The position numbers and the translations under genes were made by a program. Positions 1 to 64,000 of a stretch of DNA of 64,000 nucleotides are shown piece after piece; within the stretch, counting starts at the first letter, position 1, and each line of letters starts with the position of its first letter. The DNA is from a virus. Taxonomy: Duplodnaviria > Caudoviricetes. Under the pieces are notes generated by a model that worked only from the letters and a program-made list of their open reading frames with translations, searched no databases and had not been told where the DNA came from. The stretch is from IMG/VR virus record IMGVR_UViG_3300002307_000042, positions 15,431-79,430 of that record. One strand, written 5' to 3'.

Positions 1-847
1 AACCACGACGAGAAGGACGCATCCATGTGTAGTCGCTCTTGATTGCGCTAGTCAGGTTGACCTGAATAAGCTCACGCCAGGGCATGACCGGTTCAGTCAT
101 TTCCTTAATGAGACGCTGAACGCCTGCAGGAACCGTACCGGCTTCTGCCTGCTGAGCAGCATTCAAAATAGCCTGACGCATTTCCTGACGGATTTCTTCA
201 CGCTCAGCGTCGGTCAGCTGGGGACGACCCTTACCGCGACGACCCTGACCATCCTTCTCGTCATCACCGTCCTCGTCATCACCGTGACCATCAAGGTGAT
301 CGTCAAGCATCTTGTCCAGAAGCTCGTCAACACTGATATACTTGACGTTCTTCATGAGGTCATCATAGATAGCCTCAGCGGCCCAGCCCTCATACTTACG
401 ATCATAGAGACATTCAACAGTGGTAATGAATTCACCAACCTTGTGCTTCTTAAGGTCGGCATTTACTGCATAGTCATCAGCAATATTCCACATTTGCGGA
501 TCACGCTCGTTGCGACGACCAAGGTGATCATAAACCACGTGCAGCACTTCGTGACCTACAAGGAATTCGACTTCCTTTTGGCGAAGCTTCATGATGAAAC
601 GACTATTGTAATAGAAGTTGCGACCGTCAGTAGCAGCAGTACTGCACCATTCGTCTGCATTGATAAGCTTAAGGCGAGTAGCAAGGTTGCCAAAGAAAGC
701 GTGCTTGAGCAGAAGCCCAATACGAGCCATAACAAGACGCTCACGGGCTTCGTGATCAACCTTAGGATCAGTAGGGCCCACAAGGCTTTCAAACTTGTTG
801 CTACGCGAACGCTTACCCTTAGAAGCAGTATTAGTGACGCCAGACAT
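1..847 (-). CDS. Metallopeptidase (DUF2201-like)/vWA-associated protein; 3' part runs off the window edge
   Basis: Not in ORF track (no stop in window). Manual translation from ATG 847: MSGVTNTASKGK...STAATDGRNFYYN...FLVGHEVLHVVYDH (HExxH), acidic linker, then ...PWRELIQ...YTWMRPSRR. Lies downstream of a MoxR ATPase, the usual partner. Confidence 0.8.
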   Translation of the reverse strand, partial: MSGVTNTASKGKRSRSNKFESLVGPTDPKVDHEARERLVMARIGLLLKHAFFGNLATRLKLINADEWCSTAATDGRNFYYNSRFIMKLRQKEVEFLVGHEVLHVVYDHLGRRNERDPQMWNIADDYAVNADLKKHKVGEFITTVECLYDRKYEGWAAEAIYDDLMKNVKYISVDELLDKMLDDHLDGHGDDEDGDDEKDGQGRRGKGRPQLTDAEREEIRQEMRQAILNAAQQAEAGTVPAGVQRLIKEMTEPVMPWRELIQVNLTSAIKSDYTWMRPSRRG

Positions 848-873
848 TGAGATTCCTTTCATTTGATATAGTG

Positions 874-902
874 AATGTATCACCAAACACTACAAGTGTC
901 AA
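874..902 (-). promoter_or_regulatory. Sigma70-like promoter TTGACA-17-TACATT
   Basis: Minus strand reads TTGACA cttgtagtgtttggtga TACATT, upstream of ATG 847. Confidence 0.65.
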
Positions 903-905
903 TAG

Positions 906-1157
906 TTAATTGAGCTTGCGGTTAGTATTATTGTCGTCAAAATTCAATGGCTTAGAAAGCTTTTCAATTTCTTCGTCAGACCAGGTACCGTTATCTAGGT
1001 CTAGAGGAACCGCTTCATCCAAAAAGGTACCGTCGGCAAAGCCTTCTGTAATAGTTTTCACCAACTCGTCAAGCTCTTCCTGAGTGCCATCAAAGCTATC
1101 AAAACACCCGGGGACGAAAACAAGAGTAAGCCCATTCGGTAGTTTAATACCAGACAT
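906..1157 (-). CDS. Hypothetical acidic protein, 83 aa
   Basis: ORF track; SD-like AGGA upstream; fills the gap between co-oriented genes. Confidence 0.7.
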   Translation of the reverse strand: MSGIKLPNGLTLVFVPGCFDSFDGTQEELDELVKTITEGFADGTFLDEAVPLDLDNGTWSDEEIEKLSKPLNFDDNNTNRKLN

Positions 1158-1170
1158 ATAAAATCCTATA

Positions 1171-1204
1171 AAAATTGGGGGAGGGCTGTCTCGAACCCTC
1201 CCCC
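1171..1204 (-). terminator. Rho-independent terminator after the MoxR gene
   Basis: 9-bp stem GGGGGAGGG/CCCTCCCCC (1177-1185/1196-1204) followed by AATTTT on the minus strand, 12 nt after the stop. Confidence 0.7.
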
Positions 1205-1216
1205 AGGAGCTCAGGC

Positions 1217-2314
1217 TTAGTTGCCTGCTTCTACAATGTACTTACCGTACTTCTTGTAGAATTCATCAAAGTTGGGAAGCTGCGAGGGCTCGATCGGCAG
1301 CTTGTACGTCTTGAGTGCAATCTTAGAACCCATGACGACCAGCTCCGTTTCGAAGTTCTTCATCATGTAGTCAAAGAAGTTGGCAGCCATGTCATGAAAC
1401 TTCTTGTTATCAGTGCGCTTGTTGTCAATGATATCCTTGAGTTCATAGCACATAGAAATCGTAAGCGAGTACATCGCAGAGATTTCCTTCACATTGAGTT
1501 CCTTGACCTTGCCCTCAAGAATGTCAATCGGATTCGGCATCTTGCTAGCAAACTTACGGTGAGCCATAAACTTAGCAGCAAGACCATCACCGATAGCACC
1601 TGCAACGAGCGTGAACAGGGTATCGTTATCAGTGTTGTCTTCGTCGGTGAGCATGTCGCTCACGAAAGTCCACGAACGAGGAGTAGCGAACGCACGAGAC
1701 GAACCCTTAGCGTCAAAGTCATAACCGTCCTGCTTAGAGAACGAGAGATAACCGACAACATCCTTGTGGATGCCCTTGTTAACAGCCCAAGTCTGCCAGG
1801 CGTTGAAGTCATACTTCATTTCAATGTGAACGAAGCGGTTAGCGAGCGGCATCGGCATGCGATAAGTAACACCCTTGTCGCTATCACGGTTACCAGCAGC
1901 GACGATAACCACATTGTCGGGAAGCTTATACTTACCAACACGACGGTTCAGAATAAGCTGATAACCAGCAGCCTGAACTGCGGGCGGAGCCGAGTTCATT
2001 TCATCGAGGAAAAGAACGATGATCGGATATTCAGCAGCAAGCTCTGCGCTAGGAAGATCGACAGGCTCGGCCCAGTCCATCTTGCCGATTTCCTTGTTGA
2101 AGTAAGGAATACCACGAATATCAGTCGGTTCCATCTGAGCCATACGAAGGTCGATCATGAAACCACCAAGTTCGTTAGTGATATCTTCAACGACTTCGCT
2201 CTTACCGATACCCGGAGGGCCCCAGAGGAAGACAGGACGCTTTGCCTTGAAAGCAGTGAGGATGGCCTTACGGGCCTGAATAGAAGTAATAGTGTGATTT
2301 TCAGAATGAGACAT
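1217..2314 (-). CDS. MoxR-family AAA+ ATPase
   Basis: Walker A GPPGIGKS, Walker B ILFLDEMN-like (VLFLDEMN), VAAGN sensor, PLANRF arginine finger, ATPRSW. Confidence 0.92.
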   Translation of the reverse strand: MSHSENHTITSIQARKAILTAFKAKRPVFLWGPPGIGKSEVVEDITNELGGFMIDLRMAQMEPTDIRGIPYFNKEIGKMDWAEPVDLPSAELAAEYPIIVLFLDEMNSAPPAVQAAGYQLILNRRVGKYKLPDNVVIVAAGNRDSDKGVTYRMPMPLANRFVHIEMKYDFNAWQTWAVNKGIHKDVVGYLSFSKQDGYDFDAKGSSRAFATPRSWTFVSDMLTDEDNTDNDTLFTLVAGAIGDGLAAKFMAHRKFASKMPNPIDILEGKVKELNVKEISAMYSLTISMCYELKDIIDNKRTDNKKFHDMAANFFDYMMKNFETELVVMGSKIALKTYKLPIEPSQLPNFDEFYKKYGKYIVEAGN

Positions 2315-2378
2315 GATTTTAGCTCCTAGTTAAACAAACAAATAGAGAGATTTCTTCGTTGCTGCTCTCTATATACTC

Positions 2379-2407
2379 GTTATATGATATTCAGCTGGTG
2401 AAGTCAA
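2379..2407 (-). promoter_or_regulatory. Sigma70-like early promoter TTGACT-17-TATAAC
   Basis: Minus strand AAAAAAAGTGG TTGACT tcaccagctgaatatca TATAAC, with an A-tract upstream. Confidence 0.75.
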
Positions 2408-2435
2408 CCACTTTTTTCGCTCAGTGGATATTTTT

Positions 2436-2708
2436 TTATGCCATGAGGCGAAGCATCAAAATAAGATGCTCTAGGTGCTTGATTGCACTACGGACTTCCT
2501 GGCTAAGTTTGTTATACTGAACATGATAACGAGAGCGAGGAGGAGTCCTGCGGGTATAGACCTCAAGCTTGCTAAGCTCTTCCACCATATCACAGATGTT
2601 GTAGCAAAACTTACTTAGATCGTAGTTATAAGGAAGGCGTGTCAACTGCCTGTTGATGTCATACATGATCGCCTTAGCTTCTTCTGCGTTTTTGAAGTCT
2701 TTATCCAT
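2436..2708 (-). CDS. Hypothetical protein, 90 aa
   Basis: ORF track; has its own promoter-like motif just upstream. Confidence 0.7.
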   Translation of the reverse strand: MDKDFKNAEEAKAIMYDINRQLTRLPYNYDLSKFCYNICDMVEELSKLEVYTRRTPPRSRYHVQYNKLSQEVRSAIKHLEHLILMLRLMA

Positions 2709-2714
2709 AAATTC

Positions 2715-2743
2715 ACACTACTGTAGTTTTGGGCAATTGTCAA
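2715..2743 (-). promoter_or_regulatory. Sigma70-like promoter TTGACA-17-TAGTGT overlapping the stop codon of the 1450-aa gene
   Basis: GG TTGACA attgcccaaaactacag TAGTGT; shares GGTTGACA..TTGCCCA with the promoter at 7747-7775. Confidence 0.6.
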
Positions 2744-5700
2744 CCAGTTTCTTTCATCATGTTAGGATCGTTTGGTGAGAAGGATCCGCGATTGTGAATG
2801 GCTTTCACTTGATTAGGATTGAATATGACCCAAACTTCTCCTGATTTGGCATTACAGTCATTGGGTATAGCTTCTGCTATGATAGCCCCGTCGAACCCTA
2901 GCTTCTGTAGGTTTTCTACAAATTCAGCGCCTTCTGGTCCATCGAACAACTCCCAACGCACAAATTGATCAACATAGTAATATATTGAACGTAAGTCAAT
3001 ATTATTTTGTTTGAAGCCCTCTACAGTTTCTTCGTTGCTTAGCATACGAGAAAGGCTGTAGTCTCTTAGATCAATAGGATTCTGCACAGACAAATAGACC
3101 GGTATAATTCTTCCGCCTGGTTTATATTCTCTAGTGTTTGGATCTTCTATAAATGTTTCAGCAAACTTTGGATCTACTGCAAAGAAAGAACCATGGCGCT
3201 CTACATCAAATGTCATGCCTAATACACTTGTAAAACCCTTCCCACTTGTTTGGAAGCTGTCAAAGTCTTTAGTTGTTGCGTGATAGAACACTCTTGGCTT
3301 ATGTCCATCCCAAGCATGTGTGTGCTGTAACCAATTGTCTAGTCTTTTTTCTCTATGTTCTTTGTCATAGCCCGGGAATAACTCTTGCTGTTCTTGATCT
3401 TCCTTTAGTGTAGATGTTTTAGATTTGCCAAAGAAAAACGCATCACTTTGCGAACTTGCATTTTCACCCAAGCTTGCTCTTCCGATTTCCCATCCCTCGG
3501 GCTTTTGTATATAGATGAATGCCAGTGCGCCATCCGCTGTTGCTTTGTCAGGGAACATTAATGTTACTAATCGCTCAAAGTCATTGCCGCGTCCCATTTT
3601 ATACAGTGTTTTATCCGGAAACGAGGAACCGTCGTCAAACTCCAACCATGCAATATATTCATTATCATATACTACATCAGTAATGGTTTTTGGATTTAGA
3701 AATCCCCGAAGTTCAATAATATTCTCAGCAGTATGTGGTCTAACCTGAACTATGCTTAACGTATTACCTACTTCCGGCTTAACCTTAGAACGTTGGTCGT
3801 ACCGGGTAATAGCATTTTGGAAATCTAATAACTCCTTGATTTTCGGAGAAACGGTGTTTTCATCTACTCGCTCTAGCCAGGCAAGATTGTCTCCTAAATG
3901 ATTTACTATTCTGGTACCATAAGTTTGTCGGCGATCTATTGCTTCTTGCTCAAAAAACCGTCGTAACTCCGATTCCTTTAAAGTGCATTTTTTGAACTTC
4001 CATTCGGGTAACTGCTCATCTTCTGCTAAAAATGATTTCCACTCTTTCATTAAGTTTTCTGCTATCTTACCGTCTGCTCTAGCTTGGGGAGGAATACCTG
4101 CTCGTGATGTTTTCCAATTAAATGCCTTAGCGTTCTTTTTGATACTGTCTGGACGGACATCCTTTGTCAATGCAGTCTTGAAGCGAGGATCACTCTTTTC
4201 CTTCTCACTTGGTATATACCCTGAGGCTTCTATTAAATCAGGTACATCAACTACCGAATGTCTGTGAGGTATAATCTCAGACAGAGTGGCTCCGTATATA
4301 TCCATCGGCATTAATGATTTTTCATTTTCCAGCATCTGACTGCTATGCAGTGACTCACTGATTGTTATTGAAGTGGGTCCCGGAACGAAGGTTTCTCTAG
4401 CATTTTCCCATTCTTTGAATAATGCACCGGGGTCGATAAGGGCACCGGTTTGGTCACGTAACTTAAATCCAGTAGTATCTCTTTTTGTTTGATTGAGCAA
4501 CCAGGTGATGCCATCTGGTGTTAGGTTATCTGTTTTGCCCAAATGTATTTCTTGCCCTTTCAAATTTATGATATATTGAAATAGATTGAATACTAATCCC
4601 TTGTTAAATTGAGAGATATTTTTCATGCCCTTCAGACAACCAGCTTGTAGATACACAAAAGCCTCTATTTTTGAATCATTAGCAAAGAAATAGATATTGT
4701 TTGGTCCCGAGGCAAATAAAAATACCGGTCTACTTCCTATAGTGCCGTCTTTAACAGAGTTGCTAATAATTTGTTCATCGGTCAACGAAAGAGGACCCAT
4801 TGCGTTAGAAAACCCAATTTCATCAAGTTGTCTTGATATTTCATTAACAGGTCCTGTTCTAACCAGCGTAGTAACAGAATAACTACCAGGACCTTTTTTC
4901 AAAGAGTTTTCGTCTGATGTCTTAATAGATTTTAGCTTATAGTTAGGTAATGCCTTAGCAGCCATTCTTCCCATAGTAGCGTATAACTTTACTCTGCTCG
5001 GTTCACTAGTAGATGCCTCAAACATGATATACTTAGGATTCAAAATAGATACCGCGTCTTTTACTATGTTGACTACTGTGCTTAGAACCTTGATAGAATC
5101 GCCGGTGCCGGTCAACTTTTCTGTTCCTGCGCCAGTGTCTTGCTTAACCATGTTGAAGTTTACTACTGCAATATCTTTTCTATGCATTGCTACAGCAACA
5201 TCATATAAGTTGCCTTCCTTAGTAGTAAACTCATACTCTAACTTCCAATCATTATGCTGCTTTAGCTTGTTGTATGGGTAAGGAGAATCCATCCATTCAG
5301 TTAGCTTTTCCTTGCTCAGAATATGATCTGGTGATTCTGCTACCTGGGTGGTAGGCTTGTCAAGAATATAGTTCATTGCGCGTTGCACAATATTCAATGG
5401 TTTTTCAACTTTTGGACTGTTCATTTCAGCCTCAAAAAACTTGTATGCTCTAGTGACTAAACGCTTATACCTTTTCCCGTCTTTAGGTAAAAACTCTGCT
5501 ATTCTGTTGTGGTCTAGCGTAACATTGATAAGTTCGTATAATCTTGTTTTTGAAAATACTCTGTCATTTTTCTTAATATCGGACAATGTCAATGATATGT
5601 TATACAGTGCTTCCTGAAATCTAGCATTTATCTCGTAAGGAAGTGTCGCATAAGCTCCTGTAGGGCGAAACGCCTTACCTTTACTTTTATTATAATCAAG

Positions 5701-7092
5701 AGCATGTAATAACTCATGTGCTATAGTTTTAGCAATGTATCTATCTAATGAATAGCCTTTGCGTTTCGCAAACTTTACTAGTGCGGGATAATATAGATGT
5801 ATTTCATTAGCATAGAAATTATACGCACCTACCGTGCCGCGTTCAAATCTATCTGCTTTATAGTCTAATATAAACTTGAGTGTTTTTAAAATTTTAGACA
5901 AAACAGGGTCATTGGTTTCAGGAACACCCAATTCTGCTGCGGTAATACCATAAACTCCTAGCTTTAGTTGTTTCATGTCCGGGCCTAATACATTGGCTAC
6001 TTTACCAAGCATTGAAGTATTTCTAGATGCCATTTTAGCAATGACCGATCCTGCCTTATTCGCTACTAGATTAATGACCTGGCTTTCTTCGGTAGTTTCT
6101 GTTAATTGGTCTGTTTCTTCACTGAATATATTTTTAAACTTGCCTTTAAGACGATCCCATTCACCCTTCAATGCAGATGCAGCCATTTGTTTTTCTTGTG
6201 CGGCCCTATCTATTTTAGATTGCAATGGGTCTACTTCATTTTGCAGTTCGTTAGGGTGTATGTTCCATAATTTCATCATTCTATCAATAATAGTGGTGAT
6301 AGTATTGATTTCTTCTTTAGTCCTGCCACTAGTATTTCTTAATTTATTGATTTTTAGTATCGCGTCTTCTCTACTAGTGGCTTCGTCTAAGCTAAGCTTT
6401 TCACTTTCAAGCTTACTTCGCAAATCATACAGTGCGTTTATTCCACCCTGTGTTCTTATTGCTTTGTATGCAAGGTTTTCTGGACTAAACTCTCCTCCCT
6501 TGTCTAACCCTGCTTGACGATATCGCCTAACAGTTGATATTGCTTTATTGATTCGGTCCAAGCTTTTGGTTTTTAGTGCAAGCTCAATGAAATCATTTAG
6601 ACTTTCATACTTGTGTCTGGTTGAATCTTGGTCAAAGTTTGCTCTTGTTCTTTTAGGTGCCTTCAACCAGCGATCATGCAATAAGCTATATTCACCTAAA
6701 CTTACCACAGGTTCATTACTATCTTGAACATAGCATTCAACAGGAATACCCCTTACAGTAATGTCTAAACTGTCGTTGTATAGTGTTTTCTTAGCAGTGA
6801 ATAATTCTTGGTATACTTCATTGTTCGGTAGTTGTCTAAAATCAACTACGATGTGCAAATCAATATCGCTGTGAGGAGTATAACTATAAGCCGCATTACT
6901 ACCACTGATAGTAACGTCTTTAACTTTAAGATCAGTTAATCCTAAAAAAGAAACAAAGTCTTTGGCAATCAATAACAATTGTTCTTTAACTTCACCGTCA
7001 AGAACATGCTTATGCCACAATTTAGGATTAAGTTTGCTGTGAAACTTTATAGCGTCTGATAAGTTAAATGAGTCAAGTTCTGTAATATCCAT
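2740..7092 (-). CDS. Polyvalent protein, 1450 aa: N-terminal Pol-beta/MNT nucleotidyltransferase, HExxH zincin-like segment, unassigned central domains, C-terminal ADP-ribosyltransferase-like (ART-PolyVal type) domain
   Basis: ISGSNAAYSYTPHSDIDLHIV (GS..DxD motif); TIAHELLHALD at 5704-5718; C-terminal RVFYHATTKDF..G.FFA..IIPVYLSVQNP..LQKLGFDGAII..VIFNPNQVK pattern. Confidence 0.75.
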   Translation of the reverse strand: MDITELDSFNLSDAIKFHSKLNPKLWHKHVLDGEVKEQLLLIAKDFVSFLGLTDLKVKDVTISGSNAAYSYTPHSDIDLHIVVDFRQLPNNEVYQELFTAKKTLYNDSLDITVRGIPVECYVQDSNEPVVSLGEYSLLHDRWLKAPKRTRANFDQDSTRHKYESLNDFIELALKTKSLDRINKAISTVRRYRQAGLDKGGEFSPENLAYKAIRTQGGINALYDLRSKLESEKLSLDEATSREDAILKINKLRNTSGRTKEEINTITTIIDRMMKLWNIHPNELQNEVDPLQSKIDRAAQEKQMAASALKGEWDRLKGKFKNIFSEETDQLTETTEESQVINLVANKAGSVIAKMASRNTSMLGKVANVLGPDMKQLKLGVYGITAAELGVPETNDPVLSKILKTLKFILDYKADRFERGTVGAYNFYANEIHLYYPALVKFAKRKGYSLDRYIAKTIAHELLHALDYNKSKGKAFRPTGAYATLPYEINARFQEALYNISLTLSDIKKNDRVFSKTRLYELINVTLDHNRIAEFLPKDGKRYKRLVTRAYKFFEAEMNSPKVEKPLNIVQRAMNYILDKPTTQVAESPDHILSKEKLTEWMDSPYPYNKLKQHNDWKLEYEFTTKEGNLYDVAVAMHRKDIAVVNFNMVKQDTGAGTEKLTGTGDSIKVLSTVVNIVKDAVSILNPKYIMFEASTSEPSRVKLYATMGRMAAKALPNYKLKSIKTSDENSLKKGPGSYSVTTLVRTGPVNEISRQLDEIGFSNAMGPLSLTDEQIISNSVKDGTIGSRPVFLFASGPNNIYFFANDSKIEAFVYLQAGCLKGMKNISQFNKGLVFNLFQYIINLKGQEIHLGKTDNLTPDGITWLLNQTKRDTTGFKLRDQTGALIDPGALFKEWENARETFVPGPTSITISESLHSSQMLENEKSLMPMDIYGATLSEIIPHRHSVVDVPDLIEASGYIPSEKEKSDPRFKTALTKDVRPDSIKKNAKAFNWKTSRAGIPPQARADGKIAENLMKEWKSFLAEDEQLPEWKFKKCTLKESELRRFFEQEAIDRRQTYGTRIVNHLGDNLAWLERVDENTVSPKIKELLDFQNAITRYDQRSKVKPEVGNTLSIVQVRPHTAENIIELRGFLNPKTITDVVYDNEYIAWLEFDDGSSFPDKTLYKMGRGNDFERLVTLMFPDKATADGALAFIYIQKPEGWEIGRASLGENASSQSDAFFFGKSKTSTLKEDQEQQELFPGYDKEHREKRLDNWLQHTHAWDGHKPRVFYHATTKDFDSFQTSGKGFTSVLGMTFDVERHGSFFAVDPKFAETFIEDPNTREYKPGGRIIPVYLSVQNPIDLRDYSLSRMLSNEETVEGFKQNNIDLRSIYYYVDQFVRWELFDGPEGAEFVENLQKLGFDGAIIAEAIPNDCNAKSGEVWVIFNPNQVKAIHNRGSFSPNDPNMMKETG

Positions 7093-7096
7093 ACTG

Positions 7097-7103
7097 TATT
7101 TAT
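7097..7103 (-). promoter_or_regulatory. T4-type late promoter motif ATAAATA (representative copy)
   Basis: Recurs ahead of genes at 7097, 7723, 8121, 11948, 15469, 34414 (ATAAGTA), 37819, 47041 and 48775 on the minus strand, and at 49852, 55071 and 62476 on the plus strand; a gp55-like gene is in the window. Confidence 0.75.
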
Positions 7104-7113
7104 CAGTATGACG

Positions 7114-7533
7114 TTAGGAGGATAGTAGATTCTTTAAATACTGTTCTAACTCTTCGTTAGCTAGACGCTTTGCCATATTCTTTTGAATTTTAATATTCGG
7201 AGGTTGACCTGTGCCCATATCAGCATGAGTAAACACCCCATATAATTTAATATTAGTGGGATTTCTACCTGATAATTCGTATACGATACTAATATCTGGA
7301 GTTAAATGTGCTTTTAGTGCTTTAGGTAAATATTTTTTATATATACCGCTTGGGGAAAAAGGCTTGTCATTTGAACCATATTGTACAAGTGGATTTGCAG
7401 CCTTAAAGTCAGTAAACTCTTTAATTTTTTGTAAGACGTTTGGTGTATCTTTAATAGCAGATGCTAAAGATTCTTCCCATAATGGGCCATATTCAAAAAC
7501 TACATTACTTGTATTTTTAGAGGGTGGCGCCAT
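7114..7533 (-). CDS. YafQ/RelE-superfamily ribosome-dependent mRNA interferase-like protein (probable start MAPPSKN at 7533)
   Basis: DKPFSPSG..LKAHLTPDISIVYEL..LYGVFTHADM aligns by eye with E. coli YafQ DHPLQG..RDAHVEPDWILIYKL..RTGTHAALF; the His, Asp and C-terminal His positions are retained. Confidence 0.7.
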   Translation of the reverse strand: MAPPSKNTSNVVFEYGPLWEESLASAIKDTPNVLQKIKEFTDFKAANPLVQYGSNDKPFSPSGIYKKYLPKALKAHLTPDISIVYELSGRNPTNIKLYGVFTHADMGTGQPPNIKIQKNMAKRLANEELEQYLKNLLSS

Positions 7534-7717
7534 ACTTTTCTGCCATTTCAGCAAGATGCATATCAAATTCAGTGCTGGTCATAGGGCCAGACCAGGGACC
7601 ATCCTTGCTCTTAGCAAGCTTAACAAGGTCTTTGGTCATAAGACCGGTATCGTTGTCAGCGTCAAACGCTTCAAAAAGTGCATTTTCGCTGGGTTCAAGA
7701 ACTTCGTTGATTTTCAT
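7517..7717 (-). CDS. Small acidic protein, 66 aa; candidate antitoxin or head-packaged protein
   Basis: Overlaps the start of the YafQ-like ORF by 17 nt; ATAAATA motif ends 5 nt before its ATG. Confidence 0.65.
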   Translation of the reverse strand: MKINEVLEPSENALFEAFDADNDTGLMTKDLVKLAKSKDGPWSGPMTSTEFDMHLAEMAEKYGATL

Positions 7718-7746
7718 GAGAGTATTTATCCCTTCTTGATATAATC

Positions 7747-7775
7747 GTTATATCAAAAATGGGCAAGCTTGTCAA
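7747..7775 (-). promoter_or_regulatory. Sigma70-like promoter TTGACA-17-TATAAC for the 66-aa/YafQ-like pair
   Basis: GG TTGACA agcttgcccatttttga TATAAC. Confidence 0.75.
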
Positions 7776-7777
7776 CC

Positions 7778-7835
7778 AAAAAATGAGGTGGGGAGATTCT
7801 GTTACGAGGCTCTCCCCTAGCCCTATGCTAACCTC
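7778..7835 (-). terminator. Terminal hairpin/terminator of the tmRNA coding piece
   Basis: GAGGT..GGGGAGA-loop-TCTCCCC ACCTC followed by TTTTTT. Confidence 0.65.
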
Positions 7836-7872
7836 AAGCGGCTAGAGCAAATGCAAAATCGTTATCGTTTGC
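7834..7872 (-). other. tmRNA tag reading frame ANDNDFAFALAA*
   Basis: GCA AAC GAT AAC GAT TTT GCA TTT GCT CTA GCC GCT TGA, preceded by the A-rich resume context AAAAGTAGAC. Confidence 0.93.
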
Positions 7873-7966
7873 GTCTACTTTTATTTAGTCTATATGCGAC
7901 CAACCAATCAGTCTAGGCTTTCCTATTCCGCGTGTATCGATTCCCAAATATCGTCCCCATCAACTA

Positions 7967-8045
7967 CACTGTCAGCAGGACTTGAACCTGCAAGCGTATT
8001 TCAGCAATCCCGTCAGATAGCGTTTACCAATTTCGCCATGACAGT
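7967..8045 (-). ncRNA. tRNA-like element with degenerate anticodon arm, inside the tmRNA intervening segment
   Basis: Acceptor stem ACTGTCA/TGACAGT (extendable by CTAC/GTAG), D arm GCG AAATTGGTAAA CGC, T arm GCAGG TTCAAGT CCTGC. Anticodon region folds only as ATCT GACG GGAT. No encoded CCA. Confidence 0.8.
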
Positions 8046-8120
8046 GTAGATGGTGGAGACGGAGGGGTTCGAACCCTCGTGTACTCCGCTTTTATTGATA
8101 ACCATCATCAACTAATAATC

Positions 8121-8151
8121 TATTTATACGCTAACATAATGGAGTTGTCAA
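8121..8151 (-). promoter_or_regulatory. Composite promoter for tmRNA: TTGACA-17-TATAAA whose -10 box is also a T4-type late motif TATAAATA
   Basis: TTGACA actccattatgttagcg TATAAATA. Confidence 0.75.
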
Positions 8152-8177
8152 GAAGTATTTTACTAAGTTTTGTAAAT

Positions 8178-8498
8178 TTAGTAATCTTGCTGATACCAAC
8201 ATCTTTGCGTGAAAATTGCACGACCGTCTTGATCTAACACGTAATTGCCATATCTATCCCTGATATAGATATTTCTACATACTAATGGTGCATACGGAGG
8301 ACGCGGTTCTGAATAGCGTGGACGACGACTATCTGTTAAAATAGCACTAATTATTACACCACCTAACAATGGCGCTACCCAATTATCTCTATGATGCTTT
8401 TCATAGTAATGATTCCCATAGTCATCATACGGATCAGCATATGCTGAGGTCGATAATACTATAGATAGCAACGCTAGGATAGAACAAACTCTCTTCAT
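8178..8498 (-). CDS. Small exported/membrane protein, BA14K-like architecture (probable start MKRVC)
   Basis: AAGGAG SD 6 nt before ATG 8498; signal peptide ending AYA; NWVAPLLGGVIISAIL hydrophobic segment; two Cys near the C terminus. Confidence 0.6.
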   Translation of the reverse strand: MKRVCSILALLSIVLSTSAYADPYDDYGNHYYEKHHRDNWVAPLLGGVIISAILTDSRRPRYSEPRPPYAPLVCRNIYIRDRYGNYVLDQDGRAIFTQRCWYQQDY

Positions 8499-8577
8499 AA
8501 ACACTCCTTTGAACACATAGTATTACCTTTTTTGTATTAGTAAAGAAGTAATTTGACCATACTTTACTACAATTTTA

Positions 8578-11500
8578 TCACTGCAATTTTGATAGAATTA
8601 CTGTGATTTCATCAATCTTGGTAGTTTGTTGATCTATAATTCTTTGTTGTTCTTTAATTGCTTCAATTAGAAGAGGTATGATTTTGTCATAATGAACAGT
8701 CTTATAGTTCTCTCCTGATATACTATATTCATTTCCACTGTCGTCTTTACCAATATCGAATGGCGCAGGAACAACAATTTCCGGTAGAACTTTTTCAATT
8801 TCTTGTGCGATAACACCAACTTGCTTCTTATCATCAGTATAACCATATGATGCCGCGATATCATTTGAACGATAATACACACCGGAAACTTGCTTGATTT
8901 TGTCAATTGGATTTTCAATCGTGCCTTCAATATTCTTTAGTCGACCGTCTGAATAGTATGCAGTAATGTTGTTAGTTGCACGAATCTCGCCGGCAGTAGT
9001 TGACGCAGCAGTTCCTACACCAATTGAGTTAAACTGAGAGTTTTGTGTTGTGCTAGTAAATGTGGTAGCTGATCCGGCAGTAGTCGCAAATGTCGCATTA
9101 GCTACTGCTCCAACTACATTTGCACCTGCAACACTATTTGCAACATTTGCTGTTCCGGCAGTAGTCGCAAATGTCGCATTAGCTACTGCTCCAACTACAT
9201 TTGCACCTGCAACACTATTTGCTACACTTGCTGTTCCGGCAGTTGCAGCATTTAAATTAGCTACTTGGGTAGTTGAAGATACTACTAGCGGAGCGGTGCC
9301 AGTAGCAACAGTAGAAATCAACTGACCAGCAATATTCAATGCTGCGCTAACATTAGTGTTGGTTGCATTCAAGAAAATAGTAGCAGTGTTGGATACTGAT
9401 TGAATTCTAATACCAGTGTTAGCATTTGCCCATGGAGCAATAGTTAGATTGGCATTACCTACAGCAGAGATATTGCCAAAGTTAATAAGCGCATCATCTG
9501 CGCCGGTGAGTGCGTTATAAGACCCCGGCCCTGCTCTAGGAATTAAAGCAATATCTTGCGTGCCGTTAACTGCTCTTATAAGTTTGATAACTCCTGCTAC
9601 GTTCGAAGAATTAGTGGCTGTTAAATTACCGACGTTGGCATTGCCACTGATAGTTAGAGTAGTTGCGTTAATCTCACCGGCTGTTCCCGACGGAGTAGTA
9701 CCAACACCCAATGATGTAGTAACTCTAGCATTTCCTGCAACATCTAACTCGTAAGCAGGAATGGTAGTTCCAATACCTACATTACCTTGAGAGTTAATTC
9801 TCATTACTTCTACTGGAATTGCGCCGCCGGGATTAGTCTTAAATACAATCCTGCCTGGCACATTAGTGGTTGATACTGCGCCGTCTACTTGACTAACAAT
9901 GTCAGCAGTACCTACGAATTTTGCACCATCACTACCTGAAAAACCAATTGCGCCAACAGTAGTATCCGCAGCAACAGCTCCGTGAACACCATATGTAGCA
10001 CTATTACTCTTATTAAGCGAAAGATATGCACCGCCTGATAGAGCAGTTGAAGTGCTCCATTGACCAAGTGCTTGCCATGCAGTACCACCTGTTCCTGCAT
10101 AACTCGTTCCTGCGCCAACTATTCCTGCTCCATAATTAGTTGAAAAACCAGGTAAATAGTATGAAGTAGATGTGCCATCTGGAGTTGCAATGAGTCTATC
10201 TGTTAACGTTGTCACACCGCTTATGTATGCAGTACCGGTGATATTTGCACCAGTAGAAGTAACTACAAGTTCTGGAGTTGCGCCGCCGCTAGCATTTAAG
10301 CTGATATTTCCATTTGCAGGATTAATACTAATAGAACTATTACCATTAGCTAAATTACCTATAATATTACCGGTGGTAATATTACCCGATACCGTTAGTG
10401 ATGTTAATGTACCTAAGCTAGTAACATTTGGCTGCGCGGCAGTTGTTAGTGTACCGGTAAGCAAAGAACCTCGCACAGTTCCGCTGTTAGCATAAACGTT
10501 ACCCGATACAGTATTTCCAGTGACAGTAGCGGATGTTAGTGTACCTAAACTAGTAATATTAGGTTGAGCAGCGGTAGTCAATGTACCTGTCACCAATGAA
10601 CCCGATAAATTAGCTCCAATTATATTACCTGTTGCATTTAACGTACCGGTGATATTTGCGCCAGTAGAGGTTATAATCATAACATTAGCAGCGCCGGCAG
10701 AACTAAATGTTAGGTTTGCACTGTTTAGTACTGCGATATTTGAAGATCCGTTGCTTAGTGACCCAGTTGAAATAGTAGTGAATGTTAGGTTTCCGGCGCC
10801 ATCAGTGGTAATAGACTGTCCGGACGTACCTCCAGTAATCTTTACATTGGCGATACTTCCTAAGTTTACAGTGCCTGCTGCCGTTAGTGATGTTAGTGTG
10901 CCCAATGAAGTGACGTTTGGTTGTGCAGCAGTTGTTAGTGTACCAGTAAGCAAAGAACCACGTACAGTGCCGCTGTTAGCGTAAACATTACCCGATACGG
11001 TGTTTCCAGTTACATTCAATGAAGTTAAAGTGCCTACACTAGTAATATTAGGCTGTGCAGCAGTTGTTACTGTTCCGGCAGATAGAGCAGAAGTTGCCTC
11101 TAATGTTGATCCTGATGTAACAGTCCAAGCACCGGTAATAGTTCCCGTAGTAGCACTAGCTCCAGTTGTCAATGTCCTACTAGTTAGTGTAGTTTGCACA
11201 TAAACATTCGGGACCCCGGTCGTTAGTAAAGTTCTTACGTTGCTATCAGTATATGAACCTGCAAAATTTATAGCAACACCGTTAGCATAATAATAGTTGT
11301 CAGCTTTGATGCCGGCACCCGCTACATTAGGTACAGTAACATTTCCTCCAGTAACAATAAATGCATTACCAGTTACCCCACCACTTACCGTGTAAGTGCC
11401 GGTTATTGTACCCGGTGTACTTGCGCCTCCGGTTGTGATATTAGTTACTATCAAATTACCTGACGCAGTTAAGTTGCCACTTACGGTAGCATTAGCAGTA

Positions 11501-11925
11501 ACCGTATTCGCTTGTACAGTAAGAGATCCTACGGTAGCAGCGCCCGAAACCGATAAATTACCAGGTGTTGCGAAATTCCCGGCAGTAGCGTTTCCTGTAA
11601 CATTTATTGTACCGAACGTAGTCGCGCTTCCTGAGCTTGCAGTAGCCAGCGAAAGCCAAAGACTAGCATTTGCTTCACCGTCACTAGGACATACATACAT
11701 CGTTTGTGTAGAAGAATTAAACCAAAGCTGACCTTGTAGTGCATTAGGAGGAGGAGTGGGACTGCAAAAATTTTCTAGTGTATGAACAAAATTAGTATCT
11801 AATTGTTGACCATAGCCAGCATAATTTCTTCCTGGTAGACCAATTGATGCAGCAGTGGTATTGATGGTACCGTCTGCAATCGTGCAAAGCACTGTTCCGT
11901 TAGTCTTTACAATAGTATATGCCAT
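8578..11925 (-). CDS. Tail fibre protein with C-terminal intramolecular chaperone (peptidase S74-like)
   Basis: N terminus shared with the neighbouring fibre (MAYTIVKTNGT..DGTINT); TLTTAAQPNITSLGTLTSL repeats; C-terminal YYSDGRLK..IDKIKQVSGVYY..VGVIAQEIEKVLPE..IPLLIEAIKEQQ. Confidence 0.88.
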   Translation of the reverse strand: MAYTIVKTNGTVLCTIADGTINTTAASIGLPGRNYAGYGQQLDTNFVHTLENFCSPTPPPNALQGQLWFNSSTQTMYVCPSDGEANASLWLSLATASSGSATTFGTINVTGNATAGNFATPGNLSVSGAATVGSLTVQANTVTANATVSGNLTASGNLIVTNITTGGASTPGTITGTYTVSGGVTGNAFIVTGGNVTVPNVAGAGIKADNYYYANGVAINFAGSYTDSNVRTLLTTGVPNVYVQTTLTSRTLTTGASATTGTITGAWTVTSGSTLEATSALSAGTVTTAAQPNITSVGTLTSLNVTGNTVSGNVYANSGTVRGSLLTGTLTTAAQPNVTSLGTLTSLTAAGTVNLGSIANVKITGGTSGQSITTDGAGNLTFTTISTGSLSNGSSNIAVLNSANLTFSSAGAANVMIITSTGANITGTLNATGNIIGANLSGSLVTGTLTTAAQPNITSLGTLTSATVTGNTVSGNVYANSGTVRGSLLTGTLTTAAQPNVTSLGTLTSLTVSGNITTGNIIGNLANGNSSISINPANGNISLNASGGATPELVVTSTGANITGTAYISGVTTLTDRLIATPDGTSTSYYLPGFSTNYGAGIVGAGTSYAGTGGTAWQALGQWSTSTALSGGAYLSLNKSNSATYGVHGAVAADTTVGAIGFSGSDGAKFVGTADIVSQVDGAVSTTNVPGRIVFKTNPGGAIPVEVMRINSQGNVGIGTTIPAYELDVAGNARVTTSLGVGTTPSGTAGEINATTLTISGNANVGNLTATNSSNVAGVIKLIRAVNGTQDIALIPRAGPGSYNALTGADDALINFGNISAVGNANLTIAPWANANTGIRIQSVSNTATIFLNATNTNVSAALNIAGQLISTVATGTAPLVVSSTTQVANLNAATAGTASVANSVAGANVVGAVANATFATTAGTANVANSVAGANVVGAVANATFATTAGSATTFTSTTQNSQFNSIGVGTAASTTAGEIRATNNITAYYSDGRLKNIEGTIENPIDKIKQVSGVYYRSNDIAASYGYTDDKKQVGVIAQEIEKVLPEIVVPAPFDIGKDDSGNEYSISGENYKTVHYDKIIPLLIEAIKEQQRIIDQQTTKIDEITVILSKLQ
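9074..9222. repeat. 68-bp perfect direct repeat with 81-bp period in tail fibre 1
   Basis: 9074-9141 is identical to 9155-9222 (CCGGCAGTAGTCGCAAATGTCGC...ACACTATTTGC). Confidence 0.9.
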
Positions 11926-11965
11926 TTCTATAGTTCTCCGTTATATCTATTTATCGTTTAATAAG

Positions 11966-14683
11966 TTAAATTCCTATAGCAAAATACATAGGGTATACTG
12001 TTGTATCTTGCCCATGGTAGTAAGTGAATCCGTTTTTGGTGATGCCGTATACCGAATTTTCGCCGCCGCCGCTATTATTAGTAGAAAGTGCGAGGGGAGT
12101 AACTTGCACATTATAGCAATCAGTGCCGAATGGGTAAGTAAAAGGTACATATATACTAGAATCTTGTCCTACTGTGGATGATCCAACACCCCATACCATT
12201 TTTAATCCGTTAGGTAATGTAGCGTATCCATTTGTTCCATTAACGCCTGCAAAACTTCCGGCAGTTAACGCAGGCTGGCCGCCTATGCTCAACGTGCTTC
12301 CTACACTCGTAATGTTAGGTTGTGCAGCAGATGTTACTGTTCCTGCTGTAGTTGCACTAGTAGCAGTGCCTGAACTAGTCGCAAATGTTGCGCTAGCTAC
12401 TGCTCCAACTACGTTTGCGCCTGCAACACTATTTGCAACGCTTGCTGTTCCGGCTAGAGTTGCAGTTGCAGCAGTTCCTGCATTCGTTGCAAAAGTGGCA
12501 TTAGCTACTGCGCCGACTACATTTGCACCCGCAACACTATTTGCAACACTTGCTGTTCCTGAATTATCTGCATAAACTGCATTTGCAACTTTGCCGGTTA
12601 CATTTGCACCCGCAACACTATTTGCTACACTTGCCGTTCCTGCATTAGTCGCACTAGTGGCACTGGCTACTGCTCCTACTACATTTGAGCCGGGTACACT
12701 AGTAAGTCCGGTGCCAGACCCAACAAAATTTGCATTAACTGTTCCCACGCTCAATGTGTTAGTACTAGGAACATAACTTAGTGAACTATCTAAGCCTAAA
12801 TCAGTACTTGACGAAACTCCTGAAACAAAAATAGGATAAAAAGCAGAAGCGTTAGCACTTTTGCTTGTTACTGCTATATTACTCGCAGTAGTAGCATTAG
12901 TTGCACTTGTTGCGGTAGTCGCACTTGACACCGTGCCTACAACATTGGATGCTCTAATATTACTAAGGTTTCCGCCTTCACCTTGTAGCTGTCCGGCAGT
13001 GACTTTACCACTAACATTAAGACTTGATAATGTGCCGAGGCTAGTGATGTTAGTTTGGCTTGATCCTAGTACGATTGAAGAATAAGTGGCAGCGTTTGCA
13101 TTGCTTACAACTCCATTAACATTTGCGCCCGATATATTCGTAAGTCCAGCACCATTTCCATAAAAGGCTCCGGTGTTTGCAACAACATTTGGTGCAGTTA
13201 CATTTCCTGAAGAATTGACTGAAGTTAAAGTACCTACAGTAGTAATATTACTTTGGGTAGCAGTAGTGATGTTTCCTGATAGATTACCAGCTGAAATATT
13301 TGAAGTTGTTATGCCGGTAGTGGTAAACACTGCAACGTTTGTAGTGCTTCCTACTGAGATAGTTACGTTACTATTAATGCCGGGAATTCTTATATTAGAT
13401 GTCCCATTTGCAATAGTATTAGTTGTTGTAGTAGGTAAGTTTGTCAATTGACTACCATCACCTATAAAATAATTAGCAGTAATATCACCGTTAGTATCAC
13501 GCAATGCAACTGTGCTTGCTGTAGCAGTTGTCGTAGCAGTAGCTCCATCCAACAAGTCTGCATTTAAATTGGCAACTTTAGTAGTTGATGATACTACTAG
13601 AGGTGCAGTACCATTAGTAACGGTACTAATAAATTGATTAGCAGACACATTTCCTAACACTGTTAAGAAATTTGTACTAGGAACAAATGACAATCCAGTG
13701 TCAATTGCGATAGTTGCACTGCTTGATGCGCCAAGTGCTAGTGTAGGATAGTATGTAGTTGGGCTGGTACTCTGTGTTGAAACTGCAATTAGGTTTGCCT
13801 GAGTTGCATTAGCAACTGTGCCACTTACATTTGCACCATCTACTGCCACACCATTGATTTTAGAGCTTGGGCTCAGAGTCCAATTACCCGTTATAGTACC
13901 TGCTGTAGTAGCAGATCCAGTAGAAAGTACATCACCGTTTATATTAGCCCCGCCGCCTAATAAACCAAAATCACCCGTATAGGTAGGTAAATAGCTCGCA
14001 ACATTTGAATTTGAATAGACCGTACCAAATACAACTGGACTGCCGTTCGCATAATACCAGTTATTTGTTTTTATTCCTGAAGCTAATAGATTTCCGCCGG
14101 TTACCCAAAGTGCAGTACCGGTAACCCCATTCAGTGTGTTTGAACCAGTTAAAGTCCAGGCTCCGGTAAGATTTCCGTTAGTTCCGGTGGCACCAGCACT
14201 AATTTGAGTAGTATTAATCTGTGCTAAATTACTTTGACCAGTGACATTTGCGTTTGCAATATTTGCTTGAATGTTGACTTTGAGATAATTTACATTTGCT
14301 AAGTTAGCTGTTATATTGCTAGTAATCTGTGCATTGTTAGCAATTACATTTCCTGTTGCGATCACATTTCCAGAATATGAGTTTCCTGTTGGGTCTTGAA
14401 ACTTGATCTTATACCAATTATTTGGATTAGATTCTCCGTCTATTGGGCATACGCACAATGTCGCAGTAGAGGTATCGTACCAAAGCTGTCCTTGTAATGC
14501 GTTAGAAGGAGGCGCAGTGTTTGCAAAATTTTCTAAAGTATGCACAAAGTTAGTGTCAACTACTTGTCCATAACCAGGGTAGAGTCTTCCTGGTAGTCCA
14601 ATTGAGGTACTTACTGTATTGATAGTACCGTCAGTGATTGTCGTTAGAATAGTACCATTAGTTTTAACAATCGTATATGACAC
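11966..14683 (-). CDS. Tail fibre protein, paralogue with a different tip
   Basis: Same N-terminal anchor domain; ANSVAGANVVGAVANAT repeats; C-terminal NGYATLPNGLKMVWG..VPFTYPF fibre-tip pattern. Confidence 0.85.
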   Translation of the reverse strand: MSYTIVKTNGTILTTITDGTINTVSTSIGLPGRLYPGYGQVVDTNFVHTLENFANTAPPSNALQGQLWYDTSTATLCVCPIDGESNPNNWYKIKFQDPTGNSYSGNVIATGNVIANNAQITSNITANLANVNYLKVNIQANIANANVTGQSNLAQINTTQISAGATGTNGNLTGAWTLTGSNTLNGVTGTALWVTGGNLLASGIKTNNWYYANGSPVVFGTVYSNSNVASYLPTYTGDFGLLGGGANINGDVLSTGSATTAGTITGNWTLSPSSKINGVAVDGANVSGTVANATQANLIAVSTQSTSPTTYYPTLALGASSSATIAIDTGLSFVPSTNFLTVLGNVSANQFISTVTNGTAPLVVSSTTKVANLNADLLDGATATTTATASTVALRDTNGDITANYFIGDGSQLTNLPTTTTNTIANGTSNIRIPGINSNVTISVGSTTNVAVFTTTGITTSNISAGNLSGNITTATQSNITTVGTLTSVNSSGNVTAPNVVANTGAFYGNGAGLTNISGANVNGVVSNANAATYSSIVLGSSQTNITSLGTLSSLNVSGKVTAGQLQGEGGNLSNIRASNVVGTVSSATTATSATNATTASNIAVTSKSANASAFYPIFVSGVSSSTDLGLDSSLSYVPSTNTLSVGTVNANFVGSGTGLTSVPGSNVVGAVASATSATNAGTASVANSVAGANVTGKVANAVYADNSGTASVANSVAGANVVGAVANATFATNAGTAATATLAGTASVANSVAGANVVGAVASATFATSSGTATSATTAGTVTSAAQPNITSVGSTLSIGGQPALTAGSFAGVNGTNGYATLPNGLKMVWGVGSSTVGQDSSIYVPFTYPFGTDCYNVQVTPLALSTNNSGGGENSVYGITKNGFTYYHGQDTTVYPMYFAIGI

Positions 14684-14696
14684 AGCGCGTTACTCC

Positions 14697-15317
14697 TTAA
14701 ATGGTAACTAGATTAGTTAGACTTTGTATTCTAACCGTGTAGTCAATTTGAATTTGTCTATTGAGTGACTTTTGAACTGGGTGAAACACTACATGTGTCA
14801 GCAATCTAGTTATAACATTACCGTTGACATCAGTACCATAATTAGCTAATAAACCCAATTCATCAAAAATATATGAATCTTGTGTGTTAGTACTATTATC
14901 AAATGCAGCCTGTCCTGCAGGTTCACCGTAATCAAGTAGACACTGAACTAAAATGTCAGTATAAAGATTACCAGTTGTGTGATACACTGTCATCTTATTA
15001 CGTGTCGGATCAAGATTGAATACGCTCGTGTCATCTACAATCTTAGCATACGTTTGATTGTATAACGATGCATTTTGACCCGTTGTGTTGGGTGGGAGAT
15101 AAGTGATGATGCCGGTCTCGTCTACTGCACTTGCACCATTACCGAATGCCATTTGGTAGATTTCCCCATAGCTGCGGCTGCTCAAGGTATCTGCGATTGC
15201 CTCACTCATGGTTTCATAATTAATGGCGTTCTTTTTATCTACAAAGACTTCTCCATTATTTGGATCGTATATTTTAACAAAACCTTCAACTTTATATGAC
15301 AACGTGATTAACGACAT
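14697..15317 (-). CDS. Conserved-looking virion structural protein (tail-collar/fibre-attachment-like)
   Basis: Position between the wedge and fibre genes; MAFGNG, FDELGL and THVVFHPVQK motifs; beta-rich. Confidence 0.55.
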   Translation of the reverse strand: MSLITLSYKVEGFVKIYDPNNGEVFVDKKNAINYETMSEAIADTLSSRSYGEIYQMAFGNGASAVDETGIITYLPPNTTGQNASLYNQTYAKIVDDTSVFNLDPTRNKMTVYHTTGNLYTDILVQCLLDYGEPAGQAAFDNSTNTQDSYIFDELGLLANYGTDVNGNVITRLLTHVVFHPVQKSLNRQIQIDYTVRIQSLTNLVTI

Positions 15318-15463
15318 TAATCATCCCCTCGCTTATGCATCAATATTTCTTTCGTATTTGGATCAAAAATCTTTACACTAGACGAGAAATACACGCCACC
15401 AACCTCATTTGGCTTTCTTTCTGAGGGGTTACTTATTTTTTTACCAGTGCTTGACATATTCAT
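15317..15463 (-). CDS. Unannotated 48-aa ORF resembling the N terminus of the next gene
   Basis: MNMSSTGKKISNPSERKPNEVGGVYFSSSVKIFDPNTKEILMHKRGDD*; TAATG stop/start overlap with the 206-aa gene; ATAAATA ends 5 nt before the ATG. Confidence 0.7.
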   Translation of the reverse strand: MNMSSTGKKISNPSERKPNEVGGVYFSSSVKIFDPNTKEILMHKRGDD

Positions 15464-15478
15464 CTCTTTATTTATCAT

Positions 15479-18400
15479 TTACGAGTTATCCACATTTAAG
15501 AATAACGCAGGGACAGTAGTGCTTATTTGCAATGGATCTCCAATCTCCGTATTATATACGTTGCTATTCCAAGTCTGGTTGTAGTATACATCTGATAATT
15601 TATTTTGATGCATTAAACTATAAACAGTTGTGTTCTTCAATATAAGTGACTGCTCGCCGGTGCCATTGACCCCTCTACTGATGCCAGTCAACATACTATT
15701 ATCAAAGTCTACACCAGTGAAGTTAATTTGTTCTCCGTTAACAAAGATTGTGTTGCCTTCGATACTAGTTATAGTCAATGAGTCACCTTCATCAATGTAA
15801 GAGCCACTAGTGATATCAATAGATGGCGCTATAGAAGAGAGCATGATAGATATATCTTCGTTAGGAATAAACAGTTGCTTATCATTATTATACACTGTCA
15901 CTGAGATTAAACTTCTTTTATCAACAGTTAAGCCGATAGTGAATACCCCGTTAACTAATGCAGGCGTGATTGATGTTTGAACTATTTTGTTAACTACACT
16001 ACCTAAATCATCTACACTTATAGTAGTAGATAGAGGATAGATATTTTCAGTTAACCAAGTTCTACTATCAGCAGGCGCTCTGTATACAGTAGGAGCACCG
16101 GTATCATCAACAAAATTGATATAAATTTCTTGATTAGGTGTCGCAGACGGAGTCATACTAGTAATGATAACCGTATTTCCTGAACTGATACTAGTCAATA
16201 TACTTAATTCATTGAAATCATTAAGTCTTAGCTTACTAGAAGGCACTCGTGTACCGTTCACAGTTACCCATAGTCTATCTACATTAGTCTGATTCCACTG
16301 CTTAGCATTGAAGCTTAGTACACCGTCAGTAAGTGTCATCTCACTACCAAACTGAGTGGTAGATATACTGAATTCAGTTCCACTATAAATGTTCTTTACA
16401 TAGTAAACTGTTCCTTGAACTAGCCCGCCGGTCAATGACGCACCATTCAAATACCCCGATCTACTGAAGTATATAGGAGTACCTGATATCAATTTACCAG
16501 TGTCTGCTACTACGATAGTAGAGCTATTATACGTTGGGCTAACAGCATATGTACGTGAAGCAGTAGCATCAATTAATCTATATTGACCTTGTACCCAAAT
16601 ATATCCACCTGAAACGTAACTTGAGATGTCAGTGATAGGGTAGTTTACGCCACTACTAGAGGAAGTATACGGTTTACTGTACAATTCAAAAGTAGTGGGT
16701 GTTACCACGCGAACATAGTAAGTTCCGTTGTTGAGTTGAGTAGAACCAACTAGTCCATCAATTCTTACTATTGTGTTTGTAGTAAACGTAGTTGATGCAC
16801 TCGTAGTAACTATAACTGATGGTTGACCTCCCACTCTAACTACCATAGAGCCAGACCCGGTTGTGAGGTTTATAATGTTTCCATTGTAATCCCGGATAGT
16901 AAAGTGAGTACTATCAACAATAGAATTGACATAATACACCGTTCCGCTTGTTGATATTCCACCGAAACTAGTTCCTTTAAAGACTACTCGCTGTCCTACA
17001 ACAAAGTCAGTTGTGCTATCGCAAACTATCTGATTTGGTCTAGTTCCATCAGTACTTGCAATAGAAGCAGTAGCTAATGTCTGGGTAGTGATGGGAGCAA
17101 TGTTGTTATTAACATTCGTAATAGCTGTTACTGTTCCAGACACATTGAACTGAGTATTCAAATACTGCTCTGATGCATCGTTGAACGTAGTTATAGAAAT
17201 AACATCACCTGCACTCGGAGTGGAAGTAATAGTTAGCACATCAGTTGATGCATTAATAGAGTACTGACTAGATGTTAGTCTTAATCCGTTTCGCTCTACT
17301 ATTGCATTAGCTGCGTTAACATCATCAACATTATTTGTCAAGTTATAAGTTGAGGTTGATCCATTAGCTACAAAACTTTGTGTTTCTGGAACAGTATAAC
17401 CTAGTTGAGGGGTAGTCTGTCCAAACATCGCATACACAATATAATTACTTTGATTAGTGTACGTATTTCCCGCAAGCAATAGAGTTGCAGCAATACCATT
17501 TGGTTGTATACCAAACGCATAGTCATAAGTGATGTATGTTGCGCCGCCGTCTGATGTTGTCAACACTACTTCTGATCCAAGCGGGGTAGCTGAAATAGTA
17601 AAAGTAAATGTACCTACTACCTGCTTTACATAGTATGTGGTAAGCGGAGTAATTCCACCAAATGCACTATTACTAAAAATGATCTTACAACCGGGCACCA
17701 TACCAGCAGTGCTGTCAGTAGTTATATAGTTTGTTCCACTAGCGGTCGATGTAATTTGGCTTGAGTACCCTTGTACTAATTTAGTTCCGTTATTGTAGAT
17801 GATCGGACTAGTCCAAGTCACCTGGGATCCTGCAGAAAGATTCAAATTCATTGAACCTGTTGCAGACGTTAATATAACTTCTGGACCAGCAACACCAGTA
17901 TCAGGATCAAACGTTAATGAAATAGTGATAGTATTTGTAGCATAGCTAATATACTTAATGAAGTATGTGGTGCTTGATGATATACCACCAAATAGTGTTC
18001 CTGAGAATGTGATTGGTGCACCCAATGTCAAGTCTGTTACGCTATCAACGGTAATGCGATTAGTTATACTTTGAGTAGCTGATACATTAACCGAATATTC
18101 GTATGTACCTGGCATGACGATACCACTTCCTTGATATTGTTCACCAGTGAAGTTGCAATCCAAGTAAATTTCATTGAAACCAGTATCGTCATTGATGCGT
18201 ATAGGATTTACATCGGTATTAGATTTTACTAGTTGGTCTCCGTTACCAACTTCGTAGACATCTATACGCAACTTTTGTAGAGGCACGAGTGTTAAAGGTG
18301 TTGTAAGAGTAATAGTTTTGTTGAGCCAGTTAACGGTATAATCTGTTCCTTGAGTTAGTGTTGTACCTAATCCAGTAGAAGCACTTAGTTTCTGAACAAA

Positions 18401-21400
18401 TACTTGAGCAGGATACTCTGTGTAACCTCCAAAGAAGTATACTTTTTGCTGGTCATTGATCGGTGTTACTTCATTTGAAATAACAGCATAGCCATTGTTT
18501 GCATAAGTTACAGATGGCCAACTTCCGCCGGGTCTAGTGTTCACAGTCAATGCTAAATTGTCTCTGACCACACCCGCTACCAATTCTTCTGGACCATATC
18601 CATACTGAAAATCAGCACCCTTGACAATGTGGGCAGCAGGTACTGTACCAAAGATTGATGTATTTGTCCAAGTTACACCATTATCATAGCTTGTCAATAT
18701 AGTGTTGTTGTCTCCTACAACGACAAAACTTGCGTTATCTGATACATATGAGACATTGTTTAAGGTCGCATTAGTGTTAGACGTTCTAACTGTATAGTTA
18801 AAACCGTCTGAAGATGTTTTAATATTTCCATTTTCACCTACTGAAACCCATGTACCATTGGAATATATGATATTATTGATATCATTTCCATCATATGAAT
18901 ACATGATCGTATTAGCAGGAACTGAACCAGCAGTAAGGTCAAGAGTAAGGCCGCCTGCAACAGGTGATATCGTGATCAAAGTAGGACTAATGATACTATT
19001 TACATAGTAATTAGTACCGGCTACGACACTAGAGAAGCTATTACTAAATTGCACTCTCTGATTAATTTGTAATGCCACGTTTGTTGTACTGATTATGTTG
19101 TTGGCAATATTAAAGCCTGTAACATATCCTTGATTTATACCGTACCAAGTTGCAGCATCTAACGAGTCGAACAGAACACCATTTTGTCCCGCAGCTATTA
19201 TGGTTGTACCATCACTTGTAACAGAATACAATGGCAAGCTAGATGTAACATCTGCAATATTCCAATTGATACCATCTGATGAGTAGCAAATTAAGCTAAC
19301 AGGATTCAATGAGATATCAGTAGCTTTACCTACTGCTACTACTCCGGTAAATTGTGCAGTTTGCACTGCTGCAACACCATATAGTTGATAATTTCTAGCA
19401 AAAGGAAATACTAGTACTTCATTCCAGCTATATCCATCAGTACTACGAACAATGTTATCACCTACTGCGATCCATGCGCCGTTAAAATATGTAGCCGATT
19501 GCAATGAAATATTTGCAACATTAATTGATGTTGAATCATAGTTGTTAGTATCCCATGCGTCTGAACCCCAAGGCGTATATGTTCCTGAAGTAGACCAAAT
19601 TCTGCCATTTGTACTAATATAAATAGGTGTTGCAGTATTTTGACTAGTAATTATATACAGACCATTTGCATAGATAATATCCGTAAGATTTATATTGGAA
19701 CTGGCTAGTTCTGCATTTATCCAATTTACACCATCTGGACTATAAACAACTGACGAATAATCAGGCAAGTTTGCAGAAGCATAATATCCATTGTTGTATA
19801 CTATTCCTGTTAAATCAACATTAGTAGGATAGAATGCCTGATCCTGTAGTATAGTATCTAGATCAAACTGCAATGCAGGCTCAAATGCATTTCCTTTGTA
19901 AGTTGAGTTAGGATATGTTAGTCCTTCAAATAATTGTGTTAAATCTTTTCCAGGCATGTTAACAGTTGGTTGATAATATCCTACTACTCTATCAAGTGCA
20001 TTGATTCTGCGATTTCCGCTATCAATCAATTGCCATTTACCAATTACAAATTCCAAATCATTGTTTGATACTAGACAGTTATACAGTCTATTATTGAAAC
20101 GGATGATACTCGGATTAAAATAGAAAGGCTCGCTCAAGAATGCAAAGCTTCCTGCTTTAGCGATTGTCATAGAACCAGTGTTGTCTGATGTAATGTTGAG
20201 CGCGGTGCCATTTGGTGTAGCTGAAATCGTTAGTTGCGTACTGGATACTATGCTCTTAATGTAATATGTTTGTCCTAAAACAATGTCAGAACTAAACATG
20301 GTTCCGGTGAACACTACAGGATCATATTGGTTGAACATTGAAGTATCAGTGACAGTTATGTAATCATTGCTGGCAGTAACTGAAGTTGCTATGGTAGTAG
20401 TAAATCCTACGTAGGGGAAAGTGTCTCCGTTGGCAGGAATAGTCATAAGACTATCGAGGTAAACCTCAAATTGATTAGAGCCACGAATCTTAAAGTAATA
20501 ATTTCTATTTAGGCTATTAGGAGTTCCACTTATAATTGCACTAGTTATTGCACCAGAACCATTAATAGTATTAACTTCTAGAACTAGATCATTTGCCGGA
20601 CTTGATCCACCTACTAAAGATCCAGATATAGAAATAGTATTAGTAATTGCGAAGCCTGATCCACCATTCTGTATTACTACTCTATACCCTCCTAGTATAT
20701 AACTAATGTCAAATGTTGGATTTGACAATATGATTTGATTTAATGTCACCGGGATCACAGGTACTTCGGCAGTCAATGAGATTGTGCTTCCGCTCGGAGT
20801 AGCAGAGAGTGTGATATATGGAACCCCTGTTCCAGTCATTCCTCCACTATCATTTTGTAATACAAAAGTAGCTCCTCCAATTGTTTCTGAAATTGTAAAA
20901 TGGGTGCTGTCAGCAATAGTCTTTACATAATACTGCTGATCAACAACAATATTTCCTAATCCGACCCCAGTGAAAGTGATTGGCATGTTTACAAACAATG
21001 AACTAGTGTCTGTAGTGACATGAATCAGGTTACCGGTGCTGCTAGTATTATCACAAATTACACTAATCGGACCTAAACCAGCGCCACCGGTGTAATCTTT
21101 TATGTAGTATGTTGTACTGGCGCTTAATCCACCGATAGTTGACTGTAGTTGAACAGGCATTCCTGTGTAAAACCAATCAGTATTATTAACTGCTAACCGA
21201 TTTACAGTAGCAATTGAAGCATAAGTTGTAGCAGACAACAACGTTCCTATAGTAATATTAGGTGCAGTTATGTTTGGATACTGCTGCGAAGTTGTATACA
21301 TACCAAACTTCTGCCCATTAACCTGTCCAGGACTTACTGGTAATGCAACGTTAGCAGTCATCAATCCGGTACCGGTGGCCAATTGTACTACATTCTTTTG

Positions 21401-24400
21401 ATTAGTTACTATCATACTGCCGGATGCATTGCTCAATGCAAATGTTGCTCCGTTGAAAATGTCAGTAATTTTAATTTGCGTATTGCTTACGACTTCACTT
21501 ACATAATACAACTGCCCTGATACAATGTTACCAAAGTTGTTTACTGGTGATCCACTGATTATCATTTGGTTGAATATAACAGGGTCGTTTAGTGCAAAGT
21601 CGCTAGATGAACCAACAGTAATAACATTACCTGTACTAGAAGTTGCCGAAACGCTAGTGCTATACACTGGAGTTTCAGGTGCAGTAGTAAACGGTTTATC
21701 ATCAATATTAGTTGCTACGTTAACATCAATTCTTGATACAGTAAATGTTTGATCATCAATTACAGTGTTAACATAATAAACCTGATTTTCTACTAAACCA
21801 CCAAATATTTCTTCGTTAGGTGAAGTAGCAGTAAAATAAAGCAATGTGCCAGGGGTAAACCCGATAGTACCGCCTGTACCGATTGGACTTACTGGAATAT
21901 TAATAGAATTGATACCTGTAGTAGTACCTACCGTGTTAAGAATTCCTGGATAATTAACAGTAAGTATAGGAAGATTCGAAACCTGGGCGGTAAAACAAGT
22001 CATTACTGATGTAGCAGTAGCGTTAGAAATAGGAACAATCGGCCCGTCTACTGTAGAAGAAATAGTAAAATCAATTTCATTGAGTATATCTCGGACGTAG
22101 TAAACTTGATCAGATACAATCCCACCGATAGTTGTACCCCCAAATTTAATTGGCATGTTTTTATATAGGCCTATTGTTGACCCACTTGCATTTGGTTCAA
22201 GTTCACTTAAGTTACTAGGATTTCCATCTTGAGGAGCAAGTCTAATTATGTTATTTGTACTAATAGTTCTTGCTATAATACGAGTGAACGAAGACCAAAT
22301 ATAAGTTTCTTCAATATTAACATCTTCTACCTCAAACACTACACCATGTGCGCTAGCTAACAAATCGTTGATGTTAGGACTTGTGCTTTCTAATGTAATA
22401 TTCGTGCTTGCCAATTTGTCAGTGTTATAGTAACTACCTGCATAATATGCTCCGTAGAAACTTCCTGATTGCCAATCAATGATTTTTGATTGATAGCTAG
22501 TTCTATCAAAACGCAAACCGATATTGTTTTCTCTTACCGGGCTTGACTGAGTAATAGCAATTGCTTTTGCACCAACATTCAATGTCATCCCTGTTGATGT
22601 ACCAATGTCTGTAATTCTGATTCTATGCTCGTCGTTGATAGCATCACTGTATGTTGAATACAACCCAATAATAGTGTCAGGGGTAGTCTCTAATACATTG
22701 ATATAGTACCATTCACCGTCTACTAATCTACCTACACCAGCGCCACTATTATTTTTATACTGGACTAGATCACCGGTTCTTAGATTAGGTGCATACACTC
22801 GTATGTTATGTAGTTTTGAAATAACCATTGTGTTGTCAAAAGTAACAACAATACCTGGTTCAATTTCAATATCAGGTAGAACTGCATACCCTTTACCAGG
22901 GTTGACCACTTTAATTTGTAATACGCTATCAAGATTCATCACTGCTTCTAGCACTGCCGGAACTGTCGGGGCAGGGTAAATAGTAGTATCAATTTTTGCA
23001 GTAACCTTAGGAGGATTCGCATATCCACGGCCGCCGCTTAGTAGTATAACAGCAGGCAAATCAATGTAAATCTCAGTAGAAGGATAGTGATTTTGTGTAG
23101 GAGTGTTATTCACTCCCCTTACTAATCCACTTAGCACATTAGTTGCTTTATCAACATTGTTATACCCGATAAGCTCATCGTCAATCTTGATTACTCCGTT
23201 AATAGGGAAGCCGCTCGCATTCTTGACAATGAGGTACTTGGTACTAAAGGTCACATAACTAGATAGAATTGTAATAGGATAATCTGGTTCTCCTACATAT
23301 CCTGTTATATTTCCTAAATCATCGTATACTGGATTACCTAATGAAAGCCCATAGTTATTATACCACTGTAAGTATTCAGTAGTGTTCCATATAGTATTTT
23401 CATAGTTATATTGGTATTCATTGTCAGTATACTGTGTGTAAACCATCTGGGGACTAATAAATTGCTCATACTGGCTATTATATCTAGATGGTAGATCAAA
23501 GTCAGTAATATCTCCCTCATATACATCCGTCTTAGTATACTTGAACGAGAAGTCTTTAATGACCACGTGATATGGTTTTACTTCGTTGATGTAAGAAGAC
23601 AAGAATGCCTGATCATCAGTCTTGTAAACTTCGTATGGTAATAATTCTCTTATAGTATGAGATACATTTACCAAGCTAGTCTTATTCAACCAAGTAAGAT
23701 AATTTTGACTTTCAAGGGTCTCTGCTTGAATATATTCAAACAATAAGATAAGTGACTTGTTTCTATAAATCAATAGTTCTTGAACAAAGATTTGTTCATT
23801 CAACGCTCTTACTATGTTGCGAGTTTCCTTACTCGGGTAAGAATCAAAACTATCAGTGTCAAAAAAGTTTCCACTATAACCAATTTTACCCGCAGAATAA
23901 TCCCACAAGTTAGATTTAAATTGAATAGTGCCGTTCTCTAGTCCAACACGAGTCCATTGACTATTTCCATCATAGCGGTAGACTTCAAATTTACCCGCGC
24001 CATTCTGTTCTACCTTAGCTAAAGTATTAACCGGCACAGTTAGTGCAGAAAGGTCTGCATAGTATGGAACTTGGATAGTAGTTTTAGTGCCGTTGTTGTA
24101 TCCTATTGCCCACCAATTGGTATATTCCCAATAATCCATAGTGTTGTAGTAATCGCCACTAGTAAATAAGAAGCTCAAATTTTCGCGCAATTCAACAATC
24201 GGGTATTGAATTAGTATGTTATTTGCATAGCTAATATAGTTGTTCAGCGCCAACGTTCTATCATAGAAGAAGCTTTGTCTAGGTACGTTTAGAATACCTT
24301 GCTGCACTAGCTTAGGTAACAATGGATTGGGAACAACTTGGCCTGTTATATCGCTTCCACTGAGACTGTCAAGCATCTTTGCATACAGTGAATGTGGTTC

Positions 24401-27400
24401 TGGGTTAGAATGCGTAGGGAACCCTGGTAAGAAGTCTTCTTCGTTGTTTTCTCTGATCAAACTATACTCAGTGTGAGAGACATCTACCGCTGTACCGGTA
24501 CTATAACCTATATGGAAAATAGTGTCATTGCCGTTGAAGTATTCTCCGCTATTATACATAGCAAATGTGTTAGGCAACAACGGAGCCATAAATGACACCC
24601 CGGACCCAATTGGATTGATGATATAACTAGCAACAACTGTGTCACTTAGTGTCTTGTTAGCCTGTTCAAAAATTATGTTAGTGTTGCGTACCCAGAAATA
24701 ATAAACAGGAACAATTAATCCAGAACTATTAATTGAACTACCTATCACATACTGATTTACATCGTATGGAACTCCAGGGCCTTGATAGTTTACAGGGAGA
24801 ATATAACTACTGATCCACGTATATACTGCTACATCGCTGCCAGGAAATACCATAGCCCAATGGCGACTATTGTACACTACATCATTTTGATGATAGTTCA
24901 TCCATCTTACATTAGTAGTGTCAAACCAGATTTTTCCTACTTGTTCTGCGCCCCATATCATACCAGGAAGATTTGTATAGTTTACATTATATTTTGCTGG
25001 GTCTGCGCTAGAGATAAAATCAATATTTTCTCTAGCAACACCCAACAACTTATTCTGTAGTGGATCTGGATAATCAAAATTCACCAATGTCTGGTTAGTA
25101 GTGGCACTGAATAGCTGAGTGTTTTGAATTTTTTCAATATCCACCACTGGGCTACTTTGTCTATAGACTGCCCAATCATTTTGTCCTGTAATATTGTTGT
25201 AGATTACTACTTTACCGCCTACTGTAACTGGTTGGTAATTAGGACTTCCTACAATAGCAACATTGTTGTTGAAATCAAGTGATAGTCCATAGCCAGGATT
25301 ATATCCATAATCTAATGAGGTGTCTATAACATCTTGTGCATATACATACTTGCCAGGATTATTTAGAGATTCTTTATTGTTTGAAAGATATTCAAAAATA
25401 TAGGCTGCTCCGGCATTTGGATACTGTTCTACGAATCCAGTTGCATTGTTATCAAACAATGTGTCGTTGTCTAGATTAGCATCATCAGTAAAGTCAAAGA
25501 ATGTTCCCTCAAAACGAGTACCAACAGGTGAAGACACTAATAATCCATTATTGTTGTTAAGCTTTACTGTGGTGCCAAACTGAGTAGGTCCGGTGCCATG
25601 TGGCGATGTTATAATTTGTGTATTAGTATAGACTTGTAGACCAAGTTCAGTCAATACATTACTACTAAACGCAGTAATGATTAATTTCTGTTCTACTGGA
25701 CTTAACTCATTATTGATCAATTGAATCATTAATTTATTGTCGGATGTAGCAGCTGCCTGAATATTAATCAATTTATTATTGTTTATTTGCTGAGCAACAC
25801 TCGTAGCATTACCTGTAGTCAAATTTACAGCAAATCCGTTAATCAACACTGTTCTATTAGTCGTCACATTGCATGGATTAGTTCCAATTATATAACCATA
25901 TTTGGCGCTGCCGTTAATATAGCTGTATACTGCTCCTTCAACATTATTGTCGTTGATTTCGTATGGAGAGCCTACTACAATATCGGCGCCTAATTTAGTA
26001 ATGTCTACACTTGTGCCAAATTGTGCATCAATTCTACTAGTAAAACTGCTACTAAACTGTTGCACTAGATTAAACCTATTGTCACTTACGTTTATAATGT
26101 CCCCGACAATTACTGTTCCTAAATAATAGAACATATTGCCAACCACAGCATAGTTATTATCAGTCACTATATTTCCGTTTACGCTCACAAACATTGGATT
26201 ATTTTGAGGATAAACACTGAACGATAGTCCTGTAGCATTAGTCAATACTATAGCAGTACTGGAATTACGTGAACTCTTAATTTTAATAGTAGAACCCACA
26301 ATACTATGAATATAGTAAACAACGTAAGGCATAAGTCCGGTGTTCTTGAAATCATTAAAGGTATTGTTAGTTCCTATTAACATGATTGGCATGTTTACCG
26401 ATAAACTAGTAACATTGTTAAGTGTTATGAAGTTACTGCTTACTACCGAACCAGTCTTACTTGATAAGTTATTAGGGGTCCAAGCTAAACTAAAGCTAGT
26501 ATTCTGAGATGGTAGGGTGCTATTAGGTACTAGGAAGTTTTGAACAGTCCTTGCATATGCATATGCGGAGCCATCATTTTGAGATCCGTAGTATGGTGCA
26601 CCTACTACTAACACGCTTCCATCAATATTAGTTGCGATACTTGATCCAAACAAATCTCCGCTAGTGCCAGCAATAGTGTTAACATAACTATATGTAATTT
26701 GTGTAGCAGCGCCTGTTCCCGAACCTGATCCAGTTGCAACAAAAGTGATTCCAACTTTGTTTTCTATTGCACCAACCGCAGTGAAATCAGTAGTGCCTAA
26801 TGTAGTAATTACATAAGTTTCACCAGAAACAAGATAGCCGGCTGTTACTGGAATATTCTGTTTTTGATAGACATATACATTACCTTTATCTAATGCTGAA
26901 ATATATAACCAATTGCCGTCATCACTAAACGCTATCTTGTTACCCCAATTAACTGAACTATCTCTACTGCTAATCGTCTGTATCAACTGTGCTTGATTAG
27001 TCAATACAGTATCATTGACCACGTATAGCTTGACAGTGTATCCGGAGGTTGGCTGTGATACTGCTACTACATTGTTATTATAAGCTATACTAGTACCAAA
27101 ACTAGAACTTCCGTTAATCGTCTGTACAGTATTGATAGTCTGTGTATAATCATTTAACACGCTACGGTAAACAATTCCATTAGTAGTATCACTATACCAA
27201 TATTCATTTAGTGGAGTGTATGCTACTGCTGCCCCAAATGTTCCGTATAAGTTGTTAGTCTTTTGTTCAAATGGAGTATAGTTGACAGATTTTTGATATA
27301 CTGCCCAGTCACCATCGGTATTGGTATCAACCCAAACTGTGTTCTTAATGAACTCATTTTCAATCAAATTGAGATTTGCAATATCGCTAGGCTGTGATAC

Positions 27401-30400
27401 GCGCTGGCTTTCAAACGCAAATCCTAATCCCCTACCTTGAATACTATTGTTATTGCCGGTAACTAGATTTAGATTGATAATTACTTCGTTTAGATTTATT
27501 ACATCAGTTACCAAATAGTAACCATCAACTCCCGCTGAGAAATTAACAATTGCCATTGGATCATTCTTGTTCAACCCATGTGCGGTGCTAAATGTTACAG
27601 TAGCAGTTTGATTAGTATTTCCTCTGACTTGTATGACCTGTCCAATAATTTTCCAACGGAACACATTCCATTTTTCTTTGAAATTAGCAAGCCACACATA
27701 GTCACCTACGTAAAAATTCTGAATAGGTACAGGGTTATTATAAGTGTTTACTGCAAATGGCAACTGTGCGTAGAAATAACTTGCCATTTTAACATCACTA
27801 TAATTTACATATCCTGCACTAGGGAAAAGTAAACCATTAGTACTAGTGCTAGTAGTTTGCAGAATGTTTGCCTGAGTTACAGAATTTTCATAATTGTACA
27901 ATTGCCAGATAGGAACTTCCTGCATTGCACCCTGGGTACCAACTCCATCAGTCAGACTTATTATAGCAGGATCGCCTGTCATGTTAGCTTGATTGACTCT
28001 GAATTCTACAAAGTTTTGATTTAAAACTCCACCATAGTTACTATTTTGTATGGCCCAGTTTTCATATGTTTCGTATTGTATTCCACCTTGTGGTAAGTTA
28101 GCACCGCTAAATGCGCTTACGGCATTCAATGTTCCTTTGTTCTTGATTAAGTTTTGATAAACTTGAATTTGAGCAGAATCAGTCAAATCAATAGACTGTA
28201 AGTAATCTCTTGGTCTAAATCCAATTAAGCTAAATGATAGCAAATCTGATTCTTGCTGTAGATTTGCATTATAAATGTCATAGTAAAGAACACTTTCATA
28301 AGCACGAGTACTTGGGTTAGGAAGTAGCCCAAACTGAACATCACTGTAGCTGATCTTTTTCCATTTAGTTTCGTCAAAGGTGTTTGATGGTTCAATAATA
28401 GTCAATGAAGTGTAATAATCATTTTTATACATGACAATAGCATTTTTTGTGTACTTGATACTGCCACTATATTCTTGTATATTATCCTGACTTAAAATGA
28501 ATCCCCATGCATTTACTGTCCCGTTCCACTGAGCAGTCTTTAATCCGCGAGTAAAGATTCTATCCTGCTTTAACCCAGTTACTGGACTATAGATTACATC
28601 GTTGAACAACGTTAAGTTATTAAATACCACCCCGTGTTCAAAGTTACTCATGTTGAACTGAGCATAACTGATGCTGTCACCAACGTTGATAGTGTGTGCA
28701 TGGAATCTAGTACCATCACGATTCACACAAATATCTTTCAACTTTATAGGATACAAGTTTTGATTGAGTAAGAAATTACTTTGCTGCAATGTAAGCGGCT
28801 GCACTACCGTGTCTGCCGTGTCAATTACCAAATCCTGAGCAGATGGATTTAGTGTTATGATACTTCCATTCTCCCATCCCTGCTGTGACCAATACAAGAA
28901 CTCAAGAACCATCTGGTCCCATGTAATAGATAGTCCATTGACAACTGTATCAAAAACTACTCCTTTACTAGAAAGATTTGCACCATAGCTCATTAAGAAC
29001 TGGCTTAAATCTTGTGTGTTGTAAAACTTAGTACCATATGGCACTAAAGTTTTTCTATCTGAATAGTTAACTGCTACTTTGACTTTTGCGTTTTCTACTG
29101 ATAGGTTACTTACTTTACCATCAAAGAGTGGGTCTAATATTTCAAAATAAGCAAAGTTTTGACTATTTCCATATACTGTCCAATAGCCTTTATTTTGCTG
29201 TACGATTACTGAACTAAAGACAATTCTATCATATGGCTGATTTTCGTACAACAAGATGTCATAGCTCTCTTGAGGTATTAGTAATGATGAGTTATTACTG
29301 TTGGCAGAACTTTTCTCCACATAGAAATTCATCAATTCTTTAGAGGAATATCCTGCCATTCTGTAAACCAATCTTACATCAATGTTGTTTAACATAGTTG
29401 TAATATTAGTGGTACTATTAATACCTTGCTGCTTTTCATAATCAACTATCCAGTTGATGAATGAAGTCTTAGGAGTACCGTCACCGTATATTTCAATATT
29501 GCTTACAACTAAATGTGAGCGATCATTCACTAGATATTGATTAAATTCACTATTATACTTGTAGTTATCCAAGTCTACTGCATAGTTAAAGAATTCAGCA
29601 GGACGAGTCAACGCAAAGATTTTGATTAAATCAAATGGCCAAGTTGAACTACGGCGATAGCTTAATTCTACTGGACCAACGTCACCCACTTTCCATTCAG
29701 ACTGGAAAGTAGTAGCTGTATAGTTTCCTACGATAGCATCAAACGGACTCAACAAATTACCTGCACTGTCAACAGGAATTATTTGTGATAGCCCTGGGCG
29801 AGCTAGTTCAGGGACAATGTAGGGGTTACCGTTGTTATAAATGTATCCGTTTTCAATGTCATTCCACAGTATCAAGTTAGTGCTAGTGTATGGTGCAGGA
29901 CCATAACGACTAGTCCACCACGTGGGCATTTCACTGAAGCCTAGCATTTGCCATGGCGTTAAGTTAGGAGCAAAAGTATCGTAGAAATAACTGTATACTC
30001 CTCTCCAATATCCTTGGTCTATTGCAGAATTATCTAATTTATTTGCACTATTTCTATAGTTATAAGTGTACTCATTATTCTTGCTAAAGTACTGAGTCTT
30101 GTAATCAAGTCTATTCTGCCCTACCCAGTCCAAGAAGTTAGGAGTATACATTTCAATAAATTCATCGTAAGTGTACGTTGCTGTACCTTGTCTGAAGTAT
30201 CCAGGTAATACTTCATAATCACGAATAGGGACATTAGTGCTTAATTTGATATTATTATAAATTCTTTGTTCAAACTCTAGTAATGCTTGGTCTCTAAAAT
30301 CAATCAATACATTATTAACTGAATCATATTCGCCATATAGTTTTGTATATGACCCATCGTGTCCTTTAATAAAGTAAGTTGGGATTAGATAATCAGTCTC

Positions 30401-33400
30401 TAAGACAACACTTGGTTCAAACAACGGATATAGTCCCAACTTACTAGGAGTATAAGGAACGTATGATCCATATGTCTGATTGAATTCGTTGATGCGAATT
30501 AGATCGCCATCCAATAGATCAGTCTCAATCGTTAGTGAAGGACTATCAGTACTAATAGTATAGTCAATACCTTTTAATAACTGATATTCATACCCATCTC
30601 TAATCAAGTATACAAGTACGCCTTGATAATTGGCAGATGAAAAATTATATACAGTGCTGAGTGGGAAAATACTACGATCTAGACCATTGTTGAAAACGTA
30701 TGTGTTGCTGATATACGGCGAACCATTTGGTAACATATCAGACCAGAAGAAGCTATTAATTTCACTCTTTGATGCTGCAATTTGTGCTAGTGCAGTGTCT
30801 AATATTGTTGAAGGAGTATAAGTCTGATCAAAACCAATAGAGTCAACCGTGCTTACAATCTGTTGCTTGTAAGTGATATATTCTCTACTATTGTAAATTA
30901 AACTGTCAAACAAATTATGATATGGGGTTCGCAAAAATGCGCCAGGTAGTACTAGTGAAGCACTATTCTGAATTATCTGAGTACCATATCCTAGTAGGTC
31001 ACCGCAGTCACGATAGTTATTGTTTCCAAAAATTGGACCTACTGTGTTAGGAGCGTTACCAAAAATCTGCTCATAGTGATTTCTTATATCACCCAAGTTC
31101 ACTGTAGTCAAGTCATTGTTCAATGGATTGTTAGTTAAGTTTACCGGTACCTGATAGTAAGCAGTATTGCTTACTTGATCACTCAATACCAAAACTTGTA
31201 TAGGGGTGCTAACAGTAGGTTTATTGATCAATTGAATCGTGGTTGTATCAGTACCAATTGAATATGTAAAGTCTACATTGTTCGTATCGTCTGTAGAATG
31301 TCCTCCACTCTGATAGACGTTGTTATAAAATACTCTTACTCTTGGCCAGCCCTTCTCTCCTACAAGTAGATTGGGTAATGCTGCGATATCGCACTGCAAG
31401 TAGGTTACTGGGTTAGCGATATCATAGTCAAAGTAAAATACCTGATACTGTACACTAGAAGCAACCGCAGTTTCCCACCCTAGCTTTCTAGTATAAGTTT
31501 CGGGTGTATTGTAATTATATACATACCCGATGTTAATATTTTCAGTAATAGGATTACTGTTTTGTACATAGTTAAAAGTATCTTCGTTAATGTTTACATC
31601 AAAACTGATATCCCCGATGCTACTAACTGAGCTATATGCAATAGGGAAGCCCAATACAGTATCACTAGTACCAGTTCCTACTTTGTAAGAAAATAGCTTA
31701 GTACCGGTAAAACTAGTACCAACATAAATGTCATTGTCACTCAAGCTAATACCATTTTTATCAAAGATATCAAACAATGGTGCCTGATTTACTTGAGTTT
31801 TTTGCTGACTTTCTTTCCAAACATTACCATCAAAATAGAAGCTCTTACCTTGATTATTGTAACCTCTGTAAACAATAACCTGAGTATTAGTAGAAATAAC
31901 TCCATCTTCGGCTAATGTTAATGTGATTACTTGATCACCACCATTAGTGACTGTGCTGTATTCAGCAACATAAATTTTGTTTCTGACATTTACATCATTA
32001 TCATTAGAGAACACTACTCTGGCACCAGGAAAGAGACTATAGTTTTCAGTAGGATTGGCGCTCGCAACAATTGATATATTAGAGGTGTATGGTATTGTTT
32101 GTGGAGTAACCCATGCAACAGTCAATGTATAATTAGTGCCATCATTGGTCAACTGAGTGATCTGAGTATTATTAGGCAATATATTGAGTGCATCACTAAT
32201 ATACCTAGTATCTTGTATATTACCATATACTGCATTAATAGGAACTACTACTGTAGTACTAGTGCCATTAGTAACACCCATAATATTTGCATTTTGTGTA
32301 GAATATACTTGAATGTCAGGGTAATATACTAAACTATCAGGTACTGTTGACAATGCACTATTATTCTTTGTGTCAAAGAAGTCAATTGGACTCTTACCAA
32401 CAATACCGGTATCAAATAATTGCAGGTTTGGATAAAATTCAATGATTGGTCTTTTAGCTTTATTATCACCATTTGCAATATTTGCAATGCTAGGATTTGA
32501 ATTATATTCTGCTGACTTGTTGATGACATCAATATGAAACCAGCGGTTGCTGCGAGACCATGCATTTCTACTATAGCTGTTTCTAGCAATAGTGATGTAA
32601 TCTTGGAGTACTGGCAAATACAAGTTTATTTCAAAGTCACCTATATCATATGGCAAAGTATCATAGGGGTTATAGATGCCCTGAGTAAACTTTTCAGGAC
32701 ACACTAAATCACCAACAGGAATCAATTCAATTGCAGTACCTACACCTTCAACATAATATTCTCCCTCTAGATAGCTAGTTGGGATTACGTCGCCATTGAA
32801 AGCTACTTTAAGTCCATTAGTAAATGCTACGCCGTTTGAACTTGTAAACTGTTTGTGCCCTAAAATATCAGTTTCTACATTTAATGTGTTAGTTAAATTA
32901 CTGTCAATGATTTTGATAATGCCAACTCTATCGGGGTATGTGCCATCCTGATAGTAGAGTGTTGTCAGCGGAGCAGTGATATAGGGAATTAAATTGATAT
33001 ATCCATTACTATCACGATACAAAGGTCTATTGGCATAAACAGTACCAAAGTTTGGGGTAATCTTCTCAAGTTCATTAATAGTGCCGTCTGGGACAAGTCT
33101 AAGAACAGGATCATTATTGCCAGTAGGTAGATATTGAATTCTATAATATGTTGCGTTAACACTGGTATAGAATCCGTCTTCTAATAGACCTTGATTTACA
33201 TTAGCAATCATTGATCCTGAATCAGTAGTAAGCGTTAAAGGAGTTCCTCCCAATGTGGTGCTAATTTGGATAGTATTAGATGTTTTACTTGTAATAAAGT
33301 AAACTTGTCCTGGGACTACGCCACCGAACGAAGGATTATTAAAACTAATAGTCTGTCCTACAACTAACCCGTCAGTGTTTCCGCTAGCTAATGTAAAGGA

Positions 33401-34408
33401 ATTGGTGTCACAGCTACTCAGTATGATTGTTAAGTTTGGTACTTCTATACTAAACGCAGGGTCATTCGTGTCATATTGAACTTCTCCGTACCCGCTGTTT
33501 ATATAACCCTGCTCATCTACTATACCTGTATCGTAGAAAACAACTCTGAGACCTTCTAGCCCAGTAACACCGTCAATGTCTCCTACAGTGCTTAATAATT
33601 GTCCATTTATTTGACTAAAAGGAACAGTTGCAACAACGTCTACACTATTATTAACAGCAAAATCATATTCACCCTGGGCGTTGCTCGCAGGGACATTAAA
33701 TGTTACGACACCGTTACTAGCACCATTGTTGTCAACTCCATACACGTTCCGAACAGGAAGATTTGTCTGTGTGCTGCTGTAACCAGTTACGCCGGGCTCG
33801 CCCTGAATCCAAAACTGGGTATCTTGATTGACATAGAAGTTGTAAGTTCCTCCTCGCAATAATGTGATAGTAGGATTGGTTGATCCTTGACTAGATTCTT
33901 GCGCGCGGATGCTGTAGCCATTTGGAAATGCAGTTACTACATAGTCTGTGCTATAATAAACATATGCTGAGTTGATGTTTACTACCGGAGGGCCTTCTGG
34001 AAGCCAGTAATACTGATTATAATTGACTAGCTTATCAAAATCACAGAAACTATCCCATGAATAAAACTGACCGTTGAACAGTCTGTTATCGTCATCTGTT
34101 ATACCATGCTGAATACTAATCGCATCCAAAATACCCGGATAGCTTATAAAGTCTTTAGCAGTTGACTCGCCGGCTTTTTGGAAAACTACGCCTGGTTCTA
34201 ATTGATAATCGGTCCTAGTTTTAGTAGGTTCAGGTACATAGTAATCTTTAGCATTGATGCCATATCCCAGCTTACTACCAATATACCCTTGAATTTTTGT
34301 TGTACTGGGCGGATTAACTACTTGATCTAGTGTAGCCGCTAAAAATTCTTTGTTGGTTGGTGTTTGAAAAATTTCCGGAAGAAAATCTATAGTTCTGATT
34401 CTAGCCAT
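15479..34408 (-). CDS. Giant baseplate wedge-like protein, 6309 aa
   Basis: Follows the gp6-like gene. Contains FG-GAP-like motifs (FGSSIA, FGTSVD), BNR-like xSxDGxxW repeats, and ~15 copies of a GG(I/L)..G..YYV..I....FTISxT..G module. Confidence 0.8.
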   Translation of the reverse strand: MARIRTIDFLPEIFQTPTNKEFLAATLDQVVNPPSTTKIQGYIGSKLGYGINAKDYYVPEPTKTRTDYQLEPGVVFQKAGESTAKDFISYPGILDAISIQHGITDDDNRLFNGQFYSWDSFCDFDKLVNYNQYYWLPEGPPVVNINSAYVYYSTDYVVTAFPNGYSIRAQESSQGSTNPTITLLRGGTYNFYVNQDTQFWIQGEPGVTGYSSTQTNLPVRNVYGVDNNGASNGVVTFNVPASNAQGEYDFAVNNSVDVVATVPFSQINGQLLSTVGDIDGVTGLEGLRVVFYDTGIVDEQGYINSGYGEVQYDTNDPAFSIEVPNLTIILSSCDTNSFTLASGNTDGLVVGQTISFNNPSFGGVVPGQVYFITSKTSNTIQISTTLGGTPLTLTTDSGSMIANVNQGLLEDGFYTSVNATYYRIQYLPTGNNDPVLRLVPDGTINELEKITPNFGTVYANRPLYRDSNGYINLIPYITAPLTTLYYQDGTYPDRVGIIKIIDSNLTNTLNVETDILGHKQFTSSNGVAFTNGLKVAFNGDVIPTSYLEGEYYVEGVGTAIELIPVGDLVCPEKFTQGIYNPYDTLPYDIGDFEINLYLPVLQDYITIARNSYSRNAWSRSNRWFHIDVINKSAEYNSNPSIANIANGDNKAKRPIIEFYPNLQLFDTGIVGKSPIDFFDTKNNSALSTVPDSLVYYPDIQVYSTQNANIMGVTNGTSTTVVVPINAVYGNIQDTRYISDALNILPNNTQITQLTNDGTNYTLTVAWVTPQTIPYTSNISIVASANPTENYSLFPGARVVFSNDNDVNVRNKIYVAEYSTVTNGGDQVITLTLAEDGVISTNTQVIVYRGYNNQGKSFYFDGNVWKESQQKTQVNQAPLFDIFDKNGISLSDNDIYVGTSFTGTKLFSYKVGTGTSDTVLGFPIAYSSVSSIGDISFDVNINEDTFNYVQNSNPITENINIGYVYNYNTPETYTRKLGWETAVASSVQYQVFYFDYDIANPVTYLQCDIAALPNLLVGEKGWPRVRVFYNNVYQSGGHSTDDTNNVDFTYSIGTDTTTIQLINKPTVSTPIQVLVLSDQVSNTAYYQVPVNLTNNPLNNDLTTVNLGDIRNHYEQIFGNAPNTVGPIFGNNNYRDCGDLLGYGTQIIQNSASLVLPGAFLRTPYHNLFDSLIYNSREYITYKQQIVSTVDSIGFDQTYTPSTILDTALAQIAASKSEINSFFWSDMLPNGSPYISNTYVFNNGLDRSIFPLSTVYNFSSANYQGVLVYLIRDGYEYQLLKGIDYTISTDSPSLTIETDLLDGDLIRINEFNQTYGSYVPYTPSKLGLYPLFEPSVVLETDYLIPTYFIKGHDGSYTKLYGEYDSVNNVLIDFRDQALLEFEQRIYNNIKLSTNVPIRDYEVLPGYFRQGTATYTYDEFIEMYTPNFLDWVGQNRLDYKTQYFSKNNEYTYNYRNSANKLDNSAIDQGYWRGVYSYFYDTFAPNLTPWQMLGFSEMPTWWTSRYGPAPYTSTNLILWNDIENGYIYNNGNPYIVPELARPGLSQIIPVDSAGNLLSPFDAIVGNYTATTFQSEWKVGDVGPVELSYRRSSTWPFDLIKIFALTRPAEFFNYAVDLDNYKYNSEFNQYLVNDRSHLVVSNIEIYGDGTPKTSFINWIVDYEKQQGINSTTNITTMLNNIDVRLVYRMAGYSSKELMNFYVEKSSANSNNSSLLIPQESYDILLYENQPYDRIVFSSVIVQQNKGYWTVYGNSQNFAYFEILDPLFDGKVSNLSVENAKVKVAVNYSDRKTLVPYGTKFYNTQDLSQFLMSYGANLSSKGVVFDTVVNGLSITWDQMVLEFLYWSQQGWENGSIITLNPSAQDLVIDTADTVVQPLTLQQSNFLLNQNLYPIKLKDICVNRDGTRFHAHTINVGDSISYAQFNMSNFEHGVVFNNLTLFNDVIYSPVTGLKQDRIFTRGLKTAQWNGTVNAWGFILSQDNIQEYSGSIKYTKNAIVMYKNDYYTSLTIIEPSNTFDETKWKKISYSDVQFGLLPNPSTRAYESVLYYDIYNANLQQESDLLSFSLIGFRPRDYLQSIDLTDSAQIQVYQNLIKNKGTLNAVSAFSGANLPQGGIQYETYENWAIQNSNYGGVLNQNFVEFRVNQANMTGDPAIISLTDGVGTQGAMQEVPIWQLYNYENSVTQANILQTTSTSTNGLLFPSAGYVNYSDVKMASYFYAQLPFAVNTYNNPVPIQNFYVGDYVWLANFKEKWNVFRWKIIGQVIQVRGNTNQTATVTFSTAHGLNKNDPMAIVNFSAGVDGYYLVTDVINLNEVIINLNLVTGNNNSIQGRGLGFAFESQRVSQPSDIANLNLIENEFIKNTVWVDTNTDGDWAVYQKSVNYTPFEQKTNNLYGTFGAAVAYTPLNEYWYSDTTNGIVYRSVLNDYTQTINTVQTINGSSSFGTSIAYNNNVVAVSQPTSGYTVKLYVVNDTVLTNQAQLIQTISSRDSSVNWGNKIAFSDDGNWLYISALDKGNVYVYQKQNIPVTAGYLVSGETYVITTLGTTDFTAVGAIENKVGITFVATGSGSGTGAATQITYSYVNTIAGTSGDLFGSSIATNIDGSVLVVGAPYYGSQNDGSAYAYARTVQNFLVPNSTLPSQNTSFSLAWTPNNLSSKTGSVVSSNFITLNNVTSLSVNMPIMLIGTNNTFNDFKNTGLMPYVVYYIHSIVGSTIKIKSSRNSSTAIVLTNATGLSFSVYPQNNPMFVSVNGNIVTDNNYAVVGNMFYYLGTVIVGDIINVSDNRFNLVQQFSSSFTSRIDAQFGTSVDITKLGADIVVGSPYEINDNNVEGAVYSYINGSAKYGYIIGTNPCNVTTNRTVLINGFAVNLTTGNATSVAQQINNNKLINIQAAATSDNKLMIQLINNELSPVEQKLIITAFSSNVLTELGLQVYTNTQIITSPHGTGPTQFGTTVKLNNNNGLLVSSPVGTRFEGTFFDFTDDANLDNDTLFDNNATGFVEQYPNAGAAYIFEYLSNNKESLNNPGKYVYAQDVIDTSLDYGYNPGYGLSLDFNNNVAIVGSPNYQPVTVGGKVVIYNNITGQNDWAVYRQSSPVVDIEKIQNTQLFSATTNQTLVNFDYPDPLQNKLLGVARENIDFISSADPAKYNVNYTNLPGMIWGAEQVGKIWFDTTNVRWMNYHQNDVVYNSRHWAMVFPGSDVAVYTWISSYILPVNYQGPGVPYDVNQYVIGSSINSSGLIVPVYYFWVRNTNIIFEQANKTLSDTVVASYIINPIGSGVSFMAPLLPNTFAMYNSGEYFNGNDTIFHIGYSTGTAVDVSHTEYSLIRENNEEDFLPGFPTHSNPEPHSLYAKMLDSLSGSDITGQVVPNPLLPKLVQQGILNVPRQSFFYDRTLALNNYISYANNILIQYPIVELRENLSFLFTSGDYYNTMDYWEYTNWWAIGYNNGTKTTIQVPYYADLSALTVPVNTLAKVEQNGAGKFEVYRYDGNSQWTRVGLENGTIQFKSNLWDYSAGKIGYSGNFFDTDSFDSYPSKETRNIVRALNEQIFVQELLIYRNKSLILLFEYIQAETLESQNYLTWLNKTSLVNVSHTIRELLPYEVYKTDDQAFLSSYINEVKPYHVVIKDFSFKYTKTDVYEGDITDFDLPSRYNSQYEQFISPQMVYTQYTDNEYQYNYENTIWNTTEYLQWYNNYGLSLGNPVYDDLGNITGYVGEPDYPITILSSYVTFSTKYLIVKNASGFPINGVIKIDDELIGYNNVDKATNVLSGLVRGVNNTPTQNHYPSTEIYIDLPAVILLSGGRGYANPPKVTAKIDTTIYPAPTVPAVLEAVMNLDSVLQIKVVNPGKGYAVLPDIEIEPGIVVTFDNTMVISKLHNIRVYAPNLRTGDLVQYKNNSGAGVGRLVDGEWYYINVLETTPDTIIGLYSTYSDAINDEHRIRITDIGTSTGMTLNVGAKAIAITQSSPVRENNIGLRFDRTSYQSKIIDWQSGSFYGAYYAGSYYNTDKLASTNITLESTSPNINDLLASAHGVVFEVEDVNIEETYIWSSFTRIIARTISTNNIIRLAPQDGNPSNLSELEPNASGSTIGLYKNMPIKFGGTTIGGIVSDQVYYVRDILNEIDFTISSTVDGPIVPISNATATSVMTCFTAQVSNLPILTVNYPGILNTVGTTTGINSINIPVSPIGTGGTIGFTPGTLLYFTATSPNEEIFGGLVENQVYYVNTVIDDQTFTVSRIDVNVATNIDDKPFTTAPETPVYSTSVSATSSTGNVITVGSSSDFALNDPVIFNQMIISGSPVNNFGNIVSGQLYYVSEVVSNTQIKITDIFNGATFALSNASGSMIVTNQKNVVQLATGTGLMTANVALPVSPGQVNGQKFGMYTTSQQYPNITAPNITIGTLLSATTYASIATVNRLAVNNTDWFYTGMPVQLQSTIGGLSASTTYYIKDYTGGAGLGPISVICDNTSSTGNLIHVTTDTSSLFVNMPITFTGVGLGNIVVDQQYYVKTIADSTHFTISETIGGATFVLQNDSGGMTGTGVPYITLSATPSGSTISLTAEVPVIPVTLNQIILSNPTFDISYILGGYRVVIQNGGSGFAITNTISISGSLVGGSSPANDLVLEVNTINGSGAITSAIISGTPNSLNRNYYFKIRGSNQFEVYLDSLMTIPANGDTFPYVGFTTTIATSVTASNDYITVTDTSMFNQYDPVVFTGTMFSSDIVLGQTYYIKSIVSSTQLTISATPNGTALNITSDNTGSMTIAKAGSFAFLSEPFYFNPSIIRFNNRLYNCLVSNNDLEFVIGKWQLIDSGNRRINALDRVVGYYQPTVNMPGKDLTQLFEGLTYPNSTYKGNAFEPALQFDLDTILQDQAFYPTNVDLTGIVYNNGYYASANLPDYSSVVYSPDGVNWINAELASSNINLTDIIYANGLYIITSQNTATPIYISTNGRIWSTSGTYTPWGSDAWDTNNYDSTSINVANISLQSATYFNGAWIAVGDNIVRSTDGYSWNEVLVFPFARNYQLYGVAAVQTAQFTGVVAVGKATDISLNPVSLICYSSDGINWNIADVTSSLPLYSVTSDGTTIIAAGQNGVLFDSLDAATWYGINQGYVTGFNIANNIISTTNVALQINQRVQFSNSFSSVVAGTNYYVNSIISPTLITISPVAGGLTLDLTAGSVPANTIMYSYDGNDINNIIYSNGTWVSVGENGNIKTSSDGFNYTVRTSNTNATLNNVSYVSDNASFVVVGDNNTILTSYDNGVTWTNTSIFGTVPAAHIVKGADFQYGYGPEELVAGVVRDNLALTVNTRPGGSWPSVTYANNGYAVISNEVTPINDQQKVYFFGGYTEYPAQVFVQKLSASTGLGTTLTQGTDYTVNWLNKTITLTTPLTLVPLQKLRIDVYEVGNGDQLVKSNTDVNPIRINDDTGFNEIYLDCNFTGEQYQGSGIVMPGTYEYSVNVSATQSITNRITVDSVTDLTLGAPITFSGTLFGGISSSTTYFIKYISYATNTITISLTFDPDTGVAGPEVILTSATGSMNLNLSAGSQVTWTSPIIYNNGTKLVQGYSSQITSTASGTNYITTDSTAGMVPGCKIIFSNSAFGGITPLTTYYVKQVVGTFTFTISATPLGSEVVLTTSDGGATYITYDYAFGIQPNGIAATLLLAGNTYTNQSNYIVYAMFGQTTPQLGYTVPETQSFVANGSTSTYNLTNNVDDVNAANAIVERNGLRLTSSQYSINASTDVLTITSTPSAGDVISITTFNDASEQYLNTQFNVSGTVTAITNVNNNIAPITTQTLATASIASTDGTRPNQIVCDSTTDFVVGQRVVFKGTSFGGISTSGTVYYVNSIVDSTHFTIRDYNGNIINLTTGSGSMVVRVGGQPSVIVTTSASTTFTTNTIVRIDGLVGSTQLNNGTYYVRVVTPTTFELYSKPYTSSSSGVNYPITDISSYVSGGYIWVQGQYRLIDATASRTYAVSPTYNSSTIVVADTGKLISGTPIYFSRSGYLNGASLTGGLVQGTVYYVKNIYSGTEFSISTTQFGSEMTLTDGVLSFNAKQWNQTNVDRLWVTVNGTRVPSSKLRLNDFNELSILTSISSGNTVIITSMTPSATPNQEIYINFVDDTGAPTVYRAPADSRTWLTENIYPLSTTISVDDLGSVVNKIVQTSITPALVNGVFTIGLTVDKRSLISVTVYNNDKQLFIPNEDISIMLSSIAPSIDITSGSYIDEGDSLTITSIEGNTIFVNGEQINFTGVDFDNSMLTGISRGVNGTGEQSLILKNTTVYSLMHQNKLSDVYYNQTWNSNVYNTEIGDPLQISTTVPALFLNVDNS

Positions 34409-34416
34409 AATATTAC

Positions 34417-37400
34417 TTATCTTACCTGTAATTCACTGGGTGTAAGGGCCGGTATTACTAACACATCATTAGCAGTAGCAGCATTGACGAAAATTTCATA
34501 AGGTAAACATTTTATTTCATATAGTGTTCCAAATGGTAATTCTGGGTTATTGGGTACTAATACAGCACTGCTGATTAAATCCCCACATTGCGCATGTAGA
34601 TATGCGCTTAATTCTGAGAAGTAGAAAGTATCCCCGAAGTCCCAATTGTTTACGTTAAAATAAGTGTTCATTGCGGTTAAAACTGCACTTCTAATTTCAC
34701 TATCACTCGCACTAGTTGTACTTGATTTAATCACTTTAATTGTTGCTCTTAATGCTTCATCTGCTTTAGGACCAAACAGGGGTTTGAAGACAACACTATT
34801 TAATACTACGCTATCACTCAACATTTTATAGTTATTGATATCACCATAATCTTGGCTAAGTTGGTTGATAGTAGGAACATTCGGCTTGGGCACAGTTCCA
34901 GTAGTATCTTGAATATAATTGGTATATGCAGTGTAATAACTCTGTGTTACCAAATATAAGTCAATGATGTTTGTAGTGACAGGATCAATACGAGTAGTGT
35001 TATCACTATTATGTCTATATTGGAATTTAATTCCTTGTCTGCCCGGCTTCATTGAATACTGAGGTTGTACAATCATTGAGTAAGATGGGGTTAGACTATT
35101 TGGATCTTGCACACTCTTATAGAAAATATTCTCATCAAACGCATAGTAAACTTGTTCAACCGGATAATCATATTTCACTTGCTCAATCTGCGGAAGAGTT
35201 GGGTAAGCATAAACAATAGTACTGCTAGGAACAATATAGTTTCTAGTTAAGTTGATCGGATCTTGTACGGTTTCAAAAAATGTGTAGATACCAATATTTG
35301 TAGCACCATTTACATATCCACTTACTTCATTGAAGTAGTCTGGATTTGTTATAATCTGTTGATTATTTTCGTCAGTAGCTGCCACTTGCACAGAAAACTC
35401 ATTAATATAACCATCTGGTAGGGTAGGTTGATCAATGATATTTACTTTATAGTCTTTTCCTAATGGATATACACTATTGGGTTGCGGATTAATACCCAAT
35501 ACATTTACATAATCTTGCACGATCTTTCCTGAGTATGGATCGTAAATTACTTGATTTGCGGGAGGAGCAAATCTAACATCAGCAACACTACCAAAGTAAT
35601 AAATCAATTTTCTATAAACAACAGAATATCTACCGTTACCAGCACTTGTAAACTTTACATAATAGTTACTGTCATCATATGTAGAGATGAACCATCTCTG
35701 CTGGTTGATCAACAATGAGTTATTGAATACCAATGTGAAATTCTGATTAAGCTCCATACGTATGATAGCTTCCTGTAACAGTGTCGTGGGAATAGCATTA
35801 TCAAATACAGGAATAACAGTGTCTAATATAGCGCCATCGGGAACATAACCATATACTTTTACAGGTCCTTGTCCATTCGCAAAGCTACCATTTCCATTAT
35901 TACTACCATCTCCTACTACATTTAATACTGTAGTCCAGATGTATGAGGTGTCGCCAGGACCCGGTATACCAGGCTGCAATCTATTTTGACTGTCAAAATA
36001 TTGTCCGGTTGGTGCAGCAAACTTAAGCATAGCACCATTTGTTATGTATTTGATGTTAGTTGTAGCAAAAGTACCAATACTAGTAGGAGACTTGACATTA
36101 CCGATAAGAGTATAAAAATACCCGGTCTCAGCACTAGTATCTACTGTGCTAGTTGCCCAATAATAAGAACCATCTGTAAATGGAGTAGGAGCTAGTGCCT
36201 GATATCTAGGATAGTATTGGGTATAATACTGATTGCTATTATTTTGCGCCAATGCGGCCGCTAATTCATTAGTGAAGAAGCTAATAATATCACTTGTTGT
36301 ATTTACAGATAATGTAAGGTTGCCTTGTGCATCATCCATATATATAGCGCCATCATTGGCATAACTATCGGTACTTGAATATTTTAGTGTAGGATCTAAC
36401 AAATCTAAGTTCTTAGATATACCTACGCTGCTACGATTAATAGCCTTACTTTTGATGATAGAGCTATAAAGAGAATAAGGGAAGTTACTATAATCTTCAC
36501 CGTTTACCATGCGATTCTGTGTGTAGTAACGAGTGGGGGCGCGCTGCTTAATGTCTGCTAGACTCTCGCGCGCCTGCGCGTTGTTCACGACAGCTTCTAA
36601 GCTGAGTCCAATAGTAAGTAATTGATTTTTTCCTGTTCTATCAATATAGCTTATTGAAACTGAAACTCCGCTTAAAGCAGTAGGGTCAATAGTGTATGTG
36701 AGAGCATTGCCTGATCTTACATATGCTCTAAAATTACCAACAGGAATTTTACTAAACACATTGTCACCGAACACATAACTTACAGAGTCGTTGAACCCGC
36801 TATTAACTGCAAAAATAGTTTTATTACTAGATGCATTTTGCAAATATGCGTCAGAATAAATGTTGTCTACTTGCTTCCATTGTGTTCTAGAACCGTCGCT
36901 ATTGAATTGGTACAACCAGGTGTCAGTATTGTTGATTCCTTGGATATTGCCAATTGGAATAACTTGATTACTAATTTGCTGCTGTAGCGTGAAGTCATAG
37001 TTTACTAGTGACCCTTGCTTGAAATAGAAGAAGAAGCCGGTGTTAGGACTACCAAATCCTAGTTTATCGTTACGATACAATACGTTTAACTTACCATTTG
37101 GGGCCGGGGGAACTTCATACACATAGCTCTTGTCAACCGAGGTGCCACTTACTAACTCAAAATTCATATTCACGCCATTAACTGTTGCGTTGAACGGTAC
37201 AACCGGCAATGCATTAGGAGCGATTTGAATACTATATTCGCTGGTAGTTACACCCAAAATATCTTGAGTGTTTCCTGGATTTCCTATTCTCTGAGCGTTA
37301 ATGAAACATGCATTCCAAATACTGTTCATCTGTTCTAACCAATTGGGATTGGCAGGATCGTTCCACAATATAGTTTGGTTGCCTAAGTTTGCGCCATTGA

Positions 37401-37794
37401 TGTCAGTAATATTTTGAGTAGTTGCAAGGCTGGTAACTTTTAGATAACCCTGTCCTGCAAGATTTCTTTTTGGAGTATAGCTAACAAGATTTGCAAGCTT
37501 GATAACACTGTCTCTACGTTCAGCCGTGTCAATAAAGTTCTCACGGGCGTTTAAGTCGTCACGAAATGCTAAACCCTGACCCATGAATGCGATAACGTCT
37601 AATAGTGCGATGAACTCGCTAGACTCAGTGTAGTCATTGAAGTTTTCCGGGTAATAGGTTTGTAGGTAGTCAATGAATGCTTTACGAAGTGTTTCGTAGT
37701 CATAGCTTTGGAAGTCAGCTTGGTTATAGGTTTGATAAAACCTCTTCCAGTCATTGATACCAAATAACGCCGATTGCCTAGAACTTTTTGCCAT
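34417..37794 (-). CDS. gp6: Baseplate wedge protein, T4 gp6-like
   Basis: DFQSYDYETLR..DFNDYTESSEFIALLD..ENFIDTAERRDSV; ESLADIKQRAP..TQNRMVNGEDY. Confidence 0.88.
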   Translation of the reverse strand: MAKSSRQSALFGINDWKRFYQTYNQADFQSYDYETLRKAFIDYLQTYYPENFNDYTESSEFIALLDVIAFMGQGLAFRDDLNARENFIDTAERRDSVIKLANLVSYTPKRNLAGQGYLKVTSLATTQNITDINGANLGNQTILWNDPANPNWLEQMNSIWNACFINAQRIGNPGNTQDILGVTTSEYSIQIAPNALPVVPFNATVNGVNMNFELVSGTSVDKSYVYEVPPAPNGKLNVLYRNDKLGFGSPNTGFFFYFKQGSLVNYDFTLQQQISNQVIPIGNIQGINNTDTWLYQFNSDGSRTQWKQVDNIYSDAYLQNASSNKTIFAVNSGFNDSVSYVFGDNVFSKIPVGNFRAYVRSGNALTYTIDPTALSGVSVSISYIDRTGKNQLLTIGLSLEAVVNNAQARESLADIKQRAPTRYYTQNRMVNGEDYSNFPYSLYSSIIKSKAINRSSVGISKNLDLLDPTLKYSSTDSYANDGAIYMDDAQGNLTLSVNTTSDIISFFTNELAAALAQNNSNQYYTQYYPRYQALAPTPFTDGSYYWATSTVDTSAETGYFYTLIGNVKSPTSIGTFATTNIKYITNGAMLKFAAPTGQYFDSQNRLQPGIPGPGDTSYIWTTVLNVVGDGSNNGNGSFANGQGPVKVYGYVPDGAILDTVIPVFDNAIPTTLLQEAIIRMELNQNFTLVFNNSLLINQQRWFISTYDDSNYYVKFTSAGNGRYSVVYRKLIYYFGSVADVRFAPPANQVIYDPYSGKIVQDYVNVLGINPQPNSVYPLGKDYKVNIIDQPTLPDGYINEFSVQVAATDENNQQIITNPDYFNEVSGYVNGATNIGIYTFFETVQDPINLTRNYIVPSSTIVYAYPTLPQIEQVKYDYPVEQVYYAFDENIFYKSVQDPNSLTPSYSMIVQPQYSMKPGRQGIKFQYRHNSDNTTRIDPVTTNIIDLYLVTQSYYTAYTNYIQDTTGTVPKPNVPTINQLSQDYGDINNYKMLSDSVVLNSVVFKPLFGPKADEALRATIKVIKSSTTSASDSEIRSAVLTAMNTYFNVNNWDFGDTFYFSELSAYLHAQCGDLISSAVLVPNNPELPFGTLYEIKCLPYEIFVNAATANDVLVIPALTPSELQVR

Positions 37795-37849
37795 ATTTTT
37801 ACTCTTTTGGTTATAATATATTTATCATAAGCAAAAAAGTGAGTTTTTG

Positions 37850-38308
37850 TTATACTGCGGCTGCTCTGTTAGTTTGTTGACTGAAATAGATAGCTTGGGT
37901 AGTAGGATTATTGAACGGAGCGATAGAAATTTCTACTTCTAGCAACACTCCGTTATTTTGCGGAAAAGCTTTAACAATTCCTAATTCTATTCTAGGATCT
38001 TGTGCTGCTACTCTTCTGATTTCTCGTTCTAATGCAGTTTGATTTTCAATAGTATTTGGTTCAAATATAAAAGTATAAAGTGTCGTACCATAACCAGGTT
38101 GCCCTACTTTTGAACCTAATGGAATACTTAATGCATTGATAAAATCCTGTAACACTAGCTTATAGTCAAACAATTTAAACTTGTTACCAAAGAATAATGA
38201 TGTAAAGCCAGTAGGAAGTCCATACGGATTAGTTAAATCGGAAATTTGATTATTAGTACTTAACGGACTACATGCGTTTTGTGTACTAAATCCACTGTAA
38301 GTAGGCAT
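37850..38308 (-). CDS. gp25: Baseplate protein, gp25-like
   Basis: LFDYKLVLQDFINALSIPLGSKVGQPGYGTTLYTFIFEP..IRRVAAQDPRI. Confidence 0.88.
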   Translation of the reverse strand: MPTYSGFSTQNACSPLSTNNQISDLTNPYGLPTGFTSLFFGNKFKLFDYKLVLQDFINALSIPLGSKVGQPGYGTTLYTFIFEPNTIENQTALEREIRRVAAQDPRIELGIVKAFPQNNGVLLEVEISIAPFNNPTTQAIYFSQQTNRAAAV

Positions 38309-38309
38309 A

Positions 38310-41300
38310 TTATATTCCCTTCTGCTTTACTAGTGCTAAAAATTGCTCTGGTGTTTGTGCCGCGTTTACATTATTTATCGCTGTGTTTACTGCACTACTT
38401 GTTGCATCAGTTTTAGCATCTAGTGCTCCGCTCATTTGTTTTAACGCATTAGTATACGCAGGGTCATTTCTGGCTTTGTCAAATATATCATATGCTGCCT
38501 GAGTCCTGGGATCGTTCGGACCATACTGTTTAACAGCATCATCATATGCTTTCATTAACGGATTAATTTTATCAAACTGGGCCTGTAAATCGGATCTAGC
38601 TTTATCTAACGCAGCAGTTGCTTTTGCTAGATTTTCTTCTGCGGTTTTCTGTGCATTTATATCAATTTCACCTACTAAGTTTGGTGCAGGAATCTTAGGA
38701 TCGCCTAATACACTCTTGATTGCGCTAGTAACTGATGTACGATCATTCGTATTGAATCCAACACTAGGGAGTGAGATTGATCCGGGCACACCGTTTGTCA
38801 ATGAGCTTATAGCAGATTGCAATTGCGCTATAGCACCAACTGGCAATCCTGCGCTGGCTAATGAAGTCAATCCATTAAGTTCATTGGATACGATTCCTAA
38901 AATTCCCGCAAATGCACCTTTATTCGATCCGCCAGTTAAACTGCTTGCGCCTCCTATTTTACTTAGAGAGTTTGCTGTGTTGGCTATACTACTTAAGGCT
39001 TTTGTTGCGCTAGCCACAGTTCCTGCGCCATTCATAAGCGCAGTTGTAGCACTGCCTATATTGTCCTTTAAGGCTGACACACCCGGAATATCGTTAATGG
39101 CATTAGGTGCATTATTAATTACGTTTGCAACCGTATTTAAGCCTCCGGCTAGATTGTTTAATCCACTAGCTAATGCAGAAGAAGTTGCTGCTTGCGCACC
39201 TTGTTGTACTACTGTTGCAGCGTTGCTCAATGCTGGCAATCCCCCTCCTGACTGTAATGTTGATGCTGCCCCTGCTACAGCGTTAACGTTATTAATAGCA
39301 TGTTGTACTCCACCTATCGTTGTATTAAGCGGGGTGGAAGTAACACTGTTTTGTATAGTGTTAACCACTGATGTAACATTGTTTATAGTAGTAGTCACTG
39401 CTTTAGCACCATTAGCCAAATTAGATAGTGCGTTAGTTTTGGTAGTTACGGCACCAGTAATACTAGATACAGTATTGTTTATAGATGATACTGCACCAAT
39501 CGCGCCATTGACTGCACCAACTGAACTTACAGTTGAGTTTACTACACTCGCGGTAGTGTTCAATATATCAGTCAACGCAGTGCTAGCACCTTTTGTTAAT
39601 TTTCCTAATTGATTTAATGTTGAAGATCCAGCCTGACTTCCAGTTGTAGTTGCTACTGCCGCTGACGCTGCCGCATTATCTTTTGCAATCTTAGTAAGAT
39701 TTTGAGGTACACCGGCTTTAAGTGGCTTAAATGAATTCTTTACTGCGTTAAATGCACTCGTTGCTACACCCTCAACTTGATTGACTAGCCCTGACAAACT
39801 AGGAACGCTGTTCATAGCAGAAAGTGCATTTTGAATTCCACCTAATCCACCAACGGCTTCTGTAAGTTGTGCAGCCGCGCCGCCGGCGCCGATAGTGCTT
39901 AATGCATTCTGTATTGAACCTAAAGCTTTGCCGGTGTTTAGTGCGCCAGCAGCGCCCAGTACTTGATTAGCTGTGCCTATCGCAGACGCGGCACCTCCTA
40001 ATACTCCTGCTGCTGAACCAGTTAATGAATTTGCAAGACCAGTTGCCGATCCCAGTGTGTTAAGCCCGGTCTCTAACTGTCCAGCTATTTTTTGTATCGC
40101 ATTATTAGCATTACCCAAGGTGCTTCCTGCAACGCTATTCAATGCACCTGCCGCCGCATTAGATACTGTTCCGCCGGCTGCTATACTAGATAAAGTACTT
40201 GATGCTTTATTACCTATTCCCGCTGCGTTAGCTACCTGTTGTATTGCGCCGACTGTTGGTCCTAATCCAACAGTTGCGACTGATGTTATAAGTCCTGCGA
40301 TTTGAGTGGGAGCTTCTTTACCTGTAATTGCACCTATAGCACCTAATGCAGTTTGTGCTTTTTGCATAGTATTCACTAGTGCAGTTGCCTGAGCAGTTGT
40401 GTTTTGTACTAGTGATGTTAGATTAGTGACACCATTTACTGAACCACTGAAAACACTGTTTGGCATAGCCTGTGATAATGGTTTACCACCTTGCGCAAGA
40501 GCGTTTACTAATGTACCTGCGCCCGGTTTTAATACTCCACCAACCTCAAGTTGCGCCGCGGTCATAGCTAGCGTTCCTATTGCTGCAACAAACCCTTGTG
40601 CAGTTTTTATGATTCCTGCTCCAGACTTAGTAACCGATGCTAACGGACCATTAGCAGCTTGTGTAGCAGTTGATGCGACTGTTGCAGCCGTTACATTTTT
40701 AGTCACTGATGTAGATACACTGGGCGCATTGGTCGGTGCGCTAGCAACTGTTGCAGTAGAAGGAGCCGTTGGATTAGTTGCTTGTGCTGCTTGATTCGTT
40801 GCTTGAGTTGCACCGGCAGCCGGGGCCGGCAAGTTGTCGCTAGCATTAGTTGAAGTTTTTATATCTACGCCCTGACCAGCGTTAGCCCATGGCGCATGTG
40901 CCGGTGCTCTACTTGTTATAGTGAGTAATTTACCGGGAGCGGCCATATAACCTTTTTCTTCATCAAACAGTGTATCCGTTTGTGCTACTAGTGGAATAGG
41001 GTTTACACTTGCGGGGCTAGTGCCAGGACTGCCACTGTTTAGATTTACTTTACTACCGTTAACATATGCTTGCCCACCGCCAACTAGACTTGCATCGCCT
41101 CCTGCCCCCCATGCGATTGCGCCGCCAGCTAATCCAGTAATCTTACCTGTTGCTGCAAGTGCCAAATCACTAGCGGCTCGCATTTGAGTTTTCTCTTCGC
41201 TATTAGTCTGTATATTCTTTGCTTGAATATTCAAGTTCTCGTTAGCATGAATATTAATGTTTCTGTCACTATGTAAGTTGATATCTCCGTGTGTTCTAAC

Positions 41301-42284
41301 ATTGAAGCTGTTAGTAGAATAGATATCCACTGTACCTTCTTTACCTAATTCTACATAACTCTGCCCATTGCTGTGTAGTATCATCAATGTTTGGCCATCG
41401 TCACTCATTAATATCTGGTGACCTAACGCGGTTCTAATTCTAATTAATTGATCTTTACCGATGATGTCTCCATCGTCCATAACGATACTATGCCCGCCGC
41501 GACGAGCAGTAACTTTTAGTTTAGTAGGATCGGCATTGTCTCCGATATTGGATGGCAATGTACTATCATCATAACCACCTTCATAAATAGGTCTACCGGG
41601 ACTAGATACACCCCATCCTACTCGGCTTGCGGGCTCTCTGGAAGCACTTGAGCTAATTGGGCCACGCACAGGATCTCTCAAAATGCCCTGCTGCATCATA
41701 ATGCTTGCAGCATAGCTATGCACTGGTCTGGTGCTATTATTAAAATCAGGACTATCAACCTGTCCTTTATTATTAGTATTCATGTTAGTTACGGGTAGTT
41801 TAGTTGCCCCACCGTAACTCTTGGCTTCGCCTTCATTGGCTATAATATTATCGCTTGCACCAATTGCCGGAACCATGTGTAATACTTCAGGTTCTGGGAT
41901 AGCTCCTATATAGAAACCATAATTCAAATCACCATTAACAAATATACATACAACTTTAGTTCCTATATCAGGTGGAGCTTGCCATTGTCCATAGCTACTG
42001 GGATTACTGGTATACGCACCATTGTCGTCTTTTGCTGAGCCTCCGGTTGCTCCCACTTTACCAAAAAATGAACTTAAAAAACTAACAGAAACCCAGTTGT
42101 CCCCGCTATCGCTGTCTTGCGGGTTATTACTATCATTTAATAGAACTCTAATTCTGCCTGATCTATTTGGATCAATGTTATCTTTTACAGTACCTATGAC
42201 CGGAAAATTATATTTTGCCGAAGAAGTGGCTACTGGATTAGCGGATTTAAGTTGTCCTGTTGTTTTAATTATATTATGCGGCAT
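38310..42284 (-). CDS. gp5: Baseplate central spike, gp5/VgrG-like, with a long low-complexity C-terminal extension
   Basis: OB-fold start IGTVKDNIDPNRSGRIRV..PPDIGTKVVCIFVNGD; RTALGHQILMSDD..beta-helix segment ending GSKVNLNSG; no lysozyme domain recognised. Confidence 0.8.
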   Translation of the reverse strand: MPHNIIKTTGQLKSANPVATSSAKYNFPVIGTVKDNIDPNRSGRIRVLLNDSNNPQDSDSGDNWVSVSFLSSFFGKVGATGGSAKDDNGAYTSNPSSYGQWQAPPDIGTKVVCIFVNGDLNYGFYIGAIPEPEVLHMVPAIGASDNIIANEGEAKSYGGATKLPVTNMNTNNKGQVDSPDFNNSTRPVHSYAASIMMQQGILRDPVRGPISSSASREPASRVGWGVSSPGRPIYEGGYDDSTLPSNIGDNADPTKLKVTARRGGHSIVMDDGDIIGKDQLIRIRTALGHQILMSDDGQTLMILHSNGQSYVELGKEGTVDIYSTNSFNVRTHGDINLHSDRNINIHANENLNIQAKNIQTNSEEKTQMRAASDLALAATGKITGLAGGAIAWGAGGDASLVGGGQAYVNGSKVNLNSGSPGTSPASVNPIPLVAQTDTLFDEEKGYMAAPGKLLTITSRAPAHAPWANAGQGVDIKTSTNASDNLPAPAAGATQATNQAAQATNPTAPSTATVASAPTNAPSVSTSVTKNVTAATVASTATQAANGPLASVTKSGAGIIKTAQGFVAAIGTLAMTAAQLEVGGVLKPGAGTLVNALAQGGKPLSQAMPNSVFSGSVNGVTNLTSLVQNTTAQATALVNTMQKAQTALGAIGAITGKEAPTQIAGLITSVATVGLGPTVGAIQQVANAAGIGNKASSTLSSIAAGGTVSNAAAGALNSVAGSTLGNANNAIQKIAGQLETGLNTLGSATGLANSLTGSAAGVLGGAASAIGTANQVLGAAGALNTGKALGSIQNALSTIGAGGAAAQLTEAVGGLGGIQNALSAMNSVPSLSGLVNQVEGVATSAFNAVKNSFKPLKAGVPQNLTKIAKDNAAASAAVATTTGSQAGSSTLNQLGKLTKGASTALTDILNTTASVVNSTVSSVGAVNGAIGAVSSINNTVSSITGAVTTKTNALSNLANGAKAVTTTINNVTSVVNTIQNSVTSTPLNTTIGGVQHAINNVNAVAGAASTLQSGGGLPALSNAATVVQQGAQAATSSALASGLNNLAGGLNTVANVINNAPNAINDIPGVSALKDNIGSATTALMNGAGTVASATKALSSIANTANSLSKIGGASSLTGGSNKGAFAGILGIVSNELNGLTSLASAGLPVGAIAQLQSAISSLTNGVPGSISLPSVGFNTNDRTSVTSAIKSVLGDPKIPAPNLVGEIDINAQKTAEENLAKATAALDKARSDLQAQFDKINPLMKAYDDAVKQYGPNDPRTQAAYDIFDKARNDPAYTNALKQMSGALDAKTDATSSAVNTAINNVNAAQTPEQFLALVKQKGI

Positions 42285-42294
42285 TTATTGCACC

Positions 42295-45129
42295 TTACGT
42301 ATCTTTAGTTGGTTGAGGTTTTGTAGTAGGCTGCGCACCACTTCCAGATGTAGGAGTATTAGGGGTTGTATTGCCGCCCGGCGTAGTAGCGGTATTACCT
42401 GAGTTTGATGTCTGCGTTGTAGCACCGTTTGGCTGGGCGCCGACAGTCATAGCAGCTTGAGTAAGTTGTTGTGATTCTTTATTAGCATCATCTACTGTAG
42501 TTTTTCCAAATTCAGCCACCGCTGTACTTAATTTTTGTGTAAACTTACCATCTCTAAACATATGTTCAATTAAAATAACATGGTACGCAACCCCTTGAAT
42601 TTGTTTTTGTAATGTAGTAGTAGGATACTGCCAAAACAGAACACTGTCATTTATACTCATTATACCTTGACCGCTAGTATTAGGATACAGATTACTATTC
42701 AATGCATAATCAACCGCTTCTTTAAAATCTATTTCAATAAACACTTGTCCCCCGCTTGGATTAATAGTGAACTCGGAAGCATCAGGATTTTCATGACTAT
42801 AAAATTGATCGTATACAGTGTTTTCACTTGAACACGGTTCAGTACAAAGAAAGTCCGGGTCACCTAAAATAGTTATTTCACCCCTAGCGTATGAACCCGG
42901 ATCATATAGTGCTGTTAATACACTATTTTGCGCCTCACCCCCTAAACCAAGCCATCCGGATTTATCCATTGAACTTTTTAATGACGGGGGTATGGGAACT
43001 TCAGCCGGGCCAGGTGAAGCGGTTGTTTTTGGTGTTCCTTGAGCATCTTGTACATCAGAATATTTTTTACCTAAATTAGGGGTCAATCCGGTTTGCTGAT
43101 ATGCAGTGTCTAGCTCTATTTCGTATGACAAAACCTCACTGTTTTCTCCTGTATACCAATACTTGTATCTTTTGTGTGGTCCAGGATAATAATTTCCTCC
43201 GTCATTGACGAATACACTGTTTACAATGGGAGTATTATAAGGTTGAATAATATAGTCAATCTTATAAGCCCAGGATGATATAATAGGATCCCAGTCTTTA
43301 ATAGTTAACTGACAAGACACATTAAACCATGAGAATGCTTTTGGATTAGTATTGTTTTTACTATTAAAGTTTTTAAGCTGCGGGTCATTCTCAACAGTAC
43401 TATCATATACCAAATTCAATGCGGTTTCCATATATTGACTATGCTTGATTATATCATTGATAGCAGAAACAATAGGATACTGCGGTGCGATTTCTAATTT
43501 TTTCTCATCTGTTTTAGGTTTTGGACTAGAATTTTCAGTCTTGGGATTTACTTCAGCAGTAGTTTTTGCAGTACTTTGTGGATACTGTGATTTATTCAAA
43601 TCGGCTTGACTAACAGTTTTAGCTGTTTCAATTGCAGCAGTATTTCCTAAATAGATCAATCTATATTCGTTGGTAACTCCTATTAATTTTTTATCTAGTT
43701 TGTCTTTGTAAAACTTGTTAATTGAAGTAAACAGTCCATCTAATTGCTCTGCCACAGTAGCGCCAGTTACTGTGTATTTTTCTGGAGTGACACCATACTG
43801 TGTGCCGAACCCAGTGCTAGCCGATGCATTGACTGCGGTAATATTATATTGAACAGCTTTACCATCAATCTTAAATTTCATATCAGTGATACTAACCACA
43901 TAATATTGCTCAAACAACACCCCATTTGTACCTCCACTAGGATCTAATACCGATATTACAGGACCTGAGGTGCTTTGAATGTTTTTAATTTGAGTGTTCT
44001 GCGTAGCAATATTACCATTGTTATCATACCCTAAAAATTTTATTCCTAATATATAAATTGATCGTAATGGATTTGCAGGGACCTTACCATTTGCGGTTGT
44101 CACATAATTAGAAATTTGATCCTGAACTCTACGTAGATTACTTAAAAAAGAAAATCCATATGGTTCGGTTATCGTAAAAGTAAAATCAGTCACATTAGCA
44201 GTTGGTGCGCCGTTCGCTTTGGTACTAATAGATTGCTTCATCGTTAAATTATCTATACCATAATCAAACTGAAAGCCAGTGGCTCTGAGTTGAGATTTGT
44301 TATTATTACCGCCACTTTGAGCAATCAACATAGCGCCGCCACCTTTTGGGTTATCCGGGTTGAACATTCTAAGATTTTTTGCACCAGACTGAATAAAATC
44401 ATTTGTTGCATCCGGAGTACATGCATACATACTAAGCTGATAATCATAGCTAGATAATGATGCCAATGGATTGTTCAATCTTTTTCCAGGACCAGTGTTT
44501 GTTTTTATCTTTGCTGTGCTATGATAGCTATAATTATACCCTTTAATTTTTGCTCCCGCTGCGACGGTTTCCGACGAGTCGGCAGGTTCAGTTCCAGCAG
44601 GAGCCGGGGCTCCTGCGTTTGATGCAGTATCATTAGTTGGGGATGGAGTGTTTTGATTAGTTGGATTACTAGCATTGTTGGCTTGTCCGGCATTTGTGTT
44701 ATTGGGTATAGGGGCTGAACCAGCAGTATTAGGTTGCTTAATACCACTATCATCGTTTGCAGCACCTGCTAATTTAGAAGAATTACTAGCAGGAGTGGTG
44801 GGAGCTGGTGTAGCGGGAGTTACCGGTGTAGGAGTAGGTTGAGCAACACCTTTAGCTTGCACGCTTAATTGGGTTAAATCAGCTTTACCGTTAGAATTTA
44901 AATAATTAGTTATAGCAGCAGCATCGGTGCTAGAAATGTCACCTCTATTTACTGCTCGTGTAATTTGGCTATTTACTGTAAATATAACACCTTGACCGTC
45001 AGTACCAGACTCGGCTCCTATTGTTTGACTAGTAGTATTAGAAAATACCCTAATGCTTACAAAACCAGAACCTGTTGCAGTATATAAAATAGTATAGCCA
45101 TTGACTGTTACTGAATTCGTTGCTTCCAT
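42295..45129 (-). CDS. Baseplate hub-like (gp27/tail-tip type) structural protein
   Basis: Position between the gp53-like and gp5-like genes; FTITEPYGFSFL, ITILGDP and YHVILIEHMFRDGKFTQKL motifs typical of hub proteins. Confidence 0.6.
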   Translation of the reverse strand: MEATNSVTVNGYTILYTATGSGFVSIRVFSNTTSQTIGAESGTDGQGVIFTVNSQITRAVNRGDISSTDAAAITNYLNSNGKADLTQLSVQAKGVAQPTPTPVTPATPAPTTPASNSSKLAGAANDDSGIKQPNTAGSAPIPNNTNAGQANNASNPTNQNTPSPTNDTASNAGAPAPAGTEPADSSETVAAGAKIKGYNYSYHSTAKIKTNTGPGKRLNNPLASLSSYDYQLSMYACTPDATNDFIQSGAKNLRMFNPDNPKGGGAMLIAQSGGNNNKSQLRATGFQFDYGIDNLTMKQSISTKANGAPTANVTDFTFTITEPYGFSFLSNLRRVQDQISNYVTTANGKVPANPLRSIYILGIKFLGYDNNGNIATQNTQIKNIQSTSGPVISVLDPSGGTNGVLFEQYYVVSITDMKFKIDGKAVQYNITAVNASASTGFGTQYGVTPEKYTVTGATVAEQLDGLFTSINKFYKDKLDKKLIGVTNEYRLIYLGNTAAIETAKTVSQADLNKSQYPQSTAKTTAEVNPKTENSSPKPKTDEKKLEIAPQYPIVSAINDIIKHSQYMETALNLVYDSTVENDPQLKNFNSKNNTNPKAFSWFNVSCQLTIKDWDPIISSWAYKIDYIIQPYNTPIVNSVFVNDGGNYYPGPHKRYKYWYTGENSEVLSYEIELDTAYQQTGLTPNLGKKYSDVQDAQGTPKTTASPGPAEVPIPPSLKSSMDKSGWLGLGGEAQNSVLTALYDPGSYARGEITILGDPDFLCTEPCSSENTVYDQFYSHENPDASEFTINPSGGQVFIEIDFKEAVDYALNSNLYPNTSGQGIMSINDSVLFWQYPTTTLQKQIQGVAYHVILIEHMFRDGKFTQKLSTAVAEFGKTTVDDANKESQQLTQAAMTVGAQPNGATTQTSNSGNTATTPGGNTTPNTPTSGSGAQPTTKPQPTKDT

Positions 45130-45130
45130 A

Positions 45131-45445
45131 TTAAATTCCTAAAACTAGCCTCAAAGTATCTAGTGTAGGTATGTATATAGATATTCCCGATACAAAATTA
45201 AAGTAAGGATCAGGCCCAAGCAAATTAGGATTTCGTTCAGCAAACACCCACCATAATCTACTGTCACCATACAAGTCATATGCTAATAGATCAGGTCTAT
45301 ACTGATATGTAGGTGTTATTGTAAAATAAACATCACCGGGTACTGCTGGGATAGATTTTGCATTCCAAACATCTAAATAATAGTTATTTACGATGTTTGT
45401 GTCACTGTATGGACTAGACTTTGGATATAATGCTTGGTTGCTCAT
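45131..45445 (-). CDS. gp53/LysM (tail X)-like baseplate protein
   Basis: FTITPTYQYRPDLLAYDLYGDSRLWWVF. Confidence 0.8.
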   Translation of the reverse strand: MSNQALYPKSSPYSDTNIVNNYYLDVWNAKSIPAVPGDVYFTITPTYQYRPDLLAYDLYGDSRLWWVFAERNPNLLGPDPYFNFVSGISIYIPTLDTLRLVLGI

Positions 45446-47013
45446 TACCAGAAACCTCCTTTACCGTTACTTGATCCTAACAACAGATTTCCAGTTGCAT
45501 AGTCAGTAAGGCTAAATTTATTGCTAATATTATCTCTGCTAATAATAGGCACACACGAGACAGACAACGTTATTTTTGAAGGGACCCATGTAGGTGGGAC
45601 ACTAGCAGATTGCTGTGTAGAAGTAAAAGGTTTCTTTATTGCCTTCCCGCCTTGTGTAGCAGCAGTTCCTTGTAATCTAGTTTGTGCAGCATTTGATGGA
45701 TCAATGGGGTCAATTTCTGGTTGCGTAGTTCCTGCAGGGCTAGCACCAGTAGTTTTTATATAATCAACATCATTTGGTAAACTATAATTAAATCCTGATA
45801 TAGCCAATGGTAAGTTGTCAAATTGATAACCACCTAAACCATATATATAGCACAATGGGGGAGGAGTTCCGTTCTTAGGATAACTATCTTGGCCATAGAA
45901 CATTTTTGTCATTGATCTAAAGAAATGAATAACTGCTAATATATAGTTTGCTTCATTTACATCCTGTGCAGTAAAATCACATGTGATTTGTATATTGTCA
46001 ACCCCGCTAGACTGGTACTGGAAAACTTTATAGTTGGTGTGAGTCAACTGCATAGATTCATAGTTTGCAGCATAATTAACTTGAATCTGAGGTGTATAGG
46101 GAAAAATTACACCGTCTGATTCTTTTAATGGTTGCAGTATACCAGGTGAAGTAGCTTTGTACAGGTAGTTTGCACTAGGGGCTAATACTAATCTTACTCT
46201 CCAGTCACCTGCTTTAGCTGCTGCATTAGATTGATCTTGTGATGTCGCTGAAGTAATTGCTTCCTGCTTAGCACCGGTCAATCCTTTTGCTGCGGTTACG
46301 ACAATTTGTTCTTTTGGTCCTGTATAAGGTGCATTGTCTTTTAAATATGCTGCTCTAGCAGCTTGGTCACCGGGATTCAATGATGCAACTTGTTCGGAAG
46401 TAAGATTAGGATCATAAATGTCCTGAATATCTTTACCTAATGGTAATGGACCAGTCTGTCCTTCAGGCGTTTTGGGGGCATTCTGTAAGTCACCGGTAGG
46501 AACTTGCACCGGTGGAACTCCGGCTAGTATCTCTTCGGTACTTGGAGTTTTAGGAGTTAATTGAGTGTCTCCGACCGGTACTGATACATTTGGTAAATTT
46601 GCATTGAGCGCACTATCATCAACCGGCGTTACATTACTAGGCACATCAGATAAGGCAGTAACTGCAGGATCACCCGTTGCTACTGGTGACGAATCCGGTA
46701 CTGTGGTTGCTTGTGCATTACTTTGGTTAATAAGTGATTGTGCTGTCTGAGCCAGTGCAGCAGCGAATGTAGATAGTTGACTATCTGGAACAATAACTTG
46801 ACCGCCATTATTAAACCCTATTGTAGTAGTGCCGGCTACCGGGGTAAGGTCGTATTGCCCGCCTAGAATATCATTTGGATCAATATTGTTTGCTGATAGT
46901 TGTCTTATTCCTTCCGGAACAGTAATACTAAAAGAAGGATTTGCAGGTAGGTTATTATAGGTCAAGGTGTACCCACCTGGTAAGCTTGCTGATATTGGTT
47001 GACCTTCAGGCAT
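45445..47013 (-). CDS. Tail tube initiator/baseplate-tube junction protein (gp48/gp54-like) with N-terminal extension; probable start MPEGQP
   Basis: C-terminal GVIFPYTPQI..IQITCDFTAQ..HFFRSMTKMFYG..PPPLC..LPNDVDYI. GAGGA SD before ATG 47013; the ORF track start at 47037 is a TTG. Confidence 0.65.
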   Translation of the reverse strand: MPEGQPISASLPGGYTLTYNNLPANPSFSITVPEGIRQLSANNIDPNDILGGQYDLTPVAGTTTIGFNNGGQVIVPDSQLSTFAAALAQTAQSLINQSNAQATTVPDSSPVATGDPAVTALSDVPSNVTPVDDSALNANLPNVSVPVGDTQLTPKTPSTEEILAGVPPVQVPTGDLQNAPKTPEGQTGPLPLGKDIQDIYDPNLTSEQVASLNPGDQAARAAYLKDNAPYTGPKEQIVVTAAKGLTGAKQEAITSATSQDQSNAAAKAGDWRVRLVLAPSANYLYKATSPGILQPLKESDGVIFPYTPQIQVNYAANYESMQLTHTNYKVFQYQSSGVDNIQITCDFTAQDVNEANYILAVIHFFRSMTKMFYGQDSYPKNGTPPPLCYIYGLGGYQFDNLPLAISGFNYSLPNDVDYIKTTGASPAGTTQPEIDPIDPSNAAQTRLQGTAATQGGKAIKKPFTSTQQSASVPPTWVPSKITLSVSCVPIISRDNISNKFSLTDYATGNLLLGSSNGKGGFW

Positions 47014-47081
47014 AGTTTTCCTCGTATAAATACTCAATACTATTTATCGCCTCAAAAAACTGCTATATTTACCCAAAGGTG

Positions 47082-47110
47082 TTGTAATTATACAACACCA
47101 ATACTACAAT
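47082..47110 (+). promoter_or_regulatory. Sigma70-like promoter TTGTAA-17-TACAAT for the gp55-like gene
   Basis: Exact 17-nt spacer; AAGGA SD before the TTG start. Confidence 0.55.
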
Positions 47111-47134
47111 TGTTACAACTATAAGGAAATACAA

Positions 47135-48025
47135 TTGCGCAAGAAAACCACCAACTATCTCAACAACAAAGACATTCTCAAAGAAATCCACACTAGTAAA
47201 ACAAGTTATTGTTACTTTGTGCAGCCAGAATACCACAGATATGATTTAATTATTGACATGCCCGATAGTGATATCAATACTAGTTTAGAGTATGCATTAG
47301 CACCAGAACAGATTCAACTAGCAAAAGAAATTAGAGCAACTAGACTATCAACAGAGACTGGCGAAAAAGTTCTACCAGAAAATATTGAAACTACTGATTT
47401 GATTTTTAGAGTAATGACCTGGGATCATGTTCCGCTAAGTCAAAAGCAACCTAGAAAAACTAACAAAAAGAAAACTGCAAAAGACATTTTTATATTTGAA
47501 GATGACGACAACGAGGACTTTAGTGACCTAGAAGATAAGTCAACTAAAGATGAAGTTGATGACTTAGTTCACGTTAAAGTCAACTTTCCCCCATTCCAAC
47601 ATTTTAAGCTTGATGAAACTAACACATTTAGATGTGTGGGTAAAAGTCATTGGGTAGGTGGAATAGAAAACGGATATTTCAGTAAAGACCATGGACAAAT
47701 TACTAACAAGTTAGCTCGCATGTACATGATGTTATGTGAAAAGTATGCGATGAAGTTTAACTGGCGAGGATATACTTATAATGATGAAATGAAGGCTAGT
47801 GCTATATTACAATTGACATATGTTGGTCTTAGATTCAATGAAGCAAAAAGTGCCAACCCATTCGCTTATTATACTGCTGCGATTACAAATAGCTTTTGCC
47901 GTGTATTGAACACTGAAAAGCGTAACCAAAATATTCGTGATGATATTCTAGAAATAAATGGTCTTAACCCAAGCTTCTCACGACAAATGCGAGATTTTAG
48001 TAGTAAGAAATCTATTATTGACTGA
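47135..48025 (+). CDS. gp55: Late-transcription sigma factor, T4 gp55-like
   Basis: NYLNNKDILKEI N terminus; WRGYTYNDEM..RFNEAKSANPFAYYTAAITNSFCRVLNTEK C terminus. Confidence 0.82.
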   Translation: MRKKTTNYLNNKDILKEIHTSKTSYCYFVQPEYHRYDLIIDMPDSDINTSLEYALAPEQIQLAKEIRATRLSTETGEKVLPENIETTDLIFRVMTWDHVPLSQKQPRKTNKKKTAKDIFIFEDDDNEDFSDLEDKSTKDEVDDLVHVKVNFPPFQHFKLDETNTFRCVGKSHWVGGIENGYFSKDHGQITNKLARMYMMLCEKYAMKFNWRGYTYNDEMKASAILQLTYVGLRFNEAKSANPFAYYTAAITNSFCRVLNTEKRNQNIRDDILEINGLNPSFSRQMRDFSSKKSIID

Positions 48026-48031
48026 GGTCCA

Positions 48032-48712
48032 TTAAGTCACATACTCTACGCGATATCCTTTAAACCTTCCTTTAACGAACTGGTTCTTTCCTTTTGATAG
48101 CATGATATAAATTGTGTTAATTGAAAGACCCAGTTCGTTACAAACTTCTTTTAAATTACCACAAGACTCAAATATCTGGCCGGAGTTCGTTGTTATCTTA
48201 ATTTTCCTAGCACGAGGATTATTACAGCCCGAAACATCATGATGGTTTTTTGATAAGAGATTGCGAGTTTGTTCAGAATGTACCTTTCCATACCTATGGT
48301 GTTTTGGTCCTGTCTTTCCGTACATATGATTATCAGGACCAGTCTGCTTGTAGGCTTTTCCTAACTTCGCAGTTTTTATAGTATTTGAAATTTTTAATTT
48401 TGCGCTGTTTGCTTTAACAGGATCTTTCCAATAAGACCCGTCTCCACCACCAGATTCCGGAATCTTGTTGGCCCATTCGTTGCTTTCAACTACATTCAAT
48501 AATTTACTGTAATGGCGGCCCCAAAAGTTCAGTTCAGCTTTTGATCGGCATTCCTTAAGTATAACAGTTTTTATATCAGTTCCGTGTTTTTTAAGGTGTG
48601 CTTTCCATTCAGTACCAGAACCTGAATAGGCAAACGGATCTTTCGATGTGGTTTTTCCTAGGTAATTCAGCCCGGTTTTGTTGTGGGTCTTCTTGTACAA
48701 ATAAATAATCAT
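48032..48712 (-). mobile_element. Free-standing GIY-YIG homing endonuclease with NUMOD-type repeats (probable start MIIYLYKK)
   Basis: IYLYKKTHNKTGLNYLGKT..YSGSG..N; HMYGKTG/RYGKVHSEQTRNLLS repeats; oriented opposite to its neighbours; GGAG SD 8 nt before ATG 48712. Confidence 0.85.
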
Positions 48713-48827
48713 AGCTGATGCTCCATATAGCGTTAGAGTAGTTGGGGAATCCACTCCCGCGAACTACATCACATTATTTATACCAAAACTATTGTGTTTT
48801 GCAACAAATCGTAATATACTCATGTCT

Positions 48828-49844
48828 ATGAATAACTTCTTTAAAAAAGCCGCAGTATTCACCGATCTTCATGTTGGTTTAAAAAGTAATAGCGTCTTGC
48901 ATAACAATGATTGTGAGGATTTTGTTGATTGGTTCATTAGTAAAGCCAAAGAAGAAGACTGCGAAACATGTTTTTTCTTGGGCGACTGGCATCATCATAG
49001 GGCAAGCATCAATGTTCACTCCCTATCATACTCAATTCGGTTGTTAGAAAAATTAAATAATGCATTTGAAAAAGTCCTAATCATTCCTGGCAACCATGAT
49101 TTATACTATCGTGACCGCAGAGACGTTCACAGTGTTGAGTGGGCTAATCACTTACCCAATGTGCAGATCGTAAATGATTGGTTCAACAAGGGTAATGTAG
49201 TCATCGCGCCGTGGCTAGTGGGTGATGACTACAAAAAATTAGCAAAGATGTCAGGTAAGTATCTGTTTGCTCACCTAGAACTTCCAAACTTTTATATGAA
49301 TGCCATGGTCAAGATGCCAGATCACGGTGAACTTAAAGATGATGATGTTACTGGATTTGAAAAGGTATTCAGTGGGCACTTTCATAAGCGTCAAGCTCGT
49401 AACAACATCTGGTATATCGGTAATGCATTCCCGCATAACTATGCAGACGCAGGTGATGATGCTCGTGGTATGATGATTCTAGAATGGGATCAAGAGCCAG
49501 AGTTTCATTCATGGCCTAATCAGCCTAAGTTCCGTGTGTACAAATTAAGTGAGATTCTTGATAATCCAGAAGGATTGTTACTTCCCAAGTCTCACGTTAG
49601 GGTGCATCTTGATATTGATATCTCATATGAAGAAGCAAACTTCATTCGTGAAACACTTATCCCCACACATCAGCTTAGAGAAATGACACTTATTCCTATG
49701 AAACTTGAAGGTGTTGGGCAAGACTTGGCTCCAGGCGAATTAAAGTTTGAGAGCGTTGATCAAATCATTGTAGACCAAATCACCGCTATCGAAAGTGATT
49801 TCTTCGATCCCAAAGTTCTATTAGAGATTTACCGTAACCTATGA
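48828..49844 (+). CDS. gp47: Recombination endonuclease subunit (Mre11/SbcD-like)
   Basis: Metallophosphoesterase motifs FTDLHVG, LGDWHH, PGNHD, SGHFH. Promoter TTGTGT-17-TATACT at 48792-48820 favours the start at 48828 (48822 also possible). Confidence 0.92.
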   Translation: MNNFFKKAAVFTDLHVGLKSNSVLHNNDCEDFVDWFISKAKEEDCETCFFLGDWHHHRASINVHSLSYSIRLLEKLNNAFEKVLIIPGNHDLYYRDRRDVHSVEWANHLPNVQIVNDWFNKGNVVIAPWLVGDDYKKLAKMSGKYLFAHLELPNFYMNAMVKMPDHGELKDDDVTGFEKVFSGHFHKRQARNNIWYIGNAFPHNYADAGDDARGMMILEWDQEPEFHSWPNQPKFRVYKLSEILDNPEGLLLPKSHVRVHLDIDISYEEANFIRETLIPTHQLREMTLIPMKLEGVGQDLAPGELKFESVDQIIVDQITAIESDFFDPKVLLEIYRNL

Positions 49845-49882
49845 ATAAGGAATAAATACTACTATAGGAGTAGTAACACAAT

Positions 49883-50746
49883 ATGGTACATAGACCTAAG
49901 AACCGCACAATTGACCAGATTATAGATGATTATATGTCTGCTAAAGCAAGAACTGACGTATTGGGTGTAGATTTCGTTCTTACGGAAGGGCAAAGAAATG
50001 AGCTCCGGGAGGTGATTACGTTCTTCGGACCAAATTCGCTTAGCCGAAGTAGAGCCGGCGGTGGCCTTAGCCAAAAAACATTAGAAATTATAATTCCCAG
50101 ATTCTTAAAGTTTAATTTATCCGGATTTGTTGAAAGGCTGAACGCAATATCCAAAATGTCTTCTAAATCATCATGGGAATATTTCTGTCTAATATACGGA
50201 GAAGAAGAAGCAGCTAAGGTTTGGAAGAAAAAAGCGGACCAGTGCGCCTTATCAGAAGATAGGTTAGGCCAAGAACGCTGGGAGAAATGGCTTAACAAAC
50301 GTTCCGGGAGCTTTCTTGATAGATGGACTTCTCAGTTGGGATCGGAAGAGGCGGCGGCAAAGTATGCTAATCTTCAACAAACACTGTCGAAAGTAAAAAC
50401 GCTTGAGGGTTATATTGAGAGGTTTGGTGAAGAACTAGGTAGACAAAAATACGAAGAACGTTATAATAATGTCAACTCTAAAGAATACAAAACATATGCT
50501 AGAAAAGTACATAGACTGAGTGGGAAAATATACAATGAAAACATTGATATAATAAACCCAGAACGACACCCTAGGACATTAAATGGTGTTGAAGGCGGCT
50601 GGCAGCTTGATCATATCGTGTCCATAAAAGAATGCTTTTTACTAGGTAAACCAGCCGAAGAAGCAGCTTCTTTAGAAAACCTTAGAATGCTTCCATGGAA
50701 GGATAACTTAATGAGAAATTATATCAAAAATGTCAATAATACTTAA
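49883..50746 (+). mobile_element. Free-standing HNH-type endonuclease between gp47 and gp46
   Basis: C-terminal WQLDHIVSIKEC..SLENLRMLPWKDNL; central (E/Q)xGxEE..KY repeats; own ATAAATA motif (49852-49858) and GGAG SD. Confidence 0.72.
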
Positions 50747-52817
50747 AAACATAACTCTTAGAAACTTTCTTTCGATCGGGGCGGTCTGTCAAGCAGTCAA
50801 CTTTGATAGCAAAGAACTTACACTTATTCTAGGTGAGAACCTAGACCTAGGCGGCGACGGTGCTAGAAACGGAACAGGTAAGACAACACTGATTCAGGGT
50901 CTTACCTATGTATTGTTTGGTAATCCAATCAATCATATTCGTAAGGACAACTTGATCAATCGCACGAACGGCAAGGGTATGATGGTTACCCTTGAATATA
51001 GTTCTAATGGCATTGATTATAAGATTGAACGCGGCCGCAGACCAAATGTTCTAAAATTCTATGTCAATGGAGAAGAGCAGAAAGAAGACGAAAACAACGC
51101 TCAGGGTGAAAACAAAGATACTCAAAGAGAAATTGACCGCACAATGGGCATGACCAGCGATATGTTTAAGCATATCGTTGCGTTGAATACTTATAGTGCC
51201 CCATTCTTGTCATTACCCGGCGGTGATCAAAGAAAGATCATTGAACAGTTGCTTGGTATCACCTTGCTTAGTGAAAAAGCAGAGTTGATCAAAGAAAAAA
51301 TCAAGACCAACAAGGACATCATCCAGCAAGAAGAATTTAGAATTAAGGCAGTTGAAGAGGCTAACAAGCGTGTTCAAGAACAGATTGATGCGTTAAAGCG
51401 CAGGCAGAATCTTTGGGTCAAACAGTATGATGATTCACTAGCTAAGTTAGTTGCTGACTACGATGACCTTAGTAAGATTGATATTGAAAACGAGTTGCAA
51501 TTGCACCGTGAGTTAAATCTGTGGATCGAAAAGAAAAAGCAAAAAGACACATGTGATGCATTAATTGCTCGTCAGGTAGCTTGGAAGCAAAAGCAGGATA
51601 AAGATGTTCTAGCACTTCGTAACCGTTATAATGCAATGAGCCACATTGATATTGATAATGAATTGCAGTTACATAAAGACTTAGCAGAATGGAAGCGTAA
51701 GAAAACAGAAAGTGTTTCACTTTCCGCTACTAAAAGTAATCTTGAAAAGATGATAGTTAAGGATCAACAGACAATCAACAAATTGTCTAGTGAAATAAAG
51801 ACCCTTGAAGATCATACTTGCTATGCATGTGGTCAGGAATTCCATGACGAAAATCACACTTCTGTTTTAGAAGCCAAGCGTTCGTTACTTGCTGACACCG
51901 AAGCAGAGTTTACCCAAACCCAAAATGAGATTGAAAAAATAAAAATTTCTTTAGAGAATTTGGATTTGGGTAATATGCCTTCTACACACTATCCAACTGA
52001 AGCTGAAGCTATTCGCCATAGCTCGGAAATTGAGCGTATTCAAAATCAAATAGACGATAAGCTTAATGAAACTGATCCTTATGCTGAGCAGATTTCAGAA
52101 CAATGCACTTTTGATAGTCTAGGTCCTCGTCCGATCACTCATTACAATACCGAATCTGAAGCCATTGAACATAAGAGCGTAGTCGCTACTTTGATTTCGC
52201 AAATTGAAAAGAAAGCGGAAGAAACCGATCCATATCATGAACAAATAACCGACATGGAAAAGAAAGCATTGCAAGAGATTAGTTTTGATAAGATCAATGA
52301 ACTAACCAAGTATGGTGATCACTTGAAATTCTTACAAGACCTGTTGACTAGTAAGGATAGCTTTGTTCGTAAAAAGATAATTGATCAGAACTTAAGTTAT
52401 CTAAATAGTAGGTTGACAAACTATCTTGATAAGATTGGATTGCCACACACTGTAGTTTTCAAGAATGACTTGTCAGTTGAAATTACCGAACTCGGAAGAG
52501 AACTTGATTTCTACAATCTTAGTAGAGGAGAAATGAACCGGTTAATTTTAGCGTTATCATTTGCGTTCCGAGATGTGTGGGAAAACCTGTATTTTCCAAT
52601 CAACACTATCTTTATTGATGAACTTATTGACAGCGGCATGGATACCGTCGGAGTTGAGAATAGTATGGCTATTCTTAAAGATATGTCCCGTAGACGCAAT
52701 AAGAGTATTTGGCTCGTCAGCCATAGAGAAGAACTTGCCGGGCGTGTACCGCAAGTTCTAAAGGTAGTAAAAGAAGGAGGATTTACTACCTATAGCACTA
52801 CTACTGAAATAGATTAA
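50730..52817 (+). CDS. gp46: Recombination ATPase subunit (Rad50/SbcC-like)
   Basis: GARNGTGKTT Walker A; coiled coil with CYAC zinc hook; LSRGE signature; FIDELID; VSH. Confidence 0.95.
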   Translation: MSIILKNITLRNFLSIGAVCQAVNFDSKELTLILGENLDLGGDGARNGTGKTTLIQGLTYVLFGNPINHIRKDNLINRTNGKGMMVTLEYSSNGIDYKIERGRRPNVLKFYVNGEEQKEDENNAQGENKDTQREIDRTMGMTSDMFKHIVALNTYSAPFLSLPGGDQRKIIEQLLGITLLSEKAELIKEKIKTNKDIIQQEEFRIKAVEEANKRVQEQIDALKRRQNLWVKQYDDSLAKLVADYDDLSKIDIENELQLHRELNLWIEKKKQKDTCDALIARQVAWKQKQDKDVLALRNRYNAMSHIDIDNELQLHKDLAEWKRKKTESVSLSATKSNLEKMIVKDQQTINKLSSEIKTLEDHTCYACGQEFHDENHTSVLEAKRSLLADTEAEFTQTQNEIEKIKISLENLDLGNMPSTHYPTEAEAIRHSSEIERIQNQIDDKLNETDPYAEQISEQCTFDSLGPRPITHYNTESEAIEHKSVVATLISQIEKKAEETDPYHEQITDMEKKALQEISFDKINELTKYGDHLKFLQDLLTSKDSFVRKKIIDQNLSYLNSRLTNYLDKIGLPHTVVFKNDLSVEITELGRELDFYNLSRGEMNRLILALSFAFRDVWENLYFPINTIFIDELIDSGMDTVGVENSMAILKDMSRRRNKSIWLVSHREELAGRVPQVLKVVKEGGFTTYSTTTEID

Positions 52818-52855
52818 AAAAATTACCAGCACCGCATAGAAAGATAAGTTAGTAT

Positions 52856-53434
52856 ATGTCATCACCAAGTAAAAACAAAGGATCAAGTTTTGAGAGAGAA
52901 GTCGCTAAGTTTTTGAGCGACCTATATTCTGAGAGCTTTATCAGAGCGCCCGGAAGCGGCGCATATGTGGGTGGAAAGAATCAATCTCGCAAAGAGTTCT
53001 TACACGAAGGACAGATTCGCAGTTTCAAAGGTGATATTGTACCCGGTCAAAGCTTCACAAGGTTTAATGCCGAATGCAAATCATATGCAGACTTCCCATT
53101 TCATTTAGTAGTAGCAGGAGACTGCAAGGTACTAGAAGATTGGATTACACAAATGATGGCAGTCAGTGAACAAGATGATTTAAACATACTATTCATGAAG
53201 TTTAACCGTAAAGGTAAGTTTGTAGTAGTTCCATCAGATAAGACTTGGGTAACGGATAACTTTATTCATTACACTAGCAAACACGCAGGTGATTGGATCA
53301 TTATTGAATTCGATCACTTTTTTAAGCACAACAAAGACCTTCTTAAAGTTTATTCAGGCTCACCATCTAGCTCATCACATTCCCTAACAGACACCATGTC
53401 ATCTTCCCCTAATATACTCAACATTCAAGTTTAA
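52856..53434 (+). CDS. Holliday junction resolvase (PD-(D/E)XK, Hjc-like)
   Basis: SKNKGSSFEREVA..GDIV..ECK motif. Confidence 0.85.
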   Translation: MSSPSKNKGSSFEREVAKFLSDLYSESFIRAPGSGAYVGGKNQSRKEFLHEGQIRSFKGDIVPGQSFTRFNAECKSYADFPFHLVVAGDCKVLEDWITQMMAVSEQDDLNILFMKFNRKGKFVVVPSDKTWVTDNFIHYTSKHAGDWIIIEFDHFFKHNKDLLKVYSGSPSSSSHSLTDTMSSSPNILNIQV

Positions 53435-53454
53435 CCCACAGAACCCTTTTACAT

Positions 53455-53835
53455 TGTTATGTTCGTAAGAACCTCCTTGAGGTCGCACCACAGATGAATG
53501 CGACTAGATTCTGGAGTATGCTTGGTCGCGAGGCTAAGGAACACCGACAGGGCTCTCGTTAGGTAGGCGAACCCTGAATGAGTCTATAGCATATATTCTG
53601 TCTTGACAGCTATAGAACATGCGTTGCAGAGTTAGAAGCTCACTACAGTCCCAGCAAACTTTATAGGGCAACCGGTAGCGTTACACAGCAAAAATCGCTA
53701 GTGTAACGGGGAACAGACAGCAAAGGATGACAGGCCATGGCATGGTTTATCATTGGTAGTGCCTCTCAGAGGCACTACCATGGCTTCCTGACCGGCATGT
53801 GTATTAGAAGTTAATTAATATAGAGCTACCGATTT
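53455..53835 (+). ncRNA. Candidate large structured ncRNA (boundaries and strand approximate)
   Basis: Non-coding, locally GC-rich (35/60 GC at 53521-53580). Stems: GTCGCA/TGCGAC, CAGGG/CCCTG, CTATAGC/GCTATAG, GTTACAC/GTGTAAC, 12-bp TGGTAGTGCCTC/GAGGCACTACCA, long-range CGGTAGC/GCTACCG. Confidence 0.6.
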
Positions 53836-53848
53836 AGTGAATAGAAAA

Positions 53849-53948
53849 GAATTGAAAAGAATAAACAAATTGAAAAAGGTTATACCGAATGAGCAAAGCG
53901 AATGAAGGTATAAGTTGATCGTAGATCAACGATGAATTGAAAAGAATA
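53849..53948. repeat. 15-bp direct repeat GAATTGAAAAGAATA flanking two inverted repeats
   Basis: Copies at 53849-53863 and 53934-53948; TTATACC/GGTATAA (53880-53913) and GTTGATC/GATCAAC (53914-53930) lie between them. Confidence 0.8.
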
Positions 53949-53981
53949 TATCTTACATTGGCTGAGAATATTATATCCAAA

Positions 53982-54212
53982 TCAGAAGAACGGCAATTGA
54001 GATTTCTTTGTGACATCCATGTGTTCTTCAATGATTTGTGAAATTGCGATTCTTTCTTCATTGGACATATTTAATATGTCCTCGTAGGAAGCTCCGCCCC
54101 TCATATGCCAAGCCATGTTTAGAGCGGAGCGTTTGATGTCAATCGTCTCAGTTTCATAGGTCTCAAAAAGCTTCTTAATCTCTTCGGGAGACGACCTGAG
54201 AAGCCTTAGGCG
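53982..54212 (-). CDS. gp51-like 76-aa extension in the -1 frame of the gp26-like gene (predicted frameshift product, 351 aa total)
   Basis: RLRLLRSSPEEIKKLFETYETETIDIKRSALNMAWHMRGGASYEDILNMSNEERIAISQIIEEHMDVTKKSQLPFF*; open from the slippery heptamer at 54212-54218; internal ATG 54116 has no SD. Confidence 0.72.
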   Translation of the reverse strand, partial: RLRLLRSSPEEIKKLFETYETETIDIKRSALNMAWHMRGGASYEDILNMSNEERIAISQIIEEHMDVTKKSQLPFF

Positions 54213-55036
54213 AAAAAATCAGCAGGGTTCAGCGTAATAGTCTGTTCAAACTGGTTTTGGCATGACGGGCAAGTAATAGTCATAGGCTTAATCTCGCTTT
54301 CGGCTCTAAGCTTTGCACTATGGTCTCTGATTGTAGTATATAGATTTCTATCACAATTCTTTAAGAAGTCTAAGATGAATTCTTTTTCTGTTACTTTCTG
54401 TGATGCCGGAGTCTGAATATAATCTACACTTTGACTTAACAGGTCCATAGTAAGGTCTGTGACTTTTTCTAGATAGTCCTGAACAGTTTTGTTGCGCTGG
54501 TCATCATCTTCGATAGTTTCAATTTGATTTAACACGCGCTGGAATTCAAACTGCTTTAATGAAGCATCGTTTACTGCTTTGTAACTTAGTGGCTTTAATT
54601 TTACCTTAAGATCACCTAAGTCAAGTTCAGTATCGAAGTCTGGCTTTCCAATAGTAGATAATACCCCTGCTAAATTGATCGTGTATGTTGAAGTGTCTTC
54701 ACACTTTGGGCATGTGCTATCAAGCTCCATGTTACCTGATGCACTACTTGCAGTTTTAATTGCTACTAATATAGCGTCTAAGTCTACATTTGTTACTGCC
54801 CATGGATCATTGATGCATGGGATACAGCTACGAATCAATTCTGCAATTGCTGTTCCGTTAAACAATGCGTCAGGTGTTCTTACTGTGATTTCATCAATCG
54901 CAGTCATGGGATATACGGGAAGCTCGCCGTTTTCAGGCATATCAATTGAATTCTCAGGATATCCTGTACCATTACTAGGCAATTTGATATAAACTGCTGG
55001 TCTACGAAAATATTGCTTTAGTGGGTTATTGTCCAT
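54206..55036 (-). CDS. gp26: Baseplate hub assembly/tail chaperone, T4 gp26-like
   Basis: NPLKQYFRRPAVYIKLPS..VDLDAILVAIK..CPKC..CPSC..NPADFFA; divergent from the tape-measure genes. Confidence 0.82.
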   Translation of the reverse strand: MDNNPLKQYFRRPAVYIKLPSNGTGYPENSIDMPENGELPVYPMTAIDEITVRTPDALFNGTAIAELIRSCIPCINDPWAVTNVDLDAILVAIKTASSASGNMELDSTCPKCEDTSTYTINLAGVLSTIGKPDFDTELDLGDLKVKLKPLSYKAVNDASLKQFEFQRVLNQIETIEDDDQRNKTVQDYLEKVTDLTMDLLSQSVDYIQTPASQKVTEKEFILDFLKNCDRNLYTTIRDHSAKLRAESEIKPMTITCPSCQNQFEQTITLNPADFFA

Positions 55037-55132
55037 GTTCAGTCCTTAAAAGTAGTGGTTTTAAAATATAATAAATACAATTACTATTTAGTTGGGCAAA
55101 TATACACATATTTTATTTTACCGGAATGTTTG

Positions 55133-58100
55133 ATGGATCTAGAAACTTTAAATCAACTTGAACAAAGTTTAATGGAACTGCGTGACGCGGTTCAGCAAAA
55201 TGCTATGTACTTGAATTCGCTCGGTTCATCCATGCGATCTATGGGAACTTCAGTAGATAGAAATACACAAAGTTCTAAAAAAGCAAGTGAAAGTGCTGAA
55301 AGAGCTTCCGAAGGCTCTAGTGATTTGGTTAAAGCATATAGTGATTCGGAAAAGCAACATCAAGAACGAGCCCAAAGATATAGTAATGCATTAGATAATG
55401 CCGGCGGGGCTGTTAAATCATTCTCAGTAGCCATATTATCAGCAGAAAATAGCCTATCAAAATATTCCTCTGGCGTAGAAGGTTTAGGTAATGCTACTGA
55501 AGCATTAACTAGAGGCACAGGTGGATTTACCCGAGGCGCCGCTTTAGGTGCAGTAGCGTACACTAAGTTAGTAAAATCTGCATTGAGTGTAGATGATCAA
55601 ATAATAAATTTCAGGGATAGTTTTGTTGAGACAGCTGGCACATTGCCAATGACTACTCAGCAAATAAGATACTTGTCAGCACAAGCCGGTTTTACCGGCG
55701 ATGATATGGCGAAGTTGTCAAAAAGAACTAATGAGCTAGGTGCAAATTTATTAGGTTTAGGAGGATATGCCGGGCAAGGCGCAGCCAAGTTCATGGATAT
55801 GGTTGCGAATGTTCAAGGGGACGAAAGAAAAAGATTTTTACGATTAGGTATTAATCAGGAAACCTTACTAGACTATATGGGCAAGTATGTAGAAATGCAA
55901 GCTGCTCAAGGTAATGCTGCTAAAAATGCAGGAAAGCAAGGAAAAGAGTTAACACAGGCTGCTGAAGATTATGCATTGAATTTGTCTAGATGGTCCGCAT
56001 TGACAGGTAAGAAGGCAGACCAGTTACAAAATACAGGTAAAGATGCGCTTGATACTGTAGAAGAAAAAATAAAAGAAATAGAAGAAAACGAAAAAATTCG
56101 TCAACTGCAAGCCGATATGAATGTGGCAGGAGCAGACAAAAATGCCATTCAATCTCAAATTGATCAAATTTATAAAGAAAGAGATTTAAGACAGTCATTT
56201 ACTATTGCAATGGCTAATACTATGGGCTTAGAAGCTGCACAAGAACAAAATAAAGCAACTATAACTGGTTATCAATCTAGAACTACAGTTCAGCAGGCAA
56301 TAGAAGATATTAAGAGTGCCTACATGAAGAGCGGAGGCAAAGAGGAAGACAAGATAAAAGCTGCTCAAGCAATGCTAGAAAGGTTTAAAGCTCAGGTTAC
56401 TGATCCTACTATTGCTAATCAAATTCAGATAAATGGCGAAGAAATGTTGAAGCTTCTAACCGGTTACGGTAAAGATGCATTGGGGTTTGCTATTAATCAA
56501 ACTGGTAACCTAGAAGATAAATTTAGAAAAATCAAAGAAGATCAAGAAAAAACAATAACTGATGACCAAGATAAGTTATCAAAAATATCAGCAGATATCA
56601 AACAGTTTGAGATTGAAACGAAGCAAAAATTTCAGAACTTTTTGCAGTTCATTGATCCATTGACCAACACATTTATTTCTTTCACTGCGCTACTTGGGTT
56701 GATGACTGCCGGTGGGCTACTAGGAAAAGTATTTAGTGGAGGGATCAGAGGTTTAGGTGGGGGAGCAGCCGCCGAAGAAGCCGCGTTGACAGGAGCAGCA
56801 GCGAACGGTGAAGCTAAATTGACAGGAAAAGCACTTCAAGACTCTCTTAAGGCAGAAAGAAGAGCGGCTGCTATTATCGAAACACAAGCAAAGAAACAAT
56901 TAGGTAAAGAAGTTGCAGAAGAGGTTACTGAAAAAGGGTTCAAAAAGTTTATACCGAATGTTCTTAAGAAAAGTATAAAAGCCCTCCATCCAGCTAATAT
57001 ATTAAAGTCACTTAGTAAAAGTGCAACAAAAGTCGCTGAAGAAGGGGTAAAATCTTTATTAAAACCCGGTAGTCTATTAAAGATAGGAAAAAGTCTAGGT
57101 AAAGGCGTTGCCGGTATACTAGGTGGCGTTGCCCTAGACTATGGTTCTGAATATGCTAAATCGCAAGGTTATGAAAAAACAGGAGCAGCATTAGATATAG
57201 CCTCTTCAGCACTCACTGGTGCTAGCATTGGTGCCACTATAGGTAGTATTGTTCCGGGGGTAGGAACTTTAATCGGCGGTGCTCTAGGAGGAGTATTAGG
57301 TTCTGCTTACGGTTTATATCAGAATTGGGGAACACTAACTAAGTCAGATAAACCTGACACTACTAGCTCAATTGAAGCTTTAAAGTCTATATTAGACCAA
57401 ATCAAGTTATTACAAAAATATGATTTTGATATGGCTAAGATTTCTAAGAATACAGAAGCACTTAATGCTTTTGTAAGCTCATTAATTATAATTTCTGGTA
57501 ATGATCCTAATAGCCAAGGTAAAGCTGAAAGTATAACAGGGGCTATTGTTGAATTCTTGAATGCAAAGATTCCTATGGAATCGTTCATTAACTTTAGTAA
57601 ACTTCCTCTTGATCCCGACAAAACAAAACGAAATGCGATGGCTTTTGTAAACTTCACACAAGCAATGAGTAGTTATAACGGAGTATCTAGTGGATTAGGC
57701 AATATAACTCATGTAATTGCATTAGCATTACAAGAACAGTTTAAAGTAAAGTTACCATTAGATGACTTCCAAAAATTTGCAGGAATGTCAATTGATGCTA
57801 AGAAAGCTGAAAGAAACAGTAAAGCGTTTATAAACTTTGCAAACGCAATGGCAGAGTATAAAGGTGGTCCAGGAATCGTAGATGTAGTCACAGCATGGGC
57901 TGGTAAAAAAGTCAATGAATTGTTTGGTCAGGATGGTCCTATTGATGCTTTCTCTAAATTTGCAAAAATGGACTTTGGGCCTAGAGCAAGTAGTAATGCT
58001 GATGCATTTAGAAAATATGCAGAATCAATTGGAATTATAAGAGACTCGCAAGCTAACCAAACCCAGTCGCAGGATTCTCAACCGGGAGCAGCTACACCTG

Positions 58101-58897
58101 GCCAAACACCGCAACAGCAACAATCACAACAGCCTTCTGTAGCTACTAGAGCGTACAATTTTGTTTCGGGACTAGGATCTTCAATCGGGGAGTTAGGCAG
58201 TAATCTTTGGAATGCTGCGTTTGGTACCGGTAAGCATGAACAAGGGGTTCGACCTGATGTCATAGGAAGAAAACAAGCACTAGAAAAAATTATGGGCAAT
58301 AAGCTCGTTGTGTCTAGTGGAGTTCGACCGGGAACTCCTAATCATGGCAATGGTGCAGCAATTGACTTAGGTTTTAATTCAAATCCTATGTTAGCCCAAT
58401 CTGAACAGAATAGAAATAAGTTGATAGCAAATGCTATCAACTTAGGATTTACTGGAATAGGCGCAGAGTACCATGCTTCGGGCGGAGCACATATCCACTT
58501 AGATACTAGTCACAATAAGTTAACTGGATGGGGAAGCGATTATACTGGTAAATCTCTTATGAGAGATAGTCCGTGGTTGTTCTCATACCTTAATCATGTA
58601 GGGGCAACAAAAGCACAACATGGTGGTATTTTTGACGAGTCATTTGACCCCCAATTACCGAAAGCTCAAAAACTAGCAAGCTTACACACTGATTCATTAT
58701 TATCTAAGTTAGCAAAGACTAATGCAGACCAAATGAAATCTGTATTAGATTCTACGGTTACTCAGGATCATCATGATCATGATTCTGAAATGACGTTAGA
58801 AATGTATAATATGATTGATAGTAAACTGAATCATGTATTATCTGCCCTTGAGAATAGCCACTCGACCCACAATAAAATGTTAAGGAACATGGTGTAA
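55133..58897 (+). CDS. Tape-measure-like protein 1 with peptidase M15-like domain (probable start MDLETL; the track start at 55055 is over-extended)
   Basis: Long helical Ala/Gln-rich body; Gly-zipper segment; VVSSGVRPGTPNHGNGAAIDL..HIHLD (H-x6-D...H zinc motif). Confidence 0.75.
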   Translation: MDLETLNQLEQSLMELRDAVQQNAMYLNSLGSSMRSMGTSVDRNTQSSKKASESAERASEGSSDLVKAYSDSEKQHQERAQRYSNALDNAGGAVKSFSVAILSAENSLSKYSSGVEGLGNATEALTRGTGGFTRGAALGAVAYTKLVKSALSVDDQIINFRDSFVETAGTLPMTTQQIRYLSAQAGFTGDDMAKLSKRTNELGANLLGLGGYAGQGAAKFMDMVANVQGDERKRFLRLGINQETLLDYMGKYVEMQAAQGNAAKNAGKQGKELTQAAEDYALNLSRWSALTGKKADQLQNTGKDALDTVEEKIKEIEENEKIRQLQADMNVAGADKNAIQSQIDQIYKERDLRQSFTIAMANTMGLEAAQEQNKATITGYQSRTTVQQAIEDIKSAYMKSGGKEEDKIKAAQAMLERFKAQVTDPTIANQIQINGEEMLKLLTGYGKDALGFAINQTGNLEDKFRKIKEDQEKTITDDQDKLSKISADIKQFEIETKQKFQNFLQFIDPLTNTFISFTALLGLMTAGGLLGKVFSGGIRGLGGGAAAEEAALTGAAANGEAKLTGKALQDSLKAERRAAAIIETQAKKQLGKEVAEEVTEKGFKKFIPNVLKKSIKALHPANILKSLSKSATKVAEEGVKSLLKPGSLLKIGKSLGKGVAGILGGVALDYGSEYAKSQGYEKTGAALDIASSALTGASIGATIGSIVPGVGTLIGGALGGVLGSAYGLYQNWGTLTKSDKPDTTSSIEALKSILDQIKLLQKYDFDMAKISKNTEALNAFVSSLIIISGNDPNSQGKAESITGAIVEFLNAKIPMESFINFSKLPLDPDKTKRNAMAFVNFTQAMSSYNGVSSGLGNITHVIALALQEQFKVKLPLDDFQKFAGMSIDAKKAERNSKAFINFANAMAEYKGGPGIVDVVTAWAGKKVNELFGQDGPIDAFSKFAKMDFGPRASSNADAFRKYAESIGIIRDSQANQTQSQDSQPGAATPGQTPQQQQSQQPSVATRAYNFVSGLGSSIGELGSNLWNAAFGTGKHEQGVRPDVIGRKQALEKIMGNKLVVSSGVRPGTPNHGNGAAIDLGFNSNPMLAQSEQNRNKLIANAINLGFTGIGAEYHASGGAHIHLDTSHNKLTGWGSDYTGKSLMRDSPWLFSYLNHVGATKAQHGGIFDESFDPQLPKAQKLASLHTDSLLSKLAKTNADQMKSVLDSTVTQDHHDHDSEMTLEMYNMIDSKLNHVLSALENSHSTHNKMLRNMV

Positions 58898-58900
58898 GAT

Positions 58901-61900
58901 ATGGATCCAGAACAGGAAAATGAATTAAACCAAAAGATACTTGATTTGGGTAAGCTTATATCTGAGCAGGCAGGAATGTTTAGGAATAATGCTTCTAGTT
59001 ATCAGCATGTAAGTGATTCTACGCGAGTATTCAACACTACAATTAATCAAAATTCTACTCAGCGTTCACATGATAACGAAGTAGATATAGAAATTGCCAA
59101 TGAGAGTAAGAGAGCTAAGAAGCAACTAGAAGAGACTAATCAAACCAGATCCCAAGCATATGAAAAGTTAGGTATTGGTCTCAGAAGCTTTACTACAAAT
59201 TTATTAAGCTCTAAAGATGGTTTAGAAAAGTACGGAGAAGCAGTAAATTCTTTCGGTCAAGCAGCCAGAGACGCAGGTAAAAATTATGGCATCTTGGGGG
59301 CAGTGTTTGGTACAGCGGCCGCTGTACTAGGTAAATTAACCCATGCAGTATTCGCAGTAGATGATAGCTTGTTAAAATTACGAGATTCTCTTGCAAAAAA
59401 TGGAGGAATGTTTACTGATTCTACTACTAATCTAGAAAATTTTGCAATTTCTGCTAGATTTAGTCTTGATAACATGAAAAAATTGGGAGAAGAAGTAAGT
59501 AAAAGCGGTCAATATATGATTGCTTTGGGCAACAACTCTACTCAGGCACAAGAAAACCTATTTAAGTTAAACGTAATTGACGATTCAGTAAGACGACAGT
59601 ATGGCTTAACAGGCATAAAGCAAGATTATTATTTGCGTTTGTCTGGGTTATATGCTGAACAGGTTTATGCATCTGGTCAAAAAATTCAATTTCAAAATAT
59701 GACTGAAGATGAAAGGAGAGCCGCAACTAGAAAATATATTGCAGTGCAAACGACATTGAGCAGTCTCACTGGAAAATCAGCAGATACTCTTCAAAAAGAG
59801 GTTGATGAGGTTGAATTATCAACCGAAGAACAAGCTGCTACCGTAATGGCTCAAAATGAAATAGACAGGCTTAAAAAAAGCAAAGATCCTAAAGATAAAA
59901 TTTTAGTAGAGAAAAAAGAGCGTGAACTAGCTAACAGAAAAGAATCCATTCGGGTATTTACATCATTATACGGTCCACATGTTGCAAACCAAATAGTAAG
60001 GGCAATGCGCCTTGGTTTTATTGATAGTAAAAACAAAGGACTAATGCAATTGCATCTTCCTAATGGGCAAGATCCTGTAACATTTTTTTCTAAACTACTC
60101 GACAGTAAAGACATTACTAATGATGCACTAGGTGCTGCAAAAGAATTAGATGTCGCATATGGTAAGATAGGCACCGGGTATTATAAGATTATTGCAACTT
60201 ATCCTGAAATGTTAGAAACATTGGGTGGAGCAGATAAAGATACGCTTTCTAGAGTGGCATCGCGAGGCGGACAAGACTGGGAAAAAACAGCAAAAGAACA
60301 AATGGCAAAATTTGATGCACAGATGAACCAGCCGTTTGATGCTGATCCATTAGCATCCAGAGTGGAGCAATTGCGTTCATTAGAGCGCGAAAGCCAAGCA
60401 TATATTCAAGGATTTTTAACAAGCATAGATCCACTAAGACATCCATTTATTTCACTCAAAGATGCAGTAATAGCGGCAGGTGTAGCATTAACGTTATATG
60501 CCGGAACTAAGATAGCAATGAGTGGCTCCGGCAGCAAGTTACTAAGCAAAGTTATAAAACCGTTTAAGAGTAAAACCGGCTTACTAGCAAGCGGGGCATT
60601 GTTATCACTATTACCGTTTGGTGCTTCTAGTACATCAAGTAGTGACACACTCAAATTACCTGATATCAATATGCCTTCAGATCCGCAAGTAGATGCGATA
60701 TTAAATAGTGCAGGGGTAGCTACTCCGACGGATAATACTAGTGTTTTTACTACCCCTACACCTACTAGTGTACCTCCTTCCGATCCTAATAGTATTCACA
60801 CTGCGCCTTCTGCAAAAACACCAGATAAATCTACTGCGGTAGTTGATAAAAAAACTGATACTACTCGGAAAGAAAAAGCTGAGGTAATAGAAAAAAATAA
60901 GAAGACGATTGAACTTATCGGTTCATTGAATGTTAATGGTGAAAAGGTAAAAACTAACTTAGACATAGTACGACAGTACCTCACTGTATTAGGAAGTGTA
61001 GAACCTATAAAACTATCAGGAGATGATTCGCTAGAATTGATCAAAACACTCGCTTCTTTTGAAGCCAAAATGCTTAATGAGCTAGTTGAGTTCGGTAGAG
61101 TCCCCCTTGATCCTATAGGAATACGAAACAATGCAACTGCACTTAGTGGGTTTTCTGCTGCATTAGCCGGATTCAAAGGTGAAGGAAGTGCCATCTATAA
61201 TGCACAAACAATATCTTATACTGCGCAGGCATTCTTGAGATATCAGTTGCCAATGGATGATTTTGTTCGTTTTTCTAAGTTAGAACTTAATCCGATCAAG
61301 GTTGACAAGAATGCTAAATCATTTGTCGCGTTTGCAGATGCAATGGGTAAATATACCGGCGGTATAGGCATACTAGATACTATCAGCACTATTGCGGGCG
61401 CAAGACTAGGTAGATTATTCGGGGAAAAGGGACCCATCGAATCATTCATGGAGTTTGGAAGAAAGTCAGATTATGGTGATTTTGGTACTAGGGCAGCACA
61501 AAATAGTTTTGCTTTCTTGAGTTTTGCTAAAGCAATGCGTATATTATCGGGCGGTAGCACAAGTGGAACTAAAGGCGGAGGCTTTTGGAATACAGTCGGT
61601 GATATTGCTAAAACTGGACTAAACTTAGCTGCATCTGTAGTAGCCGCCCCTGTTATTCTAGGATCATATGTTGCCGGTGCTTTGGGAGACATCGTGAAAA
61701 AGATTATTGGTGTTGAAAGTGGCGGAAGAGCGAATGCCGCTGCTAAAACATCAAGTGCATATGGATTAGGACAACTTACAAAGAGTACATTTGAAGGATT
61801 GACAAGACAAAAAGGTAGTCCACTAGCAGGATTAACTTGGGAGCAATATAAAGCTGATCCTAACATACAAATGAAAGCAGTTAATTACCTGGTAGGACAA

Positions 61901-62473
61901 GAAGTTGACTTTTTGCAGAAAAATAAAATACCTGTTAGTGCTACATCAGTATACCTAGCTCACTTTTTAGGGCTTGGTGGGGTAAGAAATCTATATAGAT
62001 TCCCGAACAATACCCCAATAAGTCAAGTAGTCTCTGGAGCCGCAATGAGTGCAAATAGGTCAGTGTTTTCTAAAGCGTCTACTGTAGGAGGGCTTAAGCA
62101 ATGGTCTGGTAAAAAGATGGGAGAACCCGACAATGTTGCAATGGCTAGATACGGGGGAACATTTTCTGGACCTACTAACGGATATCCAATGGAATTGCAC
62201 GGTACAGAAATCGTTATTCCACTTGATCAAAACAGTATTCTTATGAAATTGGCTACACAATCACATACTGATACAGAAAAGCTTAACACAAAAAAAGCAG
62301 AAAGTAAAGCAAGTAATATAGGTCAATTTACAAAAAAGACTGCATATCCGGGCAAGAAAAAAATTGACAAGAAAATGATATCGGCACTGAGTAATAAATT
62401 TGATAGAGTTATTTCTACTATCGAGGCAACTGACGGTATCAACAAGAAGATATTGAAACATTCAGCAATGTAA
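58901..62473 (+). CDS. Tape-measure-like protein 2 with lysozyme/lytic transglycosylase-like domain
   Basis: Helical body paralogous to TMP1; IIGVESGG..SSAYGLGQLTKSTF..YLAHFLGLGG; C-terminal YGGTFSGP..ELHGTEIVIPL. Confidence 0.78.
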   Translation: MDPEQENELNQKILDLGKLISEQAGMFRNNASSYQHVSDSTRVFNTTINQNSTQRSHDNEVDIEIANESKRAKKQLEETNQTRSQAYEKLGIGLRSFTTNLLSSKDGLEKYGEAVNSFGQAARDAGKNYGILGAVFGTAAAVLGKLTHAVFAVDDSLLKLRDSLAKNGGMFTDSTTNLENFAISARFSLDNMKKLGEEVSKSGQYMIALGNNSTQAQENLFKLNVIDDSVRRQYGLTGIKQDYYLRLSGLYAEQVYASGQKIQFQNMTEDERRAATRKYIAVQTTLSSLTGKSADTLQKEVDEVELSTEEQAATVMAQNEIDRLKKSKDPKDKILVEKKERELANRKESIRVFTSLYGPHVANQIVRAMRLGFIDSKNKGLMQLHLPNGQDPVTFFSKLLDSKDITNDALGAAKELDVAYGKIGTGYYKIIATYPEMLETLGGADKDTLSRVASRGGQDWEKTAKEQMAKFDAQMNQPFDADPLASRVEQLRSLERESQAYIQGFLTSIDPLRHPFISLKDAVIAAGVALTLYAGTKIAMSGSGSKLLSKVIKPFKSKTGLLASGALLSLLPFGASSTSSSDTLKLPDINMPSDPQVDAILNSAGVATPTDNTSVFTTPTPTSVPPSDPNSIHTAPSAKTPDKSTAVVDKKTDTTRKEKAEVIEKNKKTIELIGSLNVNGEKVKTNLDIVRQYLTVLGSVEPIKLSGDDSLELIKTLASFEAKMLNELVEFGRVPLDPIGIRNNATALSGFSAALAGFKGEGSAIYNAQTISYTAQAFLRYQLPMDDFVRFSKLELNPIKVDKNAKSFVAFADAMGKYTGGIGILDTISTIAGARLGRLFGEKGPIESFMEFGRKSDYGDFGTRAAQNSFAFLSFAKAMRILSGGSTSGTKGGGFWNTVGDIAKTGLNLAASVVAAPVILGSYVAGALGDIVKKIIGVESGGRANAAAKTSSAYGLGQLTKSTFEGLTRQKGSPLAGLTWEQYKADPNIQMKAVNYLVGQEVDFLQKNKIPVSATSVYLAHFLGLGGVRNLYRFPNNTPISQVVSGAAMSANRSVFSKASTVGGLKQWSGKKMGEPDNVAMARYGGTFSGPTNGYPMELHGTEIVIPLDQNSILMKLATQSHTDTEKLNTKKAESKASNIGQFTKKTAYPGKKKIDKKMISALSNKFDRVISTIEATDGINKKILKHSAM

Positions 62474-62504
62474 CAATAAATACAATATTGAGAGACTTTT
62501 GGAT

Positions 62505-64000
62505 ATGTCATATAAGAGAAAATTTTTAAACAAAAGCGGTGTTAGTAGTCCTATATCAGGTGTCAATAGTAATAGTGGCGCTTGGAATGGAATGAATTCG
62601 ACCCCGACCGGTGGTTATAATAATACTGAGTTTGGGTATAAGAATTATATGAGTAGACTTCCTGAAGTCTATACTGGTCACCCAAACAGAATTGAACGCT
62701 ACAACCAATATGAAATGATGGACGTTGATGCTGAAATTAATGCATGTTTGGATATCATTTCAGAATTTAGTACTCAGCGTAATGAGCATAACAAAACACC
62801 GTTTAGTTTTGAGTATAAAGAAGAACCTACCCCACACGAAGTAGAATTGCTTACTAAGCAACTACAACAGTGGTGTAAACTTAACGAATTTGATGTTCGT
62901 ATGTTTAAAATTTTCCGTAATGTTATCAAGTACGGAGATCAAGTATTTGTTCGTGACCCAGAAAACTTTAAACTTTACTGGGTAGACATGGTTAAGATCA
63001 TTAAAGTGATCGTTAACGAAAGTGAAGGTAAGTTACCTGAGCAGTATGTAGTTAAAGATATCAATATCAACCTACAGAACTTGAGTGTTGCACAAAAAAC
63101 GAATACCGACTTTGCAGCCAATCCGGCAACTGGATTGGGAGGTTCAGGCGGTGGCACCAACACTCCTTATACTGTTCCTGCAATGCCTTACAACACAACA
63201 GGGTCACGTTTTACATTAGGGCAAAGTGAGTCTGCTATTGACGCTAAGCATGTAGTTCATTTAAGCTTAACAGAAGGACTTGATAGATTCTGGCCGTTTG
63301 GGCAATCAATTCTTGAAAACATCTTTAAAGTATATAAGCAGAAAGAACTATTAGAAGACGCGGTATTAATCTATCGTGTACAGCGTGCTCCTGAGCGCAG
63401 AATGTTCAAGATTGACGTTGGTAATATGCCAAGTCACTTAGCAATGGCGTTTGTTGAGCGCGTGAAGAATGAAATTCACCAGCGTAGAATTCCTAGCTTG
63501 TATGGTGGACAAAGTATCGTTGACGCTACATATAATCCTTTATGCTTGGATTTGAATACTAAAATTCCTCTATTAGACGGTAGAACATTACCACTACAGG
63601 ATATTATTTCCGAATTTGAAGCCGGCAAGGAAAACTGGGCATACAGTTGTGACCCAGAAACTGGTAAGGTAGTTCCTGGGGTGATCAACTGGGCCGGAGT
63701 TACTAGAAAAAATACTGAAGTTATTGAAATTACTTTTGATAACGGAAAAACTTTAACTTGTACTGCTGACCACAAAATACCAGTATTTGGAAAAGGTTTT
63801 GTTGAAGCACAACACCTAACAGAGAATGATAGTTTGATTTCGTTTAACACACAAAATAAACCTATATCAGGTGGAAAGACAAATGAGTATCAACAAGTAT
63901 GGGATCACGAATCCAAGTCTTGGGTATGGACTCATAGAATGGTAGGTGAGTTTTTCCGAGCAAAGGGTAAACACCAGGAGTTTACTTATCTTACCGAACA
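62505..64000 (+). CDS. gp20: Portal protein, T4 gp20-like, intein-containing; runs off the window
   Basis: Not in ORF track. Manual translation: MSYKRKF..RIERYNQYEMMDVDAEINACLDII..KQKELLEDAVLIYRVQRAPERRMFKIDVGNMP..VKNEIHQRRIP..DATYNPL. Confidence 0.92.
   Translation, partial: MSYKRKFLNKSGVSSPISGVNSNSGAWNGMNSTPTGGYNNTEFGYKNYMSRLPEVYTGHPNRIERYNQYEMMDVDAEINACLDIISEFSTQRNEHNKTPFSFEYKEEPTPHEVELLTKQLQQWCKLNEFDVRMFKIFRNVIKYGDQVFVRDPENFKLYWVDMVKIIKVIVNESEGKLPEQYVVKDININLQNLSVAQKTNTDFAANPATGLGGSGGGTNTPYTVPAMPYNTTGSRFTLGQSESAIDAKHVVHLSLTEGLDRFWPFGQSILENIFKVYKQKELLEDAVLIYRVQRAPERRMFKIDVGNMPSHLAMAFVERVKNEIHQRRIPSLYGGQSIVDATYNPLCLDLNTKIPLLDGRTLPLQDIISEFEAGKENWAYSCDPETGKVVPGVINWAGVTRKNTEVIEITFDNGKTLTCTADHKIPVFGKGFVEAQHLTENDSLISFNTQNKPISGGKTNEYQQVWDHESKSWVWTHRMVGEFFRAKGKHQEFTYLTE
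63543..64000 (+). mobile_element. Intein in the portal gene (N-terminal part)
   Basis: After YNPL the frame continues CLDLNTKIPLLDG (block A, Cys347) and TLTCTADHKIPV (block B TxxH), then WVWTHRMVGEFF. Confidence 0.88.

Follow-up and report, generated by a model that had tools for sequence, protein, structure and literature searches.

A predicted YafQ-like nuclease and its candidate acidic partner beside a two-piece tmRNA gene in a jumbo phage

Does a phage that encodes both a YafQ-like nuclease and a tmRNA use the two together, or are they merely neighbors? RelE-type toxins cleave mRNA in the ribosomal A site, and the non-stop complexes left behind are rescued by tmRNA. To our knowledge, why phages carry tmRNAs is still unexplained. 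On the minus strand of a 64,000-nucleotide stretch of viral DNA (the whole of which is called the window here), a tmRNA gene, an open reading frame (ORF) for an acidic protein of 66 amino acids (aa), and an overlapping ORF for a basic protein of 139 aa lie side by side in the same orientation (Table 1). An initial annotation read them as a candidate cassette for the takeover of translation. Here, we describe the three genes and their relatives and weigh the explanations for their arrangement.

Locus and gene starts

The phage is AT rich (G+C content, 38.9%), and a blastn search of the locus against GenBank phages gave no match. The nuclease frame was listed as 150 aa from a TTG at 7566; the ATG at 7533 (139 aa) fits the N termini of homologues and the database gene call.

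Table 1. Positions of the features in the window
Feature	Position	Strand	Basis
Two-piece (circularly permuted) tmRNA gene	7787..8155	-	Rfam RF04321 and RF01849
tmRNA tag reading frame, ANDNDFAFALAA and stop	7834..7872	-	Translation of 7872 to 7834
tmRNA intervening segment with tRNA-like element (7967 to 8045; anticodon arm defective)	7959..8050	-	ARAGORN, RF00005, folding
Promoter-like region of the pair: TTGACA (7775 to 7770), 17 nt, TATAAC (7752 to 7747)	7736..7775	-	Conservation
66-aa acidic partner, three predicted helices	7517..7717	-	ORF, homologues, models
139-aa basic YafQ-like protein	7114..7533	-	Homologue N termini, database gene call, structure model
1,450-aa polyvalent protein	2740..7092	-	Pfam; starts 21 nt after the nuclease gene

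Two-piece tmRNA

Two Rfam models match the tmRNA gene above their gathering scores, namely, tmRNA_permuted (RF04321; 7834 to 8112; 78.8 bits, gathering score 47) and alpha_tmRNA (RF01849; 7787 to 8155; 72.5 bits, gathering score 50). The acceptor piece has an encoded CCA end at 8051 and a G3:U70 pair in its stem, the coding piece starts at G 7958, and the tag frame, which ends in a stop, is of the ANDN...LAA type; with the scores, these features mark the gene as a two-piece tmRNA. A phage tmRNA with a tag ending in LAA had been proposed from the window alone, and the Rfam scores and the tag frame confirm it. The 3' end is formed by a hairpin and a T-run at about 7780 to 7817, which were read by eye; the consensus terminator scan did not call the hairpin, the loop of which is too long. 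Judged from these sequence features, the tmRNA is probably a functional, separate gene. No SmpB gene was found in the complete genome of Ralstonia phage RsoM2USA or in three partial genomes of relatives, and the phage tmRNA would have to use the SmpB of its host.

ARAGORN did not call the window tmRNA as a tmRNA, nor those of relatives with the exception of L027, for which it gave the tag ANDDVYAMELAA. The tags of relatives, read from their coding pieces, differ from that of the window and end in LAA or MAA. The tmRNAs of relatives are too diverse to be captured by one exact DNA pattern, and blastn of the window tmRNA against GenBank phages returned a 30-nt chance match only.

The intervening segment was reported by ARAGORN as "tRNA-???," scores 40.2 bits with RF00005 (gathering score, 29), and folds at −31.8 kcal/mol (z, −3.7). 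The intervening segments of relatives are unrelated to it (14 to 135 nt). A conserved processing signal was considered for the tRNA-like element and discarded, because among the nine intervening segments that could be delimited it occurs in that of the window only.

YafQ-like nuclease

Searches of Pfam, NCBIfam, PHROGs, and the PDB (the last with phmmer and with a profile) found no significant match to the 139-aa protein, and matches to eL20 and YegS (E values, 0.25 to 1) were discarded as noise. The Pfam model YafQ_toxin (PF15738) did not match at an E value of ≤1 and so did not reach its gathering threshold, and none of the PBECR models of Pfam matched at an E value of ≤1; out of 37 homologues, three reach YafQ_toxin at an E value of about 0.1 only.

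The fold assignment comes from an AlphaFold model (pLDDT, 83.7), in which two N-terminal helices pack on a four-stranded antiparallel sheet as in RelE, YafQ, and YoeB. This YafQ/RelE-fold core spans residues 10 to 108 and is followed by an extra C-terminal helix (residues 114 to 138). Escherichia coli YafQ is the top or tied-top fold match, with a Foldseek E value of 5.6e-4 (TM score of 0.76 on the target) and a VIA-align Z score of 11.4 to 11.5 (root mean square deviation of 2.0 to 2.1 Å over 89 of 90 residues); the Helicobacter pylori toxin 4ltt (VIA-align Z score, 11.7) is within 0.3 Z of it. The best matches in the PDB are E. coli YafQ, YafQ-type toxins of H. pylori, and YoeB/RelE, and in both fold searches the YafQ, YoeB, and RelE nucleases outrank ParE structures.

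The family comprises 271 clusters at 50% identity (E value, ≤1e-3). One apparent relative, P0073 (2,201 aa with 18 "repeats" of the domain), was dropped as a low-complexity repeat translation that looks out of frame. Since the family is large and the two-gene arrangement described below recurs throughout it, the locus reflects more than chance. From the model, the 139-aa protein is predicted to fall within the RelE/YafQ (BECR-fold) endoribonucleases, in a large branch that is carried by phages and has yet to be named.

Candidate active-site residues follow from two alignments. Residues 73 to 90 are paired by hhalign with residues 60 to 77 of YafQ, which equates His76 with His63 and Asp80 with Asp67, and the offset of the structural alignment equates His103 with His87. 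In the 152 members that fall outside the close clade, four residues (His103, Asp56, Tyr85, and Gly107) never vary, Lys44 is found in 151, and Asp80 is found in 144, the other eight having Asn. His76 is kept in 129 of these distant members and replaced in 23 (and in 4 of the 37 close ones), and His is found at position 74 in most distant members. In YafQ, His87 serves as the general acid, Asp67 tunes it, and His63 is a back-up general base, while His50 is the primary general base and Phe91 the stacking residue, the bases being redundant (PMC4652777). The position of His50 (57 in the window protein) holds Lys in the window and K, T, R, Y, S, or A across the family, and Phe91 has no evident aromatic equivalent, the invariant Gly107 standing in its place. 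His76, Asp80, and His103 are thus putative catalytic residues. The earlier description of a YafQ-like protein with conserved His/Asp/His residues agrees with the fold match, the hhalign pairing, the structural offset, and the conservation among the 152 members.

Small acidic partner

The 66-aa protein (pI 4.35; 13 Asp plus Glu residues versus 6 Lys plus Arg) is opposite in charge to the nuclease (pI 9.2 for the 139-aa form). A homologue of it lies directly upstream of the nuclease in 16 out of 19 distinct viral loci and also in four further relatives, namely, L046, L049, L050 (the same protein is encoded at these last two places), and RsoM2USA, in which the pair is genes 115 and 114 (partner gp115, nuclease gp114). 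The nucleases of L046 and L049/L050 are 47% and 32% identical to that of the window. The genes for the small partner and the toxin-like protein are adjacent, co-oriented, overlapping (by 17 nt in the window), and jointly conserved, as in type II toxin-antitoxin systems; the overlap and shared orientation noted in the initial annotation were correct and are matched by the upstream position of the partner in relatives.

By itself, the partner is modeled as three helices with moderate confidence (pLDDT, 66.5). Its N-terminal 45 residues are the part kept in homologues, and the disordered N terminus bears two conserved (L/I)-x-Glu motifs, matching the kind of site that prohead proteases of the T4 type cleave, and a protease of this type is encoded by relatives. 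Pfam searches of the partner found no domain and no recognizable DNA-binding domain.

Modeled as a complex with the nuclease, the partner gave an ipSAE of 0.75 in three runs (best control, 0.01); of 80 solved complexes, 58 attain the mark, as do 2 of 110 mismatched pairs. A pass in this test can come from solved toxin-antitoxin complexes that the model has memorized. The predicted contacts agreed to no less than 72%, and the pLDDT of the partner was at least 64. The C-terminal 27 residues of the partner (40 to 66) are placed onto strand 1 and across helices 1 and 2 of the nuclease. The models support the 66-aa protein as the predicted cognate binding partner of the nuclease, and, by comparison of homologues, it is conserved and co-evolving with the nuclease, upstream of whose gene it is encoded.

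Promoter and transcription unit

The region ahead of the pair has the form of a sigma-70-type promoter (TTGACA-N17-TAnnnn), of which TTGAC and the TA of the second hexamer are kept in all 14 aligned relatives, including those without a nearby tmRNA. The promoter was read by eye and rests on this conservation; a consensus promoter scanner did not call TTGACA-N17-TATAAC, the second hexamer of which lacks the final T. A palindrome with 9-bp arms (7756 to 7736) overlaps the second hexamer, and 5 of 18 loci have palindromes (arms of at least 6) equally far from the ATG. As far as sequence conservation can tell, the pair is transcribed as a separate unit from a conserved promoter of the sigma-70 type. 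The single cassette of the initial annotation does not hold up, as the tmRNA ends in its own hairpin and T-run and the pair has its own conserved promoter.

Linkage of tmRNA and pair in relatives

In 11 out of 19 distinct loci, a permuted tmRNA in the same orientation is located no more than 4 kb upstream of the nuclease or pair, across gaps of 69 nt to 2.6 kb that hold unrelated genes in different relatives. In the window's clade, it is part of a collinear block made up of the orf112 family, the tmRNA, the pair, the polyvalent protein, a 90-aa gene, and a MoxR ATPase; for this reason, linkage in that clade carries little independent weight. In L027 (38% identity), the tmRNA is linked to the nuclease although the other neighbors tested are not shared with the window, and this tmRNA is of another type (beta_tmRNA, 130.6 bits).

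Among the genomes searched, G001, G005, G006, and RsoM2USA contain a permuted tmRNA at or above the Rfam gathering score, and G009 has only a sub-threshold match to the standard tmRNA model (29.4 bits; gathering score, 47); all five carry the pair or the domain. The distance between the tmRNA and the pair or domain is about 155 kb (G001), 45 kb (G005), about 17 kb (G009), and 250 kb (RsoM2USA), and the distant members L046 to L050 have no tmRNA within 5 kb. The proposed linkage is therefore partly upheld, in the 11 loci with a tmRNA close by, and partly not, in the four genomes with the two far apart. In RsoM2USA, the pair sits inside a tRNA gene array (seven tRNAs upstream and five downstream within 6 kb); the tmRNA of this phage is unmentioned in the paper that describes it (PMC8504454). 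From these gene neighborhoods, the tmRNA in this clade is a syntenic neighbor and no obligate part of a module, and functional coupling of the pair to it is possible.

Polyvalent proteins and fusions

The 1,450-aa protein combines an N-terminal nucleotidyltransferase-like domain with DUF6934 and a C-terminal ART-PolyVal domain (Pfam matches to ART-PolyVal and DUF6934). A homologous N-terminal polyvalent domain is encoded downstream of the nuclease in eight relatives. In L024 to L026 and L029 (four loci from two distinct relatives), the polyvalent protein itself ends in the YafQ-like domain, in one uninterrupted frame, and the polyvalent homologues of L024 and L029 show a weak match to NTP_transf_2. 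Other family members are fused to GNAT/DUF6934, NUDIX, or GH19 domains, and the YafQ-like domain occurs at either end of such multidomain enzymes. It is thus found both inside large multidomain phage proteins and solo beside them, as polyvalent modules are, and RNase domains with the BECR fold are among the known classes of module in polyvalent proteins (PMC5512222). Profile searches in six frames found no partner-like segment at an E value of ≤10 in or upstream of the fused proteins of L024 and L029 or of L028; in fused forms without a partner, the domain either is not toxic in that setting or is controlled otherwise. Across the loci compared, gene order and fusions tie the nuclease more tightly to polyvalent effector proteins than to the tmRNA.

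Interpretation

The reading that we favor, with a probability of roughly 55%, is that the pair consists of an effector RNase and its cognate inhibitor, expressed as a unit of their own, and that the tmRNA is a separate syntenic neighbor. The pair would belong to the phage's repertoire of host-directed effectors, and the nuclease, once freed from its partner, would cleave mRNAs at the A site of the ribosome. The partner-bound face of the nuclease appears to correspond to the lysine patches by which YafQ holds 16S rRNA; given this correspondence, a bound partner would prevent the nuclease from engaging the ribosome, as DinJ does with YafQ. If freeing ribosomes that have stalled on cleaved messages brings a benefit, it would then arise at the level of the genome and not of a cassette. 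Evidence against this reading is that a match to a named family is absent, the equivalents of His50 and Phe91 are lost, His76 is variable, the partner has no recognizable DNA-binding domain and a model of only moderate confidence, and the fused forms lack it.

In a reading developed from the initial annotation, the nuclease would cut host mRNA in the A site and the phage tmRNA would free the ribosomes and tag the truncated host proteins for ClpXP, the genes being kept together by their joint work; this, including the charging of the phage tmRNA by host AlaRS and its delivery by host SmpB, we consider rather unlikely. The order of cutting and rescue fits established RelE and tmRNA biology, the tmRNA looks functional (G3:U70, encoded CCA, tag end LAA), and it lies within 4 kb upstream in 11 of the 19 loci, the distant L027 with its different neighbors and tmRNA type among them. 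Of the genomes searched, all those with a permuted tmRNA at or above the gathering score (G001, G005, G006, and RsoM2USA) carry the pair or domain, and the pair of RsoM2USA sits among tRNA genes. On the other hand, the tmRNA and the pair are separate transcription units, and the promoter of the pair is conserved where no tmRNA is near; the spacing varies with unrelated genes between, widens to about 17 to 250 kb in G001, G005, G009, and RsoM2USA, and leaves no tmRNA within 5 kb in L046 to L050. Adjacency in the window's clade is explained by descent, as it is part of a longer collinear block, and joint presence within a single phage lineage does not count as independent evidence. Moreover, the AAA-codon preference of YafQ, if shared, would strike the AT-rich phage's own messages. 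An extension of the idea that we find very doubtful joins the pair, the phage tmRNA, and the RsoM2USA tRNA array into one translation-reprogramming system, in which the partner doubles as a capsid-targeting adaptor and the inhibited nuclease is packed in the head and arrives with the DNA. The nuclease would then cut host messages in the A site while the tmRNA and host SmpB recycled the ribosomes and marked the fragments, and the fused polyvalent forms would presumably arrive with the DNA as well.

It is unlikely that the pair is a conventional type II toxin-antitoxin system serving the phage's own conflicts, unrelated to the tmRNA and the polyvalent protein, with possible uses in the exclusion of co-infecting phages, in stabilization, or as a decoy or neutralizer of host RelE-type defense toxins. 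The layout, with a small gene for an acidic protein upstream of and overlapping the gene for a basic RelE-fold protein, the predicted binding through the partner's C terminus (as in RelB and DinJ), the palindrome over the second hexamer, the usual place of an operator, in 5 of 18 loci, and the varied contexts of the pair across phages all speak for it. Yet the partner has no known DNA-binding fold and is most conserved in its N-terminal part, the opposite of the usual fast-evolving antitoxins, and fusion to polyvalent proteins without a partner, as well as to GNAT, NUDIX, and GH19, is atypical of addiction modules. The single cultured carrier is described as lytic (PMC8504454), which leaves plasmid-like stabilization without an obvious role. 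Highly improbable, finally, is a use of the RelE fold without RNA cleavage, for instance as a ParE-like inhibitor of a different target or as a ribosome- or RNA-binding adaptor for neighboring effector domains. RelE/ParE-fold proteins do include non-nucleases such as ParE (PMC11980606), two of five residues important in YafQ (His50 and Phe91) are lost, the domain can stand at the N- or the C-terminal end of multidomain enzymes, and its extra C-terminal helix is not in YafQ; but the invariant His103, the near-invariant Asp80, and the conserved His76 (74 in most distant members) form a His-based RNase pattern unlike that of ParE, and the nucleases rank over ParE in both fold searches.

The family described here would be a large phage family of YafQ-type nuclease domains that is invisible to Pfam, NCBIfam, and PHROGs and that comes with a new kind of small partner; it can now be given a fold, a set of candidate catalytic residues, and a representative in culture (RsoM2USA genes 114 and 115). 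If the nuclease cuts ribosome-bound mRNA, a lytic jumbo phage would have both a maker of non-stop complexes and the RNA that rescues them, which, if true, would be a concrete reason for phages to carry tmRNAs. The coupling to the tmRNA is to be taken as a lead only.

Comparison with known systems

The window tmRNA shares with the two-piece tmRNAs of alphaproteobacteria, some betaproteobacteria, and cyanobacteria and with phage tmRNAs (RF04321, RF01849, and RF01850) the order of acceptor piece with CCA, intervening segment, and coding piece, as well as G3:U70 and a tag of the ANDN...LAA type. Unlike them, it lies in a jumbo phage, with no phage SmpB found in RsoM2USA and the three partial genomes, and its intervening segment, tRNA-like in the window, varies wholly among related phages (14 to 135 nt).

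RegB of phage T4 is an early endoribonuclease of about 150 aa with a RelE/YoeB-like fold that acts on mRNA and needs ribosomal protein S1; we know of no partner protein for it. It is absent among the fold matches listed for the window nuclease, and no membership is claimed.

A close parallel is E. coli DinJ-YafQ (PDB 4ml0, 4q2u, and 4mmj), a type II system with a ribosome-dependent mRNA interferase. The fold match extends along all of YafQ, counterparts of His63, Asp67, and His87 are present, the acidic partner gene comes first and the overlapping basic nuclease gene second, and binding through the C terminus of the partner is predicted. In contrast to YafQ, to which its identity is about 20%, the window nuclease has no YafQ_toxin match and no equivalents of His50 and Phe91, and it is longer at both ends, by an N-terminal extension and by a C-terminal helix of 25 residues; its partner is not a ribbon-helix-helix protein of the DinJ/RelB kind, and its family is found in jumbo phages, also fused into polyvalent proteins.

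PBECR domains (PMC5512222) are likewise BECR-fold, RNase-like, and found in phages either solo or as a module beside ART, GNAT, and nucleotidyltransferase domains, and it has been proposed that domains of this type act against host RNA early in infection (PMC5512222). The window family differs from them in its YafQ-type His/Asp/His set in the sheet, in having no PBECR match in Pfam, and in the dedicated small partner gene of most of its members. It would bridge the nucleases of type II toxin-antitoxin systems and the polyvalent effectors of phages, with the same domain either held by a partner or built into a giant protein.

The window belongs to a 79-kb viral contig with an estimated completeness of about 22%, which makes the contig a fragment of a jumbo phage; the G+C content of the window is 38.9%, and tail-fibre genes are encoded. 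Among public runs, a freshwater metagenome was the only full holder of the locus. The initial annotation described the locus correctly, since a permuted tmRNA, an acidic ORF of 66 aa (pI 4.35; the partner), and an overlapping basic YafQ-like ORF of 139 aa (pI 9.2; the nuclease) were all found in place by Rfam, ORF reading, and fold searches; all three are real genes. Together with the gene for a 1450-aa polyvalent protein, they lie on the minus strand: the partner ORF starts 69 nt past the end of the tmRNA gene and shares 17 nt with the nuclease ORF, and the polyvalent protein gene starts 21 nt beyond the latter. The family of the 112-aa protein (F3) is kept just upstream of the tmRNA in six relatives.

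Coordinates of features in the window or, where named, in loci (L) and genomes of relatives
Feature	Location	Strand	Remarks
Polyvalent protein, 1450 aa	2740-7092	-	ART-PolyVal and DUF6934 matches
Nuclease, 139 aa	7114-7533	-	
Partner, 66 aa	7517-7717	-	
Palindrome, 9-bp arms	7736-7756	-	Overlaps second promoter hexamer of the pair
Permuted tmRNA gene	7787-8155	-	Two-piece
tmRNA intervening segment	7959-8050	-	tRNA-like element, RF00005, 40.2 bits
112-aa protein	8178-8516	-	Just upstream of tmRNA; signal-peptide-like N terminus; weak YARHG match
Single 6309-aa ORF	15479-34408	-	
GNAT acetyltransferase genes	L010 2880-3362; L020 1299-1772; L023 2235-2705		Before tmRNA
Fused polyvalent proteins	L024 137-4564; L029 5-4513		
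RsoM2USA tRNA array	L033 458-1787 and 8093-10050		Around the pair
RsoM2USA permuted tmRNA	MG752970.1 331728-331923; L034	-	RF04321, 96.7 bits

The permuted tmRNA scored 78.8 bits against RF04321 (gathering threshold, 47) and 72.5 bits against RF01849 (Rfam). Its acceptor piece ends at the encoded CCA at 8051, its coding piece begins at 7958, and the intervening segment is 92 nt long; G3:U70 is present in the acceptor stem, the tag frame translates as ANDNDFAFALAA and then a stop, and a hairpin followed by a T-run (about 7780-7817) marks the 3′ end of the gene. The tRNA-like element has acceptor, D, and T arms and a defective anticodon arm. The nine intervening segments delimited (window plus eight relatives) were unrelated in sequence and 14 to 135 nt long; seven, including that of the window, fold as a hairpin that a long terminal stem closes, with (T)GAT or CAT following before G1. 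A search of the complete RsoM2USA genome and three partial genomes found no phage SmpB gene.

No sequence model naming the nuclease was matched (Pfam, PHROGs, NCBIfam, and PDB by phmmer/profile); one JGI record of a homologue is labeled YafQ, and Pfam YafQ_toxin was reached at an E value of about 0.1 by 3 of 37 homologues. The AlphaFold model, built with a 37-sequence alignment, was confident (pLDDT, 83.7) and bore out the YafQ-like fold, with Escherichia coli YafQ at or tied for the top of both fold searches (Foldseek E value, 5.6e-4; structural alignment Z, 11.4 to 11.5, 2.0 to 2.1 Å, 89/90 residues). Helicobacter pylori toxin 4ltt (Z, 11.7) counts as a tie with YafQ under the rule of the alignment tool; below them ranked further H. 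pylori YafQ-type toxins, YoeB, and RelE, with ParE structures lower. The core spans residues 10 to 108 and is extended by a 25-residue C-terminal helix; residues 73 to 90 align with YafQ 60 to 77 (hhalign), and His103 falls on YafQ His87 by structural offset. The general acid that YafQ cannot do without is His87, which is tuned by Asp67, and His50 and His63 are redundant bases (PMC4652777). The nuclease family comprises 271 clusters at 50% identity, and conservation was counted over 152 members outside the close clade. The proposed conserved His/Asp/His residues hold up as His103 (152/152), Asp80 (144/152), and His76 (129/152); Asp56, Tyr85, and Gly107 are likewise invariant, and Lys44 is kept in 151. 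Position 74 is a second His in most distant members and Lys in the window, the YafQ His50 equivalent varies, and YafQ Phe91 is without a counterpart. We read the family as a branch of the superfamily that is predicted to be catalytically competent and that stands apart from the YafQ family of Pfam.

The 66-aa ORF is very probably the cognate partner of the nuclease. A homologue lies directly upstream of the nuclease, mostly overlapping it, in 16 of the 19 distinct viral loci, and the partner also accompanies the nucleases of L046, L049, and L050 (the last two loci encode one protein), which share only 47% and 32% identity with that of the window. Conservation is concentrated in the N-terminal 45 residues; modelled alone with moderate confidence, the partner forms three helices with the first ten residues disordered. 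The complex model gave an ipSAE of 0.75 in three runs (best of three controls, 0.01), with at least 72% contact agreement and a partner pLDDT of at least 64; 58 of 80 solved complexes reach this ipSAE mark, as do 2 of 110 mismatched pairs. The model supports direct binding, and the pass may be owed in part to solved toxin-antitoxin complexes. Predicted contacts join partner residues 40 to 66 to strand 1 and helices 1 and 2 of the nuclease. YafQ grips 16S rRNA by lysine patches (PMC4652777), the equivalents of which lie in these two helices (approximate structural offset), and from this we infer that the partner would act as an inhibitor blocking ribosome binding by the nuclease. Within residues 1 to 16 (7670-7717, minus strand), the partner begins with M-K-(I/L)-x-E and has (L/I)-x-E at positions 14 to 16, and both motifs persist in aligned, distant homologues with few exceptions (L022, with L-D and L-R-E). 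T4-type prohead protease genes (Peptidase_S77) occur in three related genomes; the motifs may mark a candidate cleaved capsid-targeting leader.

The partner gene is preceded by TTGACA and, after a 17-nt spacer, a hexamer starting with TA, an arrangement kept in 14 of 14 aligned relatives, among them ones without a nearby tmRNA; judged by sequence, the pair is a putative transcription unit of its own. A palindrome of differing sequence occupies the same place in L010, L017, L020, and L033, 18 to 23 nt before the ATG, and could act as an operator or form a 5′ hairpin. The motif GATAAATA, which resembles the T4 late-promoter box, occurs seven times in the window (7097, 7723, 11948, 15469, 37819, 38372, and 47041, all minus strand), a total not above chance (5.0 expected); every copy is on the coding strand and close to a gene start. 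In most relatives, the copy ahead of the partner gene keeps a distance of exactly 5 nt to the ATG; it could serve as a late promoter, the message then being nearly leaderless, or as a translation signal.

The initial annotation read the locus as a translation-takeover cassette, a YafQ-like mRNA interferase and the 66-aa ORF directly downstream of the phage tmRNA, which is a reasonable hypothesis that we consider unlikely. The linkage stands in part: a co-oriented permuted tmRNA lies within 4 kb upstream in 11 of 19 distinct loci, but the two are about 155 kb apart in genome G001, 45 kb apart in G005, and 250 kb apart in the complete genome of Ralstonia phage RsoM2USA, and no tmRNA was found within 5 kb of L046 to L050, so that the tmRNA and the pair are not an obligate unit. 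The only tmRNA-like match in G009 is below threshold (29.4 bits; gathering threshold, 47) and lies about 17 kb off. In the window's clade, the two are neighbours within a more extensive collinear run of genes (orf112 family, tmRNA, variable genes, pair, polyvalent protein, 90-aa gene, and MoxR ATPase), so that descent accounts for the adjacency. A GNAT gene sometimes stands between the orf112 family and the tmRNA; it abuts the latter in L010 and precedes it by about 130 nt in L020 and about 660 nt in L023. Proteins P0080 and P0146 have GNAT domains fused to the YafQ-like domain. Locus L027 is a more telling case of linkage than the window's clade and favors the cassette: its nuclease has 38% identity, no other tested neighbour is common with the window, and the tmRNA that lies 2.5 kb upstream is of a different type (beta_tmRNA, 130.6 bits). 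Directly downstream of that pair (4481-6958) are an NMN-adenylyltransferase/NUDIX protein and a nicotinamide phosphoribosyltransferase; such NAD-salvage sets are phage means against NAD-depleting defences.

Among the genomes searched, G001, G005, G006, and RsoM2USA have the pair or domain and an above-threshold permuted tmRNA; these are related phages, so the co-occurrence is not independent evidence. RsoM2USA, a lytic myovirus of the XacN1 group (343.8 kb; 44 tRNA genes), is the one cultured relative carrying the module. Its pair (genes 115 and 114, partner and nuclease) sits amid a tRNA array, with seven tRNAs upstream and five downstream, all co-oriented, a setting compatible with a translation theme or with no more than a region of accessory genes. 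Ralstonia has an ordinary one-piece tmRNA; the permuted tmRNA of the phage is unmentioned in the paper describing it.

[quoted passage not shown] The C-terminal module is swapped among homologous polyvalent proteins, being ART-PolyVal in the window and YafQ-like in L024 and L029. Other members fuse the YafQ-like domain to GNAT/DUF6934, NUDIX, or GH19 domains; in 17 long proteins it is C-terminal in nine and N-terminal in six. RNase domains of the BECR fold have been described as one class of module in polyvalent proteins, for which an attack on host RNA at entry has been proposed (PMC5512222). The nuclease family differs from these in matching none of the named PBECR families (Pfam), and the pair is best classed under the RelE/YafQ nuclease-inhibitor theme, as a new form that is specific to phages and linked with polyvalent effectors.

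What the first reader, a model, noticed from the sequence alone, without database searches (positions are those of the whole stretch)
53455..53835. Candidate undescribed ~380-nt ornate ncRNA between convergent gene blocks
The region has no credible ORF and is much GC-richer than its flanks. It is densely paired: 53482-87/53499-504, 53548-52/53572-76, 53584-90/53609-15, 53680-86/53701-07 and a 12-bp stem 53754-65/53769-80. Long-range pairs 53673-79/53825-31 and 53617-22/53795-800 cross each other (pseudoknot), and alternative pairings (ACCGG/CCGGT, TAGCG/CGCTA) suggest a switch. I could not match it to tRNA, tmRNA, RNase P, group I/II intron or small ribozyme consensus. It could be a ribozyme, scaffold, packaging/replication RNA or protein sponge.
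Basis: partly seen in the sequence, partly recalled or inferred. Interest (0 to 1): 0.82.

Follow-up and report, generated by a model that had tools for sequence, protein, structure and literature searches.

The report
Large knotted RNA of jumbo phages
The gene-free stretch behind a small DNA-cutting-enzyme gene of this uncultured giant T4-like phage encodes a real, roughly 345-base, intricately folded non-coding RNA (a four-way junction locked by at least two pseudoknots) that over a hundred related phages keep at the same spot; it matches no catalogued RNA family and its job is unknown.

Summary
The finding holds up. Window 53450-53803 (+ strand) is a conserved non-coding RNA gene. I collected 118 distinct full-length homologues from IMG/VR contigs, 54-81% identical to the window. 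On a 61-sequence alignment, 94% of proposed pair cells form standard pairs, against 27-40% when the partners are slid. 54 of 75 pairs show changes on both sides. G-U outnumbers A-C 117 to 18, so the + strand is the folded one. The fold has three 5' hairpins, a near-perfect four-way junction (P4-P7), hairpins P9 and P10, and two pseudoknots (53598-602/53716-20 and 53649-52/53709-12). Its two long-range pairings and its "switch" are not conserved. No Rfam family matches the window or 20 homologous loci. GenBank phages and 185,579 prokaryote genomes hold no copy. Synteny is strict: the PD-(D/E)XK nuclease gene lies upstream on the same strand and the baseplate gene converges downstream. More distant relatives carry other large RNAs in the same slot, some starting with Rfam Polynucleobacter-1. 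Function is unknown. My leading guess, at low confidence, is a protein-binding RNA tied to the nuclease and recombination module. This scan had already found this RNA, or sister RNAs in the same slot, on other genomes (13 notes matched my search).

The parts
53450..53803 (+). Conserved RNA gene (type-1 jumbo-phage RNA). The structured part runs 53461-53800.
   Evidence: blastn and nhmmer find it in about 200 of 224 related loci. There are 118 distinct full-length copies, 54-81% identical. Alignments are A1 and A2.
53450..53455 (+). TACATT, a -10-like hexamer 5 nt before P1. Relatives have TAAAAT, TACAAT or AACAAT at the same place. It may be the RNA's own promoter (inferred).
   Evidence: Upstream alignments and hexamer tally. 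No sigma-70 promoter was called by the scan.
53461..53472 (+). P1 hairpin (GUUC GUAA GAAC)
   Evidence: All 118 homologues have a 4-7 bp hairpin ending right before CUCCUUGA, with 44 distinct stem sequences.
53473..53516 (+). P2: closing helix CUCC 53473-76 / GGAG 53513-16, conserved internal loop UUGA / AGAUUCU, and hairpin P2b 53481-87/53499-505
   Evidence: CUCC/GGAG is kept through three independent double changes: CCCC/GGGG in L027, CUCU/AGAG in L189, CUUC/GAAG in L171. P2b pairs 53481-505 and 53485-501 covary.
53521..53538 (+). P3 hairpin of variable length. Some relatives carry long insertions.
   Evidence: All 6 pairs show changes on both sides and 91% of cells are paired. Insertions occur in L138, L065 and L035.
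53543..53676 (+). P4 long-range helix ACCG 53543-46 / CGGU 53673-76. It closes the four-way junction P4/P5/P6/P7, whose linkers are 1, 1, 2 and 0 nt.
   Evidence: 100% of cells are paired. One sequence carries a double compensation, GUCG/CGAC in L070.
53548..53576 (+). P5 hairpin (53548-52/53572-76 plus 53556-58/53568-70)
   Evidence: 99.7% paired, with 4 of 5 outer pairs changed on both sides.
53578..53620 (+). P6 hairpin (53578-80/53618-20 plus 53583-90/53609-16). Its loop carries the 5' strand of PK1.
   Evidence: 99.6% paired, with all 8 counted pairs changed on both sides.
53598..53602 (+). PK1 5' strand (CUGUC), which pairs with 53716-53720 (GACAG)
   Evidence: 100% of cells are paired and all 5 pairs change on both sides.
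53623..53672 (+). P7 helix GUUGC 53623-27 / GCAAC 53668-72. It encloses P8 (53629-31/53639-41, a variable hairpin) and the invariant single strands ACUACAG and AAACUUUAYAG.
   Evidence: 100% paired, with GUUAUA/UAUAAC variants. P8 carries a branched insertion of about 170 nt in L206.
53649..53652 (+). PK2 5' strand (UCCC), which pairs with 53709-53712 (GGGA)
   Evidence: 92% paired. Variants are UCCC/GGGA, CCCC/GGGG, GCC/GGC, ACC/GGU, CCU/AGG and CCUC/GAGG.
53659..53678 (+). Two-base-pair crossing contact, CU 53659-60 / AG 53677-78
   Evidence: 99% paired, with U-A, U-G and C-G variants.
53680..53707 (+). P9 hairpin (53680-86/53701-07 plus 53687-89/53697-99) with an A-rich loop
   Evidence: 97% paired, with 9 of 10 pairs changed on both sides.
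53709..53720 (+). GGGGAAYAGACAR: the 3' strands of PK2 and PK1 joined by an invariant AA.A linker
53739..53745 (+). Box 1 (GGCAUGG; GGCAAUG or GGCAAGU in most relatives)
   Evidence: It resembles box 2 more in the same phage than across phages: 6.55 against 6.10 +/- 0.07 of 9 positions, with 0 of 500 shuffles as high. The two boxes share the identical 7-mer in 23 of 118 homologues.
53755..53779 (+). P10 hairpin. The proximal 8 bp, GGUAGUGC/GCACUACC, are nearly invariant in sequence. It is followed by the invariant AUGGCUUC, so that CCAUGG forms a palindrome.
   Evidence: 42 distinct versions. The distal pairs covary (CU/AG, CA/UG, CCUC/GAGG, AGAGCC/GGCUCU).
53794..53800 (+). Box 2 (GGCAUGU), the 3' end of the conserved block
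52856..53434 (+). Upstream neighbour: a PD-(D/E)XK nuclease gene (Pfam PDDEXK_15), annotated as a Holliday-junction resolvase in cultured relatives
   Evidence: Pfam E=2e-25. GenBank annotations. It lies upstream on the same strand in 81 of 81 pattern-found loci that have a flank.
53882..53932 (-). Two hairpins followed by T runs on the minus strand. They are probable terminators of the converging baseplate operon and would shield the RNA gene from antisense transcription (inferred).
   Evidence: Sequence reading, repeats, and a conserved hairpin loop in relatives (3' ends of the rows).

Best explanation
Identity (shown). Window 53450-53803 is a stand-alone gene for a non-coding RNA of about 345 nt, read on the + strand. 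That is the direction of the gp47-gp46-nuclease operon that ends 26 nt upstream. The RNA has three 5' hairpins (P1-P3). A near-perfect four-way junction (P4/P5/P6/P7) forms the core. The strand that follows hairpin P9 locks this core: it pairs back into the P6 loop (PK1) and into the internal loop of P7 (PK2). About 85 positions are invariant or nearly so, mostly unpaired nucleotides at the junctions. The 3' domain holds the sequence-invariant hairpin P10, a palindromic CCAUGG, and two copies of a GGCA(A/U)K word. P3 and P8 are peripheral stems that tolerate insertions of up to about 170 nt.

Mechanism (inferred, about 1 in 3). The RNA is made either from its own -10-like promoter directly before P1 or by read-through of the recombination operon. 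The minus-strand terminators just downstream would shield it from antisense transcription. It then acts in trans as a rigid folded platform that binds a multimeric protein, displaying the repeated GGCA words and the invariant P10 stem. My leading candidate partner is the dimeric junction nuclease encoded directly upstream, or another protein of the recombination module. The RNA would regulate, sequester or guide that partner.
For: Real structured RNA. 94.0% of 4535 pair cells are standard pairs, against 27-40% with partners slid by 1-3 columns. 54 of 75 pairs change on both sides. The covariation score is 0.408 against 0.05-0.08 slid, and 0 of 500 shuffles reach it. An independent mutual-information scan recovers the same helices and both pseudoknots.

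Strand. In the well-aligned helices G-U outnumbers A-C 117 to 18.

Not coding.

A link to the nuclease is suggested by three points. (1) In 98 loci found by a DNA pattern alone, which is unbiased by genes, the nuclease gene always lies directly upstream on the same strand and the baseplate gene converges 300-460 nt downstream. (2) More distant nuclease clades keep a large RNA in the same slot even though its sequence is different. Of 74 such loci, 48 lack type 1, and 6 of 20 representatives begin with Polynucleobacter-1 at 54-104 bits. (3) The two GGCA boxes co-vary by identity, not by complementarity, and have no complementary partner inside the RNA. That pattern fits a repeated site for an external reader.

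The P10 stem is conserved in sequence, not only in pairing, as expected for a recognised surface.
Against: Adjacency to the nuclease gene may be plain synteny within one phage radiation. Cultured phages with the same nuclease family (PA5oct, SCTP-2, NCTC12673, Phosso; 33-42% identity) have protein genes directly downstream and no RNA, so the nuclease does not need an RNA for its basic job. The box co-variation is modest, and relatedness of the sequences could inflate it. The promoter assignment rests on an AT-rich hexamer with no support from the consensus scan. Many conserved unpaired nucleotides fit a ribozyme or a ligand pocket equally well.
Confidence: 0.4

Rival explanations
1. It is a ribozyme, either self-processing or acting in trans. 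The double-pseudoknotted four-way-junction core would build an active site from the invariant junction nucleotides (ACUACAG, AAACUUUACAG, GGAAUACCGA, GGGGAAUAGAC).
For: The size, the number of crossing helices and the concentration of invariant nucleotides in unpaired junctions rather than stems are typical of catalytic RNAs. Peripheral stems vary freely while the core is fixed.
Against: No ribozyme family in Rfam matches (group I/II, RNase P, small self-cleavers), even at E<=10. The helix order differs from RNase P: there is no closing P1 between the ends and no CR-I/CR-V. The RNA lies between genes, not inside one, so it has no exons to splice. No conserved processing site is evident.
Confidence: 0.2
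2. It is a cis-acting 3' element of the gp47-gp46-nuclease transcript. It would act as an exonuclease-resistant cap, a transcription roadblock or an insulator at the convergent junction, rather than as a trans-acting RNA.
For: It always sits at the 3' end of the same operon, facing a converging operon. Non-homologous RNAs occupy the same slot in other clades, as expected if position matters more than sequence. No intrinsic terminator was found for the + strand.
Against: About 345 nt, two pseudoknots and about 85 invariant or near-invariant positions conserved across nuclease divergence down to about 60% identity is far more than known 3' stabilisers need. A -10-like hexamer sits directly before P1. 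Cultured relatives do without it.
Confidence: 0.15
3. It is a structured pre-primer or origin RNA, like ColE1 RNA II or the R-loop origins of T4. It would start DNA replication next to the recombination genes.
For: T4-type phages use transcripts as origin primers (textbook knowledge, not tested here). The element lies beside the gp46/47 and nuclease genes. Iteron-like repeats GAATTGAAAAGAATA (3 copies) lie 35-145 nt downstream in the window.
Against: The repeats are T-run tails of minus-strand terminators rather than conserved iterons. Nothing marks a DNA-unwinding element or an RNase H site. The skew profile only reflects the switch of gene orientation.
Confidence: 0.1
4. It is an RNA-only homo-oligomer (cage or scaffold) like GOLLD, ROOL or OLE. 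It would assemble through the invariant palindrome CCAUGG and other exposed strands.
For: Large ornate phage-associated RNAs of unknown function form RNA-only multimers (PMC12286853). An invariant single-stranded palindrome (A)CCAUGG(C) follows P10, and the window subgroup has a second one, GCCAUGGC at 53734-41.
Against: There is no sequence or model similarity to GOLLD, ROOL or OLE. The palindrome never varies, so covariation cannot test it. The RNA is half the size of those RNAs.
Confidence: 0.1
5. It is not an RNA at all. It would be a decayed or recoded protein gene, or a DNA-level element.
For: Some homologues have stop-free stretches of up to 126 codons on the minus strand.
Against: These frames differ between homologues in strand and phase. 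Variability has no 3-nt periodicity. Compensatory changes keep 94% of pairs, and G-U far exceeds A-C on the + strand.
Confidence: 0.02

Closest known systems
Sister RNAs in the same slot behind the PD-(D/E)XK nuclease gene of related freshwater T4-like phages, including those whose 5' third is the Rfam motif Polynucleobacter-1 (RF01718; Weinberg et al. 2010, PMC2864571)
   Same: They have the same genomic position and orientation: they start 30-60 nt after the nuclease gene, on the same strand, facing the baseplate operon. They are of similar size (350-500 nt) and occur in the same kind of uncultured phage.
   Different: No detectable homology. RF01718 scores 54-104 bits in six sister loci but gives nothing in the window at E<=10 or in 20 type-1 loci at gathering score. 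My core model R1 and six segment HMMs of type 1 find nothing in the sister loci. By eye, a GGGGAAUA..AC word looked similar in L104 and L277, but this did not survive those tests.
GOLLD (RF01998) and ROOL (RF03087) large ornate RNAs
   Same: They are large, multi-helix, pseudoknotted non-coding RNAs. They are often carried by phages or prophages, were found by comparative genomics, and have no known biochemical function (PMC12286853).
   Different: They are about 580-800 nt, against about 345 nt here. Sequence and helix order differ and there is no model match. GOLLD and ROOL sit near tRNA genes in prophages of cultured bacteria. This RNA is known only from uncultured lytic-type jumbo phages and always lies behind one nuclease gene.
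Bacterial RNase P RNA (RF00010/RF00011)
   Same: It has a similar length (330-400 nt) and a core made of long-range helices that cross each other, with invariant unpaired nucleotides.
   Different: There is no model match. The 5' and 3' ends are not paired to each other, the CR-I/CR-V P4 sequences are absent, and the order of strands differs.
Guide or scaffold RNAs encoded next to their nuclease genes (TnpB and IscB omega RNAs, tracrRNAs)
   Same: A large structured RNA is encoded immediately beside a small nuclease gene, and the RNA scaffold diverges beyond recognition between nuclease clades while the position stays fixed.
   Different: The nuclease here is a PD-(D/E)XK junction-resolvase type, not RuvC/HNH. 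There is no transposon end and no long variable guide segment; only 2-5 variable letters follow GGCA. Relatives of the nuclease work without any RNA. This is an analogy only and was not tested.

Membership tests
Polynucleobacter-1 RNA (Rfam RF01718) | Match to the RF01718 covariance model at or above the gathering score of 37 bits | tested here: not met
   No RF01718 match in window 53300-54250 at E<=10, nor in 20 homologous loci at gathering score. Positive control: six sister loci score 54-104 bits.
GOLLD (RF01998) / ROOL (RF03087) / OLE / raiA large ncRNAs | Match to the family covariance model | tested here: not met
   cmscan of all 4227 Rfam 15 families found nothing in the region of the window at gathering score or at E<=10, and nothing in 20 homologous loci at gathering score.
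RNase P RNA | Model match, a P1 helix joining the 5' and 3' ends, and a P4 helix formed by the conserved CR-I and CR-V sequences | tested here: not met
   No model match. No supported pairing of the 5' leader with the 3' tail (5.08 against 4.85 in shuffles). The helix order differs.
Group I / group II introns | Model match, and insertion inside a host gene with exons to be joined | tested here: not met
   No match to RF00028, RF00029 or any other intron model at E<=10. The element lies between the stop codon of the nuclease gene (53434) and a converging operon.
tRNA / tmRNA | Detection by ARAGORN or by the Rfam tmRNA models | tested here: not met
   ARAGORN and Rfam find only the permuted tmRNA at 7787-8155 and nothing at 53.4-53.8 kb.
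Type-1 RNA behind the jumbo-phage PD-(D/E)XK nuclease gene (a family defined by this scan, not published as far as I could find) | About 350 nt directly downstream of the nuclease gene on the same strand | tested here: met
   Strict synteny in 98 pattern-found loci. The window sequence scores 110.5 bits (E 3e-27) against the core model R1, but it was one of the sequences the model was built from.
Type-1 RNA behind the jumbo-phage PD-(D/E)XK nuclease gene | Doubly pseudoknotted fold supported by covariation | tested here: met
   PK1 is 100% paired with 5 of 5 pairs changed on both sides. PK2 is 92% paired with 3 of 4 pairs changed on both sides.
Type-1 RNA behind the jumbo-phage PD-(D/E)XK nuclease gene | It is transcribed as a discrete RNA | not testable with these tools
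Twin-box RNAs (earlier notes of this scan) | Two short boxes identical to each other within a phage but changing between phages | tested here: inconclusive
   Box 1 (53739-45) and box 2 (53794-800) share GGCA plus 2-5 letters. The identical 7-mer occurs in 23 of 118 homologues. Mean best match is 6.55 of 9 against 6.10 +/- 0.07 for shuffled pairings. The signal is real but modest and is not corrected for phylogeny.

The most novel reading that the evidence does not exclude
The RNA is the catalytic or guiding partner of a new kind of phage ribonucleoprotein. It would be either a new ribozyme class or an RNA that works with the PD-(D/E)XK junction nuclease encoded directly upstream. Its near-perfect RNA four-way junction and duplicated GGCA words would act as the docking surface for the nuclease dimer. 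Different phage clades would then have evolved different RNAs for the same slot and the same partner.
Probability: 0.15. Interest if true: 0.92.

Novelty: new member of a known kind. Interest (0 to 1): 0.7.

Why it matters
Non-coding RNAs this large and this tightly constrained are rare: about 345 nt, a four-way junction, at least two pseudoknots and dozens of invariant unpaired nucleotides. Most RNAs of this complexity whose function is known are ribozymes or the cores of ribonucleoproteins. Those still without a known function (GOLLD, ROOL, OLE, raiA) are under active structural study. This one is abundant in uncultured freshwater giant phages and is absent from cultured phages and from 185,579 prokaryote genomes. 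It always sits behind one recombination nuclease gene, and other clades fill the same slot with different RNAs. That gives a concrete, testable entry point (RNA plus nuclease, in vitro) into an unknown piece of jumbo-phage biology. It also gives a genomic context to part of the orphan Rfam motif Polynucleobacter-1. The alignment and the two-pseudoknot model are good enough to seed an Rfam family and a cryo-EM or chemical-probing study.

Tried and rejected
2. A closing helix between the 5' leader and the 3' tail or boxes is only marginally above shuffled pairings: 5.08 against 4.85, and 5.46 against 5.36.
3. No reverse-complement 7-mer of the boxes lies anywhere in any homologue, so there is no internal partner. 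Box 1 and box 2 are not complementary to each other.
4. A helix CAUGG(53736-40)/CCAUG(53778-82) is broken in the CAGGC, CGUAG and CCAGC variants while ACCAUGG never changes. I left it out.
5. I looked for homology between type 1 and the other RNAs of the slot. By eye GGGGAAUA..AC looked similar in L104 and L277. The core model R1 (filters off) and six segment HMMs find nothing.
6. Cultured relatives hold no copy: blastn of the window RNA and of a majority-type homologue against 50,697 GenBank phages finds no match even at E<=1. PA5oct, SCTP-2, NCTC12673 and Phosso have no gap downstream of the nuclease gene.
7. Prokaryote genomes hold no exact match to the P10 pattern.
8. A small ORF (53737-53814, 25 codons with AAGGA upstream) lies in the 3' domain, but its frame relative to the invariant P10 differs between subgroups and the ATG is absent in many homologues.
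9. I read the junctions by eye for a K-turn, an 11-nt receptor, C/D boxes and RNase P CR motifs. None fits. The 9-mer ACAGAACCC upstream of the RNA, identical to part of E. coli M1 RNA (recalled from memory), lies outside the conserved block and occurs only in a subgroup.
10. The T4 late promoter TATAAATA is not present before the RNA in the window.
12. A PDB sequence search for the nuclease gave no match at E<=1.

Full report
Setting. The window is a 64-kb piece of a 79-kb IMG/VR virus record that CheckV rates 22% complete, so the phage genome is about 350 kb. Its gp46-like protein is closest (35-41% identity) to PA5oct-type and other T4-related jumbo phages. Around the finding the genes are a 287-aa ORF with no Pfam hit (49883-50746; called gp47 in this report from its position before gp46, not tested), gp46 (Rad50-like), a 192-aa PD-(D/E)XK nuclease (Pfam PDDEXK_15, E 2e-25; 52856-53434, +), the gene-free stretch, a doubtful 75-aa ORF, a T4_baseplate-family gene (54206-55036, -) and a 1280-aa protein.

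Observation. The stretch 53435-53833 has no + strand ORF of 30 aa or more. It is GC-richer than its flanks: 0.45-0.50 against 0.30-0.40. Rfam 15 finds only a permuted tmRNA far away at 7787-8155, and nothing in 53300-54250 even at E<=10. ARAGORN finds nothing there. The single-sequence fold energy is only mildly better than shuffles (z -2.3 on +, -2.9 on -), so the sequence alone proves little.

Homologues. blastn and nhmmer found the element in about 200 of 224 loci. There are 118 distinct full-length copies, 54-81% identical to the window. That is as well conserved at the nucleotide level as the neighbouring proteins are at the amino-acid level.

Structure. RNAalifold, a scan of all column pairs by mutual information and inspection of representative rows agree on the fold given under "parts". 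I counted it with the count of structure pairs on the MAFFT alignment A2 (61 sequences).
- 94.0% of 4535 cells are standard pairs, against 27-40% when the 3' partners are slid by 1-3 columns.
- 54 of 75 pairs change on both sides.
- The covariation score is 0.408 against 0.05-0.08 slid, and 0 of 500 shuffles reach any observed measure.
- PK1 (53598-602 in the P6 loop with 53716-20) is 100% paired, with all five pairs compensated.
- PK2 (53649-52 with 53709-12) shows six different complementary versions.
- The short closing helix CUCC/GGAG of P2 is invariant in most sequences but is kept through three independent double changes.
- P1 exists in all 118 homologues, with 44 distinct stems. The distal pairs of P10 covary while its proximal 8 bp are fixed in sequence.
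- P4, P5, P6 and P7 meet with linkers of 1, 1, 2 and 0 nt, which makes a near-perfect four-way junction.
- P3 and P8 are peripheral. P8 carries a branched insertion of about 170 nt in L206.

Strand and coding. In the well-aligned helices G-U cells outnumber A-C cells 117 to 18. The + strand is therefore the one under selection to fold, which is the direction of the upstream operon. Column variability has no 3-nt periodicity, and the longest stop-free frames differ in strand and phase between homologues. The region is not a protein gene.

The two long-range pairings, and with them the proposed pseudoknot and switch, are peculiar to the window or its subgroup. The true crossing helices lie elsewhere.

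Context. In 98 loci found by the DNA pattern alone, every locus with enough flank has the nuclease gene upstream on the same strand (81 of 81). Where the flank reaches, the baseplate gene converges 300-460 nt downstream (91 loci). The 75-aa ORF has no tblastn match in these loci. In the window that stretch holds two hairpins with T runs on the minus strand, which are probably terminators of the baseplate operon, framed by three copies of a 15-nt repeat. A TA(A/C)AAT-like hexamer lies 5-8 nt before P1 in most homologues (TACATT at 53450-55 in the window). This suggests an own promoter, but the region is AT-rich and the consensus scan calls nothing. No + strand terminator is evident.

Distribution. 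GenBank phages hold no match, even at E<=1 with a majority-type query. One genome from each of 185,579 prokaryote species holds none. Cultured phages with the same nuclease family (PA5oct, SCTP-2, NCTC12673, Phosso) have protein genes directly behind it.

Other RNAs in the same slot. L104 has the same gene order but an unrelated non-coding stretch of about 470 nt. I fetched 74 loci with L104's nuclease. Of these, 26 carry type 1 and 48 do not. The 48 fall into 19 sequence clusters. Six of 20 representatives begin, 40-60 nt after the gene, with a full-length match to Rfam Polynucleobacter-1 at 54-104 bits (gathering score 37). I built a covariance model of the type-1 core (R1, window 53617-53724). 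Neither R1 nor six segment HMMs find anything in those loci, even with filters off. The slot is conserved across a wide radiation while its RNA content is not recognisably homologous.

The boxes. Notes of earlier agents in this scan describe "twin boxes" in sister RNAs, so I tested the idea here. Box 1 (53739-45) and box 2 (53794-800) share GGCA and a few following letters. Examples within single phages are GGCAUG/GGCAUG, GGCAAGU/GGCAAGU, GGUAAU/GGUAAU, AGCAAUGG/AGCAAUGG and UGCAUGU/UGCAUGU. The best match within a phage averages 6.55 of 9, against 6.10 +/- 0.07 for shuffled pairings (0 of 500 as high). The identical 7-mer occurs in 23 of 118 homologues, and no reverse complement exists inside the RNA. 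The signal is real but modest and is not corrected for phylogeny. It fits an external reader of a repeated site better than an internal helix.

Interpretation. The following are shown:
- a conserved, + strand, non-coding element with a covariation-supported fold holding at least two pseudoknots;
- strict synteny with the nuclease gene;
- no match to any Rfam family.

Everything about function is inferred. I rank the possibilities as follows:
- a trans-acting protein-binding RNA tied to the nuclease and recombination module, about 0.35-0.4;
- a ribozyme, 0.2;
- a cis-acting 3' element of the operon, 0.15;
- an origin pre-primer, 0.1;
- an RNA-only multimer, 0.1.

The ranking rests on the adjacency kept across RNA types, the repeated single-stranded words, the sequence-invariant P10 stem and the four-way-junction core. 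Against it stand the cultured relatives, whose nuclease has no RNA, and the complete lack of expression or binding data.

Known relatives and novelty. The closest things are the sister RNAs of the same slot, one kind of which contains Polynucleobacter-1 (PMC2864571). As a kind, the closest are the large ornate phage-associated RNAs GOLLD and ROOL, which form RNA-only assemblies (PMC12286853). Membership in each was tested with the Rfam models and not met. A published screen of IMG/VR reports more than ten thousand candidate structured RNAs, some near resolvase genes but described as upstream of them (PMC10690425). Its tables were not available here, so I cannot exclude that this RNA is listed there without description. 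Within this scan the same or sister RNAs had already been noted: 13 notes matched my word search. My analysis agrees with those notes and independently confirms both the Polynucleobacter-1 link of the sister type and the finding of different RNAs at the same spot. I file it as a new member (a new family) of the known kind "large structured phage ncRNA of unknown function".

Noticed in passing
window 7787-8155 (-): A permuted (two-piece) tmRNA gene: Rfam tmRNA_permuted 78.8 bits and alpha_tmRNA 72.5 bits. A TTGACA-N17-TATAAA promoter-like site lies just upstream. ARAGORN calls an odd tRNA-like piece with a 4-base anticodon at 7966-8046, inside the tmRNA's intervening segment. A phage-borne permuted tmRNA may hint at the host group.
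   Followed up: no
window 53839-53948: Three copies of GAATTGAAAAGAATA frame two hairpins: 53882-53915, whose loop CGAAYGAGCG.AGCGAAYGA is conserved in relatives, and 53916-53932. On the minus strand each hairpin is followed by a T run, so they are probably tandem terminators of the baseplate operon. They lie inside the 75-aa ORF 53834-54061 (-), which has no tblastn match in 98 related loci, so that ORF is doubtful at least in its 3' part.
   Followed up: partly
L229-L302 (loci fetched with the nuclease of L104), e.g. L263:2036-2178, L277:2050-2190: In more distant relatives, the orphan Rfam motif Polynucleobacter-1 (RF01718) is the 5' part of a larger non-coding stretch directly behind the same nuclease gene. 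Other clusters (for example L104/L229) have yet another RNA-like stretch there with no Rfam match.
   Followed up: partly
L206:1932-2099 (-); also L138, L065, L035: One homologue carries a branched, well-folding insertion of about 170 nt (z -3.9) in the peripheral hairpin P8. Others carry 30-70 nt insertions in P3.
   Followed up: partly
window, upstream of the genes starting at 7092(-), 11925(-), 37794(-), 47037(-), 48754(-), 49883(+): A (G/T/A)ATAAATA word, like the T4 late promoter TATAAATA, lies 5-25 nt before several gene starts. It may be the late promoter of this phage.
   Followed up: no
window 53737-53814 (+): A 25-codon ORF with AAGGA 10 nt upstream runs through box 1, P10 and box 2 of the window RNA. 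Its frame is not kept in other subgroups and many homologues lack the ATG, so it is probably fortuitous.
   Followed up: yes
L227 (PA5oct record 76516-77180) and L304 (Phosso record 229759-230772): Two cultured jumbo phages have unannotated gaps of 0.66-1 kb just upstream of their resolvase genes. The type-1 CM (R1) finds nothing in either gap, and the type-1 HMM (run on PA5oct only) finds nothing. The gaps were not examined further.
   Followed up: partly
L133, L120, L111, L165, L166, L209, L212, L217, L219 and others: About 13 of 98 pattern-found loci begin or end inside the RNA. For at least four of these (L133, L120, L111, L165) the locus is the whole contig. The likely cause is assembly breaks at the most conserved stretch shared by co-occurring strains.
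   Followed up: no
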